Origin: Chloroflexota bacterium
GTDB lineage: Bacteria > Chloroflexota > Anaerolineae > Anaerolineales > Anaerolineaceae
Direction of reading: 5' to 3'
DNA length: 64,000 nucleotides
Assembly (NCBI GenBank): GCA_029777225.1
Contig: JAKOSR010000090.1
Coordinates: forward strand, 637-64,636
Shown here: piece after piece, positions 1 to 64,000 of the stretch
Layout of the letters: every line of letters starts with the position of its first letter
How positions within the stretch are numbered: the stretch's first letter is position 1
The notes under the pieces: model-generated
Told to the model about the DNA's origin: nothing
Database searches by the model: none
Seen by the model: the letters and a program-made list of their open reading frames with translations, nothing else
Made by a program: the position numbers and the translations under genes

Positions 1-2150
1 CCATAGAACCAGCGGCCGACGGTGCTCATGCCGGTTGGGTCCGCGGGATTCTCAGCGGGCATATAGACATGTTCGTACCACAGGTCGCCTTCCTTGCCCC
101 AGCGGGTGTAATCCCAGGTGGGATCCTGTTCGGCCATTTGGCCGGTGCTGGGAACGAAGGTCTTATCCTGGATAATCAGCGGGATTTCGGCATCGCCACT
201 GGGGAGCAGACCAGCGTTAATCAGGGCGGTTTCGGTGTCATCACGGATGATGTAACCCGCGGCTTCACCGGCATAAACGTTCAGGCGGGTGATGCCCCAG
301 GCGTGGTCGTGGTAGAACATCAGGCGCGAACTCTGCTGGTTGGTGTAGTAGAACGTCATACAGCCATCGTCAGGCGCGGTGCAGTCAGGGATACCCACGG
401 GGCGGGTCGCGCCGACCATATCGGGTACCTGGCGAACGGCAACGCCCTCAGGCCAGGCGGTTTGTTCGTTGGCTGGGGTAATCCACTGGTGCGGCGTCCC
501 ATCAGAAATCCAAGGGGTAATGCCGCCGTGCAGGTGGATGGTGGCACGGGTCTCCGCAAAGCACATCATGCGTTCCATGGGTGTACGGTTTGCTTCCCCA
601 CAGATGGGATTGCGAACGCCATCAAGGACGGAGCCCTCATCCATGGGAGCCATCATGTCCATGGGGCCCATCCCAGCGCCCATGAAGGTGGTATCCACTG
701 GAATGAACAAATCCCCGTCCACGCCGGTGGGTAACAGGTTGTAGAAGACGATGCGCACAGCCCTATCCTTGGTGGCCTGGATAACCGGGCCAAGGTAATG
801 GGGGTCATCCACCGCGTAGGCCTGCGAGCCATCTGGCATAAGGGCAGGAACGGAGGTGCCATCAACCAATTGGTTCTGCAAGGGGATATGCTTGCTCCAG
901 GACGCATTGTGAGCGGTTTCCAGCTGAACGTATTCCCGCAAGAGCGTGCCAGAGGCAGGCAAGGATGAGTTCATCTGTTCCCGGTGCTGCACCAGGGCGA
1001 TGACATACACATCGGTGCCGGGGAAAGTGGTGGTGTCTGGTACGCCCAGGGGCATGTATTGGCCCAGGTTGTTGGGGACACAACTCCCGGGGACGGACGG
1101 GTCACACAACTTGGATAGTCCATCCTGGAACTTCTTGATCCCACCGCTGGTAATGTAGCCGGAGCCAGCCGCGGTCAGATTGATGGCCGTTACCGCGCCA
1201 AAATCCGTGAAGGCGGTGGCACTGGCACCGCTGCCTAACGCGCCGGGTTCGGTTTCAGCAATGGCGACAGTTGGAGCGGAAGTGTAGCCGGCCCCGAAGG
1301 TGTCCAGCCCGATGGAGTCAATCTTGATGGTGGCCACCGCGGTGGCGTTACTCAACACTTCTATACGGTTGTTGGAAATGGAACTGCCAGCACCTGGATT
1401 GGCTAATTCCTCCTGGCGCATGGCTTGCCCGGCGTTGAACTGTCGGCGGTTCAACGGATTGAACTGCGTCCCATCCCGGATGACCACGTTTGGTGCCTTG
1501 GAGTAGCCGGAACCGGGATTGTCAATGATGATGCCAGTGATAGCGCCTGTGACGGTATCCCAGGTAACGTGCGCCTTGGCTTTTGTGCCAGCCGGGTCGT
1601 CAGGCATGTCAAAATCCAAGGTCGGCAAGGTATAACCAGAACCAGCCGCGGTCAGCGTCAGGCTGTCAACGCTGCCATAGGGTGTGGCCGTGGCATTCGT
1701 GGTGGCTCCACCCCCGCTGATGGTTACAGCTGGGATTCTATAGCCCGCGCCTGCCGCATTGACGATAATTTCGACCACTGCGCCGGAGGAAGTCAACACC
1801 GCGTCTGCCAAAGCACCCGTACCGGCGCCAATGATATTGACGCTTGCTGTGGTGTATCCACGTCCGGGATTGGTGATTTGAATGCCGGTCAATGCGCCAT
1901 TGGCGCCAACGGTAGCGCTCGCCGTGGCGCCGCTACCATCACCGACAATTTCAACCGCGACATCCGCGGTGGTTAGAGGACTGAGGGCCCAGTTTGGATA
2001 GGGGCCGTAATAATGGGGAACTTTGGATTCATCCACCGGACTGGCCGGGAGGGCAGTTGGGATGGCGGCGACTGGTCGCTGAACGCCTCCTGCCAGGAGG
2101 GACAACACCAGTAAGACCACCAATGCGACAGAACGCTTGTTCTTATTCAT
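1..2150 (-). CDS. Multicopper oxidase family protein, secreted; partial (C-terminus lies beyond the left window edge)
   Basis: Absent from the ORF track because it has no in-window stop. I translated the reverse strand from the ATG at 2150, with GGAG 6 nt upstream. It reads MNKNKRSVALVVLLVLSLLAGG (signal peptide), then KVPHYYGPYPNWALSP, then Gly-rich modules ending in GxGY (ITNPGRGYTTASVNI). Near the edge it reads MTFYYTNQQSSRLMFYHDHAWGITRLNVYAG, an HxH copper-ligand motif. I checked the frame by hand at both ends (2150-1800 and 360-1). The + strand ORFs at 69-1976 are antisense shadows. Confidence 0.8.
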   Translation of the reverse strand, partial: MNKNKRSVALVVLLVLSLLAGGVQRPVAAIPTALPASPVDESKVPHYYGPYPNWALSPLTTADVAVEIVGDGSGATASATVGANGALTGIQITNPGRGYTTASVNIIGAGTGALADAVLTSSGAVVEIIVNAAGAGYRIPAVTISGGGATTNATATPYGSVDSLTLTAAGSGYTLPTLDFDMPDDPAGTKAKAHVTWDTVTGAITGIIIDNPGSGYSKAPNVVIRDGTQFNPLNRRQFNAGQAMRQEELANPGAGSSISNNRIEVLSNATAVATIKIDSIGLDTFGAGYTSAPTVAIAETEPGALGSGASATAFTDFGAVTAINLTAAGSGYITSGGIKKFQDGLSKLCDPSVPGSCVPNNLGQYMPLGVPDTTTFPGTDVYVIALVQHREQMNSSLPASGTLLREYVQLETAHNASWSKHIPLQNQLVDGTSVPALMPDGSQAYAVDDPHYLGPVIQATKDRAVRIVFYNLLPTGVDGDLFIPVDTTFMGAGMGPMDMMAPMDEGSVLDGVRNPICGEANRTPMERMMCFAETRATIHLHGGITPWISDGTPHQWITPANEQTAWPEGVAVRQVPDMVGATRPVGIPDCTAPDDGCMTFYYTNQQSSRLMFYHDHAWGITRLNVYAGEAAGYIIRDDTETALINAGLLPSGDAEIPLIIQDKTFVPSTGQMAEQDPTWDYTRWGKEGDLWYEHVYMPAENPADPTGMSTVGRWFY

Positions 2151-2493
2151 TTAATGCTCCTTTTCTAGAACAGGATTTACTTTCCCTGCATCAAAGATAC
2201 GTTTTTTAAGGGGGGTGTGCCGTTGGCGTGTTTTTGAGTTGTTTGGCAAATATTGGCAAGGCTCAGAAATGAGCGACGAGCTTACTGGCAGTTGCATGTT
2301 GAGATACGCAGGAATGCATCAGAAACCGTTAGAGACTGAGGGAAACGGGGCCAGTTTTTCAAAAAATGGATTTGAAATATGGGAGGAAGGAACTGACCAA
2401 GCCCCAGTGCAGCAAAGACTCGCACACCAAAGCAAACGTTCGCAAACAGCCTGGGGCGCCAGTGGTTCTTATAATTTATCTGACGGAGATCCC

Positions 2494-2889
2494 ATGCCCG
2501 AAACAAACCGCATTTTACTAATTTCCAAAGAAGACAACTTGCGGTACACCCTCAAGCGTATCCTGGAACAGGATGGTTTCAGGGTGGAATGCGCGCGTGA
2601 ATTCTGCCATGACATTTTGGCAGCTTTCATCCCGCAGGTGGATTTCATTGTTTTGGATACGGATAAAGCGCTGGACTCGTGTGAGGAATTGCTGACAGGT
2701 TTGCACCTTGCCCGATTGAGCGTGCCTGTGCTGGTGCTGGCAGCGTCCCTGCCCTTGATGAGCGGAAAAACATTGGAACGGGAGGGGTTGGTCGTAAGGC
2801 AAAAGCCCATGGAGCCGGCAAGCATCCTTAGGACAATCCGCGAACAGTTGAATGAAAACCCCAGGCCAACCGGGCAACGAACGGGCTGA
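2494..2889 (+). CDS. Stand-alone CheY-like receiver domain protein with a degenerate acidic pocket
   Basis: This is the ORF 2215-2889 frame. The internal ATG at 2494 is preceded by GGAG 6 nt upstream. The sequence has a receiver layout: NRILLISKEDN, FIVLDTD (putative phospho-Asp) and VVRQKP (conserved Lys-Pro). The usual DD pair is replaced by ED. Confidence 0.6.
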   Translation: MPETNRILLISKEDNLRYTLKRILEQDGFRVECAREFCHDILAAFIPQVDFIVLDTDKALDSCEELLTGLHLARLSVPVLVLAASLPLMSGKTLEREGLVVRQKPMEPASILRTIREQLNENPRPTGQRTG

Positions 2890-2911
2890 CCAAGGCTGTT
2901 CCCTTTTTCGA

Positions 2912-3730
2912 TTAAATCACCAGCCTGTAGCCTTTGTCCCGCTCGGTAATCACGATGCTGGGGTTGGCCGGGTCTTCTTCCAAAGCCTTGCGAATTTTAT
3001 GAATATGCCAGCGGGAAATATCCCGCGCGTCCACTTTATCCAGGATGTATGCCTGGGATTCCCGCACGAGTTTTTCAAATGAAACTATGTTGGGCGAGTT
3101 GCGGACTAGCGTCACCAGGTAATCAAAGGTGCTGGGTGGCAAGTGGGTGATTTGGCCGTCGATCACCAATTGCTTGGTATGCAGGTCGAGCGTTAGCTTG
3201 CCCCGACGCAGGAAGCGCTCCGGTTCCGTATCGCGAGGCGTCGGGAGGGAAGTTGGCTCAACATTGGCGGTACCGTCCAACTGTTGGAGTTCCTGCAGCA
3301 ACTGTTGGGCCTGGGAGATAAGCTCGCGCCGACGGGAAGGTGGGCGATGTTCGGCCAAAATTTCGGCAACCCGCGCAAGGATGTTGGTGGGGTCCACAGG
3401 TTTGAGCAGGTAATCGCGGGCGCCACCGCGCACGGCTTCCATGGCAGACTCCAGGGTGGCATAAGCGGTGAGGATGAGGACCGGCAGGTCGGGATCGAGC
3501 GCGCGCAACTGGGGCAACAAATCCAGGCCATTGAAATCGGGCATTTTCAGGTCCAGGAAGGCCAGGTCAAAACGCGCATTAGTCATCGCTTTAAGCGCCA
3601 GCGCGCCGTTTTCGGCCAGGGTGGCATCATAACCGGCTTTTTGCAGGATGGCCCCGAGGGTCAGGCGGAGTTGGGGCTCGTCATCGATGACAAGAATCCT
3701 GGTTTTATATTCAACTTTACTGGTTTCCAT
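2912..3730 (-). CDS. OmpR/PhoB-type response regulator (receiver plus winged-helix DNA-binding domain, long linker)
   Basis: N-terminal receiver motifs RILVIDDEP, LAFLDLKMPDFNG, VLILTAY and LLKP. C-terminal trans_reg_C-like segment LTLDLHTKQLVIDGQITHLPPSTFDYLVTL...ITERDKGYRLV. The start overlaps the upstream kinase stop by 14 nt. Confidence 0.9.
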   Translation of the reverse strand: METSKVEYKTRILVIDDEPQLRLTLGAILQKAGYDATLAENGALALKAMTNARFDLAFLDLKMPDFNGLDLLPQLRALDPDLPVLILTAYATLESAMEAVRGGARDYLLKPVDPTNILARVAEILAEHRPPSRRRELISQAQQLLQELQQLDGTANVEPTSLPTPRDTEPERFLRRGKLTLDLHTKQLVIDGQITHLPPSTFDYLVTLVRNSPNIVSFEKLVRESQAYILDKVDARDISRWHIHKIRKALEEDPANPSIVITERDKGYRLVI

Positions 3731-6479
3731 CTTTTTCTCCCTTCATTTCTGGCAGCCAGACTTCAAAAGTTGCTCCCAAACCTGGTTTACTTGAAACCTT
3801 GATGTGCCCGTTGTGACGTTGAACAATATCGTAATTTATTGGCAAGCCCAGGCCAAGCCCATGGCTTTTGGTGGTGAAGAAGGGTTCAAAAACCTTGGTA
3901 AGGTTTTCTGGTGGGATGCCCTGGCCCGTATCCGTAAAACAAACCGTGTACCCGCCTGAAGGGTCGCGCCTGAGCATGACGGAAAGGTCTCCGCCCTGGC
4001 CCTGCATGGCTTCGATGGCATTCATGGAGAGATTCAGGAAGACCTGTTTGAACTGGTCCGCGCTACCGGCAACCTCCCAGCGCTCTCCTGGGCGTTGCGG
4101 TTCCATTACCAGGTGCCAGTTCACCTTATTGCTGGCTAAGTGGGGTGAGACAAGATTGTGGACCTCCTCCAGCAACCTGTCCAGTGCCACAGGCTCCGGT
4201 TGGGCACCCTGGCTGGGGCGGTAGATCTCGCGCAGTTCAGCCACAAGGTTTGAGATACGCTGGGTTTCTTCCGAGGCGGTTACCAGGAATTGGCCGGCAG
4301 GGGTGTTGGGGGGAACCTCGGATTGGATGAGAAACAAGCAGTTTTTGATGGTTTGCAGGGGGTTGTTAATTTCGTGTGTAATAGATGCCAGCATACGACC
4401 CATGGATGTAAACTTATCCACCTGCGCCAGTTTCTCCTGCATGGCGCGGTCGTGTTCGATAAACTCCTCCAACGCGAGATTTAGTTCCGTTAACTGCTTT
4501 TCTTTTTGTTTCAGTTCAGTTAAGTCTCGCGCGACAGCCAGCACACCCGCTGGTTTTCCGTCCTGACCCCAATAAAAGGAGGCATTGTAGGTGACCGGGG
4601 TAGTATGCCCATCCTTGTGCCTGATTTCAAGTTCATAGTTACGCACGCTACCAGTCTCGAGCACTTGCTGGTAGCCCTGGCGGGCTTTTTCGGGGTCTGA
4701 ATAATAATCTGAGAAGTCCGTGCCAACCAGTTCTTCCCTCGTGTATCCAGTGGCGGCTTCAACGGCTGCGTTCACATCACCGATTTTTCCGTTTTCGTCG
4801 ATGGTCGCCAAAATATCCTGGTTGGCTTCAATCAGGCTGCGGTTGTAATTGAACATATCCTGGACGCGTTCCTGGGCCCTCCGCACATCGGTGATATCCA
4901 AACCCATCTCGAGGATGAGCCGCGTACCGTCCGTATCGACAAAGACATGGTCGTGCACGTTGTAGACGTGGCCGTCCGGCCCGTCCCATTCCCAGATGTG
5001 GGGTTGGCCGGTGACCAATGGCCGGTACGATTCGCAATTGTCGCAAGGTTTGTCGCGCTGGAAGAGGTATTCATAGCAGTGCAGACCTTCCATGCCGGGG
5101 AAGCGCTCCTTGAAGAAGCGGTTGGCGAAGCTGATAGTATGGTCTGGCCGGAGGAGGATAAGGTAGGCGGGCAAGATTTCCAGCAGGTCGGTGAAGCGTT
5201 TCTTCTCGGCTTCGAGCAGGCGTTCGGACTGCTGGCGTTTGAGGATGTCCTGTCGCAGGTCTTCCACAACGTCATTCAATAACGCGGTCCGCTCTGCGAT
5301 AACCCCCTCCAGGTTGGCGTTGAGGGCCTGCAGCTTTTCCTGGCTAATAACGCGTTCGGTGATGTCCATGCCATAAACGCGGATGCGTTGCTGCCCGGGC
5401 AGATGGAAGAAAGCAAGGTGGAGCCATTGTTCTTGCAACCTGGCCTGGCGAGTGAGCGAGGTTTTACCTTCGCTGACGATTTCGTGGACGGCCTGCCTTA
5501 ACACTTCCACAATCGCGAACGGTTCTGTTTCCCCCTCATGGACCTGGAAAATATCCCGGGCAGCCGGGTTCACGAAGGTGACCTGGCCTGCTTCATCCAT
5601 CTCAACGACAGGGAGGGGATTCAGGAGTGGGAACGAGGCGAGCCAGCTCAAGTGTTGCGCTTCGGACTTGCGCTTGGTGATGTCATTCAGGATGACCGCG
5701 AACTGGCTTTCCCGCAGGCGGTAGCCGTAGACCTCGAAATAGCGCTGATAGCGTTTGGAATACTCTTCAAACTTGACCGGTTCTCCTGACTGCACCACCC
5801 GGCTCAACCTCTCCAGCCAGGCAGGCGCGTCATCAGGGGAGAGCGCCAGCTGGGCAACGCCCAATATTTCTTCGTTGGTTTGGCCAAGCAACTGGCAGAA
5901 GGCGGGGTTGCTCTCAATCACTTTGAAGTCGACTGGGGAGCCTGTGCCATCGAAGAGCAACTCGCAGATGGCAAAGCCCTCGTTCATGCCGTCAAACAGG
6001 AACTGGTAGCGTTGGGCCGTTTCCGCCCACGCAGCCTCGGCGTTCGTCCTGCTGGTCACGTCCTTGGAGAGAACCGTCCCCCCGATGACATTCCCCTGTT
6101 CATCGAAAATCGGGGTGTGGGTGACTTCGTAATTACGCATATAACGGTTTTCATCGCCAAACTGGATGGTCTTGGAGAAGGTCTCACCCATGAAGGTGCG
6201 GTCCCATTCCGCTTTGGCTATTGCCAATTGCAGCGGCTGGTCGGAGAAGATTTCATCGAGGGTTACACCCAGGGTTAGCTCACGTCCGGTCAGCTTGAAG
6301 ATTTCCTGCTGGTAGGCTTGTGTGAAGAAGGTGTAGCGATAGCTTGTATCCAACGCGGCGGAAATCACGCCCTGACCTTCGGCCAGGGACTGAAGCACGG
6401 TGAGGATCAGGCGGGATTGGGCGTTTCCGTCGATGAAGATGGGGTTTGGATTGGCGTTGGGCGTTGCAGAAGGTTCCAT
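3717..6479 (-). CDS. Soluble multi-PAS sensor histidine kinase
   Basis: H-box SITHEINNPLQ, N-box FLNLSMNAIEAM, G1 DTGQGI and G2 GLGLGL at the C-terminus. Several PAS-like repeats lie upstream and I see no obvious TM segment. I prefer the ATG at 6479 (GGGAGG 6 nt upstream) to the track start at 6539. Confidence 0.9.
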   Translation of the reverse strand: MEPSATPNANPNPIFIDGNAQSRLILTVLQSLAEGQGVISAALDTSYRYTFFTQAYQQEIFKLTGRELTLGVTLDEIFSDQPLQLAIAKAEWDRTFMGETFSKTIQFGDENRYMRNYEVTHTPIFDEQGNVIGGTVLSKDVTSRTNAEAAWAETAQRYQFLFDGMNEGFAICELLFDGTGSPVDFKVIESNPAFCQLLGQTNEEILGVAQLALSPDDAPAWLERLSRVVQSGEPVKFEEYSKRYQRYFEVYGYRLRESQFAVILNDITKRKSEAQHLSWLASFPLLNPLPVVEMDEAGQVTFVNPAARDIFQVHEGETEPFAIVEVLRQAVHEIVSEGKTSLTRQARLQEQWLHLAFFHLPGQQRIRVYGMDITERVISQEKLQALNANLEGVIAERTALLNDVVEDLRQDILKRQQSERLLEAEKKRFTDLLEILPAYLILLRPDHTISFANRFFKERFPGMEGLHCYEYLFQRDKPCDNCESYRPLVTGQPHIWEWDGPDGHVYNVHDHVFVDTDGTRLILEMGLDITDVRRAQERVQDMFNYNRSLIEANQDILATIDENGKIGDVNAAVEAATGYTREELVGTDFSDYYSDPEKARQGYQQVLETGSVRNYELEIRHKDGHTTPVTYNASFYWGQDGKPAGVLAVARDLTELKQKEKQLTELNLALEEFIEHDRAMQEKLAQVDKFTSMGRMLASITHEINNPLQTIKNCLFLIQSEVPPNTPAGQFLVTASEETQRISNLVAELREIYRPSQGAQPEPVALDRLLEEVHNLVSPHLASNKVNWHLVMEPQRPGERWEVAGSADQFKQVFLNLSMNAIEAMQGQGGDLSVMLRRDPSGGYTVCFTDTGQGIPPENLTKVFEPFFTTKSHGLGLGLPINYDIVQRHNGHIKVSSKPGLGATFEVWLPEMKGEKDGNQ

Positions 6480-6646
6480 CGTATACCTCCCAGGAAGCAG
6501 TTTTGTCGATGCTGAGACGCGGGCGCGCCTTACATCCAAGGATCGGTTATGACCGTGGGTTCCAGGCTGTTATTTCAATGAATTATAGAATGAACGCCAG
6601 GCAATTGCGAACGGGTGTGGAGGGATAAGGCAAGACAGAGGGGCAA

Positions 6647-6679
6647 GAAAAAACCGCCTCCATGCGCTGGAAGCGGTTT
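6647..6679 (-). terminator. Intrinsic terminator downstream of the heliorhodopsin gene
   Basis: The minus-strand RNA ACCGCUUCC-AGCGCAU-GGAGGCGGU forms a 9-bp stem (one G-U pair) and is followed by UUUUUUC. Confidence 0.6.
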
Positions 6680-6726
6680 CGCGCGAGTGGGAGTGAGGGC
6701 CGGATTGCCTGCCACTCACCAAGCTT

Positions 6727-7518
6727 TTAGGGTTGCATGGCGCCGAAGAGCACCAACCAGGCCAGGATGGACTTGGCCACCAGGCTAAGCACAATGTAGG
6801 TGCGCTCGCCGTACAGGTAATTCTTCCACTTCCCAACGCTTTTGTATTGCAGGATCATATTGATGGGGAAAGTGTTGAAGGCGACGAAGTATGTGCCGAC
6901 GATGGCCCACACAAACCAGGGAACGCTGGCATAGTTGCCGTTGCCAACCATATACAGGACAATGGCGATCCAGGGAGCAATGCCGGCGATGGAGCCCCAG
7001 ACGAAGGGTCCCCAGTTGATTTTGCCCTTGGTGGTGCCCGAATTGAGCTGCTCCATTACGAGTCCGAACAGGTTCATGGACGCGTTCACAATGAAGATGA
7101 GCACCAGGGAGGCAATATCGTAAATGCCAAACAAGGTCGAGATAAGCACGATCATCACCGAGGAGCTCAACGCGTACTCAAACCAGCGGAAGCGGTTGAT
7201 GCCTTTCTGCAGGTCCGCGTTGTAAATGGCGTTGGTTTTGTTCGGGATTGAAATGAGCGCGTGCGCCAGGGCTGAGATGAGTAAAAAGGCAGCGACAAGA
7301 ATGCCGAATGGCAGCTTGAATAATTCCTTGGAGGCCAATTCCAGAGAGCGAGTCTGTTCGTTGAAAGCCAGGAAGTTTTGGGTAATGACAGGTGAGAATT
7401 CACCGATTTTCTGAATGACCCGCGTGGCCAGGAAAAGCATGGCGATGCCCTGGACGAGGTGCAGGGCACCCATTAGCTTGTTGAAGTTTCTTAATTTCTT
7501 GAGTGCAGTTGTTTCCAC
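6727..7518 (-). CDS. Heliorhodopsin (7-TM retinal protein)
   Basis: 263 aa with a 7-TM profile. GTG start with GGAG 5 nt upstream. Strong motif identity to heliorhodopsin 48C12 as I recall it: RFRWFEYALSSSVMIVL (counterion Glu, here E114), VNASMNLFG, and GERTYIVLSLVAKSILAW (Schiff-base Lys, here K249). The conserved His residues are present as H20 (ALHLVQ) and H86 (SALAHAL). Confidence 0.85.
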   Translation of the reverse strand: METTALKKLRNFNKLMGALHLVQGIAMLFLATRVIQKIGEFSPVITQNFLAFNEQTRSLELASKELFKLPFGILVAAFLLISALAHALISIPNKTNAIYNADLQKGINRFRWFEYALSSSVMIVLISTLFGIYDIASLVLIFIVNASMNLFGLVMEQLNSGTTKGKINWGPFVWGSIAGIAPWIAIVLYMVGNGNYASVPWFVWAIVGTYFVAFNTFPINMILQYKSVGKWKNYLYGERTYIVLSLVAKSILAWLVLFGAMQP

Positions 7519-7876
7519 AATTTCTCCATTATCATTGTTTTGTATAAGTTTTTATGCTTTTATCATCCAGATTATACGGGTTCGTGAAAGACTTTTCTGA
7601 GTTTGTATAAGGATTAATACAACCTTGTGCGCAAGCTATTTTGCCTGTCAATTTCTTGCTTGCTCTTGATAGCCCGGCGTGTTTAATTCCATCTTTTTTT
7701 CAGCCAAACTCCCCGCTCTGCTCCTATTTTTGGAAAACATCTTCTCCTCTTATTCAACCTGCCCACTGTTCTCCAACTGTATAACTGTCAGCGCCTGCTA
7801 TTGCATCTCCCCTGGCAGATCAAGTGCCCGTTCACATTGACTCCCACTTTGACCTGTGATAACATTTTGCCTCGAC

Positions 7877-7949
7877 GCCCCCATCGTCTAGTGGCCCAGG
7901 ACGCGGCCCTCTCAAGGCCAAAACCGGGATTCGAATTCCCGTGGGGGCA
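7877..7949 (+). tRNA. tRNA-Glu (anticodon CUC)
   Basis: GCCCCCATCGTCTAGTGGCCCAGGACGCGGCCCTCTCAAGGCCAAAACCGGGATTCGAATTCCCGTGGGGGCA. The acceptor stem GCCCCCA pairs with TGGGGGC. The anticodon stem CGGCC/GGCCA encloses the loop CT-CTC-AA. The T-arm is GGGATTCGAATTCCC. CCA is not encoded and a T-run follows. Confidence 0.9.
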
Positions 7950-8016
7950 TTTTTTATTTAAGGGCCAGTTCCCAACTCCCTGTTCGCACCCCGCAATCTG
8001 ATAAAATTGCTGACTG

Positions 8017-9147
8017 ATGATTAAAGACCATGCCGTTCGTTCGGCAACAGCGACAAACCCCGTATTTCCCTATCCCCGCAAAACCTTAGTGAGAGGATTA
8101 CTGCGCGCAATCCTTAGGATGCTATTACCCGTCCTGACCCGGCTCGACATCCAAAACCGGGAGGGATTGCCCAAGCGCGGGCCTGTCATCCTATCCGGCA
8201 ACCATTCTGGAATCTTGGAAGCGGTCTTGATGGCAGCTTATGCTCCGCGGCAGGTGGAATTCCTTGGCACGGGCGATATCCCGCTCGATCCGCGATACGC
8301 CTGGATTACGCGCGTGTATGGTTTGATACCTATTAACCGCGGCAACCTTGACCGGGAGGGCATCCAGAAATCCGTGGACGTGTTGAAGCAAGGCGGAATC
8401 CTGGGCATTTTCCCGGAGGGCGGCATTTGGAGCCCTGCCAACATGGCCCCACAATTAGGCGTGGCACTCATCAGCCAGCGCGCCCAGGCCCCCATCCTGC
8501 CGATTGGCTTTGGCGGGTTGAAGAATGCCCTGCCGCGTTTGTTTAAACTGCAAAGGCCGCGCGTTGAAATCCGGGTGGGGGAGCCTATCCCACCCGTCCC
8601 CTACGACCAGCCGGCAGGGGGCCTGAAAACCGCCCTCACTGCCAAGGCTGAAGAGGTGTTGCGGGCTATCAGGCAATTGATGCCTGAAGCGGAGCGAACC
8701 GAGAGGCACGTGAGCGAGGCATACACGCTGAGTGCTGAGACGCGGCCGATGGTGCAGGATGGGCAGAGCGAGCGGCATTCCATCCCGGGCGGGGAGGTGT
8801 TCGCCAGGTTTTTGCTCAACCCCGTGCTGGTGGACGCGCTTTTCCGCAACGTTGGGCTGAAAATTGACCCGCTGCGCGGGCAGGCCGGGCCCACCTCCAA
8901 TGAGGAGTTCCGCAGCGCGCTCGCGGAAATCCAAGCCTACCTGCAGCAAAACCCAGGTTTTTTCACCTATCGTTTCGGGATGGCATTGGGGGTGCGGATG
9001 CCTGAAGCGCTGGAAGCGCTGGAGGCTCAGCTAACCCGCGCGCAAGCGCAGGGGGCAGAATTTTGGCTGGAGGCGCAGGTCGAAGTCGCGTACGCCGATG
9101 GCAGATTGGAACGACGCGCTCAGAAATGCCGGATTGTCCCGGGGTAA
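8017..9147 (+). CDS. Lysophospholipid acyltransferase (PlsC-like) with a C-terminal extension of about 160 aa
   Basis: Acyltransferase blocks GNHSGILEAV (HX4D-type, with E in place of D), FPEGG and PILPIGF. The C-terminal half shows no motif I recognise. Confidence 0.75.
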   Translation: MIKDHAVRSATATNPVFPYPRKTLVRGLLRAILRMLLPVLTRLDIQNREGLPKRGPVILSGNHSGILEAVLMAAYAPRQVEFLGTGDIPLDPRYAWITRVYGLIPINRGNLDREGIQKSVDVLKQGGILGIFPEGGIWSPANMAPQLGVALISQRAQAPILPIGFGGLKNALPRLFKLQRPRVEIRVGEPIPPVPYDQPAGGLKTALTAKAEEVLRAIRQLMPEAERTERHVSEAYTLSAETRPMVQDGQSERHSIPGGEVFARFLLNPVLVDALFRNVGLKIDPLRGQAGPTSNEEFRSALAEIQAYLQQNPGFFTYRFGMALGVRMPEALEALEAQLTRAQAQGAEFWLEAQVEVAYADGRLERRAQKCRIVPG

Positions 9148-9183
9148 TGAGGGCTGGCTGACTGCGGTCCTGGCGTGGATTGC

Positions 9184-10908
9184 TTAGCTGCCCAAGGACG
9201 GCTTGAGATCCCGTACGTTGAGTTGCAGGGTGGTTCGGCCCTGGTATTCATTCTTATCAAAGGTGTAGGCGATATCGATGGTGGACGGCAGGGTGGTTTG
9301 CCACTGGCCCTGGCGGAAGGCTATCGCTTCGTAAACGCTATCCCCGGCCCGCAGGTTCATCTTGAGATGCTGACCATTACCCAAAACGCGTGAACTAATG
9401 ACCTGGAGATTACGACTGCAGAACAGGACGTCCGGATTTTTCTGACCGGTGGGTTCCAACCTCGCGACGTCATCCATAATCCCGGGGATATGCTCCGGCC
9501 GGACCTTCGCCAGCGAGATTTCATAATCAATCCAAAGCTCAGGGACAAGCTCCAGATTGCCGATAGAGGCGACTGCCAGGTTGTTCAGCCTCTCCAACAG
9601 CGCTGGAAGGTTTTCGTTGGCCACGGTCAGGCCGGCGGCAACGGAGTGACCCCCGTAACGGATAAGCAAATCGGAGCATTGGTCCAACGCGGCCGTGATG
9701 TTGAACTCCTTGATGGAGCGACAGGAGGCTTTAACAAAGCCATCGTCCTGGTAACCGATGATGGCCGGCTTGTAGAGCGCCTCCACCACCCGGCTGGCTG
9801 CCAAACCCACCACGCCTTCGTTAAATTCCTTTGAGGCGGCAAAGATAATGAGCTTGTCCGGGTCAGAAGCCAGGGCCTCCGCGATGGCGGCTTCCTGTAT
9901 CTTTTGAGTCAGCTCCTTGCGGTAGGCGTTTTGGTTATCGAGCTGTTGCGCGAGAGCGGCGGCTTCAAACAGGTTCTCGGACACCAGCAGCTCGAAGGCG
10001 GCCGTCGCGGTATCCAGCCTGCCCGCGGCGTTGAGCCTGGGACCGAGAATGAAGCCGATGTTGCTGGCTGTGACGCGGTCCAACTTGACGCCAGCCACCT
10101 GGGACAGGGAGAAAAGACCCTGTCGGTTCACCTTGCGCATCTCGTCCAGGCCGCGCTTGACCAGGGCACGGTTTTCACCGGTGAGGTCGGCCAGGTCGGC
10201 CACAGTCCCCGCGGCCACCAGGTCCAGCCAATGGTCCGCGTCCAGGCCTGCAGTTGGGTAAGTGGCCAGGTAGGCGGAGGCAATTTTGTAGGCCAGGCCA
10301 ACGCCCGCCAGATGCTTATAGGGATACGGGTCGCCGGGCTGCCTGGGGTTAATAATCGCGTCCGCGGGTGGAAGCACACTGCCGGGCAGATGATGGTCCG
10401 AGACAATCACTTTCATTCCGCGCGCGCGTGCCTCGCGCACTTCGTCCACGGAACGAATGCCGCAGTCAACGGTGATGAGCAGGCCAATGCCCTCGCCGGC
10501 CAATTGTTGCATGGCGTCCAGGTTCAACCCGTAACCTTCATCAAAGCGGTTGGGGATGTACACCCGCGGGGTCAGGCCCAGGCTCCTGAAGAATTCATAG
10601 AGCAACGCGCTGGCGGTGACGCCATCCACGTCGTAATCCCCATAAATGGCCACCATGCTGCCGTCCTGCAAGGCTTCGTGGATGAGCCGGACGGCCTCCG
10701 GCATGTCCTTGAGCAACAATGGGTTGGCGCTGAAGTTGGTTTGATAGGTGAGGAAGGATTCCGCTTCGGAGGACGTCTCAATCCCGCGGTTGTAGAGCAG
10801 CTGACGCAGAAGGGGAGAAAAGTCACGCAGCTCTTGCTTGACCGAATTCGGGATTAATGGCGAAATGATCCAGCGTTTTGGGGATGGGGTGTTTGGCTTG
10901 GTTTCCAT
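9184..10908 (-). CDS. recJ: Single-stranded-DNA-specific exonuclease RecJ
   Basis: DHH family motifs VAIYGDYDVDGVTA, ITVDCG and IVSDHHLPG, plus a DHHA1-like GGHSVAAG. The start is uncertain: ATG at 10908 (METKPN...) or the track start at 10977. Confidence 0.9.
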   Translation of the reverse strand: METKPNTPSPKRWIISPLIPNSVKQELRDFSPLLRQLLYNRGIETSSEAESFLTYQTNFSANPLLLKDMPEAVRLIHEALQDGSMVAIYGDYDVDGVTASALLYEFFRSLGLTPRVYIPNRFDEGYGLNLDAMQQLAGEGIGLLITVDCGIRSVDEVREARARGMKVIVSDHHLPGSVLPPADAIINPRQPGDPYPYKHLAGVGLAYKIASAYLATYPTAGLDADHWLDLVAAGTVADLADLTGENRALVKRGLDEMRKVNRQGLFSLSQVAGVKLDRVTASNIGFILGPRLNAAGRLDTATAAFELLVSENLFEAAALAQQLDNQNAYRKELTQKIQEAAIAEALASDPDKLIIFAASKEFNEGVVGLAASRVVEALYKPAIIGYQDDGFVKASCRSIKEFNITAALDQCSDLLIRYGGHSVAAGLTVANENLPALLERLNNLAVASIGNLELVPELWIDYEISLAKVRPEHIPGIMDDVARLEPTGQKNPDVLFCSRNLQVISSRVLGNGQHLKMNLRAGDSVYEAIAFRQGQWQTTLPSTIDIAYTFDKNEYQGRTTLQLNVRDLKPSLGS

Positions 10909-11004
10909 GCAGGTTTCCGTCTCGTTTTGGCTTATTTTACACGGAAAACAGGGGGTTAAAAATTTTTGGAAAATCAACTAAAATTTCCACAGGAGCGTGA
11001 TGCC

Positions 11005-11964
11005 ATGGAAAATACTGATAGATTGCCTTTGCCCTCCCAACGAGCACAGTTTGTTCGTTCGGAAGAAGTTGAAAAAGCCCGCCTGGGCCACAAGCCGATT
11101 GTCGCCCTGGAATCCACGGTGATTACCCACGGCCTTCCCTGGCCAGAGAATCTTGACCTGGCGCTTTCGATGGAGCGCACTGTGCGCGAGAATGGGGCTG
11201 TGCCGGCCACGATTGCCATCCTGGATGGACAAGTGCGGGTTGGGTTGAGCGGTGACGAGTTGGAAGCGCTTTCCAAGGCGACCGGGGTGCGCAAGGTGAG
11301 CGTGCGCGATTTTGGTCCGGTGATTGGAAAGGGGCTGAGCGGTGGTACCACGGTGGCGGCGACGATGTTTGTGGCTGAAAAGACAGGCATCAAGGTGTTT
11401 GCCACAGGAGGCATTGGAGGCGTGCACCGGGACGCGCCGTATGATGTTTCCGCCGATTTACCGCAGCTGGGCCGTTCTCCGGTGGTGGTGGTGTGCGCGG
11501 GCGCCAAGTCGATTTTGGATATCCCGAAGACGGCGGAATACCTGGAAACCCAGGGCGTTCCGGTGATTGGTTACCAAACGGACGCGTTCCCAGCGTTCTA
11601 TTCGGTGGATAGCGGCCTAAAAGTGGAATTCCGGGCTGATACAGCCCTGGAAGCTGCCCAGATTGCTGAGGCGCATTGGAACCTGGGCTTGCGCAGTGGC
11701 GTACTTTTGGTGGTTCCACCACCCGCGGCCACAGCGGTACCGATTGACAGGATTGAAGAAGTCATCAAACAAGCCCTGGCCCAGGCGGTTGAAGCGGACA
11801 TTCACGGCAGCGCCATGACCCCGTTCCTGCTCGCGCGAGTGAAGGAACTGAGCGGTGGTGACAGCCTGCGGGCGAACCTGGCTTTGCTGCTAAACAATGC
11901 CGCGGTTGCCGCCCAGGTGGCTGTGGGCATGAGCCAGAAGGCTCCGATGGCCAGGTACCTGTAA
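11005..11964 (+). CDS. psuG: Pseudouridine-5'-phosphate glycosidase
   Basis: IndA/PsuG signature PIVALESTVITHGLPWPENL plus ATGGIGGVHR. The ATG at 11005 has AGGAG 9 nt upstream; the track start at 10966 is less likely. Confidence 0.85.
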   Translation: MENTDRLPLPSQRAQFVRSEEVEKARLGHKPIVALESTVITHGLPWPENLDLALSMERTVRENGAVPATIAILDGQVRVGLSGDELEALSKATGVRKVSVRDFGPVIGKGLSGGTTVAATMFVAEKTGIKVFATGGIGGVHRDAPYDVSADLPQLGRSPVVVVCAGAKSILDIPKTAEYLETQGVPVIGYQTDAFPAFYSVDSGLKVEFRADTALEAAQIAEAHWNLGLRSGVLLVVPPPAATAVPIDRIEEVIKQALAQAVEADIHGSAMTPFLLARVKELSGGDSLRANLALLLNNAAVAAQVAVGMSQKAPMARYL

Positions 11965-12000
11965 GGGCTCACGCAGCCGAACGATTAACAATAAAGGAGT

Positions 12001-12036
12001 CCGCGCGTTGTGATGGAACAACGCGCGGGCTTTATT
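12001..12036 (+). terminator. Terminator hairpin after psuG
   Basis: CCGCGCGTTGT-GATGGA-ACAACGCGCGG forms an 11-bp perfect stem, followed by GCTTTATT (a weak U-tract). Confidence 0.55.
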
Positions 12037-12055
12037 AATTCCCGCGCGCAGTCGT

Positions 12056-12084
12056 TTGACTCTGATTCTTAAAAGTTGTAATAT
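12056..12084 (+). promoter_or_regulatory. Sigma70-like promoter for the 12.4-14 kb hypothetical module
   Basis: The -35 is TTGACT (12056-12061), the spacer is exactly 17 nt, and the -10 is TAATAT (12079-12084). It lies in an AT-rich island just after the psuG terminator. Confidence 0.4.
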
Positions 12085-12382
12085 GAAAATGTCCAAAGCA
12101 ATTTTGTCCATTTTTTCATCATAAATAGCATTTTTATCCCTGTCCTAATTTGCATCTTCGCGGAGGGCCGACCCGGAAACGGGTGAGGTAATTATTGGAA
12201 CGTACTTATGGATATTATTTGGGCATTTTGCCCTGAAAGGCCAGGTGATGTCCATCGAAAAGCAAACAACCAGGCGCGAGGATGAACAAGCCATTGCGCG
12301 AGCAGGGTATTCAGAGGGAGATTAAAGGAAACTGAGACCCGGCATGCAAGGCGCTGGGTTAGCGTATTCCGAGGAGGAAAAA

Positions 12383-13096
12383 ATGACGTTACAGGTTCGT
12401 GTTGGAGCTGAATGGGTTAATACGTTTCATTCCAATTACTGTACGCAGAACAACCTAAGCTATCGTGATGACCACGCGGTCGGTTTCTACGACCAAATGG
12501 GAAGCCACGGCCATGTGAAGGTGTTCTGTTGGGGAAACGACAATGCCTGGGAGACTGATTTTTGCCATCCAACCTTTGGTGGCGACTCCCTGAACTGGAT
12601 AGACAATGTCCACTTCCTGTTCTACTCAGACCATGGTGGCAACTGGAGTAACACGATGCACATCGCGTTCTCCGCGCAACAGCGTTATTGCCTGAGCCCG
12701 TCCACACAATGGCGGTTGGGCGAGAGGATGCTGAAATGGTTTGTGCTGGATTGCTGCCAATGCGTGCTCAACCACACCGCGGCGCATATTGGGGCTGTCT
12801 GGTTTGGCCCAACGCGTGGCGTGCATCTGATTTTTGGGTTCATTGGGAACGGCACGGACAGCTGGTGGAATGATGACCTGGGCAGCGATTTTGGTCACGA
12901 CGCAGCCACGGGTTCCCGCCTGGCGAACAGCTGGGTTGACCATGCTTATTCCTGGTGGCTGGATGATGATTCCATCGCCATTGCTACCGGCGCGACTGAA
13001 GCTGAGGCAATCAACCGGCGTGAAAACGAATCGGTGAACTGGCGTGATTACAACGTCACCTCAACCTCATGGCTGGCCTGGAAGTATCGGGAATGA
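12383..13096 (+). CDS. Hypothetical protein with a clan-CD (caspase/legumain/clostripain-like) His...Cys dyad; candidate minimal cysteine peptidase
   Basis: ATG at 12383 with GAGGAGG 5 nt upstream. FLFYSDHGGNW resembles the metacaspase FHYSGHGG and clostripain HGGGW His motifs. About 40 aa later, KWFVLDCCQC resembles the DSCHSG / FDAC Cys motif. The protein is Trp-rich and has no signal peptide. Confidence 0.6.
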   Translation: MTLQVRVGAEWVNTFHSNYCTQNNLSYRDDHAVGFYDQMGSHGHVKVFCWGNDNAWETDFCHPTFGGDSLNWIDNVHFLFYSDHGGNWSNTMHIAFSAQQRYCLSPSTQWRLGERMLKWFVLDCCQCVLNHTAAHIGAVWFGPTRGVHLIFGFIGNGTDSWWNDDLGSDFGHDAATGSRLANSWVDHAYSWWLDDDSIAIATGATEAEAINRRENESVNWRDYNVTSTSWLAWKYRE

Positions 13097-13126
13097 GATG
13101 GGTGAAACAAAGAAGGGAGTTACAAA

Positions 13127-13993
13127 ATGCCTGAAATCAACTTCTTGAACAGGATGGAAAAAGCTCCTGATCTGCCGGTCAAGATTTACTCCCTGCAGAG
13201 AGCGGGGGTCTCCACGAGAAAAGTGTTGGAATTCGCGAAACAGATGGGATTAGAGGCGGTTCTTGAAAAAGCGCGTTTGCAAACTGAGAAAGACCGTATC
13301 ATTCTGGCGCAGGGTCAAATCCTGCTGCAATGTTTCAAGGAATCCGGCGGAATAAGGTTTATTGACCAGTCGCGGTGGATGGTGGACGACCAGAAATCCG
13401 ACCTCGCGTTTGATGACGAGAAGGCCTTCGAGATGGCCAGAGCCATCATAAAAAAGCACAAACTCGCCAAGGCAGACGAATTCAAGCCGCTGAAGGTGAC
13501 CCATCTGCATGTTGGTTCCATGGATGAAAAGATGAAAAACGTCCAGGAACGGGTGATTGACGCGGGTGTGATTTTCCAGCGGATGGTGGATGGTGTGCCC
13601 GTCCTCGGCCCGGGTGGAAAGTTGATGATTTTCCTGGACGCGGAAGGCGGGATGACCGGGCTGGAGAAAATCTGGCGACCCATCCAGGAGGTTTTCCGCA
13701 AAGTTGAGGGGCTGCGCGAGCCAAAGCTTGCCGAAAACCAACTGGTGCGCTTCCTCAAGACTCGTGGCATCCAGAAAGCGGATGTTGAATCCGCGGAGTT
13801 TGGCTACTTTGAACTCGGCTGGCATGACCGGCAGCAAACCCTGCAACCGGCCTACGTCTTCAAGCTGCGCCTGCCGCTGAATGAGGGCGAAGGCTACATG
13901 AAATCGGCGTTTGTGGTTGAAGCCGCGAAGAACGCGGTCGGGACGCTTATCCGTTACAAGCGTGTAATGGAAGAGCAGCCTCCGCGCAAGTAA
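13127..13993 (+). CDS. Hypothetical protein (288 aa), probably co-transcribed with 12383-13096
   Basis: GGGAG-containing RBS (AAGAAGGGAGTTACAAA-ATG), 30 nt after the upstream stop. The composition is coding-like and I recognise no motifs. The long antisense ORF 13250-14299 is Arg/Pro/His-rich junk. Confidence 0.75.
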   Translation: MPEINFLNRMEKAPDLPVKIYSLQRAGVSTRKVLEFAKQMGLEAVLEKARLQTEKDRIILAQGQILLQCFKESGGIRFIDQSRWMVDDQKSDLAFDDEKAFEMARAIIKKHKLAKADEFKPLKVTHLHVGSMDEKMKNVQERVIDAGVIFQRMVDGVPVLGPGGKLMIFLDAEGGMTGLEKIWRPIQEVFRKVEGLREPKLAENQLVRFLKTRGIQKADVESAEFGYFELGWHDRQQTLQPAYVFKLRLPLNEGEGYMKSAFVVEAAKNAVGTLIRYKRVMEEQPPRK

Positions 13994-14006
13994 GCTATTG
14001 CCTGAC

Positions 14007-14044
14007 AGACCCCGGCAAAGTTTCACTTTACCGGGGTCTTGTTC
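14007..14044 (+). terminator. Hairpin after 13127-13993 (possible weak terminator)
   Basis: AGACCCCGG-15 nt loop-CCGGGGTCT followed by TGTTCGTG, which is a poor U-tract. Confidence 0.4.
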
Positions 14045-14052
14045 GTGAGGGC

Positions 14053-14550
14053 GTGTTGGACTTATCGCTTGATGAAATTGAGCGCAGAATGCGCCCAGGA
14101 GAGTTTTCCCAGGCGGGGTTCTTGGGCTGGGATGAATCCCTGGCGGATGTGCTGGCACAAGACGCGCGGGTGCTTCACGAGCTGGGAATAACCGCGGTAG
14201 ATTTGGCCAGCGCGCTGGAGGATTTGCTGGCTGCCGCCCTTTCTGGTGACCCGCCGCATAACCAACGCGAAGGCTACCTGGTTGATATCCATCTGACACC
14301 CGGCTTTCAGATTTGCCCTTTCGCGCCAGACCCCGACCACGCGCAATGCACGGCTGGCGGCGGTGTGCGCTTTGGCTCCGTGGACTGGCGCATTCGAAAC
14401 AAACGCACCGGCCAGCACTTAAAAGGACCTGGATTAATCACCCACCTCATCCGCGCGCACGGCTTTTTTGAAGGGACAGGAACGCCATACCGTGTTGACC
14501 CGGCCGGGCTGGCCAGGCTATTGGAATTGGGTCCGTTCGCAAGGGCCTGA
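14053..14550 (+). CDS. Hypothetical Cys/His-containing protein (165 aa)
   Basis: GTG start and coding-like composition. Contains ICPFAPDPDHAQC and ITHLIRAHGFFEG. I recognise no family. Confidence 0.6.
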   Translation: MLDLSLDEIERRMRPGEFSQAGFLGWDESLADVLAQDARVLHELGITAVDLASALEDLLAAALSGDPPHNQREGYLVDIHLTPGFQICPFAPDPDHAQCTAGGGVRFGSVDWRIRNKRTGQHLKGPGLITHLIRAHGFFEGTGTPYRVDPAGLARLLELGPFARA

Positions 14551-14561
14551 ATTGTGGGGCG

Positions 14562-15449
14562 TTAATTGCCTTTGCTGGTGGGAGAGGGCCAGGGCGTGGC
14601 GGTGGGCCAGGGTGTACGGGTTGGCAGAGGCGTGTTGGTGTGAGTGGGGGTTGGGGTAAGCGTACGGGTGAGCGTTGGGGTGATGGTGGGCGTGCTGGTG
14701 GGTGGATTACCCAAGACCCTGAATGAACCCGAGAGAATCCATTCCCGGCCAATAAAGAATTGGACCTGGTAGAGGCCTGGCAACCAGTCCGCGGGGGGCA
14801 TTTCGAGCACGGCGATGCCATACCCTCCGGACCCACCCTCCCAGCGGCCGGTATCCACCTTGACGGTGGTATCGCCACGCAGCCATATCTCCGTCCACTG
14901 CACGCCATCGCTCATGTAGTTGTAGCTGTAGGCCGCGTAGACCTTTTTTAGGGGGTTTTGGAACTCAAATGCCGGCTCTATGGGCTGAAAATCATCCCCC
15001 ACGGCCTCCGCGAAGACAATATTGCTAAAAACAAAGTCCGGGTTGGGGGTCACGAGGGCTTCAAATTGCGTGGCAATCACATCGGGGACAAAAGGCGTGT
15101 TGGTGACCGAGGGCGTATTGGTCAGGGTGGGAGTGAGCGTGATGGTGGGGGTGAGCGTAATGGTCGGCGTGAGGGTGATGGTGGGGGTGAGGGAAGGCGT
15201 CAGGCTGGGTGGGAAATAGCGGTAGGCAAGGGACTCGCCCCAGCGGAAGTTCGCGAAGGTGAAGACGCTCAACAGGATGGCAAGCAAAACCAGGCTGACG
15301 CCCAATTCATATTGCTGGCGCTTCTTGAAGAAGAAGGGCAGATGTTTGCCCGAGCGGAAGGCGCGCGCGGCCCTGGTGAAAAACCAAATCGCGCTCAGGC
15401 CAGCCAAAAGGCCGATAACGATTACCGTGGAGCGAATATCGATTGCCAT
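14562..15449 (-). CDS. Membrane-anchored protein with Pro/Thr repeat linkers
   Basis: N-terminal TM segments (VIVIGLLAGLSAIWFF, SLVLLAILLSVFTF), then the repeat LTPSLTPTITLTPTITLTPTITLTPTLTNTPS, a globular domain and a C-terminal PT-rich tail. Confidence 0.8.
   Translation of the reverse strand: MAIDIRSTVIVIGLLAGLSAIWFFTRAARAFRSGKHLPFFFKKRQQYELGVSLVLLAILLSVFTFANFRWGESLAYRYFPPSLTPSLTPTITLTPTITLTPTITLTPTLTNTPSVTNTPFVPDVIATQFEALVTPNPDFVFSNIVFAEAVGDDFQPIEPAFEFQNPLKKVYAAYSYNYMSDGVQWTEIWLRGDTTVKVDTGRWEGGSGGYGIAVLEMPPADWLPGLYQVQFFIGREWILSGSFRVLGNPPTSTPTITPTLTRTLTPTPTHTNTPLPTRTPWPTATPWPSPTSKGN
15115..15204. repeat. In-frame 18-bp tandem repeat encoding (T-L-T-P-T-I)n
   Basis: Three near-identical units lie at 15133-15150, 15151-15168 and 15169-15186 (GTGAGCGTGATGGTGGGG and variants). 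They are flanked by degenerate units. Confidence 0.8.
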
Positions 15450-15509
15450 ATGTAATCCTGTTCCGGATTATAGCAGTTCCGCCCAGGAGGAGAGAAATGG
15501 GCGCGGCCG

Positions 15510-16472
15510 TTACTGATTGAGCAGCGTGTTGTAGGGTTCAGCAAAGAGTGCCGGCGTTCCGCCGGTGTGCCAGAAGAGCACGGTTTCATCCGGGCCGAAG
15601 AAGCCACGCCTGATGAGGTCAACCAGCCCCGCGGCTGCCCGGCCCGTATAGACGGGGTCCAACAGGATGCCTTCCTGGCGCGCGAAGAGTTGAATGGCTT
15701 CCACTTCGGCCGGCTGGAGCATGCCGTATCCGGCCGCGCAGTAGTTGGAATTGACCAGGATGTCTTTGGCTGTTATAGACAAATCCAGGCCTTTGAGGGC
15801 GGCGGCTTCGTTCACCAGGTTGGCGACTGCCGGGCAAAATTCCTGCGCGGGCTTGTCCACGCTCATCCCCAGCACTTTGCCTGGAAAACCGGTCTCGATG
15901 GCGCCAAGCACCAGGCCTGCCTGGGTGCCGCCGGAAGACGTGGCGAAGACAATCCAGTTCGGTTGGCAGCGCTGGTCCTGCAGTTCCCACATGGCCTGGG
16001 CATAACCTTGCGCGCCGAGCGCGTTGGACCCACCGTAGGGGATGAGGTATGGTTTTTGGCCCTGTGCCGAGAGCTCGTCGACGGCTTGCTGGAGACAACT
16101 ATCCCGCTGGGAGGGGTCGGTGAAAATTATCCTGGCCCCCGAGAGGGAATCCAGCAAAAGATTACCTTGTCGCACGGCCGGTGGCTCTCCTGCCAGGACG
16201 AGGACGCAGCCCAGGCCCATTTTGGCCGCGGCCGCGGCCACCTGGCGACAGTGGTTGGATTGGACTGCCCCGGTGCTGACCAGCGTGTCGCAACCCCGTG
16301 CCAGCGCGTCCGCCACCAGGTACTCCAACTTCCGGGTTTTGTTCCCGCCAGGGCCGAGGCCCGTGAGGTCATCGCGCTTGATGAACAGCCGTGGGCCACC
16401 CAGCAGCGCGCTCAGGCGGGGCAGGCCCTCAACAGGCGTGGGAAGATGGGCAAGCTTGAGGCGATTAATCAT
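15510..16472 (-). CDS. PLP-dependent D-cysteine desulfhydrase / ACC deaminase family enzyme
   Basis: Family signature GGNKTRKLEY plus SNHCRQVAAAA and a tryptophan-synthase-beta-like fold pattern. Its ATG overlaps the upstream stop (ATGATTAA). Confidence 0.85.
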   Translation of the reverse strand: MINRLKLAHLPTPVEGLPRLSALLGGPRLFIKRDDLTGLGPGGNKTRKLEYLVADALARGCDTLVSTGAVQSNHCRQVAAAAAKMGLGCVLVLAGEPPAVRQGNLLLDSLSGARIIFTDPSQRDSCLQQAVDELSAQGQKPYLIPYGGSNALGAQGYAQAMWELQDQRCQPNWIVFATSSGGTQAGLVLGAIETGFPGKVLGMSVDKPAQEFCPAVANLVNEAAALKGLDLSITAKDILVNSNYCAAGYGMLQPAEVEAIQLFARQEGILLDPVYTGRAAAGLVDLIRRGFFGPDETVLFWHTGGTPALFAEPYNTLLNQ

Positions 16473-17574
16473 GGGTTGCCTGCTTTCGATTTTGAGCCTT
16501 GCCGCGTCTACGCATCACGTCGAGGACGCGCGGCAGGGTGTTGGTGTAGAAGCGATACAGCATAGGCCGGGTGGTGAAGTCCCACGCGCCAATATGCCTG
16601 GTTGTGGTGCCGTTGAAGCCTTCCTTGAATCGGAACACGCCCCACATTGAGTCGCTTTCATCGAAGACATCCGGCGCGCCCCACATATCATAGGTATGGC
16701 AACCAAGCCGTTTGGCCAGGCGCATACCCTCCCACTGCAACAGGTGATTGGGCATTAGCTCCCGCTGGGCATCGAGGGACATGCCAAACATGTAGCGGGC
16801 GACGCCGGCGAAATGAAACAACACGATGGCCGCGATAGGCGCGTTTTGAAATTCCGCAAATAAAAAGCTGGCCATGTGGGCTTCGAAAAACTCACGCCAA
16901 AGCGTGGTGTAGTAGGCTTCGTGGCGGATGACAAAGCCGTCCCGCACGGCGGTTGTGGCGTACATGCGATAAAGCAAGGGGAGGTCATCCAGGGTTCCTT
17001 CGCGGACACTGACGCCTTTGCGCTGGGCAAGGCGAATGTTATAGCGGGTTTTCTGTTTCATCGCGGCGAGGAGCGTATCCTCATCGCGCTGAATGTCAAT
17101 CAACACCGTGTTACGGAACTGTATTTGGTCGGTAGAAAACTGCCAGCCACGCCTTTGGAGCTCAGAGACCATCCGCGTCCCTTCAGGGGACTCAACGCAG
17201 GATTCCGTTCCAGGAACGCCAACCCCCAAAACGATATCCGGGTCCATCTTGAGCTGAATGGCTTTTTGTTGTTGCGTGTACTCCTGCAGGAAATCCAACA
17301 CCTGACTGACGAGGGCGGGGTTGGACCAATCCAGTGTGGGGCCTTTGGGGCAGTAGAGCACGCACAGCGGGAGGCCGGGTACCAGTTTGAATTCCCGGCG
17401 CAAAATCATGACCGCGGCCAATGGCTGCCCGGAGGCGCCTTTCCAGCCAAACAAGGAAGGTGACCAGCCATTTTGTTGTTTTGAGCGGGCCCATTCCCAG
17501 CTCTGCAGGATGTGGGCGCCGGGCAGCTGCTGGATGAGCGCGTCCCAATCGGCGGGGGGAATAAGGTCAGGCAT
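16465..17574 (-). CDS. FemAB-family peptidoglycan interpeptide-bridge peptidyltransferase (paralog 2)
   Basis: ILQSWEWARSKQQNGW, MKQKTRYNIRLAQRKG and HTYDMWGAP. I prefer the ATG at 17574, which overlaps the upstream stop by 8 nt; the track's N-terminal extension looks non-coding. Confidence 0.85.
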   Translation of the reverse strand: MPDLIPPADWDALIQQLPGAHILQSWEWARSKQQNGWSPSLFGWKGASGQPLAAVMILRREFKLVPGLPLCVLYCPKGPTLDWSNPALVSQVLDFLQEYTQQQKAIQLKMDPDIVLGVGVPGTESCVESPEGTRMVSELQRRGWQFSTDQIQFRNTVLIDIQRDEDTLLAAMKQKTRYNIRLAQRKGVSVREGTLDDLPLLYRMYATTAVRDGFVIRHEAYYTTLWREFFEAHMASFLFAEFQNAPIAAIVLFHFAGVARYMFGMSLDAQRELMPNHLLQWEGMRLAKRLGCHTYDMWGAPDVFDESDSMWGVFRFKEGFNGTTTRHIGAWDFTTRPMLYRFYTNTLPRVLDVMRRRGKAQNRKQATHD

Positions 17575-18565
17575 GCATGCCCTCTTCGGTGCCGGCGCGG
17601 CTCTGACGCCACGCGTAGAGCTTATAAAGCAGGGGGTTGTAAACCTTGACGAAGGCCGGGGCGCAACGGGAAACCTGCCCTCCAAAGCCGCGTTTGAAGC
17701 GGTAGACACCCCATAGGCCATCAGACCGGCTGGTAAAGTTTTCTTCCAGCGTTTGTTCATCCGCGTCCGGGATGCCCCAAAGGTCATACTCCTTGGCGCC
17801 GTGGGCTTTGGACCAGCGCATGGCTTCCCACTGCAGAAGATACGTGGGCATCAGGTTGCGGCTGTTGTCATCGGAACACCCATAGAAATACCAGGCCCGT
17901 TGGCCGTGCAGGAATAGCATCAGGTAAGCCAGCGGTTGCTCACCCAGGCTGGCCTGCAAGAGGACGCACTCGCCTGTGGGCGCGAACAACGCATACGCGC
18001 GGGCGTAATACTCGTAGCTGTGCACCGCGAAGCCATCCCGGCTAGCGGTAGTCTGCATCATTTGGTAAAACCCCCCCAGGTCAGAGCTGGGGGCAACCTG
18101 CACGCCCTTTTTCTCCGCGAGCCGGGCGTTATAACGCGTCTTTTGCTTCATGCCGGCCAACAGGGCGGCTTCGTCCTGTGTGAGGTCGATGAGAATGGTG
18201 CGGCGCGGCTGGATGGTGCGTTCCTGGCGCGTAAAGCCTGGCAGCCACCGGCTGGCAAGGTCAGGGTCATAAGGCTCCATCCAGTCGGGTTCGACCTGGA
18301 GGAAAACGGCCTTTCGTCGGCGACATTCCTGGTCCACCAGTGGCCAAAGTGTCTGCCAGTCCGTTCCCACAGGGCCTTTTGGAATGTACGCGATGGAGAA
18401 GCCCAGGGGCAGATGGCGAAAAAGAACCTGCGCCTGGCAGCTCTCACTGGATGCCTGCCAGGGCTGCCAGCCAAATTGGCGCTTGACATCGCCCCATGCT
18501 TTTGTCTGTAAGAGATGTTCGGATGTGGGGGTGCTGTCTGTGGTTGCCTGATTGAACGTATCCAT
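17567..18565 (-). CDS. FemAB-family peptidoglycan interpeptide-bridge peptidyltransferase (paralog 1)
   Basis: LLQTKAWGDVKRQFGW, MKQKTRYNARLAEKKG and KEYDLWGIP. The architecture parallels the downstream paralog. Confidence 0.85.
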   Translation of the reverse strand: MDTFNQATTDSTPTSEHLLQTKAWGDVKRQFGWQPWQASSESCQAQVLFRHLPLGFSIAYIPKGPVGTDWQTLWPLVDQECRRRKAVFLQVEPDWMEPYDPDLASRWLPGFTRQERTIQPRRTILIDLTQDEAALLAGMKQKTRYNARLAEKKGVQVAPSSDLGGFYQMMQTTASRDGFAVHSYEYYARAYALFAPTGECVLLQASLGEQPLAYLMLFLHGQRAWYFYGCSDDNSRNLMPTYLLQWEAMRWSKAHGAKEYDLWGIPDADEQTLEENFTSRSDGLWGVYRFKRGFGGQVSRCAPAFVKVYNPLLYKLYAWRQSRAGTEEGMHA

Positions 18566-18571
18566 GCCGCT

Positions 18572-19990
18572 TTATCTGCCCTTGAAGCCCAGCACGGAGC
18601 CAAAAGTGCGCAGGAGAATGGTGACATCCATGGCCAGGCTGGCATGTTCGATATAGTACAGGTCGTACTCCAGCTTCACGGCAGTCTCTTCCACGGTTTC
18701 AGCGTAATTCTGATGAATCTGGGCCCACCCTGTGATGCCGGGCTTGACCAAAAGACGCGCGCGGTAAAACGGCACACGGCTTTGGAAAAGCGTGACCAGT
18801 TCGCTGCGTTCTGACCGCGGGCCGACGAGGGTCATTTCTCCGCGCAGGACATTGATGATTTGGGGCAGTTCATCCAGGTGGGATTTCCGTAACAGTTTCC
18901 CAGTTTTTGTAATACGCGGATCGTTATGGGCTGTGACCAGGGCCTCCCGGACCATGTCTTCATTGTTGCGCATGGTGCGGAATTTCAGGATTTGGTAAGG
19001 CTTGCCACCCCGACCCAGGCGTTCCTGCTGGTAAATTATCGGCTTTCCGGTGTCTATCATGATTAATAATGTAAAAATAGGATACAAAATACCCAGGATG
19101 AGCAGCACCGGGATGGCAATAATCAAGTCCAAAAGGCGCTTAAACAGGCGGTAAAAACCACTGGAGGGAGCCCTGTCCAGGAAGGAACGTATGACCCAAT
19201 CTGACTCGAGCAAGTTAATTGGGACGCGCCCAGACAGGTTCTCGTAGTTTTCGACCATCGTTGAAAGGGTCAGACCTTTTTCCTGGGCGGTCAGTAAAGC
19301 TTGGAACATACCGTGATTCATCTCTCGCGAGATGGCTAGAATCAAGTCGGTGATATCCTGGTCCTGCACGACCTGGGCGATGTTGGTGTGATTGCCAAGG
19401 ATTGGGTAACCGTGGATGGTGTTGCCCAGCTTGGCGGGGTCGTCGTCGATGAGCCCTACCAGGGTGAGGGGTGGCGAGTCGTGCCTGGCAATCTCCTCCA
19501 CCAGCGCGGTGCCGGCATTACCGGCGCCCACAATCAGCACCCGCTTTTGGCGCATGCTGGCGCGGAAGAGCCGGATGTAGACCAGGCGCCACAAGAAGGT
19601 TAACACAGCCGCGCAGATGATGAAATAGGCCACACCCAGCCTTGGGAGAGAATTGATTGGGGAGGCAAAGTAGATGACCAGGTAAATGGCCGTCGCGATT
19701 AATATGGCCAGGCCGATGGCTTTTAGCGTGGTTTTTGTGTTCGCCGATTTCTGCTGGTCGTAACTATCAATGAGCAGGACAACCCAGATGACAGGCATCA
19801 GGTAAAACCAGGCTGGGGCCCGGCTCTTGAAAAATTCAACTGAGAAGTTGAGCCAGGCATCACCTGAAGCCCAGAGGTAGAGCGCCAGGAAGAGTGCCAC
19901 CACCGCGCAGCCAAAATCGCCCAGGATGAGCAGAATGCGCCGTTCAGAGTCTTCCAAACGCCACTTCTTATATGCTTGTTTTGCTTGCAT
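18572..19990 (-). CDS. Polyprenyl-phosphate glycosyl-1-phosphate transferase (WbaP/bacterial sugar transferase family)
   Basis: N-terminal TM bundle, a Rossmann-like VLIVGAGNAG, and the C-terminal sugar-transferase block KPYQILKFRTM...LDELPQIINVLRGEMTLVGPR. The ATG at 19990 has AGGAG upstream and overlaps the GT2 gene by 23 nt. Confidence 0.85.
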   Translation of the reverse strand: MQAKQAYKKWRLEDSERRILLILGDFGCAVVALFLALYLWASGDAWLNFSVEFFKSRAPAWFYLMPVIWVVLLIDSYDQQKSANTKTTLKAIGLAILIATAIYLVIYFASPINSLPRLGVAYFIICAAVLTFLWRLVYIRLFRASMRQKRVLIVGAGNAGTALVEEIARHDSPPLTLVGLIDDDPAKLGNTIHGYPILGNHTNIAQVVQDQDITDLILAISREMNHGMFQALLTAQEKGLTLSTMVENYENLSGRVPINLLESDWVIRSFLDRAPSSGFYRLFKRLLDLIIAIPVLLILGILYPIFTLLIMIDTGKPIIYQQERLGRGGKPYQILKFRTMRNNEDMVREALVTAHNDPRITKTGKLLRKSHLDELPQIINVLRGEMTLVGPRSERSELVTLFQSRVPFYRARLLVKPGITGWAQIHQNYAETVEETAVKLEYDLYYIEHASLAMDVTILLRTFGSVLGFKGR

Positions 19991-21005
19991 TCCGTTTCTC
20001 CTGCTTATCCTTTTTGGGGTTGATGGCCAGGCCGGCCAGGAAACCCGCGCCCCAGGCAAAGTGCATGGTGGCAATGGCGAGGGGAACGCCTGCCAGGTAA
20101 TCAAAATCGCGTTTTTTGAGAGCAATCTGCAACGCGACCCCAAGGATGATGGTCAAGTATATCCCTATCGTGGCCAGCAATAAAATGCGGGCGGGGTACC
20201 AAAAAAAGGCGGCAATCAGCAGCACCAATAACCCTACCACGAACATGGGTGGCAAGGCCTGCCTGGGCCGAAGGGTGGATGGGTAGCGCTTTAACATCTG
20301 GGATTTCCAAAAGCCGTAGCGCCAGTATTGCCTGGCAAGCTCCGAGAGGTTCTTGCGGGCGAAGTAGACGCAGCGGCATCCCGGATCGAGCCAAATCCTA
20401 CCCCCGCTTTGACGGATGCGCGTGTTGAATTCGTAATCCTCGTTGGCGAGCAGGCTCTCATCAAGGTAGCCAACCTGGTCAATCAGAGAACGTCTAAACG
20501 CGCCAAAGGGGACGGTATCCACGTACGCGGCTTTTGTGCCAAAGCGGTAGCGCGCGTCTCCAACGGCCAGGGGATGAGCCGCGGCGGCGGCAATCGAGCG
20601 CGCGATGAGGCTCTCGTTTTGAGGGGTGATATCCCAAACCCCGCCCACGTTCTCGCCCAAACCTTTTTCGAGGGCATCCACAAGGCGCTTGACGTAGGGC
20701 TGGCTGGGCAGGGAATGCGCGTCCATGCGTACGATGAACTCCCCACGGGAAGCTTTGATGGCAGTATTCACGCCCGCGGGAATGATTTGCAGAGGGTTAT
20801 CCACCAGCACGACCTCGAGTTCGGGATGGTCCCGCGTAAATTGGGCGATGGACCCCCGAGTCCCATCCGTGGAAAAGCCATCCGCGATGACCACTTCCAT
20901 CTGGTCGGTTGGGTAGGTTTGCGCGAGCAAAGCCTCCAAAACCTGGCGGATGGTTTTTTCTTCGTTACGACAGGGAATTACCACTGAGACGGTGGGTGTC
21001 ATCAT
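19968..21005 (-). CDS. Family 2 glycosyltransferase with a C-terminal TM region
   Basis: VSVVIPCRNEEKTI, ADGFSTDGT, RMDAHS and LANEDYEF motifs typical of GT-A/GT2 enzymes. Confidence 0.85.
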   Translation of the reverse strand: MMTPTVSVVIPCRNEEKTIRQVLEALLAQTYPTDQMEVVIADGFSTDGTRGSIAQFTRDHPELEVVLVDNPLQIIPAGVNTAIKASRGEFIVRMDAHSLPSQPYVKRLVDALEKGLGENVGGVWDITPQNESLIARSIAAAAAHPLAVGDARYRFGTKAAYVDTVPFGAFRRSLIDQVGYLDESLLANEDYEFNTRIRQSGGRIWLDPGCRCVYFARKNLSELARQYWRYGFWKSQMLKRYPSTLRPRQALPPMFVVGLLVLLIAAFFWYPARILLLATIGIYLTIILGVALQIALKKRDFDYLAGVPLAIATMHFAWGAGFLAGLAINPKKDKQEKRNASKTSI

Positions 21006-21039
21006 GGGGTCTGATGGTCTGCCTTTTTCAAATGCTGGG

Positions 21040-21453
21040 TCACGCGAGGGGTTGTCCTGGTATCACCGCGATGGCTTCCACCTCAACCAGGCCACCTTTG
21101 GGCAGCGCGGCCACCTGCACCGCGGAACGCGCGGGGAACTCCGCTGTGAAAAAACCGGCATACATTTTGTTGACCAGGGCGAAATCGTGGATGTCGCTGA
21201 GAAAAACTGTGGTCTTGACAACATTTTCAAGGCTGGTACCGGCCGCTTCCAGGACTGTTTTCAGGTTGGTCAGTGCCTGCCAGGCCTGGGCTTGCACGTC
21301 GCCTTCGACCAGGTTTCCGGTGGTTGGGTCAATCCCGAGCTGACCTGAAACAAAAACCAGCCCGTTGGCTTTCACCGCGATAGAATAAGGGCCAATCGCG
21401 GCCGGGGCCTTTTCGGAGGTAACAATACTTTTTGAAGTGTTGCCAGGGTTCAT
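21040..21453 (-). CDS. RidA/YjgF-family reactive-intermediate deaminase
   Basis: APAAIGPYSIAV, VFVSGQLGIDP, KTTVFL and ARSAVQVAALPKGGLVEVEAIA. Confidence 0.9.
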   Translation of the reverse strand: MNPGNTSKSIVTSEKAPAAIGPYSIAVKANGLVFVSGQLGIDPTTGNLVEGDVQAQAWQALTNLKTVLEAAGTSLENVVKTTVFLSDIHDFALVNKMYAGFFTAEFPARSAVQVAALPKGGLVEVEAIAVIPGQPLA

Positions 21454-21576
21454 GAGTTGACCTTTCCGTGTGGATTTTGGAACCTATTATAACATCTGGC
21501 CTTTTCGGGCCCGGGGACTATGACACCTGGGAACGAAAAGGGAGCGTGACGAGAGCGCGATGCGACCGGGCGGGGG

Positions 21577-21894
21577 TTAAGCCTGCCAATCGCCCACGCC
21601 TTTCCAACAATGGTCAAGGTGTTCGGCCATTACCGGGCCCATCTTGTTCTGGATGGTCATCCTGACGGCCATCATCAACGGCAACCCACCTATTTGGTAA
21701 ACGCGCCGGCCGATATCCTTGGCTTCCCGGTGGTGAAATTGGCCATCAAAAGGCCCGCCTGGTTGCAGCGACAGGAAATCGTCCGTTTTGCCAATTTTCA
21801 CCAATTTGTTGATCAGACCTTTGATTTCAGCTTTGCTCTGGGCATCGAGCGCGCGAATCTCGGGCTCGCCAATTAGTTTTGATATCAAACTCAT
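21577..21894 (-). CDS. Hypothetical small protein (105 aa)
   Basis: ATG preceded by GAGAGGAA. The composition is coding-like and I recognise no motif. Confidence 0.6.
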   Translation of the reverse strand: MSLISKLIGEPEIRALDAQSKAEIKGLINKLVKIGKTDDFLSLQPGGPFDGQFHHREAKDIGRRVYQIGGLPLMMAVRMTIQNKMGPVMAEHLDHCWKGVGDWQA

Positions 21895-22131
21895 GTCGGG
21901 TTCCTCTCTGCGATTACGTAAAATAATTATACGTGATGTCCACCCTAACCCGACCTGGAAGGTGGATATGTATTTTACTCACTCCCTGCCCGGGTGGGCA
22001 CCAAATAGTATCTTGATATGGAGTTTGTTATGCTATAATATGTTCGCGTTCTGAAAGCGGAGCTTTCTCAGCGCGTTTTGTTTTTGACCTGTCACGTCAT
22101 GGACAGGGATGATTGAAAAAAAGGAAATTCA

Positions 22132-22596
22132 ATGGCAAGTTCTTATCTTACACGTGAGGGATACGAAAAAGCGGAGAAGGAGCTCGAAACACTTCGCTTA
22201 CAAAAACGCAAAGAGGTCGCTGAGCGGCTTCAGGACGCCATGGAAGATGGTGAACTGATTGAAAACGCTGAGTACGAAGCGGCGAAGAATGAGCAGGCGT
22301 TCGTGGAAGGCCGCATCAAGGAACTGGAGTTGTTGCTCGCCAACGCGCATATCATCCAGGAAGAGGAAACGGAAAGCGACACGGTAACGGTGGGCAGCAC
22401 GGTGACCATCCGCGTGGAGGATGACGCACCGGAGACTTACAAGATTGTTGGCCCCGTGGAAGCCAACCCCCGCGAAAACCGAATCTCACACGAATCCCCG
22501 ATAGGCAAGGCCCTGTTGAATCACAAGACCGGCGATAAGGTCAAGGTGGTTGCCCCAGGCGGGGAATTCACGGTTGAGATTCTAAAGTGCGTTTAG
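22132..22596 (+). CDS. greA: Transcription elongation factor GreA
   Basis: LTREGYEKAEKELETL, AEYEAAKNEQAFVEGRIKELE, and the C-terminal ISHESPIGKALLNHKTGDKV. Confidence 0.9.
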   Translation: MASSYLTREGYEKAEKELETLRLQKRKEVAERLQDAMEDGELIENAEYEAAKNEQAFVEGRIKELELLLANAHIIQEEETESDTVTVGSTVTIRVEDDAPETYKIVGPVEANPRENRISHESPIGKALLNHKTGDKVKVVAPGGEFTVEILKCV

Positions 22597-22614
22597 ACCC
22601 CAACGGTTTATTTG

Positions 22615-22648
22615 CCCCACCTGGGAACTCCACGGTGGGGCGTCTTTT
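22615..22648 (+). terminator. Terminator hairpin after greA
   Basis: CCCCACC-12 nt loop-GGTGGGG followed by CGTCTTTT. Confidence 0.5.
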
Positions 22649-22665
22649 AATGTAAAGGAGTAACG

Positions 22666-24201
22666 ATGCTTGAGGATGATTTCTCTGAACTTGAGACTCT
22701 GAGGCTCGAAAAAATTAATCGGCTGCGCGAGCAAGGGATTGAACCTTACCCGACGACCACTTTTATCACCCACACCACAGCTGAAGCCGTGGCGGCATTT
22801 GAAGCGGTGGAGGCGGACGCGGATGCCGCACTAACGGCGGTGGTGCTGGCTGGCCGGCTGCGCGCCATCCGTAACATGGGGAAACTCAGTTTCGCGCATA
22901 TCGAGGACCGCTCGGGGAAGCTGCAACTGCTTTTGCGGGTCAATGAACTCGGGCAGGAGAAGCTGGACGCTTTTGTCAGCGATTTTGACCTGGGAGATTT
23001 CATTGAAGCTTCGGGCACCATGATGCGCACCAAGCGCGGCGAGGTTACCTTGCTGGTGGAAGACTTCCGCATGCTTGCCAAGGCGCTGCTGCAGTTGCCT
23101 GCGGACAAGGATGAGGTGGTCAACGGGGAGGTCATTAGGCATGCTGTGCTGACCGACCCTGAAACACGTTATCGCCAGCGTTACGTTGACCTGGCGGTCA
23201 ACCCGGAAGTACGCGAGATTTTCAGCAAACGCACCGCGACCATACGGGCTTTACGCGCGTTCCTGGATGAACGTGGTTTCCAGGAAGTGGAAACGCCCAT
23301 CCTGCAGCCCATCTACGGTGGTGCCGCGGCGCGACCCTTTACGACATTCCACAATGAACTGAACCAAGAGCTTTACCTGCGCATCAGCTTTGAACTGTAT
23401 CTCAAACGGCTGATTGTGGGCGGGCTGGAGCGCGTCTATGAAATTGGCCGGGACTTCCGCAACGAAGGAGTCTCCTTTAAGCATAACCCCGAGTTTACCC
23501 AGCTTGAGTTTTACATGGCTTACGCAGATTACCACACCATCATGGAAATGACCGAACAAATGATTTCCTTCGTCGCCCAGCAGGTCTTGGGGACGCAAAA
23601 AATCAACTTCAATGGCCATGAAATCGACCTGACCCCGCCCTGGAACCGTGTGCAAATCCGCCAGGGACTGATTGACCATGCCGGCATTGATATCAACGAT
23701 TATCCCAATGCCGTGGCGCTTTCCGAATGGCTCAAGGAACATCATATCGACCATAAGCCGGATGCCCCGCGTGGCAAATTGATTGGCGTCCTGATGGAGG
23801 AATTCCTTGAACCCATCCTGATCCAGCCGACCTTCCTTTATGACTACCCGCGGGATATCTCGCCCTTGGCCAAGAATGTGCCGGGTGACCCGCAAACTGT
23901 GGAACGTTTTGAAGGATTTATTGGGGGCGTGGAGCTCTGCAATGCCTTTACGGAACTCAATGACCCCATGGAACAGGAAAAGCGATTCACCGAAATGGGC
24001 CGCGCCTACGCTGAGAACGAAGAAGAACGGCATCCTATGGACGAGGATTTCCTCAAGGCTTTGGCCTATGGCATGCCTCCCACGGGCGGCTTTGGCATCG
24101 GGGTTGACAGGCTGGTGATGATGCTCACCGAACAGCGCTCACTTAAAGAGGTCATCCTGTTTCCACCCTTGCGTGATACAGAAAGTGGACCAAGCGCCTG
24201 A
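22666..24201 (+). CDS. lysS: Lysine--tRNA ligase (class II)
   Basis: OB-fold N-domain followed by class II motifs FRNEGVSFKHNPEFTQLEFY and GGFGIGVDRLVMML. AAGGAG RBS. Confidence 0.95.
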   Translation: MLEDDFSELETLRLEKINRLREQGIEPYPTTTFITHTTAEAVAAFEAVEADADAALTAVVLAGRLRAIRNMGKLSFAHIEDRSGKLQLLLRVNELGQEKLDAFVSDFDLGDFIEASGTMMRTKRGEVTLLVEDFRMLAKALLQLPADKDEVVNGEVIRHAVLTDPETRYRQRYVDLAVNPEVREIFSKRTATIRALRAFLDERGFQEVETPILQPIYGGAAARPFTTFHNELNQELYLRISFELYLKRLIVGGLERVYEIGRDFRNEGVSFKHNPEFTQLEFYMAYADYHTIMEMTEQMISFVAQQVLGTQKINFNGHEIDLTPPWNRVQIRQGLIDHAGIDINDYPNAVALSEWLKEHHIDHKPDAPRGKLIGVLMEEFLEPILIQPTFLYDYPRDISPLAKNVPGDPQTVERFEGFIGGVELCNAFTELNDPMEQEKRFTEMGRAYAENEEERHPMDEDFLKALAYGMPPTGGFGIGVDRLVMMLTEQRSLKEVILFPPLRDTESGPSA

Positions 24202-24263
24202 TAATCGTATAAAATAATAGCGGAGGGTGTGTTGCTTGGCGTGTAACTTGCAACATAAGGGCT

Positions 24264-24884
24264 ATGAACGAAGCAGATTTGATTGATCGAGCTGTTCAAG
24301 GCGATCTTGATGCTTTCAATGACCTTGTTCTCCTGTACCAGGATATTGCCTACAACACCGCCTATCGCATCATGGCTGATTCTTCCGCCGCGGCTGACGC
24401 GACGCAGGAAGCAGTTATTTCCATGTACCGCAAGCTGGATGGCTACCGGGGCGGGTCTTTCAAAAGCTGGTTTCTAAGAATTGTCACCAATGCTTGTTAC
24501 GACGAGCTGCGCCGTAACCGGCGCCGACCAACGGTACCCCTGGAACCTGAAACGGACGATGGGGAACTGATTGAATCCGCGGATTGGATGGAAGACAAAT
24601 CGGCCGGACCTGAAGAGACCCTCTCGCAAAAAGAGCTCGAGCTTGCCATCCAAAACTGCCTGAACGACCTGGAAGAAAAGTTCAGGGTTGTGATGGTGAT
24701 GGTGGACATCTCAGGTGAAAACTACGATGCTGTCGCTTCGGCCATTGGGCGCCCGATAGGAACGGTGAAGAGCCGGCTGGCGCGCGCCCGCCTTAAAATG
24801 CAGGACTGCCTGCAGGGGACAATGGAACTTTTGCCCGACAAATTCCGTCCTATGGGTGAGGAAAAAGATGATTTCGCAAGCTAG
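24264..24884 (+). CDS. ECF-type RNA polymerase sigma factor
   Basis: Sigma-70 region 2 (AYRIMADSSAAADATQEAVISMY, FKSWFLRIVTNACYD) and region 4 (AIGRPIGTVKSRLARAR). Confidence 0.9.
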   Translation: MNEADLIDRAVQGDLDAFNDLVLLYQDIAYNTAYRIMADSSAAADATQEAVISMYRKLDGYRGGSFKSWFLRIVTNACYDELRRNRRRPTVPLEPETDDGELIESADWMEDKSAGPEETLSQKELELAIQNCLNDLEEKFRVVMVMVDISGENYDAVASAIGRPIGTVKSRLARARLKMQDCLQGTMELLPDKFRPMGEEKDDFAS

Positions 24885-25695
24885 GATCTCCCCCAAGGAT
24901 ATGGAAGAGCTCTGTGCCTATATTGACAACGAGCTGACAGAACAGGAACGAAGCAGTTTTGAAGAGAAGCTGGCCCGCTCCGTGGTTCTGCAGAAGGCGT
25001 TAATTGACCAGCGCAAGCTCTGTGAAACCATCCGGGCAATACCGGCGCGAAAAGCGCCACGCAACTTTACGCTGACCACGCTTGAGGCACGGGAGGCACG
25101 TAAAGGTCGCTTTTTGTTACCCCTTTTCAGCTGGGCTTCGGTTTTGGCAGTTGCCCTTTTGGCTGTTTTGATGGTGAGCGAGTTCGCTTTCAAGAATTTC
25201 GCGGTTGCCACCGCGCCCATGGAAACCCAGGCACCCATGCTGGCAATGGGCGCGGAGAGTGACCTGGCTGCCGAACCCACCACGAACCCGCCACTGATCA
25301 CCTGGAGTTACCCTTATGTGGGCGGAGGCGCAGGCGGAAGTGGCCTGCCTAACACCGCGCAAGCCCAACCAATTCCCCCTTACTATGGCCTGGGTGGAGG
25401 GCCGGCAGCGGCAGGCAAGCAGGGCGTGGAGGAAGGCACCCCCACGGAAACGCCAACGGTAGGGGAAACCCCCGCGGTTCCCGTGGAAGCGACCCCCATC
25501 ATCTTTGGCATCCGGGAAGACGCGCTTGGCCAGGTTATTGAAACCTCGCATCCGGCTGAATTTGTACCGCTGACGCAGATTGCCGAAGCGGTCGCAGAGC
25601 CCCAGGGTTTGGTCTCACCAGCGGTCAAGCTGACCCTGGCGGGATTGGCCGTGGTGTTTGGGCTGGCCGCCCTGTTCCTGTATCGAAAAAGATAA
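24868..25695 (+). CDS. Putative membrane-spanning anti-sigma factor
   Basis: It overlaps the end of the sigma gene. The ATG at 24868 has GAGG 6 nt upstream. The N-terminal LCAYIDNELTEQERSSFEEKL resembles an anti-sigma N-domain but lacks the HxxxCxxC zinc motif. It has a central TM (LLPLFSWASVLAVALLAVLMV) and a C-terminal TM. Confidence 0.6.
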   Translation: MISQARISPKDMEELCAYIDNELTEQERSSFEEKLARSVVLQKALIDQRKLCETIRAIPARKAPRNFTLTTLEAREARKGRFLLPLFSWASVLAVALLAVLMVSEFAFKNFAVATAPMETQAPMLAMGAESDLAAEPTTNPPLITWSYPYVGGGAGGSGLPNTAQAQPIPPYYGLGGGPAAAGKQGVEEGTPTETPTVGETPAVPVEATPIIFGIREDALGQVIETSHPAEFVPLTQIAEAVAEPQGLVSPAVKLTLAGLAVVFGLAALFLYRKR

Positions 25696-25707
25696 ATTTA
25701 GAATGGT

Positions 25708-25750
25708 AAAAAACAACAAGCCGTCCCATGCGGGACGGCTTGTATTGTTC
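25708..25750. terminator. Bidirectional terminator between the anti-sigma gene and metK
   Basis: ACAAGCCGTCCC-ATGC-GGGACGGCTTGT forms a 12-bp perfect stem. An A-run lies upstream and ATTGTT downstream, between convergent genes. Confidence 0.6.
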
Positions 25751-25764
25751 ATTAGGGGCGAAGG

Positions 25765-26997
25765 CTATTCCAGGCCCAAGGCCTTTTTGAGGTCGGCGAC
25801 TTTGTTTGTTTTCTCCCAGGTCAAATCAAGGTCATCACGGCCGAAGTGGCCATAGGCGGCCAACTGGCGATAAATCGGACGCAGGAGGTTGAGGTCGCGG
25901 ATGATGGCGCGGGGGCGGAGGTCGAACACCTGGCTAATCGCTTCGGCAATCCGGCTGTCTTCGACGGTGCCTGTGCCAAAGGTTTCCACATTGATGCTCA
26001 GGGGTTTGGCAATGCCAATGGCATAGGAAAGCTGGACTTCGCAGCGGGAAGCCAGCCTGGCTGCCACCACGTTTTTGGCGACCCAGCGGGCCGCGTAGGC
26101 TGCGGAACGGTCGACCTTTGTCGGGTCCTTGCCACTGAACGCGCCGCCACCATGCCGGCCCATGCCGCCATAGGTATCGACGATAATCTTACGTCCGGTC
26201 AGGCCGGCATCACCCATGGGGCCACCCACCACGAAACGGCCGGTTGGATTGGTGTAAATGAGGGTGTTTTCATCCAGCAGTTCCTTTGGCAGGACTTTGA
26301 AAATGACCTGTTCCTTGAGGTCCTGGCTGATGCGCTCATTGGTGAGGGTCTTCCCCTCGAACTTGTCGGCGTGCTGGGTGCTGATGAGAACGGTATGGAT
26401 GCGGGCGACTTTGCCGTAGTGGTATTCCACGGTTACCTGGCTCTTACCGTCAGGATACATCCAACCAAGGGTGCCGTTTTTGCGCACTTCCGCCATACGG
26501 CGGCAGAGCTTGTGGGCGTAGTAGATGGGCGCCGGCATAAGCACGTCGGTTTCATCACAGGCGAACCCGAACATAAGGCCCTGGTCACCCGCGCCGCCGG
26601 CTTCCAAGTATTCCTCCGTGTATTCCGTGGTCTTGCCCTTTTTGCCGTTGTGGTCCACACCACGGGCAATATCTGGCGACTGATTGGCCAGGGCGGTCAG
26701 CACACCGCAGGTGGAGGCATCAAAGCCTTTTTTACCGCGGTCATAGCCGATTTCGCCAACTACCTTGCGCACAAGGTGGTCGATATCCACAAATCCTTGC
26801 GTGGTGATTTCCCCAAAGGTCATCACGTAACCAGTTTTGGTGGCTGTTTCGCAGGCCACGCGGCTGTTGGGGTCCTGGGCAATGAGCTCATCCAGCACAG
26901 CGTCACTGACCTGGTCGCAAAGCTTGTCGGGGTGCCCTTCGGTGACCGATTCAGAAGTGAACAGGTACTTGGGCGAATTCATAAACGTTGTTGTCAT
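25765..26997 (-). CDS. metK: S-adenosylmethionine synthase
   Basis: [42 protein letters not shown] and the overall length. Confidence 0.95.
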
Positions 26998-27021
26998 ATG
27001 GTTAACCTCCTCAGGTTAGTA

Positions 27022-27172
<151 letters not shown>

Positions 27173-27271
27173 TTTTAGGGGCTATTCGATTGTGTTGTTA
27201 TATATCACAAACCATGAAAATTGACAAGACGCGGCCTGCGTGTAGAAGGATATTGACCTGGCCGCCTCCCA

Positions 27272-27955
27272 TCAAGGCGCGGTGACCGTTAAATTATCAA
27301 AATAGAATTCCACGTTTGCCTGCTCATACGCGCTGCCAATCAGACCCACATTGCCAACCCGTAAGTCCGGGCTGGTGACGCTGGCGACCTGAGTGCCATT
27401 GACCGTGAGCGAGAGCGTTTGGCCGGAGCAGGTGGCGGTGAGGTGGTTGACGCCGGTGGCATGGATGGCCGGGTTCGCGTCTGTGTCGTATAGGCTGGCG
27501 TACTCACCGGCCTTGTATTGGTAGATTTCGACGAACCCATCGTTACCGACCGAGAGCACGTGGAAGTTGTTAGTGTCGATGTAACCGCAGATAATGCCAT
27601 ATGTGCTGGAAGGGGCGCTGAGGGTTTGGCGGACATCCACGTCCACCGTAACATCCCCGCTGATGGTGAGTGTATTTGGGTTGGCCCAGATGTCATTCTT
27701 GGGGGTGACGATAGATATCCGGTATTCGCCGTCCGCGTAATCGGTGATATCGCCCTCCTCGAAGGTAAAGCGGTCCCAGCCGCTGTTGGGGTCTGAAAAA
27801 TCATCCTGGAAAAGGACATCGGCCTGGGCGGGGAGCGTGACGCTGATAGCGGTGGGCTGTGTGAGCGCAGCGGGGGTTGGGGGGACCTTGGTGAGCTTGC
27901 AAGCCATGGTCAACAAGACCAGGACGGCGATCGTGAGGCCAATCTTTTTCATCAT
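27272..27955 (-). CDS. Lipoprotein with a jelly-roll-like DDFSD domain (DUF1080/LamG-like, tentative)
   Basis: The preferred start MMKKIGLTIAVLVLLTMAC carries a lipobox. It continues with LFQDDFSDPNSGWD and ends in FYFDNLTV. The architecture is the same as 54112-54897. Confidence 0.75.
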   Translation of the reverse strand: MMKKIGLTIAVLVLLTMACKLTKVPPTPAALTQPTAISVTLPAQADVLFQDDFSDPNSGWDRFTFEEGDITDYADGEYRISIVTPKNDIWANPNTLTISGDVTVDVDVRQTLSAPSSTYGIICGYIDTNNFHVLSVGNDGFVEIYQYKAGEYASLYDTDANPAIHATGVNHLTATCSGQTLSLTVNGTQVASVTSPDLRVGNVGLIGSAYEQANVEFYFDNLTVTAP

Positions 27956-28131
27956 AAATCCTGTCTGCCCCGGGTTGATGGGAGGAGGCGATACCTGATT
28001 ATAAGCGCAGATAAAAAACACAGCCGGCCGCTGTGGTGGCTGGGACGAGAGCCCGACGGGGGCGCACTTCATTTTTTTGCTTATTTAGTGTATCCTTAGG
28101 TATTGCTTTATTATTTATCGAGGAGGATGGC

Positions 28132-28689
28132 ATGATTGATGATTTGTACAAGGACAGCCATGAACGCATGGAGACTGCCCTCAGCGTTCTGGAAGAAGAC
28201 CTCATGGGCATCCGGACAGGCCGGGCTTCACCAGCCCTGGTGGAAAAATTGCTGGTGGAATATTACGGATCCGACCTGCCTCTCATCCAGCTGGCCAGCA
28301 TCAGCGTGCCTGAACCGCGTCAGTTGATGATTCGGCCGTTTGACGCCTCTTCGTTGAAAGCAATTGAAAAGGCTATTCTTGCCTCAGAGCTGGGGCTTAC
28401 CCCCTCCAATGACGGCAAGGTGGTGCGTTTGAACCTGCCTCCCCTCACCGAAGAACGTCGCCGGGACCTGGCCCGCATGGTCAGCCGACGGCTGGAGGAA
28501 TGCCGCGTCGCGATTCGCAATATCCGACGGGATACGATGAAAGACCTCAAGGAACTGGAGAAGGAAAAGCTCATCTCCGAGGACGACTTGAACCTGGCTG
28601 AGGACAAGCTGACAACCCTGACCGAGAAGATGGTCGAGCGGGTTGGAGAAATTGGCACCCGCAAAGAACGCGAAATCATGGAGTTTTAG
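28132..28689 (+). CDS. frr: Ribosome recycling factor
   Basis: MIDDLYKDSHERMETAL...GIRTGRASPALVEKLLVEYYG...IRNIRRD, 185 aa. AGGAGG lies 5 nt upstream of the ATG at 28132; the track start at 28033 is an artefactual extension. Confidence 0.95.
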   Translation: MIDDLYKDSHERMETALSVLEEDLMGIRTGRASPALVEKLLVEYYGSDLPLIQLASISVPEPRQLMIRPFDASSLKAIEKAILASELGLTPSNDGKVVRLNLPPLTEERRRDLARMVSRRLEECRVAIRNIRRDTMKDLKELEKEKLISEDDLNLAEDKLTTLTEKMVERVGEIGTRKEREIMEF

Positions 28690-28692
28690 CCT

Positions 28693-29406
28693 GTGCCCAA
28701 AGCCGAGAAGAGCCCTATCCCAGCACATGTCGCCATCATCATGGATGGCAACGGCCGTTGGGCGAAGGCCCGCGGCCTACCGCGCCTGGCCGGACACAGG
28801 GCGGGAACGCAAAACTTGCGGCCGATTATCCGCGCCGCGGCCCTGGCGGGGATTAAGTACCTGACGTTTTACGCTTTTTCAACCGAGAACTGGAACCGAC
28901 CGCGGGAGGAAGTCAGCGGCCTGATGAAGCTGCTGGATGAATTTATTGACAAGGAAACCCAGGCTCTGCACGCGGAAGGCGCGCGTTTGCTGCATATTGG
29001 CCACCTGGAAGGGCTGCCTCCCACCTTGCAGAAAAAGGTGGAGGACGCCATCGCGCTGACCAGCGGAAACACGCGCATCACGGTTATTCTGGCGTTCAAT
29101 TATGGTGGCCGGGACGAAATCGTCAGTGCTGTGCGGCGCCTTCTCGCGCAGGGACTGCCCGCGGAGGCCATCGATGAGCAGGCGCTCAGCGGCGCGATGT
29201 TTACCGCCGGCATCCCCGACCCGGACCTTATTATCCGCACGTCGGGTGAGCTGAGGACATCCAATTTTCTAACCTGGCAAAGCGTTTATTCAGAATGGGC
29301 CTTCCCGAAGGTGAACTGGCCTGATTTCTCTGAGGAAGACCTTACGAACATCCTGCGGGAGTTCGCCCGGCGGGACAGGCGTTTTGGAGGATTGACGGAG
29401 TCCTGA
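28693..29406 (+). CDS. uppS: Undecaprenyl-diphosphate synthase (cis-prenyltransferase)
   Basis: HVAIIMDGNGRWA, YAFSTENWNRP and IRTSGELRTSNFLTWQ. GTG start 4 nt after the frr stop. Confidence 0.9.
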   Translation: MPKAEKSPIPAHVAIIMDGNGRWAKARGLPRLAGHRAGTQNLRPIIRAAALAGIKYLTFYAFSTENWNRPREEVSGLMKLLDEFIDKETQALHAEGARLLHIGHLEGLPPTLQKKVEDAIALTSGNTRITVILAFNYGGRDEIVSAVRRLLAQGLPAEAIDEQALSGAMFTAGIPDPDLIIRTSGELRTSNFLTWQSVYSEWAFPKVNWPDFSEEDLTNILREFARRDRRFGGLTES

Positions 29407-30212
29407 TGTTTTGGCCGCGGGTCAAATCCATCCTTGTTTTTGTGCCGCTCATGCTGGTTGTCGCTTATGTGGGCGGCGTTTTGTTTTCCTTGTTCTTTTT
29501 GGTGGTGCTCGGCGTGGCGGCCTTTGAATATGGCCGGCTGCTTAAAAAGATGGGGTATTACATTTCGCAGCCATTCCTCATTTGCGGTGTGGTGGTGTTG
29601 GTGCTCACCCGGCTCGTTTTCGGCTTTGAATATGCTGACCTCGCACTGGTGGCACTCGTCATGGGGGTGGCGGTGCTGGCGCTTTGGCGCTATGAAACAG
29701 GGGACGATACCGCGCTGCACACGTTCGCCCTGCACCTTTCCGGCATTTTATACCTGGGCTGGCTGGGGGCTTATTTCCTCTCCTTGAGGGCTTTGCCGGA
29801 TGGCCGCTGGTGGTTCATCATTACCATCGCGCTGGTGTGGTTGGCGGACCTGGGCGCTTACGTTTTTGGCACGCTGTGGGGGCGGCACAAGATCATGCCG
29901 CGCCTTTCGCCCAAGAAAAGTTGGGAAGGCTGGCTGGGGGGTATCCTGTTTGGCGTGGGTTTTGGCGCGATCATCCCCCTGGTTTTACGGCCCGTGTTCG
30001 CGGGGGCGACTTCACTGGAGGGGGCTGGATTGGGCCTGACCATCGCGGTGTTGACCCTGTTTGGCGATGTGTTTATGAGCATGCTCAAGCGCCTGGCCAA
30101 TGTCAAGGACAGTGGCAACGTCATTCCCGGGCATGGTGGCATCCTGGACCGGCTGGATAGCTGGCTGTGGGCCGCGGTGATAGGCTATTACTTCACCCTC
30201 TTCATCCGTTAG
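29406..30212 (+). CDS. cdsA: Phosphatidate cytidylyltransferase
   Basis: The polytopic C-terminal signature SMLKRLANVKDSGNVIPGHGGILDRLDS. The start overlaps the uppS stop (TGATG). Confidence 0.9.
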   Translation: MFWPRVKSILVFVPLMLVVAYVGGVLFSLFFLVVLGVAAFEYGRLLKKMGYYISQPFLICGVVVLVLTRLVFGFEYADLALVALVMGVAVLALWRYETGDDTALHTFALHLSGILYLGWLGAYFLSLRALPDGRWWFIITIALVWLADLGAYVFGTLWGRHKIMPRLSPKKSWEGWLGGILFGVGFGAIIPLVLRPVFAGATSLEGAGLGLTIAVLTLFGDVFMSMLKRLANVKDSGNVIPGHGGILDRLDSWLWAAVIGYYFTLFIR

Positions 30213-30216
30213 AAAA

Positions 30217-30240
30217 CAAGGGACTGTTCCCAGTCCCTTG
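30217..30240. terminator. Hairpin between the convergent cdsA and pgm genes
   Basis: CAAGGGACTG-TTCC-CAGTCCCTTG forms a 10-bp perfect stem. The U-tracts are poor on both sides. Confidence 0.45.
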
Positions 30241-30263
30241 CTATAGTAAATTTGAGGTCCACG

Positions 30264-31907
<1,644 letters not shown>

Positions 31908-32032
31908 AAGGCACTCCTTTTGGACTTTCAGCAATTGTTGCTTTCGCGGCCTGTCAGAGACACCCATCCCGGGGTGAATACTTGCCGGGTCGCGTTCCTA
32001 ATGACTGTGCAAATTTTATCACAGCGACCCCG

Positions 32033-32079
32033 CCAAAAAACGAAAACTCCCTGGAGGGTTTTCCTTCCAGGGAGTTTTC
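32033..32079 (-). terminator. Intrinsic terminator after the SIMPL-domain gene
   Basis: The minus-strand hairpin AAAACTCCCTGGAA-loop-TCCAGGGAGTTTT is followed by a T-run (the complement of CCAAAAAACG). Confidence 0.6.
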
Positions 32080-32101
32080 TGTCTAACGATTGGGAACGGG
32101 T

Positions 32102-32866
32102 TTACTTGATTTCGTAGACCAGCGAGGCATCAAAGGTAACCACAATCTGGCCGGCTGAAACGGGAACGGTGCTTTCCAAAGCCTTGTCACCACCGCCGCC
32201 CATGCCGTAACCGGACTGGTAGACACCCGAAACGTAAGAGGTGTTGGTGACATTGACGCTGTAGATTTGACCCAATTCCACACCGACAGTCGCCGCGGTT
32301 GCTTCGGCTTTGGCTTTCGCGTCTGCAATCGCGAGGTCGCGGGCCTGGGCCAGGGCAGCTTCCTTGTTCTGAATGTCAAAGGTGATGCCGTAAATGTTGT
32401 TGGCGCCAGCCCTGAGGGTGGTATCCAGCAGCTTGCCAAGGTTGGCAATGTCACGGACAGTCACGTAGAGGGTGTTATCAACCGCGTAATTGCGGCGGAT
32501 ATACTGACCCGTGGTCGGATCGTACTGGTCCGAAGGATAGACGTTGAAGTTGGAGGTTTGGAAGTCCTTGTCTTCGACACCTTCAGATTTGAGGGCATCC
32601 TTGATTGCCAGGGCCAGGTCATTGTTAGAGCTCAAAGCGGTGGAGACGTCCTCGGCTTCACTGTGCACGCCGATGTTGATGTAAGCCACATCGGGGACGA
32701 GCATAACCTTGCCGGTGCCGCTAACGGTCAGCGTGCGAATTTGCTGCGGAGTGGTCTGCGCTGGAGCGCTGGCCTGGGCGAGGGGTGCCTGACCGCAGGC
32801 TGAAAGAACCATCGCGCCAACCAAAAGCGCGGCCAATACAAATAGTGTGTTTTTCTTGTTCATCAT
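32102..32866 (-). CDS. SIMPL/DUF541-family lipoprotein
   Basis: MMNKKNTLFVLAALLVGAMVLSAC carries a lipobox. It has a SIMPL-like pattern: RTLTVSGTGKVMLVPDVAYINIGV...AIADAKAKAEATA. AAGGAG lies upstream, and the start may be the ATG at 32866 or 32863. Confidence 0.8.
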   Translation of the reverse strand: MMNKKNTLFVLAALLVGAMVLSACGQAPLAQASAPAQTTPQQIRTLTVSGTGKVMLVPDVAYINIGVHSEAEDVSTALSSNNDLALAIKDALKSEGVEDKDFQTSNFNVYPSDQYDPTTGQYIRRNYAVDNTLYVTVRDIANLGKLLDTTLRAGANNIYGITFDIQNKEAALAQARDLAIADAKAKAEATAATVGVELGQIYSVNVTNTSYVSGVYQSGYGMGGGGDKALESTVPVSAGQIVVTFDASLVYEIK

Positions 32867-33096
32867 AGACTCCTTGGTTAGTGTTTCTGTAAACAAGACG
32901 CAGGAGGATTTGAATTTGTTCCAATTCCCGGGGAAATTACCCCGGGCTTTTTGGACGGACCCAAAAAGGAGCACGTGCGGACTGGAAAAAACGAGGATTA
33001 TTAATGGAACTATTACGCGATAAGGCTGCATGGAGAGAATGGATACATGAAAATACGATAGAATTAAGAGGATAGGAGTATCAGAACCAAAACTTT

Positions 33097-34737
33097 ATGA
33101 TTAAAACGCATCATATAACTGACGACCTTGAAGCGATGCTCAAGGTCTTTCCCCCGGAGCTGGCAGAAGCCGTTCGGCAGAGAGACAATTTTGATGACTT
33201 GCTGGAGGTCGTTATGGACCTGGGCCGCAAGCCCACTGCCCGGTTCGTGGATGGAGAGTATGTGCTTCTCGACCGGCCGGTAATCCAGGAGGACATCGAA
33301 TACGTCACGGTCAGGATTGGCGATTTTGACGCGGACAATCGCGCGGGCATGGAACGCACCCTGCACCGTATTTCCGCGATTCGCAACCGCCGGGGCAGGA
33401 TTGTTGGCCTAACCTGCCGAGTTGGGCGGGCGGTCTTTGGCACCATTGACATTATCAACGACCTGGTTACCTCCAACGAAAGCATCCTTATTTTGGGAAA
33501 GCCTGGCGTGGGTAAAACCACCATGCTGCGCGAGGCCGCGCGCACACTGGCTGAAAGCCGCCGGGTGGTCATCGTGGACACCTCGAATGAAATTGGCGGG
33601 GACGGCGATGTTCCCCATCCCGCGGTGGGAAATTCCCGGCGCATGCAGGTGCCCAAGCCTTCCCTGCAGCATGAAGTGATGATTGAGGCGGTTGAAAACC
33701 ACAACCCGGAAGTCATCGTGATTGACGAAATTGGCCGGGAACTGGAAGCCCAGGCGGCGCGGACGATTGCCGAGCGTGGTGTTCAGTTGATTGGTACCGC
33801 ACATGGCAACGCGCTTGAAAACCTGCTGCTTAACCCCACCCTGTCTGACCTGGTGGGGGGTATTGAATCGGTGACCCTGTCGGATGATGAGGCCCGCCGA
33901 CGCGGAACCCAAAAGACCGTGTTGGAACGCCGCGCGCCACCGACCTTTACCGTGCTGGTGGAAATCCAGGACCGCAACCATGTCAACGTGCATCGGGACG
34001 TAGCCAGCAGCGTGGACGCCATTTTGCGAGGCTACCCTATTCCCCCTGAGCAACGCTATTGGGATGAGAACGGTAAAGTGCATTACGTGCGCAGTGCCCC
34101 CACCGCGGCACCGACCGCGCTACAATCCATCAAACGTGGAACGGGCATGGAAAAGACCCCTTTTCAACGCAACGGGCAGGGCAGCACGGAGGAGAAACGC
34201 CGCGTGCCTCGTTACCAGGAGTTGATTGGTGAAAGTGAAAAGCAGTTGCCTGGCGCGCGACCCGAGGGGCAGACCGTCAGGAACCTGTATGCCTTTGGTG
34301 TGGCGCGGAACCGCCTGTTGCAGGCCATTCGCGCCATGAACGCGCCAGCGCGCGTGGTGCGCACCCTGGATGAAGCGGATACGCTGGTCACCCAGCGCCG
34401 GTATTACCGGGAGAGGCTTCAGCCCATCGTGGCCGCGGAAGAAAAAGGCGTGCCCATCTTCGTGATTAAGTCCAACACGGATGACCAGATTGCTCAGTTC
34501 CTCTCTGACTTGTTCTCGCTGCATGGCCCTACATCCAATTTTTCGGAGCAGGATGAAGCGATGGCCCAGGCCGAACGCGCGATTGAGGTTATCCGGGCTG
34601 GGGAAAAGTACGTGGACCTGATGCCCGCACCAGCCGCCATTCGCCGGCAACAGCACGACCTGGCCAAGACCGCCAACCTGGTCTCACAATCTTTTGGAAA
34701 GGACCCCAACCGGTACGTCAGGATTTACCGGGATTAG
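33097..34737 (+). CDS. AAA-type ATPase with C-terminal R3H domain (Ycf45/SpoIIIAA-like)
   Basis: Walker A ILGKPGVGKTT, Walker B VIVIDEIG, and a C-terminal R-x3-H segment (IRRQQHDLA...SFGKDPNRYVRIY). Confidence 0.8.
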   Translation: MIKTHHITDDLEAMLKVFPPELAEAVRQRDNFDDLLEVVMDLGRKPTARFVDGEYVLLDRPVIQEDIEYVTVRIGDFDADNRAGMERTLHRISAIRNRRGRIVGLTCRVGRAVFGTIDIINDLVTSNESILILGKPGVGKTTMLREAARTLAESRRVVIVDTSNEIGGDGDVPHPAVGNSRRMQVPKPSLQHEVMIEAVENHNPEVIVIDEIGRELEAQAARTIAERGVQLIGTAHGNALENLLLNPTLSDLVGGIESVTLSDDEARRRGTQKTVLERRAPPTFTVLVEIQDRNHVNVHRDVASSVDAILRGYPIPPEQRYWDENGKVHYVRSAPTAAPTALQSIKRGTGMEKTPFQRNGQGSTEEKRRVPRYQELIGESEKQLPGARPEGQTVRNLYAFGVARNRLLQAIRAMNAPARVVRTLDEADTLVTQRRYYRERLQPIVAAEEKGVPIFVIKSNTDDQIAQFLSDLFSLHGPTSNFSEQDEAMAQAERAIEVIRAGEKYVDLMPAPAAIRRQQHDLAKTANLVSQSFGKDPNRYVRIYRD

Positions 34738-34740
34738 CTT

Positions 34741-35382
34741 ATGTTCATCACGCTTGAAGGACCTGAAGGCAGTGGAAAGACCAGCCAGGTGCCTCAGCTG
34801 GCCAAATACCTGCGCGACCTGGGTTGGGACGTACTCACCACCCGCGAACCGGGCGGGACTGACATCGGGGACCAAATCCGGCAGGTTTTGGTGAGCATGG
34901 AGAATAAAGCACTGCATCCACGCACAGAAATATTGCTATTTTTGGCGGCGCGGGCCCAGCTGGTGGAACAGGTGATTAAGCCGGCGCTGGCGGAGGGCAA
35001 GGTTGTGCTCTGCGACCGGTATGCAGATTCCACGCTGGCCTACCAGGGGTACGGCCACGGATTGGACCTGCCTGCGTTGCGGTCCATGCTGCAGTTTGCC
35101 ACGGACGGCCTGAAACCCGATCTGACCATCCTGTTGGATTTGCCGGTGGAAGTGGGCCTGAGCCGCAAGAAAAAGGAAGATGAATGGAATCGCCTGGACG
35201 CGTATGAGGTTAAGTTCCACGAGCGCGTACGAGAGGGGTATCATATATTGGCGGGCGAGGAACCTGCCCGTTGGAAAACCATCGATGCCTCACAACCCCG
35301 CGAGGTTGTTCAAGAAAACCTGCGCGCGGTTGTTTTGCTATCACTACAAAATCAAAGCTTGATTGCCGACTCTTCCAACTAA
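34741..35382 (+). CDS. tmk: Thymidylate kinase
   Basis: MFITLEGPEGSGKTSQ, TREPGGT and the DRY-type CDRYADSTLAYQG. Confidence 0.9.
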   Translation: MFITLEGPEGSGKTSQVPQLAKYLRDLGWDVLTTREPGGTDIGDQIRQVLVSMENKALHPRTEILLFLAARAQLVEQVIKPALAEGKVVLCDRYADSTLAYQGYGHGLDLPALRSMLQFATDGLKPDLTILLDLPVEVGLSRKKKEDEWNRLDAYEVKFHERVREGYHILAGEEPARWKTIDASQPREVVQENLRAVVLLSLQNQSLIADSSN

Positions 35383-35410
35383 AAGAACGAGAGCCAGCTG
35401 AAAGGATTGA

Positions 35411-36757
35411 ATGAAGAAGATATCCAGATTTATTATCGTGTTGCTGGTGGCGGGCATGCTTTTGAGCGCCTGCAAAGTGCAGACAGCCACGCCTCCCACT
35501 GAAGAGCCCACCGCGACAACAGAAGTGACAGAAGCGCCGGCGGAAACCACACCAGCAGGCGAAACCGCCGCGACGGTGGACCCCAATGCCACCCCGACCG
35601 CGACCCCCGATACCCGCCTTTTTGATGACGCGGGCAAGATGATTTGCACCCCCTCTGAGCCCTTCTTCCCTGAGCTGACGGCTGAACAAAAAGACCAGCT
35701 GGCCATGTTCCCGGAAATTTCTGACGCGGATTGGCAAACCGGACCCAAGGATGCCATGCTGACGATTTTGGAATACAGCGATTTCCAGTGCCCGGCCTGC
35801 TCCGCTTTTTACGCCGAGCTGGAGAAATTCATGGCGAAATATCCGGACGACGTCCGGCTTGTTTACCGCCACTTCCCGCTGACGAGCTTGCACCCAAACG
35901 CCGTCCAGGCCGCCCAGGCTTCTGAGGCTGCGGGGTTGCAGGGTAAATTCTGGGATATGTACCACTCCCTGTTCTCCAAGCAGAGTGAATGGTCCTCCTT
36001 GACCTCGGAAGCGTTCACGGACTGGCTGGTGGCGGATGCCAAAGCGCTCGGCCTTGATGAGATTCAATTCAAGACTGACCTGCTGAGCGACGCGATTGTT
36101 GAAAAAATCCAGACAGAACTCTCCTACGCGACCTCCATCGGTCTGAATGCCACGCCGACCATCCTGTTGAATGGCCGCCCCTGGCAATACGACTGGTCTT
36201 CCGCGACCCTCAGCCTGGTGGTTGAGGTGCTCAAGGCTGAAAAGAACTTGAAGATGGAATGCCCCCCGTTCGTAATTGACCAAAACAAGACCTACACGGC
36301 CACCATTACCACCGAAAAGGGCGACCTGGTTATCGAACTGTATCCCAAGGAAGCGCCCCTGGCGGTGAACTCATTTGTTTACTTGGCGCGCGAAGGATTC
36401 TATGATGGAATTACCTTCCACCGCGTGATGCATGACTTTGTTGCCCAGACTGGCGACCCCAGTGGAACAGGCATTTCCGGCTCGGGCTACGAATACCGCG
36501 AGGAAACTTCGGACGCGCTCACCTTTGATCAACCCTACATGGTGGGCGTGGCCCGGGCGAACACGGCTGGTACGAGCGGTAGCCAGTTCTTCATCACCTA
36601 TGTGCCTTACAGCTCATTGAATGGTCAGTACACCATCTTCGGGAAACTGATTGCGGGCCAGGATGTGCTGGCGAACATCACGGAACGTGATACCTCCACG
36701 AACCCCGAAGCGGCCCCTGGGGATAAAATCCTCAGCATCACCATCAAGGAGAATTAA
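35411..36757 (+). CDS. Secreted fusion protein: DsbA-like thioredoxin domain plus cyclophilin-type peptidyl-prolyl isomerase
   Basis: Lipobox LLSAC and a PT-rich linker. The N-terminal half has a thioredoxin CxxC (FQCPAC). The C-terminal half has the cyclophilin core FHRVMHDFVAQTGDPSGTG...GSQFFI. Confidence 0.85.
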   Translation: MKKISRFIIVLLVAGMLLSACKVQTATPPTEEPTATTEVTEAPAETTPAGETAATVDPNATPTATPDTRLFDDAGKMICTPSEPFFPELTAEQKDQLAMFPEISDADWQTGPKDAMLTILEYSDFQCPACSAFYAELEKFMAKYPDDVRLVYRHFPLTSLHPNAVQAAQASEAAGLQGKFWDMYHSLFSKQSEWSSLTSEAFTDWLVADAKALGLDEIQFKTDLLSDAIVEKIQTELSYATSIGLNATPTILLNGRPWQYDWSSATLSLVVEVLKAEKNLKMECPPFVIDQNKTYTATITTEKGDLVIELYPKEAPLAVNSFVYLAREGFYDGITFHRVMHDFVAQTGDPSGTGISGSGYEYREETSDALTFDQPYMVGVARANTAGTSGSQFFITYVPYSSLNGQYTIFGKLIAGQDVLANITERDTSTNPEAAPGDKILSITIKEN

Positions 36758-37992
36758 TGACTGATATTCCTGGTCAATCCCCATTAACCAGGTCAAAGAC
36801 GGATTGGACCAGCTGGTTACAGCTGGTCTTTTCCGTTATCGTTTTTATCGCCCTGGTCGGAATGGGCTTGCTCGTGCTGGTCAGCCCGGTGCTTTCCAGC
36901 CTGCCCGGGCAAACAGGCGGGCTTTCTATGGATTCCATGGTGCTCATCATGGGCTTCAGTATGCTTGCGCTGGCACTTTTCCCGTTGCTGTCAACGATTA
37001 CTTCCGCTCTGCAATTGGCCGGGAAGAAACAGCCAGCCTGGCTGACCGGACCGAAAAACTGGTTGAAGGGGCTGCCCATTCTTGTGGCGCTGCTCATGCT
37101 GCTGGCTTGGTTCCTGATTGGGCGGGGGGCCAACCCGGTTTGGTTGCTTTCCTTGTTGACCATGTTGTGCATCCTATTGCCGATTACCTGGCTCGCCAGG
37201 GTCGGGTCGGGGAAGGAGTGGGGTAACTTCCCAAAGCGGGATGCCGGGCTTTTGACCTTTTCAATTGGTTTTTCCACGCCGCTCATCCTGTTGGTTGAGC
37301 TCATCCTGGTTTTCATACTCCTCGTGGTTTTTGGCTTTGTCGTCGCGGCAATTCCTGGTCTGCAACAGGTGTTAGAGCAGGTTCTGACCAACTGGGCGCA
37401 ATACGCACAGGACCCGGAGCAGCTGCTGGAAGCGCTGCGGCCATTGCTGACCAACGGGTGGGTGATTGGGCTGCTGTTCTTCCTGCTCTCAGGGCTCGCG
37501 CCATTGGTGGAAGAACTGCTCAAAACCCTGGGCGTGTGGTTTTTGAAGAACCAGGCGATCACGCCCGCGCAGGGGTTTGTGGCCGGGGTCATGTCCGGCG
37601 CTGGTTTTGCGCTGGTGGAGGGCCTGTTTAACGCCACGCAAGCGTTGAGCGGCAGTTCTGGCGCGGATTGGTTGTTCCTCATCCTGGGCCGCTTTGGCGG
37701 CAGCTTGTTGCACATCTTTAACGGCGGGCTGATGGGCTGGGCGTTGGCCAAAACCTGGCAGGACCGCAAGGTTTGGCGCGTCGTGGGCATTTTCGCGCTC
37801 GTGTTCGTGTTGCATGGGGTGTGGAATGCCTTCGCGCTCGCGGCGGGTGTGTTCCCATTCCTGCAGGGGGGCCTGGAAAGCACGTCGTGGTATTACTTAC
37901 CGCTGGGTGTTATCTTCGTGGTGGTGCTGGCGGCGTTTTTGGCTGTTTCAAGACGGCTCACTGGCGGGAGCAAGGTGAGAGAACTGCTTTGA
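36757..37992 (+). CDS. Polytopic membrane protein, PrsW-like intramembrane protease (tentative)
   Basis: About 10 TM segments, an EExxK-type motif (APLVEELLKTLG) and a later HxxxN (LLHIFNGG). The start overlaps the previous stop (TAATG). Confidence 0.65.
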   Translation: MTDIPGQSPLTRSKTDWTSWLQLVFSVIVFIALVGMGLLVLVSPVLSSLPGQTGGLSMDSMVLIMGFSMLALALFPLLSTITSALQLAGKKQPAWLTGPKNWLKGLPILVALLMLLAWFLIGRGANPVWLLSLLTMLCILLPITWLARVGSGKEWGNFPKRDAGLLTFSIGFSTPLILLVELILVFILLVVFGFVVAAIPGLQQVLEQVLTNWAQYAQDPEQLLEALRPLLTNGWVIGLLFFLLSGLAPLVEELLKTLGVWFLKNQAITPAQGFVAGVMSGAGFALVEGLFNATQALSGSSGADWLFLILGRFGGSLLHIFNGGLMGWALAKTWQDRKVWRVVGIFALVFVLHGVWNAFALAAGVFPFLQGGLESTSWYYLPLGVIFVVVLAAFLAVSRRLTGGSKVRELL

Positions 37993-38047
37993 GCCTGTCT
38001 TCGCGCGCGATGGACGCGCGGTAAAAAGGAATTTTGGGTTTTGAGTA

Positions 38048-38752
38048 ATGGAAATGAAAAGAATGAATCGTGAAACCATCATGGGCTGGATCAGGTCACT
38101 GGCCAAACGGCTTGTCGTTTTGGATGTTGAAGGGGCTGAGAACATCCCCGCGACTGGGGCGCTCCTGCTGACAACAAGCCATATCAGCCGCCTGGACACC
38201 CCGTTCCTGATGCTCTCTACGGAACGAAAAGACGTGATTGGCGTTGTGGCCCAGGAATACAAGCGTGCTCCATTTTTTGGCTGGGTGCTCAACGCGCTTC
38301 GGGTAATCTGGATTTCGCGAGGGGAAAACGACATGGATGCCCTGCGTGAAGTCATGTCGTTCCTGTCCAAAGGCTGGGTGGTTGGGATTGCCCCAGAAGG
38401 TCGGCGTTCAAGGTCTGGCCAGCTGGAAGAAGGCAAACCCGGCGCGGCGCTCATCGCGGAGCGGGCAGATGTGCCCATCATCGCCGCGACAGTGTCCGGC
38501 TCGGATACGATGACGCGCTCGCTGCTCCGTTTTCGCAAGATGCGTGTTCGGGTGGCCTTCGGCAAGCCTTACAAGTTGGCCATCGAGGACCTTGAGCACC
38601 ACAAAGAGAGGCTGCAGTCCGCAACGGACGAAATCATGTGCCAGATTGCCGCGCTGATGCCCGCGGAACTGCGGGGTTATTACGCGGAATACCCCCGGGT
38701 GGGTGAGATCCTGGCCGGCCAGAACCCCCCAAGCTTAGGAGGAGAACAATGA
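38048..38752 (+). CDS. plsC: 1-acyl-sn-glycerol-3-phosphate acyltransferase
   Basis: HX4D block TSHISRLD, IAPEGRRS and VPIIAATV. Confidence 0.8.
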   Translation: MEMKRMNRETIMGWIRSLAKRLVVLDVEGAENIPATGALLLTTSHISRLDTPFLMLSTERKDVIGVVAQEYKRAPFFGWVLNALRVIWISRGENDMDALREVMSFLSKGWVVGIAPEGRRSRSGQLEEGKPGAALIAERADVPIIAATVSGSDTMTRSLLRFRKMRVRVAFGKPYKLAIEDLEHHKERLQSATDEIMCQIAALMPAELRGYYAEYPRVGEILAGQNPPSLGGEQ

Positions 38753-39429
38753 TCCCAATCCGTGATGAAACCAAAACCCGCACGACCCCCATTGTGAATT
38801 ATTTGCTCATTCTGGCCAACGTCGCGGTCTTCCTTTACATGCTTCTGCTTGGCCCAAAGGCGGACTCCCTGGTGTACCAATATGCCATGACGCCCGCCAA
38901 CGTGACCTCAGGCCTGGATTTTGGCGACATCCGCTCGACACTCATCAGCATGTTCATGCACGCCGGATGGATGCACCTTATTGGGAACATGCTTTACCTG
39001 TGGATTTTTGGCGACAATGTGGAAGATCACCTTGGGCACGTGGGCTACCTGCTTTTCTACCTGGCGGGTGGCTTCGTGGCAGCCGGTGCGCACGTGTTGG
39101 TGAATCCCAGCTCACAAATCCCGACCGTGGGCGCGAGCGGGGCCATCGCGGCGGTGCTGGGAGCCTACCTGATTTTCTATCCGCGTGCACGGGTTTACAC
39201 CTTCGTCCCGCTGGGCTATTTTATGCGCCTCACCCTGCTGCCAGCATCCATCGTCTTGGTGATGTGGTTCGTGCTGCAGCTTTTCAATGGCGTGTTGAGC
39301 ATTGGCGCGGCAGATGTGGGTGGAACTGCCTTCTGGGCGCACATCGGCGGATTTGTTTTCGGGGTGGTTGTTGGGTTCCTGTTCAAGAACCGGTCCGCGA
39401 CCAAGCCCGCACCGCCCGTTTGGAGCTAA
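38749..39429 (+). CDS. Rhomboid-family intramembrane serine protease
   Basis: HAGWMHLIGNMLYLW, catalytic GASGAIAAV and the later HIGGFVFG. The start overlaps the plsC stop (ATGA). Confidence 0.85.
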   Translation: MIPIRDETKTRTTPIVNYLLILANVAVFLYMLLLGPKADSLVYQYAMTPANVTSGLDFGDIRSTLISMFMHAGWMHLIGNMLYLWIFGDNVEDHLGHVGYLLFYLAGGFVAAGAHVLVNPSSQIPTVGASGAIAAVLGAYLIFYPRARVYTFVPLGYFMRLTLLPASIVLVMWFVLQLFNGVLSIGAADVGGTAFWAHIGGFVFGVVVGFLFKNRSATKPAPPVWS

Positions 39430-39443
39430 ACCGATAGATTCTT

Positions 39444-39481
39444 AAAAAAACAGGCCGCGCCAATCGCGCGGCCTGTTTTTT
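39444..39481. terminator. Bidirectional intrinsic terminator (rhomboid gene / galE)
   Basis: AAAAAAA-ACAGGCCGCG-CCAATCG-CGCGGCCTGT-TTTTTT forms a 10-bp GC-rich stem with an A-run and a T-run on either side. Confidence 0.75.
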
Positions 39482-39493
39482 GAGGGCTTGGGT

Positions 39494-40504
39494 TTAATAG
39501 TGGATCACCCGGTCCCGAACCTGGCCCCAGCGGAGGGCATCGGCGATGCCTTGCTCGATGGAAAGTTCCGCTTTCCAACCAAGCAGGCGGGCGGCCTTGT
39601 CCGCGTTGGCAAAGGCGCCAGCCACGTCCCCCGGACGGGCTGGGCGAATCGAGACGGGGATTTTTTGGCCGTAGACCTTCTCGAAGGCGGCAATGAATTC
39701 CTTGACGGTGACTCCTTTGCCGGTCCCCAGGTTGATTACCGAATAGGGAGTGCCGACGGAGGCTTCCGCCTCGATGACCGAGTCGAACCGTTCCACCGCG
39801 TTCAGGTGGGCGCGGGCCAGGTCCCAAACATGGAGGTAATCACGGATGCCGGAACCATCCCGAGTGGGCCAGTCGACGCCCGTCAGGTAAAAGACGGGTT
39901 CACGCCCCAGGGCCACCTCGACCAACTTGCCGATCAGGTGGGTTGGGAACTGGATGTGCAAGCCAGTGCGCATTTTGGGGTCAGCCCCGATGGGGTTAAA
40001 ATAACGCAGGGCAATGCCTTTCAGGTTGTACGCGCTGCAAAAATCGCTCAGAATCATTTCCATCATGTACTTGGTACGCGAGTAGGGGCTGTTTGGCCGC
40101 AAGGGGGATTCCTCGGTAACCATAAAACCAGGGACCACATCATAAAGCGCCGCGGAGGAACTGAAGACCACACGGTTGTAGCCAAGCTCCGAGAGCAAAC
40201 GGAAAAATTCCATGGACTTGACCACGTTTTCCTTGTAATACTCGTAGGGCCGGGTGACCGATTCCGGCACCACAATCAGGGCGGCACAGTGGATGGTGGC
40301 GAAAATATCGGGATGGTCGCTAAAAACACGACGGACCATCGCCCGGTCCGCGATATCCGCCTCGTAGAAAATCCTATCCCGCACGAATTCGCGCCGACCG
40401 GTAACCAGGGAATCGAGGAGGATGGGCGTGTGGCCGTTATCCTCCAGGACCGAAGCGATGGTACTGCCAATATAACCCGCGCCGCCAGTGATAAGAATTT
40501 TCAT
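39494..40504 (-). CDS. galE: UDP-glucose 4-epimerase
   Basis: MKILITGGAGYIGS, the SDR catalytic YSRTK, and the length. The + strand ORF 39488-40522 is its shadow. Confidence 0.9.
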   Translation of the reverse strand: MKILITGGAGYIGSTIASVLEDNGHTPILLDSLVTGRREFVRDRIFYEADIADRAMVRRVFSDHPDIFATIHCAALIVVPESVTRPYEYYKENVVKSMEFFRLLSELGYNRVVFSSSAALYDVVPGFMVTEESPLRPNSPYSRTKYMMEMILSDFCSAYNLKGIALRYFNPIGADPKMRTGLHIQFPTHLIGKLVEVALGREPVFYLTGVDWPTRDGSGIRDYLHVWDLARAHLNAVERFDSVIEAEASVGTPYSVINLGTGKGVTVKEFIAAFEKVYGQKIPVSIRPARPGDVAGAFANADKAARLLGWKAELSIEQGIADALRWGQVRDRVIHY

Positions 40505-40516
40505 GGGACCTGCTTT

Positions 40517-41842
40517 CTATGAATAAATCATTGGTTCCTGGGCTGTCACCTTGCGCACGCTGAGCAGGATGAAGAAACCCACAATCAAAAAGAGAATGAT
40601 GGCACCAACCGCCCAGAACAGCCCCGCCTGTTCCGCTGCCAGTTCGGCCATGCCGTGGTTGATGTAGAAGTTGTGCATGCGATAGGAAACCGTGCTAAAT
40701 ACCAGCGGACCGACAAAGGTGGATGTTCGGCCGGCGACGGAAAGGAAGCCGTAAAACTCAGTGGTTTTTCCGGCTGGAGCCAGCTGGGAGACCATCGTGC
40801 GGCTGACAGCCTGGGCCCCGGAGAGCGCGAAGCCGGCGAAGGCACCGATGACGAAGAACATAGTCATGGACTTGATAAAGAAAATCCCAACCAGGGAAAT
40901 CATCAGGACAACAAGGGAAATGGTGATAGCTTGCTTGCTGCTTTGTTTGTCTGAAATCTTGCCAAACAACAGCGCGCCAAGCGCGCCGGTGATTTGGATG
41001 ACAATCACAAACAGGATGAGCTGCACCTGTTCCATGCCAAAGAGAGTGGCGCCGATGATGGCCGCGAAATCCATCAGCATCATGATGCCGTCGTTGTAAA
41101 TCAGAAAGGCGGCCATGTACTTGATGAATTCCTTGTAATTACGTACGTCCCGGAAAGTGGTACCCAACTTTTTTAGGGCGACGCTGAAAACGGACTCACC
41201 GGCTGGAATGATTTCCGGTTCGGTCAGCTCGCGCACTTTCAAATAGATGGGCAAGGAGGAAAGCAGGTAAAAGAAGGCCGCAATCAGGAAGGCGAACGGG
41301 ATGAAAGCGTTGCCGATAAGTTGGATGGGAACAAGGACGAAAAGCAGTGAAATAACCCCGCCAACCATGCCGACCGCCCAGCCCTTGCCTGAGATGTAGC
41401 CGATAGTTTGGGGTGTGGAGATATCCACCAGCAGGGCATCGTAAAACACCTGCGCGCCCCGATAGCCAATTTCAGCAAGAATGAAAAAGACCATGCCGGT
41501 TATCACATCGCCAGCCCGTACAAAGAAGAGCATGGCGGTAAAAATGACCGAGAGGGTGGTGAAGATGAATAGCAGGCGTTTTTTGGAGCGGGAAAAATCC
41601 GCAATGGAACCGAGAATTGGCGAGATGAGCGCGACCAAAACCGCGGCGATGCCGACTGACCAGCCCCACAGACGGGTGCCTTCAGCCCCACCGACGACGG
41701 CGTTTTTGAAGTAGGCTGAATAAACGGCCAACAGGACAATGGCAGCGTAAGAGGAGTTGCCAAAATCGTACATGTACCAGGCGCGCCTGGCCTGGCGGGC
41801 GGACTTAGTTTGGTCCAGTAATGCTTTGGGGGATGTTTCCAT
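40517..41842 (-). CDS. MFS-type transporter (UMF1/Atg22-like, tentative)
   Basis: 12-TM profile with the N-terminal AWYMYDFGNSSYA motif typical of that MFS subfamily. Confidence 0.75.
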   Translation of the reverse strand: METSPKALLDQTKSARQARRAWYMYDFGNSSYAAIVLLAVYSAYFKNAVVGGAEGTRLWGWSVGIAAVLVALISPILGSIADFSRSKKRLLFIFTTLSVIFTAMLFFVRAGDVITGMVFFILAEIGYRGAQVFYDALLVDISTPQTIGYISGKGWAVGMVGGVISLLFVLVPIQLIGNAFIPFAFLIAAFFYLLSSLPIYLKVRELTEPEIIPAGESVFSVALKKLGTTFRDVRNYKEFIKYMAAFLIYNDGIMMLMDFAAIIGATLFGMEQVQLILFVIVIQITGALGALLFGKISDKQSSKQAITISLVVLMISLVGIFFIKSMTMFFVIGAFAGFALSGAQAVSRTMVSQLAPAGKTTEFYGFLSVAGRTSTFVGPLVFSTVSYRMHNFYINHGMAELAAEQAGLFWAVGAIILFLIVGFFILLSVRKVTAQEPMIYS

Positions 41843-42055
41843 GAAATGATTCCTATTCCTTATTGATTTCCGGCCGATTGATAAATGGGATAAGTCACCT
41901 GGGATGATGGTTTCAAAGGACCGGTTGGACTAACAATTTTTTCCGCATTATTGTATCAGACCCTTATCGTTCGCGTGTGAAATGCGCGGGGTGAGACCCG
42001 CTGGCAAGCTTGGGCAAAACGGTCGGAAGAGGTCGCGGTGGTTTAGAATTGGGGC

Positions 42056-42547
42056 ATGACCCAACAGTCCATCACAAACCCCCGGCGATTGCCGGTCGCG
42101 GAAGGCGATTACGCACCTGATTTCACGCTGGCTGATATCAACCAGCGCGTCTTTACGCTTTCAGAGCTCTATCCACTTGGCAAGGTGTTGCTGGTGTTTA
42201 ATATCGGGGTCACCTGAGGGCACTGCGTCCGACACATGGCGCAGTTGTGCCGTGACCAAGCCCGTTTTGACGCAGTGGGGACCAGCGTGCTTGTGCTCGT
42301 GCCCAATGGGCCCAACCTTCTGGGCAGGACGCTGCCGGAAATCCAGCCCACTTACCCGGTTTTGATGGACAAGGGCTCAAAGGTGGCGGCGGTTTATTCG
42401 GGAATAACGCAATACTGGTTGAACGGCACGCCCATGGCCTTTATCGTGGACAAACAGGGCGTGGTGCGGTTCGCGCGGGTTCTGGAATCTCAATCCGACG
42501 AACTGGATAACGAGGAAATTCTCACTTACCTGGCCGGGCTGGATTAA
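42056..42547 (+). CDS. Redoxin / AhpC-TSA family thiol peroxidase-like protein with in-frame TGA (candidate selenocysteine) at 42215-42217
   Basis: My translation from the ATG at 42056: MTQQSITNPRRLPVAEGDYAPDFTLADINQRVFTLSELYPLGKVLLVFNIGVT-TGA-GHCVRHMAQLCRDQARFDAVGTSVLVLVPNG... The same frame continues into track ORF 42236-42547. The TGA occupies the first Cys of the usual W-C-x-x-C motif. An in-frame TAG at 42044 bounds the N-terminus. Confidence 0.6.
42219..42251 (+). promoter_or_regulatory. Stem-loop immediately 3' of the in-frame TGA (possible bacterial SECIS element)
   Basis: GGCACTGCG (42219-42227) pairs with CGCAGT-T-GTGCC (42240-51) around a 12-nt loop. An alternative CAC(AT)GGC-GCAGTTGT-GCCGTG hairpin places a G-initiated loop about 23 nt after the TGA. 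This was not scored with any model. Confidence 0.3.
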
Positions 42548-42570
42548 GCACGCACCCCATGGATAATAAG

Positions 42571-42600
42571 AAACACCCCCGCGTGAAGCGGGGGTGTTTG
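42571..42600. terminator. Bidirectional terminator between the redoxin gene and the P-type ATPase
   Basis: AAACACCCCCGC-GTGAA-GCGGGGGTGTTT is a perfect GC-rich stem between convergent genes. Confidence 0.65.
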
Positions 42601-42619
42601 GGTATCAGAGCTCTGTAAC

Positions 42620-45493
42620 TTAAGCCTTTGAGGTTTCGAATTGCCTGGAGGCAATCGCTTTCATAACTTCCGCGGCAATGCTGGGGAGCAGGATGAGCGG
42701 CAGGATAATCAGCCAATGGGCCAGGTCTATGGAGCTGGTGTTAAAGACGTTCTGCAGGAAGGGCACATAGATAACCAACATTACCAGTACCAGGGAAACC
42801 AACACAGCCAGGTTCATGTTCTTGTTACTGAAGATGCCAATCTTGGTCAGGTTGTAGTATTCCGACCGGGATGTGTAAGCCCGTAGCAGCTCACTGCTGG
42901 AGAGCGTGACAAACGCGAGGGTTTCCGCCAGCTTGAGGCTGCCTTCCATGTTGAAGAGGCTGAGGCCTTTCCAGCCGAGCATGAAAGCGCCAAGGGTCGC
43001 GGTGGTGATGGCGATGGTTTGGACGATGATGCCCCGCAGCATGTACTTGTTGATGATTGGCTCGGTGGTGGGGCGAGGCGGGTGTTGCATGATATCCGGG
43101 TCGCCTTTTTCAGTGCCCAGGGCCAGGGCCGGCGCGCCGTCTGTAACCAGGTTGAGCCACAACAGCTGGATAGCCGTGAGGGGAGGCGGCCAACCGAACA
43201 GCGTGGCAAGGAAGATAATCATAATCTCCGCGATGTTGCAGGAAATCAGGTAGTAGACAAACTTGCGGATGTTGCTGTAGATGATGCGGCCCTGTTCCAC
43301 GGCGGAGACAATGGAGGCGTAATTGTCATCCGTGAGGACCATGTCGGCGGTTTCCTTTGCAACGTCCGTGCCGGTGATGCCCATGGCCACGCCAATATCG
43401 GAGCGTTTAATGGCTGGGGCGTCGTTGACGCCGTCGCCGGTCATCGCGACCACTTCACCATCCTGGCGCAGGGCGTCGACAATCTTCATTTTGTGTTCCG
43501 GGCTAACGCGTGCGTAGACATCGGTTATCTTGACGATTTCGCGCATTTCCTCGGGGGTCTTGTCGTCGATTTCAGCGCCGGTGAGCACCTGGTGACCAGG
43601 CAGCAGCAAGCCGATATCCTCGGCAATGGCCTTGGCGGTGTTCGGGAAATCGCCGGTAATCATGACAGAGCGAATGCCGGCTGTTTGCGCTTCCTTGAGG
43701 GCGGGTTTCACTTCCGGTCGTGAAGGATCAATCATACCAATCAGGCCGACAAAGATGAGGTCCTGTTCCAGGACTTCGCTTTCCAATGCGTCTGGCAGCT
43801 TGGCCACGGGGCGATAAGCCACCCCCAACACACGCAGGGCACGGCTGGTCATCTGTTGGTTCGCGTCCAAAACGGCCTGTTTCAGCTCGTCGGTCATCGG
43901 AATGGGGGCGTTATCCATATCCGCGCGGTACTTGCAGAGGTTCAGAACGACATCGGGGGCACCTTTGACGGCAATCACATGCCAGTTGCGGTCCTGGTCT
44001 GCAAAGAAGGGGGAAATGTCGCCACCGCCCGGATTGACGATGCTATGGATGGTGACCATGCGCTTGCGGACGGAGTCAAACGGAATTTCCTGCTTACGCG
44101 GGTAGGCCTGGTTGAGTGTCTTGGCGGATGCGCCAGCTTTGAGCGCGGCCACCAGGATGGACCCTTCGGTTGGGTCGCCAACCATGCGGTACGTGGATTT
44201 TCCTTCACTTTCACCGGAGCTTTCGAGCTGGGCGTCGTTGTTGAGCGTGCCAATCCACAGCGCGGTGCGGGCCGAGGGGTAGCGTGTTATGTCAATCTTG
44301 TTGCCATCAATCATAAAGTCGCCGACCGGTTCGTAGCCGGTGCCGGTGATATCGATGTACTGATCGTCGGTCCAGAGGCTGGTAACGGTCATTTGGTTTT
44401 GGGTGAGGGTGCCCGTCTTATCGGTGCAAATGGTGGTGACGGAGCCCAGGGTTTCCACGGACGCCAGTTTGCGGATGAGGGCGTGGCGGTTGACCATTTC
44501 ACGCATGCCACCAGCCAGGCTGATGGTGACCACGGCAGGCAAGCCTTCGGGGACAGCGGCGATTGCAAGCGAGACAGCAATCATGAACAGGTCCAACAGA
44601 CCGTCCTGGATAACCTTGCTGCCAAGGTCGAGGCCGCCATGGGTGATGAACAGCCGAATGGCGCCAATGCCGAAGACCAGGCCACACACCACCATGGCAG
44701 CGATGCCGAGGGTCTTGCCGAGCTGGTCCAGGCGCTTTTGCAGCGGGGTTTGTTCTTCTTCCACGGTTTGCAGCATGGTGGCAATCAGGCCCAGTTGCGT
44801 GTGCATACCGGTGCTGGTGACCACGCCCTTGCCACGGCCATAGGTGACGGTGGTGCCCATGAATGCGCTGTTCTGACGGTCCCCAATGGGGATGTCAGCG
44901 TTTAGCTGGCCTTCCGCGCTCTTTTTCGCCGGGACGGATTCGCCGGTGAGCGAGGCTTCTTCGATGCTCAGGTTAATGGCCTCCAGCAGGCGGATATCCG
45001 CGGGTACGAAGTTGCCGGCTTCGATGAACACCAGGTCACCCGGGACCAGTTCACGGGCCGGGATGGTTTGGCGGTGGCCGTCACGCAACACCTGGGATTC
45101 GGGGGCGGCCATCTTGCGCAGGGCAGCTAACGAGGCCTGGGCGCGTGACTCCTGGACAATGCCCATGATGGCATTCAGGACTACAATCAAGAGGATGGCG
45201 CCGGCTTCAACCCAGTCCCCCAGGACCATGGAAATGGCAGCAGCCCCAATCAGTAGCCAGATTACAAAGCTGTTGATTTGTTCCCAAAGCATCTGGAGAA
45301 AGGTGGTGCCTTTCTTTTCGACCAGTTCGTTAGTGCCATACTGGGCAATGCGCCGGCTGGCCTCTTCGGCGCTCAAACCGGTTTCAGCAGGCACATCCAG
45401 CTCCTGGAGCACCTGCTCGGGCTGAAGCGCGTGCCAGGAGATGCTCAGCTTCTCATCGGGAGCGGCCTGGGTCTTATCGGAATTTTCACTCAT
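42620..45493 (-). CDS. P-type cation-transporting ATPase (type IIA, Ca2+-ATPase-like)
   Basis: LTGES, the phosphorylation site ICTDKTGTLTQN, MITGDFPNTA, the hinge MTGDGVNDAPAIK and 10 TM segments. AAGGAGGAAGG RBS. Confidence 0.9.
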   Translation of the reverse strand: MSENSDKTQAAPDEKLSISWHALQPEQVLQELDVPAETGLSAEEASRRIAQYGTNELVEKKGTTFLQMLWEQINSFVIWLLIGAAAISMVLGDWVEAGAILLIVVLNAIMGIVQESRAQASLAALRKMAAPESQVLRDGHRQTIPARELVPGDLVFIEAGNFVPADIRLLEAINLSIEEASLTGESVPAKKSAEGQLNADIPIGDRQNSAFMGTTVTYGRGKGVVTSTGMHTQLGLIATMLQTVEEEQTPLQKRLDQLGKTLGIAAMVVCGLVFGIGAIRLFITHGGLDLGSKVIQDGLLDLFMIAVSLAIAAVPEGLPAVVTISLAGGMREMVNRHALIRKLASVETLGSVTTICTDKTGTLTQNQMTVTSLWTDDQYIDITGTGYEPVGDFMIDGNKIDITRYPSARTALWIGTLNNDAQLESSGESEGKSTYRMVGDPTEGSILVAALKAGASAKTLNQAYPRKQEIPFDSVRKRMVTIHSIVNPGGGDISPFFADQDRNWHVIAVKGAPDVVLNLCKYRADMDNAPIPMTDELKQAVLDANQQMTSRALRVLGVAYRPVAKLPDALESEVLEQDLIFVGLIGMIDPSRPEVKPALKEAQTAGIRSVMITGDFPNTAKAIAEDIGLLLPGHQVLTGAEIDDKTPEEMREIVKITDVYARVSPEHKMKIVDALRQDGEVVAMTGDGVNDAPAIKRSDIGVAMGITGTDVAKETADMVLTDDNYASIVSAVEQGRIIYSNIRKFVYYLISCNIAEIMIIFLATLFGWPPPLTAIQLLWLNLVTDGAPALALGTEKGDPDIMQHPPRPTTEPIINKYMLRGIIVQTIAITTATLGAFMLGWKGLSLFNMEGSLKLAETLAFVTLSSSELLRAYTSRSEYYNLTKIGIFSNKNMNLAVLVSLVLVMLVIYVPFLQNVFNTSSIDLAHWLIILPLILLPSIAAEVMKAIASRQFETSKA

Positions 45494-45664
45494 ACTATCC
45501 TTCCTCCTTGGTAGTAATAATTTACACTAAACTCTCATTATAGCCGAAATGTCTGGCATGCCTGCCGGATGGAGGTCTGGAAAAGGCCGGCCTCCCGTCA
45601 GGGCTGGCAATAAATTGGCGGCGGACGAACGCTGGCTGAAAGACGGGGATGGTACAATTTGGGC

Positions 45665-46669
45665 ATGGCATGGAACATCCTCGGGAATGAAGGCAGCGTC
45701 AATTTTTTAAAGGAGCACACCCGTGCTGAGAAGCTGCGGCATGCCTACCTGATTACCGGCCCACTGGGTTCAGGCAGGCGCACGCTGGCCCTGGCGTTCG
45801 TTAAAGCGCTGAACTGTGAGCATCCGCCGGCTGAAGGTGAGTTTTGTGGCCAATGCCTGCCCTGCAGGCAGATTGACGGCCAAGCCTTTCCCGATTTGTT
45901 CGTTTTAACCCCACCTGAGGGGGCGCGCGATTTGCGCATAGACCAGGTGCGGGAGATGCAGCAAACCCTGGCGCTTTCGCCTTATCGTTCCAAGTACCGC
46001 GTGGTGCTCATCCCGGATTTTCAACGGGCGACTGCTGCGGCCTCCAACGCCCTGCTCAAGTCGCTGGAGGAGCCACCTTCCAAGGCTTTGCTCATCCTGA
46101 CCGCGGACGCCCGGGAAAGCCTGTTGGAAACCATCGCGTCGCGTTGCGAGGTTGTGCGTATGCGTCCGTTACCGGTGGGGGAGCTTGAAAAAGGGCTGGT
46201 GACGGATTTCGCGTTGGCACCGGAAAAGTCCAGGCTCCTGGCGCACCTTTCGGCTGGCCGGGTGGGCTACGCGGTGCGCTACGCGCGGGATGAAAGCCTG
46301 CTTGAGCGCCACCAGGAAGCGATGGACCAGCTGCTTGAGCAGTTATCCAGTTCACGACGGGCGAGGTTGCAGTACGCCGAACGCCTGAGCAAGCAAAAAA
46401 CACCTTCCAGGGAGCAGTTCACATGGCTGGTTTCAGCCTGGCTGCCGTTCTGGCGCGATGTGCTGATTTGCCGCGAAAATGCAAGCCTACCATTGGTTAA
46501 CCTGGCGTATGAGGCACGCATCCAGGCGACCGCGCGAGCAGTGGACCACGCCACAGCGCTTTCCATCCTAAAGGCGCATGAAGAAGCGCTTGCCGCGCTG
46601 GATAAATACGCGAATCCGCGTTTGGTGTTTGAAAACCTGCTGATGCGCTTGCCAAAGCTGGACGTTTAG
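45665..46669 (+). CDS. holB: DNA polymerase III delta' subunit
   Basis: HAYLITGPLGSGRRTLA, a Cys-rich module (CEHPPAEGEFCGQCLPC) and the SRC motif (IASRCEV). Confidence 0.85.
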   Translation: MAWNILGNEGSVNFLKEHTRAEKLRHAYLITGPLGSGRRTLALAFVKALNCEHPPAEGEFCGQCLPCRQIDGQAFPDLFVLTPPEGARDLRIDQVREMQQTLALSPYRSKYRVVLIPDFQRATAAASNALLKSLEEPPSKALLILTADARESLLETIASRCEVVRMRPLPVGELEKGLVTDFALAPEKSRLLAHLSAGRVGYAVRYARDESLLERHQEAMDQLLEQLSSSRRARLQYAERLSKQKTPSREQFTWLVSAWLPFWRDVLICRENASLPLVNLAYEARIQATARAVDHATALSILKAHEEALAALDKYANPRLVFENLLMRLPKLDV

Positions 46670-46673
46670 CCCC

Positions 46674-47921
46674 ATGGAACTGCCCGTACCCCCCCAGGAA
46701 AGCGATACCCCCACGCCAGGCTTGACCCCTGGTGACACCCCAGAGCCCGCGACTCAGGGCACAGACGCGCCCATCAAGAAAAAGCTGTTGGAGCTGATGC
46801 TGGTCTGCCTAAAAATTGGGGCGACCAGTTTTGGGGCGCCGACCGCCCACATCGCCATGATGGAGAAGGAATTTGTCCGCAAGCGCCACTGGATAACGGA
46901 AGAGCACTTTTTGGATCTGCTTTCCGCGGCCAACCTCATCCCCGGTCCGAACGCGAGTGAAACCTGCTACCATGTGGGATATGTGCGTGCCGGCTATCCG
47001 GGTCTGCTGGTGGCCGGCTTCAGCTTTATCCTGCCCGCTTTTGTGACCAGCGCGGCCCTTGGCTGGGCCTATATCCGCTATGGCGGGCTGCCGGAAGTGG
47101 GGGGCATCTTCTACTTTCTCAACCCGCTGGTGCTGGCCATCGTATTGGAGACCACCTGGGAAATTGGCAAGTCCAGCCTGAAAAAATGGCAATCGCTGGT
47201 CTTCTTTGGGCTGGCGCTGCTGGCCAAGATACTTGGCATAAATGAGACGGTTATCATGCTCGCGGCAGGCGCCTTGAGCATGCTGTGGTTTTACCTGGTG
47301 GAACATCCCACAAAGGGCACTCCCACCCTGACCGTGCTGTTGGCGGGCACCCCGTGGCTGAGCAAAGCAATCCAAGGCGCGTCGGGATGGTTGCAGTCTC
47401 GAACCCTGCAGATATTTTTGTATTTTTTCAAAACTGGCTCCATTCTGTTTGGCTCGGCCATGGTTTTGTTTGGCCTGGTTGAAAAGGACATCACGCAGCG
47501 CTTTGGCTGGCTCACCACGCAACAATTAACCGACGCCATCTCGGTGGGTCAATTGACCCCTGGGCCGGTCACTTCAGCCAGCACGTTTATAGGCTACCTG
47601 GCCGGGGGGTTCCCGGGCGCGGTGGCGTCCACGTTTGGCGTGTTCCTGCCATCTTTCATCATCGTGATGCTGACTGCGCCACTGGTCAAGAAAATGCGGG
47701 AATCGGACCTGGCCCGGGCTTTTTTACGGGGTGTGAACGCCGCGGTCATCGCGCTCATCCTGGCGGTCGCCTACACTCTCGCGCGAAACAGCCTTACGGA
47801 CATTTGGACCATCCTGGTCTTCGCGGCCGGCCTGGTAGCGCTGGTCCGGTTTGACCTAATGCCCTACGCGCTGGTCATCGCCGGCCTGGCGCTTGGGATT
47901 GGACGCGCGTTGTTTTCCTAG
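46674..47921 (+). CDS. chrA: Chromate ion transporter (CHR family, duplicated domains)
   Basis: FGAPTAHIAMMEKEFVRKRHWITEEHFLDLLSAANLIPGPNASE, plus a second CHR half (QLTDAISVGQLTPGPV). Confidence 0.85.
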   Translation: MELPVPPQESDTPTPGLTPGDTPEPATQGTDAPIKKKLLELMLVCLKIGATSFGAPTAHIAMMEKEFVRKRHWITEEHFLDLLSAANLIPGPNASETCYHVGYVRAGYPGLLVAGFSFILPAFVTSAALGWAYIRYGGLPEVGGIFYFLNPLVLAIVLETTWEIGKSSLKKWQSLVFFGLALLAKILGINETVIMLAAGALSMLWFYLVEHPTKGTPTLTVLLAGTPWLSKAIQGASGWLQSRTLQIFLYFFKTGSILFGSAMVLFGLVEKDITQRFGWLTTQQLTDAISVGQLTPGPVTSASTFIGYLAGGFPGAVASTFGVFLPSFIIVMLTAPLVKKMRESDLARAFLRGVNAAVIALILAVAYTLARNSLTDIWTILVFAAGLVALVRFDLMPYALVIAGLALGIGRALFS

Positions 47922-47963
47922 AGCGGCCTGTTTGGCCGACTTAGTGCGGTAAAATCAGCCTCT

Positions 47964-50147
47964 ATGGAAGATTTATTGGATTTTCTCAACTCCCAACAAC
48001 AGCAGGCGGTGGCCGCGCCTGCCGGCCCGACGCTCGTACTCGCGGGTCCTGGCTCTGGCAAGACGCGCGTTTTGACGTACCGGATTGCTTACCTGGTGGG
48101 GGTGATGAACATCCCCGCGTATCACATTTTAGCGGTCACGTTCACCAACAAAGCTGCCAGACAAATGGGCGAACGTGTGACCAAGTTGCTGGGCGACCAG
48201 GCGGAAGGCATCTGGCTGGGGACGTTCCACGCCATTTGCGGGAGGATCCTACGGCGGGAAGCGGATTTGCTGCCGGTGGACCGCAATTTCGTCATTTTTG
48301 ACGCGGATGACCAGGAAACCCTGATGAAGAACATCATCCGGGAGAATAACCTGGATGAAAAACTGTTTCGCCCGGGCTCTGTACTGGACGCCATATCACG
48401 GGCAAAAAATGAGCTGCTCACCCCCGACAACTTCCCAGTTAACAATTTCCGGGATGACCAGGTGAGGCGGTTGTACATCCAATACCAGCAACGGCTGGTC
48501 CGCAATAATGCCATGGATTTTGATGACATGCTGCTGTATACCAGCCAATTGCTGGAGGATTTCCCCGTGGTGCGGGAGACGTACGGGCACAAATTCGAGC
48601 ACATCCTCGTGGACGAATTCCAGGATACCAACCTGGCGCAATATGCCATCCTGCGCAACCTGGCCCGCCAGCATCACAACCTCTACCTGGTGGGGGATGA
48701 AGACCAGTCCATTTACCGCTGGCGGGGCGCGGATTACCGCAATATCCAGCGCTTCCAGACGGACTTCAAAGACTCGTGCACCATTTTGCTGGAACAAAAC
48801 TACCGTTCCACACAAACCATCCTGGATACGGCCGTGGCCATTATCGATCGCAACCCCAACCGGACCCGTAAATCGCTGTTCACCGAACGAAAGGGGGGCG
48901 ATAAGGTCACACTGGTGGTGGCTGCGGATGACCGCGACGAAGCGGACCGCGTGGTTGCGTCCATCCGGGAAGGCATCACCCGCGGAAAACAGAACCCCAG
49001 CAGTTACGCCATCATGTACCGCACCAACGCCCAATCGCGTTTGTTGGAAGAAGCCTTCCGGCGCGAAGGCATCAACTACCGGCTGGTCGGCGCGCAACGG
49101 TTTTATGGAAGGCGCGAAGTAAAGGACGCGATTGCCTTCCTGCGGCTGGTATACAACCCGAAAGACGAGATAAGCTTGCGCCGGGTCATCAACGTGCCCC
49201 CACGCGGGATCGGCGATAAAACGCTCGAAAAGCTCGCCCAGGTGGCCACACAGCTTGACAGGAGCATGGGGGAGACCCTGCTGGAATTGGCAAGCGGCAG
49301 CCCCGAATTGGAGGCGTTGATGGGCAGGGAAACACCCCGCCTGGCCCAATTTGGGCGCTTATTACGCGACTGGCGCGAACAAGCCAGCAAAAATACGCCG
49401 GCCATTTTGTTTGACCGGGTGGTAGAGGATACGGGTTATACAGCCTACATCCAGGACCACAGCGAAGAGGGTATGGACCGCTGGGAGAACGTGCTGGAAC
49501 TGCGCGCCGTGCTGGTGGAGTACGACGAACAGGGTCTGGCCGCCTTCCTGGAGGCCATGGCACTGGTGGCGGACCAGGATACCTTGCCTGACCAGCTGGA
49601 CGCCCCCACCATGCTGACGCTGCACGCCGCGAAGGGCCTGGAGTTTGACCAGGTGTTCATTACTGGGTTGGACGAATTCCTGTTACCCCACAGCCGCTCC
49701 CGGGATGACGAAGAGGCGCTGGCCGAGGAACGCCGCCTGTTTTACGTGGGCGTCACGCGGGCACGCAAGAAACTGACGCTGACGCGGGCCCTGCGCCGGC
49801 GCAGCCCTTATGGCAGCTTTGAGGCCACTATTCCCTCGCGCTTCCTGGATGACCTGCCAACTGAACTGTTGCAGGGCAGCGCGCGTGGATTGCCGAGCCG
49901 TTTTTCCGACGGACGGAAGGAACCTTACTCACGCTGGGAATCGCCCTACTTCACGTCGGCGGCCAGGCCGGCCGAGCCGGCAAAAACCCGGTTCAAAGCG
50001 GGCATGCAGGTGCGACATAAGACATACGGGCGCGGGGTTGTGAAGACCAGCCGGCTGGACCACGGTGATGAGACCGTGGAAGTATACTTTGAGGGGCATG
50101 GGCTGAAAGCCCTGGTGGCGTCCCTGGCCAAACTCGAAATTCTTTAA
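47964..50147 (+). CDS. pcrA: ATP-dependent DNA helicase PcrA/UvrD (SF1)
   Basis: LVLAGPGSGKTRVL, VDEFQDTN, YRSTQ, TLHAAKGLEF and VGVTRAR. Confidence 0.9.
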   Translation: MEDLLDFLNSQQQQAVAAPAGPTLVLAGPGSGKTRVLTYRIAYLVGVMNIPAYHILAVTFTNKAARQMGERVTKLLGDQAEGIWLGTFHAICGRILRREADLLPVDRNFVIFDADDQETLMKNIIRENNLDEKLFRPGSVLDAISRAKNELLTPDNFPVNNFRDDQVRRLYIQYQQRLVRNNAMDFDDMLLYTSQLLEDFPVVRETYGHKFEHILVDEFQDTNLAQYAILRNLARQHHNLYLVGDEDQSIYRWRGADYRNIQRFQTDFKDSCTILLEQNYRSTQTILDTAVAIIDRNPNRTRKSLFTERKGGDKVTLVVAADDRDEADRVVASIREGITRGKQNPSSYAIMYRTNAQSRLLEEAFRREGINYRLVGAQRFYGRREVKDAIAFLRLVYNPKDEISLRRVINVPPRGIGDKTLEKLAQVATQLDRSMGETLLELASGSPELEALMGRETPRLAQFGRLLRDWREQASKNTPAILFDRVVEDTGYTAYIQDHSEEGMDRWENVLELRAVLVEYDEQGLAAFLEAMALVADQDTLPDQLDAPTMLTLHAAKGLEFDQVFITGLDEFLLPHSRSRDDEEALAEERRLFYVGVTRARKKLTLTRALRRRSPYGSFEATIPSRFLDDLPTELLQGSARGLPSRFSDGRKEPYSRWESPYFTSAARPAEPAKTRFKAGMQVRHKTYGRGVVKTSRLDHGDETVEVYFEGHGLKALVASLAKLEIL

Positions 50148-50212
50148 TTTTTTTGCTGCCAGACCCATTTCACAAGCCGCGGATCGGCTTTATTTTCGTT
50201 TATGATTGACTT

Positions 50213-51718
50213 ATGAGCAGGTTTGGCCTGAAGTCCTTAGCTCTCGTCGCTTCCCTGCTGGTGGTTTCGGTTGCGTGCCGGTTTTCCTCTCCAACACCAG
50301 TGGCATGGTCTGGCACGTCCACGGCCAAAGTTTTGGGCCTCACGCAGACGGCCGCCGCCCCATCCGCCACCGCCACACACCCGCCCCTACCGACGGAAAC
50401 GCCCCCGGTGCCTGAGACGACGCCGCGGACGGACGCTGCCATCCCAGCGGACGGCCCCTGGCTGATTTTCCCAAATGAAAACAACACCATGCTCTACGCC
50501 CTGGACCGGGATACGAGGGAGCTGGCTACGTTGAACCTGCCACCGCTCGTGGAGTTGGGCGACCTCGCGGTTGGAATTGCCCCGGATAGCTCCAGCCTGG
50601 TGCTGCGGGCCGGCAACCTGGACACACTGGAAAACCTTGGCCTTTACAGGGTGCAAAACCCGGTGGACCCGCCCGAGCTGGTGAGCCCGTTGCTCGCGGA
50701 TTTCGTCATCAAGTCCATCGGCGAGCGGAATGATCCGCAGGCATCTTTTGCCCTGCAGGCGGTGTTACAGCCCAACGCGCTGGCATGGAAGCCCAACAGC
50801 CAGTCCGTGGTGTTCCCCGCGGCCATCGAGGGGGTGGCGGCCAATCTGCGCGCCTACCAACCCGCGAGCGGGAAGGTGACACGCCTTTCCGTACGGTATC
50901 AGCAGAACTTCTCCCCGCTCTGGAATCCAAGCGGACAAACGTTGCTCTTCCAGGAGGTGGACACGCTCAACAACCCGTCGGCCTGGAAGCCTTACCTCGT
51001 CACCAGCCTCAACTTGGGCAACCCCGGCAACCTGTACTACCTGTACAAGCCCCCGGCCAACAGCCAGGCGGAGGTTTTCGTGGGGTGGATAAACAATGCC
51101 CAGGCGGTCAGTTACACCCTGACGGAGGAGGGCAACCGCTTCGTGCGCGTCCTGAACGCGGCTTCGGGCGGCTCGCCAAGGGTTATTTATTCCGGTTTTT
51201 TTGATGAAATCGCGGTGGATCCAGACGATGGGGTCATCGCGTTGGCGGTGGGGGTGGACGCGGCCAGGCAAAACGGCGTCAGCCCGGGGATTTACCTTTC
51301 CAACAGCGCGTTGAACGCTTTTGGGCTGGTGAGCGTGGGTACTTTTTCCCACCTCTCCTATTCACAGACTGAAGGATCGTTTTTTGCCAGCGGTGAAATA
51401 GGCCTGGTGTCTTTTTCCACCAATGGCCTGGAGTTCAGCCTGGCGGGTGAAGCCCAGGCCAGCGCTTCACCGGACGGCGCGTGGCTGGTGACGTGGGGTG
51501 GGCAGGGCGCGCGGCTGCGTACGCCAGATGGCACTTTGTTGCAGGAAATCACTTCTAGCTCCGTCAGCGCGCTGGTGTGGCAGCGGGATGGCAAGGGGTT
51601 TTACCTCCTGCTGGAGGATGGGCTTTATCACTACACCTTCCCGTTGCTCCAGGGGGTATTGGTTTGCGAGGACGTTTCCCGGACGGATGAAACCTGGTTT
51701 GCCTGGCTGGGGAAGTGA
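50213..51718 (+). CDS. Hypothetical lipoprotein, possibly beta-propeller-like
   Basis: Lipobox LLVVSVAC and a PT-rich linker, followed by repeated strand-like segments. I recognise no catalytic motif. Confidence 0.7.
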   Translation: MSRFGLKSLALVASLLVVSVACRFSSPTPVAWSGTSTAKVLGLTQTAAAPSATATHPPLPTETPPVPETTPRTDAAIPADGPWLIFPNENNTMLYALDRDTRELATLNLPPLVELGDLAVGIAPDSSSLVLRAGNLDTLENLGLYRVQNPVDPPELVSPLLADFVIKSIGERNDPQASFALQAVLQPNALAWKPNSQSVVFPAAIEGVAANLRAYQPASGKVTRLSVRYQQNFSPLWNPSGQTLLFQEVDTLNNPSAWKPYLVTSLNLGNPGNLYYLYKPPANSQAEVFVGWINNAQAVSYTLTEEGNRFVRVLNAASGGSPRVIYSGFFDEIAVDPDDGVIALAVGVDAARQNGVSPGIYLSNSALNAFGLVSVGTFSHLSYSQTEGSFFASGEIGLVSFSTNGLEFSLAGEAQASASPDGAWLVTWGGQGARLRTPDGTLLQEITSSSVSALVWQRDGKGFYLLLEDGLYHYTFPLLQGVLVCEDVSRTDETWFAWLGK

Positions 51719-51776
51719 GGACCTGCCTGGCAGGGTCAGGCGGGCCGGCCTGTAACAATTAGGAAAGGATGGAAAA

Positions 51777-52466
51777 ATGAAAACTGAGATTGTTTTTTAT
51801 GGGCACGCGGCACTGGGGTTGACCATCGGCCAACACAAGCTAATGGTGGACCCCTACTTTACCGGCAATTCCGCGGCGAAGGTCAGCGCCCGGGACGTCT
51901 GCGCGGATTACATCCTGGTTACGCATGGGCATGGGGACCATGTGGGCGATGCTGTGGACATCGCGAAACGCTGTGGGGCCACTTGCGTGGCCAACGCGGA
52001 AATCTGCCGCTGGCTTGGTGCCAAGGGTTTGAAAACCCACGCGCAACACATCGGTGGCGGGTTCACGTATCCGTTTGGGTACCTGAAGCTGACCAATGCA
52101 TTGCATGGCTCCCTCCTCCCAGATGGAAGCGATGGCGGAAACCCTGCCGGCTTCCTGCTGACCACGCCAGATGGGCTCAAGATTTACATGGCGGGGGATA
52201 CCGGGTTGTTTGGTGACATGCGGCTGATTGGTGAAGAAGGGCTGGCGGTGGCGGTGCTGCCAATCGGCGATAATTACACCATGGGGCCGGCGGACGCGCT
52301 GCGGGCGGTGAAGCTTTTGGCTCCCCAGGCGGTCATTCCCATCCATTACAATACCTTCCCGGTGATTCACCAGGACGTGCAGGCCTGGAAAAAGCAGGTT
52401 GAAGAGGAAACCCAAAGCCGGGTGGTCATTTTGGCACCCGGAGAAAGTTTCCTGTTGGAAAAGTGA
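51777..52466 (+). CDS. UPF0173-type metal-dependent hydrolase (metallo-beta-lactamase fold)
   Basis: YILVTHGHGDHVGD, MAGDTGLF and PIGDNYTMGP. AGGAAAGGA RBS. Confidence 0.85.
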   Translation: MKTEIVFYGHAALGLTIGQHKLMVDPYFTGNSAAKVSARDVCADYILVTHGHGDHVGDAVDIAKRCGATCVANAEICRWLGAKGLKTHAQHIGGGFTYPFGYLKLTNALHGSLLPDGSDGGNPAGFLLTTPDGLKIYMAGDTGLFGDMRLIGEEGLAVAVLPIGDNYTMGPADALRAVKLLAPQAVIPIHYNTFPVIHQDVQAWKKQVEEETQSRVVILAPGESFLLEK

Positions 52467-52482
52467 GCGAGGAGTAGGCATT

Positions 52483-53103
52483 ATGGGACTATTCAGCAAA
52501 AAACCAGAGAACGACCGTTTACCCCCGGGACAGTTGCTCACCGGGCGCTTCCCGGTGTTGCACTACGGGTCTGTGCCTCCATTTGACCCCAAAACCTGGA
52601 CTTTCAGGGTGTGGGGTGAGGTGGAAAGGCCCCTGGTGATGGACTGGGAGGAGTTTAGCGCCCTACCGCGCACGAAGCTGACGATGGACATCCATTGCGT
52701 CACCACCTGGAGCAAGCTGGACACCGAGTGGGAAGGCGTCAGCCTGAAAACGCTGCTGGACGCGGGGCTGGTGGTGCCCACCGCGGAGGCGAAATTTGTC
52801 ATCCAACACGCAGAGCATGGCTTTACAGCCAACCTGCCTTTGGAGGTGGTGATGGCGGAAAATTTCCTTTTGGCAACCGGTTATGCGGACGCTCCGCTCA
52901 CGCCTGAGCATGGCGCGCCGTTGCGCGGCGTGGTTGGGGCCATCCCTGGTAGAAAAGACCTAAAAGATGTTTACCTTTGGAAAGGGGCCAAATGGCTGCG
53001 CGGCCTCGAATTTACCCGTACGGACCGGCCGGGATTTTGGGAACGGGCGGGCTATCACAACGAGGCGGATATTTGGCTGGAACAGCGAGTGAACGGGGAT
53101 TAA
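52483..53103 (+). CDS. Sulfite-oxidase-family molybdopterin-binding domain protein (cytoplasmic, short form)
   Basis: DIHCVTTWSKLDTEWEGVSL, EHGAPLRGVV and KGAKWLRGLEF. The ATG at 52483 has GAGGAG 8 nt upstream. Confidence 0.8.
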   Translation: MGLFSKKPENDRLPPGQLLTGRFPVLHYGSVPPFDPKTWTFRVWGEVERPLVMDWEEFSALPRTKLTMDIHCVTTWSKLDTEWEGVSLKTLLDAGLVVPTAEAKFVIQHAEHGFTANLPLEVVMAENFLLATGYADAPLTPEHGAPLRGVVGAIPGRKDLKDVYLWKGAKWLRGLEFTRTDRPGFWERAGYHNEADIWLEQRVNGD

Positions 53104-53115
53104 TCCCGTGTTGAA

Positions 53116-53148
53116 CAAAAAAGCAGAGGTGATTGCCTCTGCTTTTTA
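53116..53148. terminator. Bidirectional intrinsic terminator
   Basis: AAAAAA-GCAGAGG-TGATTG-CCTCTGC-TTTTT lies between convergent genes. Confidence 0.65.
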
Positions 53149-53163
53149 TATCCAAATGAAGAT

Positions 53164-53979
53164 TTAGACCTTGCGCTGGCGCCACAGGTAATAGCCAAGC
53201 CCAAGCCCACCCAGGAGAATGACCAGCCCGACTACCAGGAGCACTGGGGAGCGGCTGACGGTATCGGCCTGGGGAACTTCCGCGATGGCCATGGACTCCT
53301 GCGCGCCAAAGTCGATGGTGGCCAGCTCGCCGGCTTTGACCTCGAGCGCGTAGTTGGTGGCGGTGGTCGCGTTGAAGCCATCCGGGATGGCCATGGTGAC
53401 GTTGTAGCTGCCCTCTGGGATGTTTTCAAAGCAAATCGGATCGACTGTTTCGGGGTCGCCGGCCACGGTGTTACCGGTTAGGGAGACGTTCCCAACCCGG
53501 TCGTTAATGCTGACCACGCCACCATACAGGTAGGTTTCCCCTTCGGTGCGCATGCCTGAACCATCCAGGTCGTTGAAGAGAACCACGCAGACCTTGGCAA
53601 AGCCGGCGGAGGGCGTGGCAGTGGGGGTGATGAGCTCGGGTGGAATCGTGGCGGTGGGCATGGCGGTTTGGGTCAGGATTTGGCCTTCCAACTGGCCGAG
53701 CAGCAGCTTTTGGCCGGGTTGAATGGTGCAGGCCTCATCCAGCCCATTGAGGGAGATGATGTCGGCGATGGAAACGTTGGTCAGCAGGAAAACGCGCGTG
53801 CAGGTGTCGCCTTCCTGAACCTCGTAGAGGATTTGCCCGATTTCGTTGGGGGTGGGGGTTTGGTACGCGGTTTGGGCGGTCACGCTGCCCAGCCTGCTGG
53901 GGGACGCAGACAAAACGCCAAGCGCGAGAATGAGCGCGAAGATGGGCAGGAATATTACAAGCTTCTTCGATGTTTTCAT
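53164..53979 (-). CDS. LysM-domain protein with signal peptide and C-terminal TM anchor
   Basis: The LysM-like segment YEVQEGDTCTRVFLLTNVSIADIISLNGLDEACTIQPGQKLLLG is followed by a Cna-B/SdrD-like beta domain and the TM segment VLLVVGLVILLGGLGLGYYLW. Confidence 0.8.
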   Translation of the reverse strand: MKTSKKLVIFLPIFALILALGVLSASPSRLGSVTAQTAYQTPTPNEIGQILYEVQEGDTCTRVFLLTNVSIADIISLNGLDEACTIQPGQKLLLGQLEGQILTQTAMPTATIPPELITPTATPSAGFAKVCVVLFNDLDGSGMRTEGETYLYGGVVSINDRVGNVSLTGNTVAGDPETVDPICFENIPEGSYNVTMAIPDGFNATTATNYALEVKAGELATIDFGAQESMAIAEVPQADTVSRSPVLLVVGLVILLGGLGLGYYLWRQRKV

Positions 53980-54111
53980 GGTTACCTCTCAGCGGATTAT
54001 AACATTTTTGCCCCATCAATCGCCGGGCTGAACCAACGGACAGGACGGGTTGACAGAGGCCGGTTGTTTCATCAGAGTTAACTCTCTGCTGGTTTTGGGT
54101 AAAATTGGAGT

Positions 54112-54897
54112 GTGTTGATACCCAGAAAACTTGCCCAATTCGTAGGTATGGTCATCGCCCTGTGCGCGATGGGTGCCTGCGTGGGCGTGGGCGGCGCACC
54201 AACGCAGGCACCAGAATTGATCCTGCCGGCCACGGCCAGCCCTGAACCCAGCGCCACCATCGACTGGTTCCCGCGCACGCCGACTGCGACCTTCCCCACG
54301 CAGCCAGGGAGTGTGCCAGCAGAAATTACTCAGACACCGCAGGCACGGGGAGAGGCATTGTTCTCGGATGATTTCAGCGACGAGGCCCTCTGGCAGGCAC
54401 AGGCACAGAGCACGGGTAACATTAAGGTGGGTTCCGGCGCGCTTTCCGTGGCCTTGAAAGGTTTTATGGGGTTACTCGTCAGCACCAGCCAGCATGACCT
54501 GCCGGCCAGCTTCTTCCTGGAAGTGATGGTGGACGTTTCGCTTTGTTCCGAGGGGGACCAGTACGGGCTGTTGCTCTGGCAGAACAGCGTCGCGGGCACA
54601 TACCGGCTGTGGATGAATTGCGCGGGGGAGCTGCGCCTGGACAGGCAGATTTACGCTTCGGTGGGCGTGGTTTCGGATTGGCAGCAGGCGCGTAAGTTTC
54701 AACCCGGCGCGCCCGCGCGCAACAAAATTGGCCTGCTGGCTGAGGCAGGCGAACTGAAAGTTTACATTAACGACACTTTCCAGTTTAGTGTGCCCATCCG
54801 GCAGGACCTGGAGGGGCCATTGGGGGTCATCGCGCAATCCGCTGGGAATGGCGCGAGCACCATTCTTTTTTCAGACCTGGCTGTTTACCAGCCTTAG
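54112..54897 (+). CDS. Lipoprotein with a jelly-roll-like DDFSD domain (architectural paralog of 27272-27955)
   Basis: Lipobox ALCAMGAC and a PT linker, then LFSDDFSDEALW, ending in ILFSDLAVY. The start may be the GTG at 54112 or the ATG at 54148. Confidence 0.7.
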   Translation: MLIPRKLAQFVGMVIALCAMGACVGVGGAPTQAPELILPATASPEPSATIDWFPRTPTATFPTQPGSVPAEITQTPQARGEALFSDDFSDEALWQAQAQSTGNIKVGSGALSVALKGFMGLLVSTSQHDLPASFFLEVMVDVSLCSEGDQYGLLLWQNSVAGTYRLWMNCAGELRLDRQIYASVGVVSDWQQARKFQPGAPARNKIGLLAEAGELKVYINDTFQFSVPIRQDLEGPLGVIAQSAGNGASTILFSDLAVYQP

Positions 54898-54992
54898 CAA
54901 GTTCTCTTCGCGTGTAACAGGATATAATTCAGGCGGGAAAGCTGCCTGGCAAGCTGCCCTTGCTGAATGACCTTGTTGACGGAGGAAAAAAC

Positions 54993-56006
54993 ATGCCTGA
55001 AAATCTCAAGATTGTCATCCCAATGGCAGGAATGGGCAGCCGTTTGCGCCCACTGACCTGGAGCCGGCCCAAGCCCCTGGTTTCGCTGGCTGGTACCACG
55101 GTCCTGGACCACCTGCTGAGGATGTTTGACACTATCCCCAATGCGGAAGACCTGGAACTGGTTTTCATCATGTCGCCTGGCCAGGATAAGATGATCCGGG
55201 CGTACATGCAAAAATACTATCCCAAGCGAAAGATTCATTACGTGGAACAGCCGGAGATGAAAGGGCAGTCCGACGCGCTTTGGCAGGCACGGGAATTGCT
55301 GCACGGACCCATTTTGGTGGTCTTTTCGGACACACTGATTGAAAATTCCTTCGCCCGCCTGCAGGAAGAAAGCGCAGAGTCGGTTGCCTGGGTTAAGGCC
55401 GTGCCTGACCCGCGCCGTTTCGGCGTGGCAGAGGTGGACTCGCGTGGGAATGTCACCCGGTTGATTGAAAAACCTAATGAGATGAACAATAACCTGGCTG
55501 TGGTTGGGTGTTATTACTTCAAGCAAGGGGCGAAATTATTACAGGCCATCCAGGAACAATTCCGCCTGAACATTTCGCTCAAGAACGAGTTTTACCTGGT
55601 GGACGCCATCAACCTTTTCCTTGAAGGTGGCGTGAAAATGCGAGTGGAACAGGTGAAAACCTGGTTGGACGCCGGAACCTCTGAAGCCCTGCTGGATACC
55701 AACCGCTACCTGCTGGAACACGGGCGCGCCAACGTGGATGAAGAAGGCGCCGTGGTGGACAACATCATCATCCCACCGGTTTTCATACACCCTGAAGCAC
55801 GGGTGAACAACTCCATCATTGGCCCCTACGCCTCGATAGGCGCTGGCGCCATCGTACAGAACAGCTCCATCAAGGATTCCATCCTCAGCCCGCTTGTGCA
55901 TGTGACCAACTCTCACCTGGAAGGTTCACTGCTTGGGCATGATGTGGTCATCAATGGCCTGATGGGCAAGTTCAACATGGGCGACAATTCCTGGGCCAAC
56001 TGGTAG
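54993..56006 (+). CDS. Sugar-1-phosphate nucleotidyltransferase with C-terminal left-handed beta-helix
   Basis: IPMAGMGSRLRPLTWSRPKPL, EKP, and C-terminal hexapeptide-like repeats. The ATG at 54993 follows GGAGG. Confidence 0.85.
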   Translation: MPENLKIVIPMAGMGSRLRPLTWSRPKPLVSLAGTTVLDHLLRMFDTIPNAEDLELVFIMSPGQDKMIRAYMQKYYPKRKIHYVEQPEMKGQSDALWQARELLHGPILVVFSDTLIENSFARLQEESAESVAWVKAVPDPRRFGVAEVDSRGNVTRLIEKPNEMNNNLAVVGCYYFKQGAKLLQAIQEQFRLNISLKNEFYLVDAINLFLEGGVKMRVEQVKTWLDAGTSEALLDTNRYLLEHGRANVDEEGAVVDNIIIPPVFIHPEARVNNSIIGPYASIGAGAIVQNSSIKDSILSPLVHVTNSHLEGSLLGHDVVINGLMGKFNMGDNSWANW

Positions 56007-56052
56007 CCTGAGAAAACCTCACCCTGACCCGAACCAATTCAAAGGAGAATCA

Positions 56053-57216
56053 ATGACGAAAGAAGTGCTGGCAAAGCGCGTGAGAGACTTAAAACCCTCC
56101 GGCATCCGGAAGTTTTTTGACATCGCTGCCACCATGGCGGACGTGATTTCACTGGGCATCGGCGAACCCGACTTTGCCACCCCTGAGCCAATCATCCAGG
56201 CGGGCATTGCTTCGCTCAAGCGCGGGGATACGCACTACACATCCAACCACGGCCTGATTACGCTGCGCCAGGAATTGGCCCGGCATCTGCATGAGCTGTA
56301 TGGGGTGACCTACAACCCGGCAAGCGAGCTGGTGATGACCGTGGGCGTTTCAGAAGCACTTTACCTGGTGTTCACGGCCATCCTTGAGCCGGGGGATGAG
56401 GTCATCATCCCAACGCCCTGCTTTGTGTCTTACCAGGCGGAAGTGGAGCTGGCCGGTGGCGTGCCCGTGGAAGTCCCCGCCTATTTTGAGGACGAAGTCC
56501 AGCCGCGCGCTGAATTGATTGAGGCGGCAATCACGCCTCGGACCAAGGCCATTTTCATTGGTTCCCCCTGCAACCCGACCGGGGCCGTGGCGACCGCCCA
56601 GACTTACCAAAAAGTGGCCAACCTGGCTGAAAAGTACGACCTGATGGTCGTTTCTGACGAAATTTATGACCGCCTGGTTTACGGTGTGGAGCATATTTGC
56701 TTCCCAAGCCTGCCGGGGATGTGGCAACGGACCATTTTGCTGGGCGGTTTTTCAAAAGCTTACGCGATGACGGGCTGGCGGATTGGGTACGTGGCCGCGC
56801 CGGCTGAAATCATCAATGGGCTCGTGCGCATCCACCAATACACCATCATGTCGGCGCCCACCATTTCGCAGTATGCCGCGCTTGAAGCGTTGCGGGTGGG
56901 GGAGCCCTACGTGCAGGAAATGCTGGCGGAATACGACCGCCGGCGCAAGCTGGTGGTTTCAGGGTTGAACGCGCTGGGTTTGAAGACCTTTGAGCCAAGA
57001 GGCGCGTTCTACGCGTTCCCCTCGCTTGAGTCCACCGGCATGGATGATGAAACCTTCTGCAACCGACTGTTGCTCGAAGGGCGTGTTGCCATGGTGCCAG
57101 GCAGGTCGTTTGGCGATGCTGGGATTGGCTTCGCCCGGGTTTCCTACGCCACCTCCTACGAACGGTTGGAACAGGCGCTTGAGAAAATTGACAGATTTCT
57201 CCGGAAAAGCCTTTAG
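56053..57216 (+). CDS. Class I/II pyridoxal-phosphate aminotransferase (aspartate aminotransferase-like)
   Basis: SLGIGEPDF, SPCNPTG, the PLP-Lys block FSKAYAMTGWRIGY and a C-terminal R (ARVSY). Confidence 0.9.
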   Translation: MTKEVLAKRVRDLKPSGIRKFFDIAATMADVISLGIGEPDFATPEPIIQAGIASLKRGDTHYTSNHGLITLRQELARHLHELYGVTYNPASELVMTVGVSEALYLVFTAILEPGDEVIIPTPCFVSYQAEVELAGGVPVEVPAYFEDEVQPRAELIEAAITPRTKAIFIGSPCNPTGAVATAQTYQKVANLAEKYDLMVVSDEIYDRLVYGVEHICFPSLPGMWQRTILLGGFSKAYAMTGWRIGYVAAPAEIINGLVRIHQYTIMSAPTISQYAALEALRVGEPYVQEMLAEYDRRRKLVVSGLNALGLKTFEPRGAFYAFPSLESTGMDDETFCNRLLLEGRVAMVPGRSFGDAGIGFARVSYATSYERLEQALEKIDRFLRKSL

Positions 57217-57310
57217 GCAGGCCGGGTGAACCTTGGTTGCTAAGTTTCCACAGGTTGGGGATGGCCGGCCATGGGCGTTCTGATGGATGGTATAAAGGAG
57301 ACCTGAGAAC

Positions 57311-57874
57311 ATGATTACCATCAAACCGCTACAAACGGACCAGGCACAACTCTTCACGGAATATTTTGACGGATTGGACTTCAGCCATGCTGAGCATTGG
57401 GCGGGCTGTTTCTGCCAGTATTACCTTTCTGGCTGCACGCCGGAAGAATGGGAGCAGCGAAGCGCGAGCCAGAACCGGGAGTTGGCGCTACTCAATATCC
57501 GTTCCGGACGAATGACGGGCTACCTGGCTTTTGAAGGCCAGGAGGTTGTGGGGTGGTGCCGTACCATCGATATGCTGGACGCTCCGAACATCGCGAATCT
57601 TCCCGAGCTACCCACGGCGCGTGGAGAAGCCGGGGCCGTGGTCTGCTTCGTGGTTCATCCGCGCACGCGCGGGCAAGGCCTGGCGGGCCAGCTACTCGGG
57701 GTGGCCGTGGAAGGCTTTAGGCAGGACGGTTACCAAAAAGTTTATGGGTTCCCGTTTGAATCCAAAGAACATCCCCAGCGCCAGTACCTTGGCACCGCCG
57801 GTATGTTTGAAAGGCTTGGCTTCAGCCGGCAGTCAGCCAGCGAAAACCAGGCGGTGTATTGCCTGGAATTCTGA
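57311..57874 (+). CDS. GNAT-family N-acetyltransferase
   Basis: The acetyl-CoA binding block VHPRTRGQGLAGQLL within a GNAT-length protein. Confidence 0.75.
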   Translation: MITIKPLQTDQAQLFTEYFDGLDFSHAEHWAGCFCQYYLSGCTPEEWEQRSASQNRELALLNIRSGRMTGYLAFEGQEVVGWCRTIDMLDAPNIANLPELPTARGEAGAVVCFVVHPRTRGQGLAGQLLGVAVEGFRQDGYQKVYGFPFESKEHPQRQYLGTAGMFERLGFSRQSASENQAVYCLEF

Positions 57875-58087
57875 GCAGGAAAGGCCCACGCGCGGTTGAG
57901 AGCACCGAACGTAAGGGGGTGTTTACCTTGACCAAACGCCTGTTATGCGATAAGTTTAAGCCAGTACATTTGAGGTAGATGCATGTTTTTGAAACAGCAT
58001 TCCGAATTTTTTTCCCCCGATTTTGGCGGGCACAGTTCACCTTGTGCCCGTTCACTGTTTTCAGTCTGACCATTCAAAGGAGAGATC

Positions 58088-59374
58088 ATGTCAGGACCAA
58101 CCAACGCTTTTGAAATAGCCCAACAACAATTTGATAGGGTTGCCGATCAGTTGGAGCTGGATGACCAGGTGCGCGAACAGCTGCGCTGGCCAGCCCGCGA
58201 ATTCCACTTCCGCATCCCGGTGCGCATGGATAACGGCGTCATCCGTGTGTTTGAGGCCTTCCGCGTGCAGCATAACGACGCGCGCGGCCCCAACAAAGGT
58301 GGTTTGCGCTTCCATCCAGCCGAGACTGTGGATACCGTGCGCGCCCTGGCCATGTGGATGACCTGGAAATGCGCAGTCGCCAATATCCCGCTTGGCGGCG
58401 GTAAAGGCGGCGTCATCGTCGATCCTTCCACCCTGTCGGACGGAGAAAAGGAAAGGTTGGTGCGAGGTTTCATGCGTGTGATGTGGCGGAATGTCGGTCC
58501 CCGACAGGATGTTCCCGCCCCGGACGTTGGCACCACGCCCCAGATGATGGGCTGGATGATGGACGAGTATTCACGCATCACCGGCCAGTACACCCCCGGT
58601 GTGATTACCGGAAAGCCCCTGGGCGGCGGCGGTTCTGAAGGCCGCACTGAAGCCACTGGCTTTGGCGTCATCTACACGGTGCGGGAGGCCATGAAGCACC
58701 TCGGCATCGATCCGAAGACCACCACGGCTTCCCTGCAGGGCTTTGGCAATGTTTCACAATACGCCGCGCTTGGTTTCATCGAGCACCTTGGCGGAAAAGT
58801 GCTGTGTGTTTCCTGCTGGGATCGCAACGACCGCACCTCCTACACCTTCAGCAAGGAAGATGGGATTGATCCCCGGTTCCTGATGAGCATCACCGACCAA
58901 TATGGCACCATTGACAAGGAAAAGGCCAAGGCGGCCGGCTACCAAATCGAAGATGGTGGGGCCTGGATAACAAAGGATGTGGATGTGCTCATCCCAGCGG
59001 CGCTCGAAGGCCAGGTAACCGGCGAGAGTGTCAAACTCATCAGTCCCAAGGTCAGGATTTTGGCGGAAGCGGCCAATGGCCCAACCACCCCGGACGCGGA
59101 TGAGATTTTGAAACAACGCGGCATTTTCGTCATCCCCGACTTTTTGTGCAACTCCGGCGGTGTGACGGTTTCGTACTTTGAGGGTGTCCAAAACGACCAA
59201 AACTTCTACTGGTCCCGCGAGGAAGTGCTCAAGAAGCTTGACGAAAACATGACCACCGCTTTTGGAAGCGTGCTGGACATGTCGTTGAAGAAATCCGTCT
59301 ACATGCGCGACGCGGCCTATATGGTCGCAATTGATAAAGTCGTGCGGGCAATGAAGCTGCGCGGCTGGATATAA
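58088..59374 (+). CDS. gdhA: Glutamate dehydrogenase (Glu/Leu/Phe/Val dehydrogenase family)
   Basis: GPNKGGLRFHP, PLGGGKGG and the Rossmann segment LQGFGNVSQ. AAAGGAGAG RBS. Confidence 0.9.
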   Translation: MSGPTNAFEIAQQQFDRVADQLELDDQVREQLRWPAREFHFRIPVRMDNGVIRVFEAFRVQHNDARGPNKGGLRFHPAETVDTVRALAMWMTWKCAVANIPLGGGKGGVIVDPSTLSDGEKERLVRGFMRVMWRNVGPRQDVPAPDVGTTPQMMGWMMDEYSRITGQYTPGVITGKPLGGGGSEGRTEATGFGVIYTVREAMKHLGIDPKTTTASLQGFGNVSQYAALGFIEHLGGKVLCVSCWDRNDRTSYTFSKEDGIDPRFLMSITDQYGTIDKEKAKAAGYQIEDGGAWITKDVDVLIPAALEGQVTGESVKLISPKVRILAEAANGPTTPDADEILKQRGIFVIPDFLCNSGGVTVSYFEGVQNDQNFYWSREEVLKKLDENMTTAFGSVLDMSLKKSVYMRDAAYMVAIDKVVRAMKLRGWI

Positions 59375-59390
59375 CTTAGCATGAACGCCG

Positions 59391-59426
59391 AAGACCGCCT
59401 GTACGATTACAGGCGGTCTTTTTTTA
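59391..59426 (+). terminator. Intrinsic terminator after gdh
   Basis: AAGACCGCCTGT-ACGATT-ACAGGCGGTCTT followed by TTTTT. Confidence 0.85.
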
Positions 59427-59464
59427 GAGGATTCATTTTGCTACCTGGGGTGCGTTGCTGGAAC

Positions 59465-60085
59465 TTAAACGTGCTCCAGCGCCTCCACGATGATATCCGC
59501 GACTGAACAGGGGGAGAGGCGGTCCGTGTTGAGGATGAGGTCGTACCAGTTGGGGTCATTCAGGTCGGCCATGAAGACGTTTTGAATGAAATCCACGTGG
59601 GCTTTATCACGTTCGCGAACCAATTTCCGGGCTTCCTCCACCGATATGTTTTGCCTGGATTGCCAGACCTTTATGCGCCTGCTTTCAGGCGCGATGATGC
59701 GGACATGCAGGGTGCCCGGCTTGCCGGCCAGGACAATCTGGGCTCCCCGCCCAACGATAATGATATTGCCGAGTTCGTAAGCGGACAGGATGATTTTACG
59801 CAGAGCCATTTCGTTGGTTAGCGCAGGGTCTGCGCCACGCGGGCCATAGCCCTGGCCAAACATGATGGGGGACTGGAAGTTTTGCAGGGCTTTCTCCATA
59901 AAGCTTCTGACCGGGAATTGCTCCTCTTCCAATCCTTCAAAGGCGGCAGGATCCCAGCCTTTGGTCCTGGCCATATCATCAATCAGGTACTTATCCAAGA
60001 GTTTGTATTCCAGGCGGACAGATAACAGGCGGGCAATCTCGTTGCCCTCGCTACCTGATTGTCTTGAAAGCGTGATGACAGCCAT
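59465..60085 (-). CDS. Cytidylate-kinase-like family protein (P-loop)
   Basis: MAVITLSRQSGSEG is a P-loop variant. The ATG at 60085 follows AAGGAG; the track start at 60103 is a TTG. Confidence 0.7.
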   Translation of the reverse strand: MAVITLSRQSGSEGNEIARLLSVRLEYKLLDKYLIDDMARTKGWDPAAFEGLEEEQFPVRSFMEKALQNFQSPIMFGQGYGPRGADPALTNEMALRKIILSAYELGNIIIVGRGAQIVLAGKPGTLHVRIIAPESRRIKVWQSRQNISVEEARKLVRERDKAHVDFIQNVFMADLNDPNWYDLILNTDRLSPCSVADIIVEALEHV

Positions 60086-60244
60086 ACCACTCCTTTCGTT
60101 CAATTGCTCTCTTCAATTGTGTTTACGGGATTAGGCCGATGGAACCCAAGCTGTTCCTAATTGCAGTATACAACTTTGTGGAGGTGATTCAAGCAGGAAG
60201 TTGTGGCTGTGATGAAGAGAAATGAAATCAGGTAAAATAGGCGG

Positions 60245-60625
60245 ATGCAAAAAAACCTGACCCCCAACATGACGCGCAGAGTGGCGCGTGAAAAAGACAC
60301 CGTCAGCAAGATGATTACGCTGTATTGTCATGCGAGGCATGGTTCCGACGGCGCGCTGTGCACGGATTGCGCCGCTTTACGCGACTACGCACTCGACCGG
60401 ATTGACCGCTGCATGTTCCAGCCCGATAAGCCGGCGTGCGGGCGCTGCCCGGTGCACTGTTACCAACCTGAAATGCGCGCGCGTATCCGCGAGGTCATGC
60501 GTTACGCCGGCCCACGCATGCTCTTCCGCCACCCGATCGCAGCCGCTCATCATTTGGCGCATACCATAAGCAAACCAAGCGAGAAAGTCCGTCGGGTCGC
60601 GGATATCAGGCTTTCCCGCGAATAA
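60245..60625 (+). CDS. Nitrous-oxide-stimulated-promoter (YgbA-like) family Cys-rich protein
   Basis: ITLYCHARHG...LCTDCAAL...DRCMF...KPACGRCPVHCY...MRYAGPRM matches my recollection of the YgbA_NO family. Confidence 0.7.
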   Translation: MQKNLTPNMTRRVAREKDTVSKMITLYCHARHGSDGALCTDCAALRDYALDRIDRCMFQPDKPACGRCPVHCYQPEMRARIREVMRYAGPRMLFRHPIAAAHHLAHTISKPSEKVRRVADIRLSRE

Positions 60626-60707
60626 TACTTTCCACCCTTTTTTCTTTTTTACCAATAAATCCTGCCTATGGCAGAGAGGCGTTTTTCAGGGGCTCTCTCC
60701 AATTTAC

Positions 60708-60736
60708 TTGCCAATTATGTAAAAAAGTTCTATAGT
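60708..60736 (+). promoter_or_regulatory. Sigma70-like promoter for the 807-aa orphan gene
   Basis: The -35 is TTGCCA (60708-60713), the spacer is 17 nt, and the -10 is TATAGT (60731-60736). It lies in the AT-rich intergenic island at 60626-60858. Confidence 0.45.
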
Positions 60737-60879
60737 ATTAATAGTAACTTTCGCCTGTCCTCTCGTGTCTCTGACACCCAAACAAAACAAAATCCATCGA
60801 TACCAAACGCGGACACCTTTCCAGGTGTTCTGCCAACCAACCATGAAGCTGTTCACATATGAAGCAAAGGAGTATCAAA

Positions 60880-63303
60880 ATGACGACTCTGGAATTCCCT
60901 ATTGAATTTGATAAAAAGCCGGAGCAGGAACTGGACCTGATGGTTTGCGTCTTTGACTCCGGTGGCAAATTGTTAAAATCCACCAAGGTTAAAAAGGGCA
61001 AAGCCAGCCTGCCCGCGGAAATTTTGCAGGAAAAGGACATCAAAGTCTTTGTTTCACCAGCCCTCCCCGGGCCAAAGAAGCCGACTTTGGAAGGCTTGTT
61101 GGCTGCTGGCGCGCTCGAGCCAGGCTTTGAACTGGATCCCGCGAAAACCAAGTTTAGATTACGACCCATTCCGATTGACAAGATAAAGTTATGGCTGATG
61201 TGTCCCTGCCTGGTCAAAGGGAGAGTGGCACGGCCGATCATCGTCAATGGCCATGTGGTCTACAAGAATGTCTATGGAGCCAAGGTCCATATCTGCGAGG
61301 TCGATAAGCTTTTCCTACTTATTCCGCGTTTACCCAAGGATGTGCTCTTCCGCTTCCGCGATGAGCTCATCAAGGATTGGAAAAGGTACCGGACCCTGCC
61401 AGATCCACCGATTGTTGTGAAATTTCCCTGGCCACCACCGCCTCCCGACCCCTACCGCCTCTTCCCGGTACGGTATCCCGATAAAGAAATCGAGGGAGAA
61501 CGGGTGACGCCAATCAACTTACCGGCGGTTCAGGAAAGCGCTTATCGCTTCAACCTGGCGCCCAATACGGCGGTTTCACATACCAACTGGTTGAATCCAC
61601 AGCCCGAACCGCCAATGCCGGAGTACATTACTCCCCGCTTGCTGCCCATGGCCGAAACAGCCAAACCGACGCTCAAAACCATGTCCGCTCGCAAGCTTAA
61701 GGAGCAACCCCTGCTGATTGACACCATCCCAGCCGAAGTTTCGAAGCAACTTAATTCGAATTCAGTGACCGAAATAAGCGCGGCATTGGTCAAACTCCGC
61801 CCGATGATCCTGCCATACATCTGTCTGTGGCCCTGGTTGCACCCCTACATTTGCCTGTGGGATGAAATTGCCACCGTCATGACCGATTGCGATGGCTTCC
61901 ATACCACCATCTGGTACCGCTGCGCGGGGGACAAGCCGGATCTGTACTTCTGGGTGGAATACCCCATCGCGGGTGTCTGGACGACCGTGTACAATCCCAA
62001 ACCTATCTGCTGCTACGTTCATTGGGATTACGAATGTGGCAAAGAAGTGCTGCTGCCGGTGACGGATACACGCGTACCGTGGTGCTATCCAAATCCAGAT
62101 CTCACTGACTATAAGGTCCTGGTCAAGACCATCGGCAATGGGCTGAGCATGAGCGAGATCCAGAAAACCCCGGGACCGAAAAAGGGAAAGACCACCGCGG
62201 GCGAACCCCTGGCTGGTTCTCTTGAGCTGCGCCTGGATATGAGCCGCAGCAACCTGATCAGCCTGGGTGTAACGCAGTACCGTGTGTCGTACACCCGCAA
62301 GACCCAGGGCAATGGCACCACCGCGGTCGCGGATACCTGGCATACCATGTTGCGCGAGGTCTATCGACCGTATGAGGTCAAGGTTCCTATCCCTGGAATG
62401 CCTCCGCACTTCCTAACACAATATAAATACGAAAAAACGGGACCGTTCGGCGCTGATTCGCTGTTCAAGATTCAGCCGAACGCTCCGACTGTTGGCGTCT
62501 GGTACAACTCGGTGATGAATGAGCATATTGACCTTGCCTGGGCGTATTTTGAGACCGCCAGCCTTAAAGAAAGCGATGGCGTCACGCCGGCGGTTGGGCA
62601 GTATGACATCAAGCTGGAGCTGTTCGACAGCAGTGGTAACCTGGTGAAATGGAACAATCCAACCGGAACCGGACAAAGTATTGACGCCTTTATCACCAAC
62701 AACCCCGCGCCATTCGTTCCGCCGACAGGCATGACTGAGATACCTGCACCGGCCGCTAACCTGATCAAGGATGGGTCGGGTAACACGATCGGGTTCATCC
62801 TGACCCTGTTCGTGGATAACACCCCCTGCGAAGCGGTGATCGACGATCCCTACCTGCTTGAGAATCCTGCCGTGTTGTCCGGTCCATGTGGTTTCCTGTT
62901 CTTCAATTCAAGCGCCACTTCGACAGCCCATTTGCGCTTCCTGGCCAGGCAGGCTTTCGATCACGCCGTGTTCACGTTCTGGACGGTGAAAGGCAGCTCG
63001 GGGTACATACCGGCAGCCACACTCGGATGGAATTTCTTGACCTCCACTTATCAGTCCCTGCCTGTGCACGACCTGACACCTGGGGCCTACCCGGTGAATG
63101 GATTTAATCGTTCCGTCGATAGCCACTTCAGCAAGGATCTGCTGGTGACAGCTCTGCTGAATGCCAATGGCACAATTTGTCCACAGGCCGCCTTCGCGAC
63201 CACCCTGGGAGTCTATTCAACTGCCTACGACGGCTACACCCAGGCTTATTGGCTAAACGCCTGGGCGGTACCAAAGGCTTTCGCGTTGGCTCCCAAACCC
63301 TGA
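60880..63303 (+). CDS. Large hypothetical protein (807 aa), Cys/Trp/Pro-rich, with no recognisable catalytic domain
   Basis: The ATG at 60880 has AAGGAG 7 nt upstream; the track start at 60859 is less likely. It has no signal peptide or TM. One segment resembles a carboxypeptidase-regulatory-like beta sandwich (CLVKGRVARPIIVNGHVVYKNVYGAKVHICEVD). It also has a poly-Pro tract (FPWPPPPPDPY) and a Cys/Trp-rich core. Confidence 0.8.
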   Translation: MTTLEFPIEFDKKPEQELDLMVCVFDSGGKLLKSTKVKKGKASLPAEILQEKDIKVFVSPALPGPKKPTLEGLLAAGALEPGFELDPAKTKFRLRPIPIDKIKLWLMCPCLVKGRVARPIIVNGHVVYKNVYGAKVHICEVDKLFLLIPRLPKDVLFRFRDELIKDWKRYRTLPDPPIVVKFPWPPPPPDPYRLFPVRYPDKEIEGERVTPINLPAVQESAYRFNLAPNTAVSHTNWLNPQPEPPMPEYITPRLLPMAETAKPTLKTMSARKLKEQPLLIDTIPAEVSKQLNSNSVTEISAALVKLRPMILPYICLWPWLHPYICLWDEIATVMTDCDGFHTTIWYRCAGDKPDLYFWVEYPIAGVWTTVYNPKPICCYVHWDYECGKEVLLPVTDTRVPWCYPNPDLTDYKVLVKTIGNGLSMSEIQKTPGPKKGKTTAGEPLAGSLELRLDMSRSNLISLGVTQYRVSYTRKTQGNGTTAVADTWHTMLREVYRPYEVKVPIPGMPPHFLTQYKYEKTGPFGADSLFKIQPNAPTVGVWYNSVMNEHIDLAWAYFETASLKESDGVTPAVGQYDIKLELFDSSGNLVKWNNPTGTGQSIDAFITNNPAPFVPPTGMTEIPAPAANLIKDGSGNTIGFILTLFVDNTPCEAVIDDPYLLENPAVLSGPCGFLFFNSSATSTAHLRFLARQAFDHAVFTFWTVKGSSGYIPAATLGWNFLTSTYQSLPVHDLTPGAYPVNGFNRSVDSHFSKDLLVTALLNANGTICPQAAFATTLGVYSTAYDGYTQAYWLNAWAVPKAFALAPKP

Positions 63304-63345
63304 TGATGTGACATGAGAAAACCCGCTTAAGTTTACTTACGTTGT

Positions 63346-63379
63346 GAGGCTGCTGAAATCCAGCAGCCTCCGCTTTTTT
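63346..63379 (+). terminator. Intrinsic terminator after the 807-aa orphan
   Basis: GAGGCTGCTG-AAATC-CAGCAGCCTC followed by CGCTTTTTT. Confidence 0.85.
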
Positions 63380-63454
63380 ATGGGTCTTGTCCAAACTCAG
63401 CGTTGCGGGAACAACAGTCAAAACGATAACATTACTAAAAAAAAGGAGAGACAG

Positions 63455-63883
63455 ATGGCAGATCGAGAAGCGACAGCGGTGTGGGAGGGTGCCGTTCCCG
63501 GTGGGAAAGGCGTGATGAAATTCGCGGATTATGCGGGGCAATTCAGTTACAGCTCGCGATTTGAAGAAGGCGTGGGCACCAACCCGGAGGAGCTGTTGGG
63601 AGGCGCGCTGGCTGGTTGCTTCGCCATGGCCGTGAGCAGTGGTCTGACGAAGGCTGGCTACACCCCTAAATTGGTACAAGTGACGGCAAAGGTGGCTCTC
63701 CGGCGTATAGAGGGAAAGGCCCGCATCCCTTCCATCCACCTGGTTTTGGTAGCGGATGTGCCCGACGTCTCCGCGGAGGACTTCCAACGGATTGCGGCTG
63801 AACGCAAGGCGGATTGCCCGGTGTCGTTCGCGCTGGCTGGTGTAGAGATTACGCTCGAGGCGACTTTGAACCCCGCAAACTGA
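63455..63883 (+). CDS. osmC: OsmC-family peroxiredoxin-like protein
   Basis: MADREATAVWEG, GTNPEELLGGALAGCFAMA and ADCPVS (the two conserved Cys). AAAGGAGAG RBS. The track start at 63344 runs through the upstream terminator. Confidence 0.85.
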   Translation: MADREATAVWEGAVPGGKGVMKFADYAGQFSYSSRFEEGVGTNPEELLGGALAGCFAMAVSSGLTKAGYTPKLVQVTAKVALRRIEGKARIPSIHLVLVADVPDVSAEDFQRIAAERKADCPVSFALAGVEITLEATLNPAN

Positions 63884-63905
63884 CCGTTAACCCAAGTATG
63901 CATAT

Positions 63906-63936
63906 CGGCCGGCATTGATTGCCGGCCGTTTTTTTT
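63906..63936 (+). terminator. Intrinsic terminator after osmC
   Basis: CGGCCGGCA-TTGAT-TGCCGGCCG followed by TTTTTTTT. Confidence 0.85.
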
Positions 63937-64000
63937 ACCACAATTGGGAAGTTGTTTGCGCTGGGAGGTTAATCCCTTTCGCCCGTTTCCACGTAATGGG

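Follow-up and report, generated by a model that had tools for sequence, protein, structure and literature searches.

A leaderless DUF6345 protein with a predicted caspase-type fold and its pro-domain-like partner in a mobile three-gene cassette of Bacteria and Archaea

The cysteine proteases of clan CD, among them caspases, the paracaspase MALT1, the metacaspases/orthocaspases (C14) and CHAT-domain proteases such as SAVED-CHAT, share an alpha/beta/alpha fold whose core is a largely parallel beta-sheet. In this clan a His loop follows strand beta3, with Gly next to the His, and a Cys loop follows beta4, the His preceding the Cys in the sequence (PMC4357240). Cysteine-protease genes may be co-transcribed with the genes of their cognate inhibitors, and cytoplasmic inhibitors are encoded beside secreted cysteine proteases (PMC3462683). 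The staphopain-staphostatin and SpeB-Spi pairs, and the Bacteroides C10 proteases with their staphostatin-like genes, all join a protease gene to a small or medium-sized partner gene whose product is thought to restrain the protease; in these pairs a papain-like protease (clan CA) is secreted, while the inhibitor is cytoplasmic. The propeptides of M4 thermolysin-family proteases are of the FTP/PepSY type, as in vibriolysin MCP-02 (3nqz chain A), and share their alpha+beta modules with YycH and YycI, which act on a histidine kinase and not on a protease. Pro-domain pairing of the PepSY/FTP type is familiar from metalloproteases but, to our knowledge, not from caspase-fold enzymes, and we know of no PepSY-like partner for a C14 or CHAT protease. 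Finally, in Craspase (TPR-CHAT/Csx29 with Csx30-Csx31) and in the gasdermin-protease systems a compact module sets a caspase-fold protease beside small proteins whose fold is not known, a layout that the locus described here resembles.

The window analysed is a stretch of 64,000 nucleotides from a contig of a Chloroflexota bacterium (Anaerolineaceae). Its positions 12383-14550 hold a cassette of three plus-strand genes, whose products are here called P1, P2 and P3 (Table 1). All three open reading frames of the first-pass annotation are present, the stated gap of 30 nt between the stop of P1 and the start of P2 is right, and the psuG-side hairpin is real, forming a terminator-like upstream boundary. 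From the end of psuG to the P1 start (11965-12382) the G+C content is 0.47, against 0.57 for the whole window. The sigma-70-like promoter described earlier as consensus-like is indeed there, but the match is incomplete; because three promoter-type sites were found in the region where the scan expects 1.5 by chance, it is plausible but not above chance. The leader of about 290 nt that had been proposed stands as a putative leader, though it is not conserved at 12 other related loci. Its segment 12109-12120 is complementary to the SD/AUG segment 12374-12385 and is paired with it in the MFE fold. The leader as a whole folds with z = -1.17, and no Rfam family matched it at E < 0.8; with conservation also lacking, a regulatory RNA was rejected, the local anti-SD pairing being all that was noted. 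The hairpin between P2 and P3, which had been called weak, reaches -28.6 kcal/mol (z = -3.35), and since no clear U-tract follows on its 3' side it may serve in attenuation, processing or stabilisation. Direct repeats marking an insertion scar were sought around the cassette; none was convincing, and such a scar was rejected.

Table 1. Positions of the cassette genes and neighbouring features in the 64,000-nt window
Feature	Positions	Strand	Remarks
psuG	10966-11964		Indigoidine_A family gene
GC-rich hairpin 3' of psuG	11998-12031		inverted repeat I2, 14-nt arms, 93% complementary
Sigma-70-like promoter candidate	12056-12084	+	TTGACT-17-TAATAT, 9/12 match; putative function
Putative long 5' leader	12085-12382	+	about 300 nt; from composition, inverted repeat I3 and MFE fold
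P1	12383-13096	+	237 aa, leaderless DUF6345 protein; predicted clan-CD-type (caspase-fold) cysteine peptidase
Putative catalytic His84 codon	12632-12634	+	
Putative catalytic Cys125 codon	12755-12757	+	
P2	13127-13993	+	288 aa, leaderless partner; AF2 pLDDT 93.0
P2-P3 intergenic hairpin	14007-14039	+	inverted repeat I1, 15-nt arms
P3	14053-14550	+	165 aa (164 aa from TTG 14056); 204 homologues
Putative metal site of P3	14314-14316 (C88); 14443-14445 (H131)		C88, C99, H131, H136, E140

P1 could start at ATG 12383 (237 aa) or ATG 12344 (250 aa); the former is correct, since it has GAGGAGG in front of it (12372-12378) and is the start that all homologues share, so that the 237-aa length given in the first-pass annotation is confirmed, as is the Trp-rich character (16 of 237 residues). 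The protein belongs to the Pfam family DUF6345 (PF19872; residues 10-216, 123.7 bits against a gathering cut-off of 26.9, E 1e-35), which all its listed homologues also carry, and the earlier view that nothing here matches a described system does not extend to this family. At E <= 1 the Pfam scan returned DUF6345 only and none of the clan-CD families against which a search had been proposed (C14, CHAT, C11, C13, C25), P1 forming a separate family from these. An NCBIfam search gave nothing, neither phmmer nor a profile search of the PDB sequences brought up a clan-CD chain, and hhalign against human caspase-3 gave a probability of 0.03. Because the sequence searches yielded only DUF6345, the assignment to clan CD is one of fold and motif logic.

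At the level of fold the likeness proposed earlier is upheld. The AlphaFold (AF2) model of P1 has a pLDDT of 97.6, and its best 50 Foldseek matches in the PDB are all clan CD (CHAT, MALT1, caspases). SAVED-CHAT 8tl0 leads (4.4e-5), followed by MALT1 (5.6e-5) and then caspases-7, -3, -9 and -8, with probabilities up to 1.00 and TM-scores of 0.35-0.51; the predicted fold is thus caspase-hemoglobinase-like, the clan-CD link being at fold level only. The two motifs on which the comparison was first based, FYSDHGGNW and then FVLDCCQC, are both present in clan-CD order, with 41 residues from His84 to Cys125 (H97 and C138 of the earlier numbering). In the model a hydrophobic strand (78-82) leads to His84-Gly85 and a second one (119-123) to Cys125, and between them lies a small three-stranded element (85-88, 91-95, 104-106), like the small beta element that follows the His loop in clan CD. 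By model and conservation the pair is thus placed as the dyad of clan CD has been defined (PMC4357240). Among 117 P1 homologues H84, G85 and G86 are invariant and C125 is at least 90% conserved; among about 127 divergent DUF6345 representatives, where H84 is kept in 113 of 114 and C125 in 111 of 112, His84-Gly85 and Cys125 are the best-conserved residues. The D-x-C before the nucleophile resembles, as we take it, the DSC of metacaspases and the D-M-C of MALT1. P1 may accordingly be described as a predicted cysteine peptidase with an intact dyad. It differs from its clan-CD relatives in lacking a p10-type linker and any sensor domain, be it CARD, death, TPR, SAVED or another, and in its Trp-rich, family-specific C-terminal extension (residues ~190-237).

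That P1 has neither pro-domain, sensor nor signal peptide, as first read, was borne out; signal peptides and transmembrane segments are absent from P1, P2 and P3 alike, P1 enters its first beta-strand at residue 6, and the close homologues, too, all lack a leader. The wider DUF6345 family, which comes to some 1,000 clusters when grouped at 50% identity, mostly carries signal peptides, together with Ig, PKD, CBM96, dockerin and pro-region architectures.

P2, which had been thought to hold no recognisable motif, is a tandem PepSY/YycI/FTP-like protein, with an N-terminal domain, two PepSY/YycI-like alpha+beta modules and a C-terminal tail of lower model confidence that has a conserved Q..R (R287 at least 90%). 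Its Foldseek matches include 5coz (1.2e-10), YycI 2o3o (3.8e-8), YycH 9a5d (3.5e-5) and the vibriolysin MCP-02 propeptide 3nqz_A (4e-3), and the model has the repeated alpha+beta module of YycI, YycH and the M4 propeptides. In sequence the signals are weak: the P2 of the window falls short of the Pfam thresholds for FTP, YycI and DUF4901 (15.2 bits for the last, against a cut-off of 27), PDB sequence searches gave chance-level matches only, and among 58 family members matches at or below threshold were found to DUF4901 in 27 (best 8.8e-7), to FTP in 13 and to YycI in seven.

Among the secreted relatives, one DUF6345 protein (P0449) consists of a signal peptide, a P2-like region at 33-282 (P2 profile, 5e-23) and DUF6345 at 347-542, and three others (P0437, P0381 and P0382) likewise carry a signal peptide, a full-length P2-like region and DUF6345. 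The P2-like region there holds the place of a pro-region, between signal peptide and catalytic domain, as in the M4 propeptides. Because it precedes DUF6345 in these secreted fusions, P2 has the look of a pro-domain provided in trans rather than of a cleaved effector, and may serve as a regulator or chaperone that binds and perhaps inhibits P1. At six other loci (L056 and L059-L063) the order is reversed, with the signal peptide followed by DUF6345 and then the P2-like region; with fusions in both orders, P2 does not have to be a pro-domain of the classical N-terminal kind. Moreover, not every PepSY/YycI-like domain is an inhibitor, since YycH and YycI serve as regulators of a kinase. Unlike the M4 propeptides, P2 is a separate, leaderless protein paired with a predicted cysteine protease instead of a metalloprotease.

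The linkage of the genes was counted over 41 core-type genome loci, of which 40 had room for both P1 and P2, and the distribution of P2 was established by scanning the P1 and P3 loci with HMMs. P1 and P2 are adjacent in all 40, and P3 follows them in the same gene order in 35 of the 41; conversely, every close homologue of P3 sits after P1-P2. The genes therefore co-occur well outside this genome. Carriers come from more than 12 phyla of Bacteria and Archaea, Asgard and Thermoplasmata among them, and P1 keeps 53-89% identity across Chloroflexota, Acidobacteriota, Bacteroidota, Actinomycetota, Thorarchaeota and Thermoplasmata. The flanks are unrelated from locus to locus (129 neighbour genes in 105 Pfam families, none in more than three loci), and IS elements split P2 at one locus (L021) and P1 at another (L044). 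The cassette is thus conserved, mobile and horizontally spread, with a patchy phyletic distribution. A tblastn of P1 against phage and plasmid collections found no match, and carriage by such elements was rejected.

P3 opens with an invariant N-terminal motif, M13-R-P-G-x-F-S-x-x-G-F-L, and also has invariant C88, C99, H131, H136 and F138-F139-E140-G141; from these conserved Cys, His and Glu positions a metal site is proposed as putative. Of the two motifs first reported, H-x4-H (H131 to H136) was correct, but the spacing of the other is CPF-x8-C (C88 to C99) and not CPF-x9-C. Against Pfam DUF7919 the protein scores 19.1 bits (E 0.0016), below the cut-off of 27, and because similar sub-threshold matches recur in 49 of 53 family members, P3 is probably a distant relative of DUF7919 rather than a member. 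PDB sequence searches with P3 gave only chance-level matches. Remote relatives, which also keep C88, H131, H136 and E140, are found in nqr operons without any protease, so that the role of P3 is not intrinsically tied to proteolysis; the superfamily may hold an unrecognised accessory gene of Na+-NQR operons.

We consider it somewhat better than an even chance that the cassette is a horizontally transferred cytoplasmic cysteine-protease module in which P1 is regulated by P2 as a pro-domain in trans. P1 would be a peptidase of clan-CD fold using the predicted His84/Cys125 dyad; P2 would bind it to chaperone its folding, to inhibit it reversibly, or to do both, and substrates would be cleaved only once P2 had been displaced, degraded or itself cleaved. 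P3, a frequent but dispensable accessory, might be a metal- or redox-dependent modulator of P1-P2, or else a substrate or adaptor. The same logic is seen in SpeB-Spi, where the inhibitor is homologous to SpeB's own pro-segment. The cassette differs from the staphostatin-type operons in that P1 is clan-CD-like and leaderless, P2 is PepSY-like instead of lipocalin-like, and a third gene is conserved.

The first-pass annotation had seen here the layout of a protease-activated effector system, in which phage infection, stress or a similar signal would lead P1 to cleave P2 or P3 and the product would act as toxin or regulator, after the logic of gasdermin/protease or Craspase/Csx30. The tight, operon-like linkage suits such a system, the near-invariant Arg in the tail of P2 or the R-M-R-P-G motif of P3 could be a cleavage site, and a patchy distribution, with some copies broken by IS elements, is what an accessory or conflict system would show. 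One locus (L005), lying among Patatin, nSTAND1, SIR2_2, PemK and PIN genes, also speaks for this reading. That defence-island context is not general, however: the survey of the 129 neighbours found no enrichment of defence genes, no PADLOC-DB v2.0.0 family matched P1, P2 or P3 at E <= 1, and identity as a defence system was rejected. P2 has no pore-forming, nuclease, transmembrane or other feature to suggest a toxin, and its PepSY/YycI-like fold and the pro-region position of its homologues speak for another role. Nor does P1 have a CRISPR, cyclic-nucleotide or NLR-type sensor, or the cassette a gasdermin, sigma or anti-sigma component, and the tblastn search placed P1 on no phage or plasmid of the collections. 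We therefore hold this reading to be unlikely.

P1 might instead put the His/Cys dyad to another acyl-transfer use and not be an endopeptidase: it could be a transpeptidase or ligase in the manner of legumain/butelase or GPI8, or else an amidase whose substrate is a small molecule or modified protein, with P2 as substrate-binding subunit and P3 as a metallo-cofactor protein. Clan CD does include transamidases and ligases, and the conservation of P1 across phyla and its wealth of Trp are both unusual, which suggests tighter constraints than for a generic protease; the presence of the P3 superfamily in nqr operons hints at cofactor or redox chemistry. The classic secreted-protease architectures of the wider DUF6345 family count against this, as does the survey of the flanks, which shows no consistent linkage of metabolic genes with the cassette, and on balance we think it quite improbable. 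Even less probable is export of P1 as a degradative protease by a non-classical route, with P2 only a cytoplasmic safety inhibitor in the manner of staphostatin. The signal peptides and the surface or carbohydrate-binding domains of most DUF6345 relatives would suit such a role, and there is the precedent of cytoplasmic inhibitors beside secreted cysteine proteases (PMC3462683), but the cassette proteins and their close homologues are all leaderless, the first strand of P1 begins as early as residue 6, and the flank survey shows no linkage of secretion-system genes with the cassette. The last alternative, that P1, P2 and P3 merely lie side by side and that chance explains the likeness of the His/Cys motifs, as the want of any matching Pfam clan-CD model and the indifferent promoter might suggest, is refuted by a gene order kept in 35-40 of 41 loci and more than 12 phyla, by fusions of P1-like and P2-like regions, and by a dyad singled out by both fold search and conservation.

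From this analysis DUF6345, a Pfam family of unknown function, gains a concrete hypothesis, that of a clan-CD-type cysteine peptidase with a putative His84/Cys125 dyad, and P2, the obligate partner of P1, is a candidate regulator of the PepSY/FTP pro-domain type. The leaderless triad, being highly conserved and mobile, probably performs a portable and self-sufficient cellular task. Small stand-alone caspase-fold proteases that bring their own regulator are attractive for the study of caspase-like control in prokaryotes, and a cultured carrier, Geothrix alkalitolerans SG263 (L029), offers an experimental entry point. A bolder proposal, to which we give rather little credence, is that the cassette is a new cytoplasmic proteolytic switch spreading horizontally through Bacteria and Archaea, Asgard archaea among them, with P1 kept latent by P2, released by a metal or redox signal read by P3, and then cleaving proteins of the cell or of an invader, as might happen in abortive infection or when stress arrests growth. 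If that is true, DUF6345 would add a peptidase family to clan CD, one whose regulatory logic has not been described for any caspase relative.

The first protein of the P1-P2-P3 cassette, P1, is by its profile match (E 1e-35 in a Pfam search) a member of family DUF6345 (PF19872); nothing matched it in NCBIfam or PADLOC. The first-pass annotation called the module uncharacterised and like no described effector system; P1 does have a described family. A Pfam scan, a profile search of PDB sequences and hhalign against caspase-3 gave no sequence-level tie to C14, CHAT, C11, C13 or C25; P1 is not filed in C14 or CHAT because the sequence-profile test for those families failed. The protein is Trp-rich as described (16 Trp in 237 residues), and both quoted motifs, FYSDHGGNW with His84 and FVLDCCQC with Cys124 and Cys125, are present. 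A word-indexed search returned 167 homologues from very different lineages, all about 230-250 aa and 53-89% identical; among the 117 that were aligned, H84, G85 and G86 never change, C125 shows conservation of 90% or more and C124 is variable. The AlphaFold2 model built on this alignment has a mean pLDDT of 97.6, and the suspected caspase-hemoglobinase fold is borne out by Foldseek against PDB: the top 50 hits are all clan-CD enzymes, with SAVED-CHAT 8tl0 (4.4e-5) first, MALT1 chains from 5.6e-5 next and then caspases-7, -3, -9 and -8, at TM-scores of only 0.35-0.51. In clan CD the His lies on the loop after beta3, with a conserved Gly next to it and a small three-stranded sheet after beta3, and the Cys on the loop after beta4 (PMC4357240). 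The model matches that description, with strand 78-82 leading into His84-Gly85 and three short strands (85-88, 91-95, 104-106) and strand 119-123 preceding Cys125, so that the dyad runs in the proposed clan-CD order, each residue after a strand.

An exhaustive profile search extends DUF6345 to 1,020 representative clusters at E <= 1e-3, 38 of which reach 1e-30. When 127 representatives were aligned to the profile, H84 was kept in 113 of 114 and C125 in 111 of 112; the position of G85 is Gly or Ala, and H148, D59, W119 and W184 are likewise highly conserved. Judged from this alignment, nothing in the superfamily as a whole is conserved as well as the His84/Cys125 dyad, an argument for its predicted catalytic role, and from its fold and dyad arrangement the module is predicted to act like a clan-CD protease. 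Most of the family would be extracellular, since its members carry Ig, PKD, CBM96, dockerin and SprB modules, whereas the window's subfamily is, on its sequences, a leaderless version. An N-terminal hydrophobic segment was sought in P1, P2 and P3 and is absent from all three; that P1 lacks a signal peptide, as first read, agrees with a first strand at residue 6 of the model. No paper describing the function of DUF6345 was found, the sole literature hit being a 536-aa Tannerella forsythia member, predicted to be an outer-membrane protein, listed in a vesicle proteome.

The partner, P2, was first thought to have no recognisable motif, a view that the structural and profile comparisons overturn. 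It reaches no Pfam family above threshold, and its model (pLDDT 93.0) matches 5coz (1.2e-10), YycI (3.8e-8), YycH (3.5e-5) and the vibriolysin MCP-02 propeptide chain 3nqz_A (4e-3) in Foldseek; in fold P2 thus resembles propeptides of the FTP/PepSY type and YycH/YycI, but its sequence does not reach the cut-offs of those Pfam families. Weak hits recur among 58 P2 family members, to DUF4901 in 27 (best 8.8e-7), FTP in 13 and YycI in 7. The P2 profile also hits long DUF6345 proteins that carry a signal peptide, in their N-terminal part. In the representative P0449 the P2-like region (33-282, 5e-23) lies upstream of the DUF6345 domain (347-542), a layout repeated in P0437 (2e-17), P0381 (9e-16) and P0382 (1e-11); nearly all of P2 is aligned with these N-terminal regions, and its signature motifs SGA.RY, GPG.K, WR.I and LQP.Y are kept. 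Lying between signal peptide and catalytic domain, the P2-like region occupies the usual place of a protease pro-domain. Fusions in the reverse order, signal peptide, DUF6345 and then the P2-like region, occur in six loci (L056, L059-L063), and in Armatimonadia (L053, L055 and L057) P1-like and P2-like proteins are separate, with a signal peptide on each.

P3 has 204 detected homologues (47-68% identity), with invariant residues that include M13, S19, G22-F23-L24, C88-P89, C99, H131-L132, H136 and F138-F139-E140-G141. Its H-x4-H motif was read correctly; the Cys motif is CPF-x8-C rather than CPF-x9-C. Sub-threshold hits to DUF7919, of which no mention was found in the literature, came from 49 of 53 members. 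Scanned across genomes, the P3 alignment picked out two populations, a close one (at least 45% identity), always after P1-P2, and a remote one (28-41% identity) in Cloacimonadota, Planctomycetota, Verrucomicrobiota, Kiritimatiellia and DPANN archaea, with neither P1 nor P2 nearby. In roughly 35 of the remote loci an NqrF-like gene (367 aa; Fer2/FAD_binding_6/NAD_binding_1) lies directly 5' of the P3-like gene, with a 4 nt gap or a 46 nt overlap, and in L109 NqrB-, NqrC-, NqrD- and NqrE-type genes precede it; the remote gene may encode a so far unrecognised accessory factor of Na+-NQR. C88, H131, H136, E140, R147 and P150 are common to both populations, C99 being conserved in the triad subfamily only. 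Because there are two populations and they share C88, H131, H136 and E140, P3 is best seen as a small protein that was recruited to the cassette and bears a putative Cys/His/His(/Glu) metal site.

Linkage was counted by HMM scans of six-frame ORFs in 41 core-type loci (L012-L052). Forty of these have space for P2, and in every one it is immediately 3' of P1 and shares its strand (L014 stops at a contig edge, with the remainder of its cassette on L070); P3 is next in 35 of the 41, P1-P2 standing without it in L033, L039, L042, L043 and L047. The genes therefore co-occur outside this genome, in many phyla, and chance adjacency of the three is refuted. In a Thermoplasmata archaeon (L010:2350-3138 (+) / L011) the gene just upstream of P1-P2 is of the papain-like Peptidase_C1 type, and P3 is absent there.

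With one genome scanned for each species, 53 loci were found. The bacterial carriers include Chloroflexota, Actinomycetota, Acidobacteriota, Bacteroidota, several proteobacterial classes, KSB1, Verrucomicrobiota, Eremiobacterota, Rokubacteria and Armatimonadota, and the archaeal ones Thorarchaeota, Thermoplasmata and Nitrososphaerales; the sole isolate is Geothrix alkalitolerans SG263. The 129 flanking genes fall into 105 Pfam families, none in more than 3 loci. The distribution is patchy and HGT-like, without conserved neighbours; some copies, such as L006, lie amid housekeeping genes. No copies were found in phage and plasmid collections. Several are decaying: L015, L050, L052 and L054 are frameshifted or fragmented, a DDE_3/HTH (IS630-like) transposase lies inside P2 on a Bryobacterales chromosome (L021:6870-7952 (-)), and a DDE_Tnp_4 transposase inside P1 in an Actinomycetota MAG (L044:5182-5991 (+)).

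Features of the cassette and its surroundings (window coordinates unless a locus is named)
Feature	Position	Strand	Description
Heliorhodopsin gene (PF18761)	~6727-7518	-	~5 kb upstream of cassette
psuG-type gene, Indigoidine_A family	10966-11964		upstream neighbour of cassette
Hairpin after psuG	11998-12031		inverted repeat
Promoter-like site	12056-12084		TTGACT-17-TAATAT
P1	12383-13096	+	ORF, 237 aa
P2	13127-13993	+	ORF, 288 aa
P2-P3 hairpin	14007-14039		-28.6 kcal/mol, z = -3.35
P3	14053-14550	+	ORF, 165 aa
Convergent ORF	14562-15449	-	295 aa
Remote P3-like genes	L089-L143, e.g. L109:3950-4426, L098:3968-4420, L122:3974-4426

In the window the three co-directional ORFs sit between the psuG-type gene and a convergent minus-strand, envelope-related block (a Thr/Pro-rich 295-aa protein, a PALP enzyme, FemAB-family proteins and glycosyltransferases). 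The 237-aa version has the correct P1 start, as judged from GAGGAGG 5 nt 5' of the ATG and an equivalent start residue in every homologue. The proposed promoter is present but matches at only 9 of 12 positions, and sites of this kind number 3 in a scan that should yield 1.5 by chance; the P2-P3 hairpin, called weak, is stronger than claimed. The 5' leader has no conservation in the compared loci, matches no Rfam family and does not fold significantly as a whole (z = -1.17). Near its 5' end a 12 nt segment, 12109-12120 (CATTTTTTCATC), is complementary to the Shine-Dalgarno and start codon of P1, 12374-12385 (GAGGAAAAAATG); the MFE fold of the leader pairs the two, and such pairing, if the model holds, could occlude translation initiation. 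The 295-aa ORF, its 3' end 11 nt from the P3 stop, has an N-terminal hydrophobic segment and then tandem TLTPTI/TPTxT Thr/Pro-rich repeats at both ends, and no Pfam hit on record; from its sequence the product looks like a cell-surface spacer protein. The heliorhodopsin gene, placed from L001:1601-2392 (contigs syntenic with the window and encoding an identical P2), adjoins a multi-PAS histidine kinase gene.

The most economical mechanism, to which we would give slightly better than even chances, is a protease with a regulatory partner. P1 would be a cytoplasmic cysteine protease, and P2 a pro-domain supplied in trans that would control its folding, activity or both; P3 would modulate the pair as an accessory, serve as an adaptor or be a substrate. 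Among bacterial cysteine proteases, pairing with a co-transcribed inhibitor is an established theme (PMC3462683). The protease-activated effector system first suggested could find cleavage sites in P2, whose conserved tail contains an Arg, and in P3, at its R-M-R-P-G motif, but P2 has nothing effector-like about it and neither PADLOC nor the flank survey gave a defence signal; this reading is unlikely. One Actinomycetes MAG (L005; 1-5051, 7424-11412) does hold the cassette in a defence/TA-rich island, among Patatin, nSTAND1 NTPase, SIR2_2, BTAD, PemK, two PIN/MazE-type modules and Peptidase_S8, a conflict-gene context not seen in other loci among the 129 neighbours surveyed. A non-proteolytic role in acyl transfer seems more doubtful still, and non-classical export is improbable. 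Under the protease-and-partner mechanism the cassette is not categorically new; what would be new is a caspase-fold protease family joined with a PepSY-type pro-domain acting in trans and a putative-metal-site partner, as a mobile leaderless cassette.

Follow-up and report, generated by a model that had tools for sequence, protein, structure and literature searches.

A predicted active-site selenocysteine codon in a peroxiredoxin-like redox protein gene from an Anaerolineaceae bacterium

The in-frame TGA at position 42215 of the DNA analysed here (the window, 64,000 nucleotides from an Anaerolineaceae bacterium) very probably, as judged from sequence comparison, specifies selenocysteine (Sec) at the active site of a small redox protein that resembles peroxiredoxins. 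We are confident that the interrupted frame, 42056-42547, encodes a selenoprotein of 163 residues, presumably cytoplasmic, which adopts a thioredoxin fold of the peroxiredoxin type and has U54-G-H-C57 as its active site. What was observed, and is described below, is the structure of the gene, the conserved TGA and its pairing with Cys of homologues, together with the fold and a conserved hairpin.

Gene model and database relatives

The frame of 163 codons contained one internal stop, the TGA at 42215-42217. Its translation reads MTQQ...APDFTL...LSELYPLGKVLLVFNIGVT*GHCVRHMAQLC..., and the motif around the TGA becomes V-T-U-G-H-C when the codon is read as Sec. Two ORFs of this frame were listed, 42056-42217 (53 aa, ended by the TGA) and 42236-42547 (103 aa), of which the preliminary description had mentioned the second. 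It had also proposed that the frame from the ATG at 42056 forms a 163-codon AhpC-TSA/redoxin gene, with APDFTL and with T-[TGA]-G-H-C in the place where homologues have W-C-x-x-C. This gene model was confirmed with Pfam: after substitution of Cys for the TGA codon, the protein matched AhpC-TSA (PF00578) across the TGA (residues 17-139, E = 4.8e-16, 59.3 bits, with the cut-off at 26) and also Redoxin (PF08534, E = 8e-12). The W-C-x-x-C form was found in the homologues P0004 (HWCPYC), P0066 (DWCPFC) and L044 (SWCSGC). A scan of the whole window for other same-frame ORF pairs joined by a single TGA, outside long ORFs, yielded no plausible candidate. The features of the locus are listed in Table 1.

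Table 1. Positions of the gene, its active-site codons and the neighbouring elements in the window
Feature	Positions	Strand	Evidence
Complete Prx-like (AhpC/TSA-fold) selenoprotein gene (predicted), 163 codons, ATG to TAA	42056..42547	+	Translation; PF00578 spanning the TGA; full-length alignment with TGA-bearing homologues
In-frame TGA (residue 54), predicted Sec codon that opens the U-G-H-C motif	42215..42217	+	TGA in homologous loci; aligned with the first Cys of CxxC relatives
TGC, Cys57, presumed resolving Cys of UxxC	42224..42226	+	HMMER alignments to PDB chains (opposite the AhpE/BCP peroxidatic Cys); invariant in homologue alignment
103-aa ORF of ORF callers and databases, artefactual truncation from Met61	42236..42547	+	ORF list; P0001 and 115/120 best relatives called likewise
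Predicted bacterial SECIS core, 8-bp stem CAUGGCGC/GUGCCGUG, apical loop AGUU (42243-42246), 25 nt past the UGA	42235..42254	+	Folding; RNAalifold consensus; published model
Alternative hairpin, excludes 42235-42254, essentially the stem-loop of the preliminary description; largely conserved	42219..42249	+	Folding; nine-sequence comparison
G124-T125-P126, thioredoxin-type proline motif (presumed cis-proline) at the place of the Prx catalytic Arg	42425..42433	+	Alignments to AhpE and A. pernix BCP
Divergent intergenic region, common to the MFS/Atg22-like gene (40517-41842, minus strand); promoter presumed here	41843..42055	.	Gene map
12-bp GC-rich hairpin, terminator-like, possibly bidirectional; 72-nt convergent spacer before a P-type ATPase gene	42571..42599	.	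Scored on the minus strand

The relatives of the protein were mostly represented by shortened database entries. A profile search returned 249 clusters at E <= 1e-10, and among the best 120, which were inspected, 115 were fragments of 102-117 aa starting just 3' of the TGA. The other five were full length and showed W at the Sec site. No Cys form at this site was present among the best 120 of the 249 clusters. A pattern scan of genome contigs, in which one of the two patterns demanded a Cys codon at the Sec site, returned homologues of 23-32% identity only and no close relative. Gene callers routinely shorten this branch to about 104 residues. The gene should be annotated as a selenoprotein of 163 residues and not as a 103-aa "redoxin domain-containing protein", and the same error, a shortened protein or a W, affects essentially all of the relatives examined.

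A conserved gene neighbourhood was not found, the neighbours being different in every locus compared. Because no sigma-70-like match was detected in 41843-42055, the promoter placed in this region is presumptive. Past the gene, the plus-strand T-run of the terminator-like hairpin (42571-42599) was weak.

Conservation of the TGA and alternative readings

At this codon, TGA was present in 9/9 distinct members of the close clade, and TAA, TAG or a Cys codon never was. The eight further distinct relatives shared about 29-43% identity with the window protein and had open frames on both sides of the TGA. Outside the same-species set, the TGA-bearing clade loci were L001, L006, L007 and L105-L110; the loci of the eight relatives had a G+C content of 45-62%. 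At this level of identity to the window protein, and with G+C contents that differ, the homologues are not assembly copies of one sequence. The TGA was also found at the site in more distant AhpC/TSA clades (L008, L010, L012, L014, L020 and L027). In P0004, P0066, P0070, P0071, P0075 and L044/L045, the first Cys of a CxxC motif was aligned with the TGA codon, giving the Sec/Cys pair by which bacterial selenoprotein genes are recognised, here with Cys homologues more distant than the TGA clade. Mismatch rates at codon positions 1/2/3 were 0.35/0.23/0.67 upstream and 0.35/0.31/0.59 downstream of the TGA, which indicates that both halves of the gene evolve as coding sequence and that the upstream part is still under purifying selection. 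The TGA conservation and the Sec/Cys alignment, together with the hairpin described in the next section, support the earlier proposal of a UxxC selenoprotein that has Sec at the first redox Cys and was shortened by ORF calling.

It is very unlikely that selenocysteine is not involved and that one of the standard amino acids (Trp, Cys or Gly) is inserted at the UGA, whether through near-cognate suppression or because the genetic code is an alternative one. Five homologues do carry W at the site in database translations, but the W of P0002, the one such relative read at the DNA level, derives from a TGA. TGA terminates 14/55 long ORFs in the window and interrupts no other window gene; it thus serves as a normal stop codon and the code is the standard one; genetic codes 4 and 25 were ruled out by this stop-codon usage. 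Moreover, the site is the position of the catalytic nucleophile, which is Cys in homologues, and it is followed by a conserved hairpin that conforms to the SECIS model. This reading would agree with the Sec machinery of the genome not having been observed in the window and flanks covered. Genes for selA, selB, selD or tRNA-Sec were found neither within the window nor in the 5 kb past its end nor in the fetched clade loci. A tRNA-Sec was not detected by ARAGORN, which was applied to the window and 21 related loci, and Pfam identified no SelA, SelB or SelD among the 56 long ORFs of the window. With approximate E. coli SelA, SelB and SelD queries, tblastn of the window and 110 fetched loci returned only a SelD in L080, which belongs to an unrelated organism. 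Against this stands the reported Sec-specific elongation factor (SelB) encoded by Anaerolineales single-cell genomes and by Anaerolinea thermophila UNI-1 (PMC4959059). The extension of 5 kb beyond the window end, reached through GdhA, was without sel genes. Read as a selenoprotein gene, the locus implies the use of selenocysteine in an abundant Anaerolineaceae lineage. The lineage of this gene was present in dozens of assemblies.

Alternatively, the TGA could be a true stop between two products, an N-terminal peptide of 53 aa and a C-terminal protein of 103 aa initiated at the ATG 42236. This ATG is chosen by gene callers everywhere and the Met is kept in 8/9 homologues; L107, however, carries Val (GTG) in its place, so the restart is not universal. 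Such a split would fall within the active site of one thioredoxin-fold domain and part strands beta1-beta3 from the Cys-bearing helix. It would also leave untranslated the six codons from the TGA to the ATG, which are conserved and include the invariant H and C. Under the Sec reading, by comparison, the Met belongs to the conserved H-M-A-Q-L helix and to the SECIS stem. Two separate products are accordingly highly improbable.

The preliminary description had also raised the possibility of a pseudogene made by a recent nonsense mutation. In that case TGG or TGC would have changed to TGA, and the locus would have encoded an ordinary redoxin of the CxxC or WxxC type before it was inactivated. TGC, TGT and TGG are each one substitution from TGA, the annotation shows a fragment and the Sec machinery was not found within the window, all of which would suit a decayed gene. 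The conservation of the same TGA across nine distinct homologues and in the more distant clades effectively refutes this explanation. A stop that had arisen by decay is also at odds with the purifying selection upstream of the codon, with the lack of TAA and TAG at the site and with the lack of a Cys-bearing close relative among the best 120 of 249; no TGC or TGT was seen in the nine clade members, and the gene, coding-like in both halves, carried no further disruption. We regard a pseudogene as scarcely credible. A sequencing or assembly error, the default concern for any lone in-frame stop and one for which nothing specific spoke, has a negligible probability, as the TGA and its flanks recurred unchanged in four assemblies of this species, obtained independently in different projects (L002, L003, L004 and L005; ERZ15185053, ERZ28615154, Ga0116171 and Ga0209099) that differ from the window at other positions.

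The hairpin downstream of the TGA

The predicted SECIS core at 42235-42254 had a minimum free energy of -11.4 kcal/mol and a z-score of -4.27. It was the RNAalifold consensus of the nine homologues and was kept in 9/9 clade sequences, with 94.4% of cells paired compared with 17-58% when the partner strand was slid. Its AGUU loop, 8 bp, 25-nt spacing and stability satisfy the published model of bacterial SECIS elements (PMC13188914), which 14/18 TGA-bearing homologues also passed. As a background, 5.3% of codon positions in the genes of the window passed the model, and a compliant hairpin of equal or better stability followed 1.1% of the 15,214 positions examined in these genes. A fold of the SECIS type thus stands out from background here, in line with the preliminary description. 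The loop codons for Gln (CAG) and Leu (TTG) were invariant in 9/9 sequences, whereas other conserved Leu columns used two to five codons. Covariation consisted of a single compensatory pair (G-C to A-U) and was not significant against column shuffles, 264/500 of which reached the observed value. In these alignments, the candidate SECIS is supported by retained pairing and frozen synonymous sites, not by covariation.

The stem-loop originally drawn at 42219-42251 fared differently. The segment can fold (-13.7 kcal/mol), but with an unremarkable z-score of -1.26, and the relatives favour the hairpin at 42235-42254. The corresponding hairpin at 42219-42249 (-13.7 kcal/mol) is more stable than the favoured one. 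In the nine sequences, 88% of the cells of 42219-42249 were paired, each of the inner four pairs was broken in 1-4 sequences (three of them in 2-4), and its covariation was not significant against column shuffles. Because its loop spacing is 11-13 nt and a G is missing from the first two loop bases in 8/9 sequences, it lies outside the published model. RNAalifold preferred it with four sequences but not with nine, and 42219-42251 was rejected as the SECIS. Searches with Rfam detected no SECIS in the window at gathering thresholds or in 41850-42650 at E <= 10, and gave only chance matches to the terminator hairpin.

On the basis of the established bacterial mechanism, we infer that selenocysteine is inserted at the UGA 42215. 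SelB, loaded with Sec-tRNA(Sec), would be recruited by the intragenic mRNA hairpin, its 8-bp stem and AGUU loop lying 25 nt downstream and being formed from the codons for H-M-A-Q-L-C-R-D. The clade may offer a clean case of a SECIS overlaid on conserved codons and could aid the training of selenoprotein predictors or the extension of curated HMMs.

Active site and relation to known thioredoxin-fold proteins

In the UxxC motif U54-G-H-C57, Sec was aligned opposite the Thr/Ser of peroxiredoxins (Prx) and Cys57 opposite their peroxidatic Cys (Cp). An AlphaFold model of the homologue P0002 (pLDDT 87.9) placed the beginning of a helix directly after the Sec position, and the structures nearest to this model were AhpE (TM 0.88-0.90), BCP and ResA. 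The G-T-P motif was common to P0002 and the majority of the clade, with T or P varying in some members. The N-terminus, MTQQSITNPRRLPVAEGDY, contained no hydrophobic segment and no membrane anchor or signal on reading the sequence, so the protein is presumably cytoplasmic. By homology, it would function in the manner of thioredoxin, as a selenol/thiol oxidoreductase. From its place at the N-terminus of the active-site helix, Sec54 would attack a disulfide, or perhaps a hydroperoxide, as the oxidised substrate. Cys57 would then resolve the adduct to a selenenylsulfide, to be recycled by a cellular reductant as the putative redox partner.

The best sequence and structure matches were the AhpE and BCP/PrxQ peroxiredoxins (PDB 1xvw, 2cx3, 2ywn; profile E = 7e-19). 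Fold and length are equal and Cys57 is aligned with the peroxidatic Cys, but alignments to 5c04/1xvw and 2cx3 showed Ile50 in place of the Prx Pro, Sec54 in place of Thr/Ser and Pro126 in place of Arg. The peroxiredoxin active site, PxxxT/SxxC with a conserved Arg, is therefore not present in the window protein, and with these three residues replaced the canonical peroxiredoxin mechanism is not expected. The NCBIfam Prx models, with cut-offs of at least 140 bits, scored 24, and no NCBIfam model was above its cut-off for the window protein.

With ResA, TlpA and CcmG-type oxidoreductases (PDB 1st9, 4nmu; profile E = 3e-12), which also gave the top NCBIfam match, the protein shares a CxxC-type motif at the N-terminus of a helix and the G-T-P motif. 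The dipeptide of the U-P-H-C form in the clade is that of DsbA and of an engineered CPHC variant of ResA (PDB 3c71). The window protein differs from this group in that Sec replaces the first Cys, that NF002854 scored 40.3 bits against a cut-off of 170, and that the N-terminal membrane anchor or signal of ResA and TlpA is lacking.

PrxU (TxxU) and the SelL-related redox proteins (NF040737, NF040769) are selenoproteins of the same superfamily. The Sec of PrxU occupies the Cp position and so lies three residues further downstream than that of the window protein; a TGA at the peroxidatic position was found in the fetched loci L011 and L029. No PrxU match was obtained for the window protein at E <= 0.01, and the homologue P0002 reached 24 bits against a cut-off of 270. 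The match to the SelL-related model NF040769 gave 39.6 bits against 120 and covered residues 20-109 only.

By its domain and motif, the window protein belongs to a known kind of selenoprotein, the "Prx-like thiol:disulfide oxidoreductase (UxxC)" (PF00578, UxxC/UxxU; reference protein WP_010940744.1), as a divergent branch on sequence grounds. The kind is named 'Prx-like protein' or 'Prx-like 1' in the surveys of Gladyshev and Zhang (PMC1088965, PMC2398784, PMC9312934, PMC13188914), and the present gene leaves the understanding of Sec decoding and of thioredoxin-fold chemistry unchanged. Shared with the Prx-like selenoproteins are the AhpC/TSA domain, a thioredoxin-like UxxC that opens with Sec and replaces the TxxC of Prx, the CxxC Cys homologues, the SECIS hairpin directly downstream within the ORF, and a function that is predicted and uncharacterised.

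The usual Prx-like context (Y/H)RGxW-U-P-x-C, present in L010, L012, L014, L020 and L027, is missing in the window clade, and the identity of the window protein to metagenomic members of this type was 27-36%. The clade instead has the motif FN(I/L)G(F/V)-x-U-(P/G/V/M)-H-C-x-(N/R)-H-(M/V)-x-Q-L. It also differs in that only the Sec form occurs among the sequences seen and in that all matches bearing a name were Anaerolineaceae or Chloroflexi. Tentatively, and with less than even confidence, we suggest that the gene represents a distinct, unnamed clade of Prx-like selenoproteins. Such a clade would be Sec-only (among the best 120 of 249) and cytoplasmic, its named members all Chloroflexota/Anaerolineae, with a DsbA/PDI-like dipeptide (U-P-H-C or U-G-H-C) and a SECIS loop hard-wired into the invariant A-Q-L segment. 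If so, it would be missing from curated selenoprotein models, and its function might differ from that of the classical Prx-like proteins, for example by an unusually oxidising selenenylsulfide couple.

The TGA-interrupted gene and its relatives

The gene at 42056–42547 reads as 163 sense codons followed by TAA, with a single internal stop, a TGA in the context ...KVLLVFNIGVT-TGA-GHCVRHMAQLC.... The mechanical ORF list divided it into two pieces in the same frame. With Cys substituted at the stop position, the Pfam domain AhpC-TSA spanned the TGA (residues 17–139, E = 4.8e-16, 59.3 bits versus a cut-off of 26), and Redoxin was the second domain match. Since the TGA was the only internal stop and the domain ran across it, the preliminary description of a TGA-interrupted redoxin was accurate. 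Its proposal that ORF calling had truncated a selenocysteine (Sec)-containing redoxin was supported by a TGA in all nine clade sequences, by Cys homologues and by a hairpin fitting a selenocysteine insertion sequence (SECIS) model. We consider it very probable that this is a real Sec-encoding gene.

The clade comprised the window species, the DNA (locus L001) of database protein P0002, two metagenome loci (L006, L007) and members found via truncated database proteins (L105/L106, L107, L108, L109, L110). The TGA lay at exactly the same codon in each of these nine distinct sequences, in the context FN(I/L)G(F/V)-x-TGA-(P/G/V/M)-H-C, and none had TAA, TAG or a Cys codon at this site. The other members shared 29–43% identity with the window protein, and their loci had 45–62% G+C. 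The conservation of the TGA across nine sequences, with both halves coding, effectively ruled out a pseudogene. Pairwise mismatch at codon positions 1/2/3 was 0.35/0.23/0.67 upstream of the TGA (53% amino acid identity) and 0.35/0.31/0.59 downstream (50%), a protein-coding substitution pattern on both sides. A non-standard genetic code was excluded because TGA terminates 14 of the 55 long ORFs of the window; a window scan for other ORF pairs bridged by one TGA, outside known genes, gave no plausible candidate. Sequencing or assembly error was ruled out by the identical TGA in four independent assemblies of essentially one species (ENA ERZ15185053 and ERZ28615154, JGI Ga0116171 and Ga0209099), from which the window differed at other positions.

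P0002, at 44% identity the nearest relative of full length in the databases, has "W" at the Sec site; its DNA reads TGA, so this W is the translation product of a TGA=Trp code. Trp also occupied this position in the public predictions of proteins P0207–P0210, P0064 and P0073. As the DNA of P0002 shows, at least some metagenome gene calls made with this code mask selenoproteins as 'W' variants. When P0002 was searched exhaustively with HMMER against 1.84 billion cluster representatives, the close relatives (38–55% identity) were all fragments of 67–122 aa, most starting at a Met five codons past the Sec position. A profile built from eight full-length clade members retrieved 249 clusters at E ≤ 1e-10. 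Among the best 120 of these, 115 were 102–117 aa long and covered only the C-terminal 59–66% of the query, and all five full-length ones had W at the Sec position. Names on the profile matches included "hypothetical protein [Chloroflexi bacterium]" and JGI "peroxiredoxin".

Near the clade, Cys relatives were found only in a sister group with ~32–40% identity to P0002 (VFNRGF-x-C-x-x-C in P0070, P0071 and P0075); more distant Cys relatives were (Y/F)RGxWCxxC proteins (P0004, P0066, locus L044). The column that the preliminary description had assigned to the first redox Cys held TGA in 9/9 clade sequences and Cys in both of these groups, which is the classical Sec/Cys pairing. A metagenome scan detected additional AhpC/TSA clades with TGA in the Sec column, with the motifs YRTGS-U-GPC (L008), YRGYW-U-PFC (L010, L015–L018), HRGTW-U-PNC (L012/L013), LRGTW-U-PNC (L014), GRGTW-U-PHC (L020) and RSGDW-U-PFC (L027). 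In two metagenomic proteins that are true peroxiredoxins, L011 (423; FTGG-TGA-T) and L029 (1124; FTPG-TGA-T), TGA takes the place of the peroxidatic-Cys codon; they are PrxU-type TxxU selenoproteins, and L029 also had a hairpin matching the SECIS model. On RCMY010003716.1 (L080, 1728–2711, reverse strand), from an unrelated organism, SelD itself was a selenoprotein (FSHGAG-TGA-ACK); the gene of an AhpE-like peroxiredoxin of the Cys type lay ~2.3 kb away. L105 (1–160) and L106 (3–83) represent the same clade member and were identical from ~8 codons before the TGA onwards. Their upstream N-terminal sequences were quite different, L105 lacking APDFTL, which points to either a chimeric contig or a recombination breakpoint.

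Hairpins downstream of the UGA

Two mutually exclusive hairpins, A and B, are possible 3' of the UGA. Hairpin A is essentially the stem-loop of the preliminary description; it can form and, at −13.7 kcal/mol, is the more stable of the two, but with a z-score of only −1.26, and hairpin B was preferred. RNAalifold returned hairpin A as the consensus of four sequences and hairpin B as that of nine. In the nine-sequence set, each of the four inner pairs of hairpin A failed in 1–4 sequences (three of them in 2–4), the loop began only 11–13 nt past the UGA, and 8/9 sequences had no G in the first two loop bases; these features disfavour hairpin A as the SECIS element.

Hairpin B had a z-score of −4.27, and its homologues ranged from −8.5 to −10.2 kcal/mol. 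Hairpin B fits the consensus bacterial SECIS model quoted in PMC13188914, which specifies an apical loop of 3–9 nt (4 nt in hairpin B), an upper stem of 4–16 bp (8 bp), a required G at loop position 1 or 2 with G or U after it (A-G-U-U), a UGA–loop spacing of 16–37 nt (25 nt) and a minimum free energy ≤ −7.5 kcal/mol (−11.4 kcal/mol). Of 15,214 codon positions taken from genes of the window itself and put through the same rules with uninterrupted stems, 5.3% passed, 1.6% had a stem of ≥ 8 bp and only 1.1% were as stable as hairpin B, placing this fold above background. The rules were passed by 14/18 TGA-bearing homologues (loops AGUU, GGU, GGG or GUU); in two of the four failing ones (L001, L108) the sole fault was a single internal mismatch.

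Within hairpin B, 94.4% of cells were paired, versus 17–58% with the 3' strand slid by 1–3 columns. Substitutions comprised one compensatory change (G-C to A-U, L006) and several one-sided changes to G-U or U-G. The loop codons were frozen (Gln as CAG and Leu as TTG, each in 9/9), whereas the remaining conserved Leu columns of the same alignment used two to five different codons. Column-shuffle controls were not significant for either hairpin, and the stem of hairpin B overlaps the conserved residues H-M-A-Q-L. Hairpin B is thus supported by retained pairing, model fit and frozen synonymous sites, not by covariation statistics. No Rfam model matched the SECIS region.

Genomic context

The gene was solitary, and its neighbours at homologous loci were unrelated (RecA, an ABC transporter, a methyltransferase, a metallo-beta-lactamase-fold protein, a glutaredoxin–flavoprotein fusion), so that context gave no functional clue. 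The fusion at L107 (58–1248, reverse strand; 396 aa, glutaredoxin and pyridine-nucleotide-disulfide oxidoreductase) lay ~1 kb upstream of the homologue on the opposite strand and could be a reductase partner; it was not conserved at the other homologous loci.

Features of the window and its predicted Sec-encoding gene
Feature	Coordinates	Strand	Remarks
Predicted Sec-encoding gene	42056–42547	+	
ORF piece 1	42056–42217	+	53 aa
Internal TGA	42215–42217	+	
ORF piece 2	42236–42547	+	103 aa
Hairpin A	42219–42249	+	
Hairpin B	42235–42254	+	CAUGGCGC-AGUU-GUGCCGUG
MFS/Atg22-like transporter gene	40517–41842	-	divergent neighbour
P-type cation ATPase gene	42620–45493	-	convergent neighbour
GC-rich hairpin	42571–42599		12 bp, in the 72-nt spacer before the ATPase gene
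Heliorhodopsin gene	6727–7518	-	full length, 263 aa; PF18761, E = 4e-97
tRNA-Glu	7877–7949		adjoins heliorhodopsin gene
FemAB-family ORF	16465–17787	-	
FemAB-family ORF	17567–18565	-	
metK	25765–26997	-	S-adenosylmethionine synthetase
SAM-I riboswitch	27068–27168	-	RF00162, 85.7 bits; directly 5' of metK
DsbA/Thioredoxin_4–cyclophilin fusion gene	35411–36757	+	448 aa
ORF(s) without Pfam match	13127–15449		E ≤ 1e-5
ORF without Pfam match	50213–51718	+	501 aa; E ≤ 1e-5
YgbA_NO-family gene	60245–60625		flanks 814-aa ORF
ORF without Pfam match	60859–63303	+	814 aa; E ≤ 1e-5
OsmC-like gene	63344–63883		flanks 814-aa ORF

Elsewhere in the window, the heliorhodopsin was identical to a protein on 156 contigs. 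The DsbA fusion, whose other part is a peptidyl-prolyl isomerase of the cyclophilin type, is a second redox/folding gene ~5 kb from the Sec-encoding gene; downstream of it lies a gene for a PrsW-like protease. The FemAB ORFs, within a cell-envelope and glycosyltransferase cluster, overlapped by ~220 nt in the mechanical listing, probably a start-codon issue between two adjacent paralogues. The window organism is a member of the Anaerolineaceae (Chloroflexota): proteins that share 90% clusters with window proteins bear the NCBI name Anaerolineaceae bacterium. On a contig of GCA_035402885.1, an identical copy of the window glutamate dehydrogenase had the same genes around it.

Neither the 64-kb window, the next 5 kb nor any fetched clade locus contained selA, selB, selD or tRNA-Sec. 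Indirect support comes from the literature: a Sec-specific elongation factor is encoded by Anaerolinea thermophila UNI-1, and single-cell genomes of Anaerolineales carry such factors together with formate dehydrogenases of the Sec type (PMC4959059). The Chloroflexota include the very selenoprotein-rich Dehalococcoidia (PMC13326102).

Fold, active site and place among known selenoproteins

The best PDB match of the window sequence alone was M. tuberculosis AhpE (E = 9e-8); those of the clade profile were A. pernix BCP/PrxQ (7e-19), Sulfolobus Prx and AhpE, followed by ResA (3e-12). Cys57 aligned with the Prx peroxidatic Cys (Cp), Sec54 with the conserved Thr/Ser, Ile50 with the conserved Pro and Pro126 (of G-T-P) with the catalytic Arg, so the scaffold is Prx-like, but UxxC and a proline, Pro126, which would be the usual cis-proline, form an active site like that of thioredoxin, ResA or TlpA. 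In the AlphaFold model of P0002, which is confident (pLDDT 87.9, pTM 0.86), the active-site helix starts directly after the Sec position. Foldseek matched this model to AhpE (TM 0.88–0.90; the input alignment included AhpE-like sequences, which may favour this match), BCP and ResA. The N-terminus of the window protein has no hydrophobic segment, and the protein is therefore presumably cytoplasmic. The dipeptide between U and C was P-H in most clade members and G-H in the window protein; P-H is found in DsbA and G-H in protein disulfide isomerase. A specific thiol-disulfide oxidoreductase mechanism is the somewhat favoured reading.

No NCBIfam model reached its cut-off (ResA 40 bits versus 170, SelL-related 39.6 versus 120, BCP 24 versus 140), and the tests for catalytic peroxiredoxins, ResA and SelL-related proteins each placed the window gene outside these groups. 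Bacterial selenoproteins of the "Prx-like" family, with a thioredoxin-like UxxC motif inside PF00578, are known from computational prediction and have been recognised for some two decades: the 2005 Sargasso Sea survey already counted them as a known family (PMC1088965), and they were tracked over genomes in 2006 (PMC1794560) and, as "Prx-like 1", contributed 225 sequences to the GOS survey (PMC2398784). As a re-annotation the finding is sound, and it offers a tidy example of a SECIS element, without being a surprise. The window gene shares with this family the PF00578 domain, UxxC with Sec first, Cys homologues and a SECIS element. Its branch of the family is divergent, has a distinctive motif and, among the sequences examined, occurred only in the Sec form.
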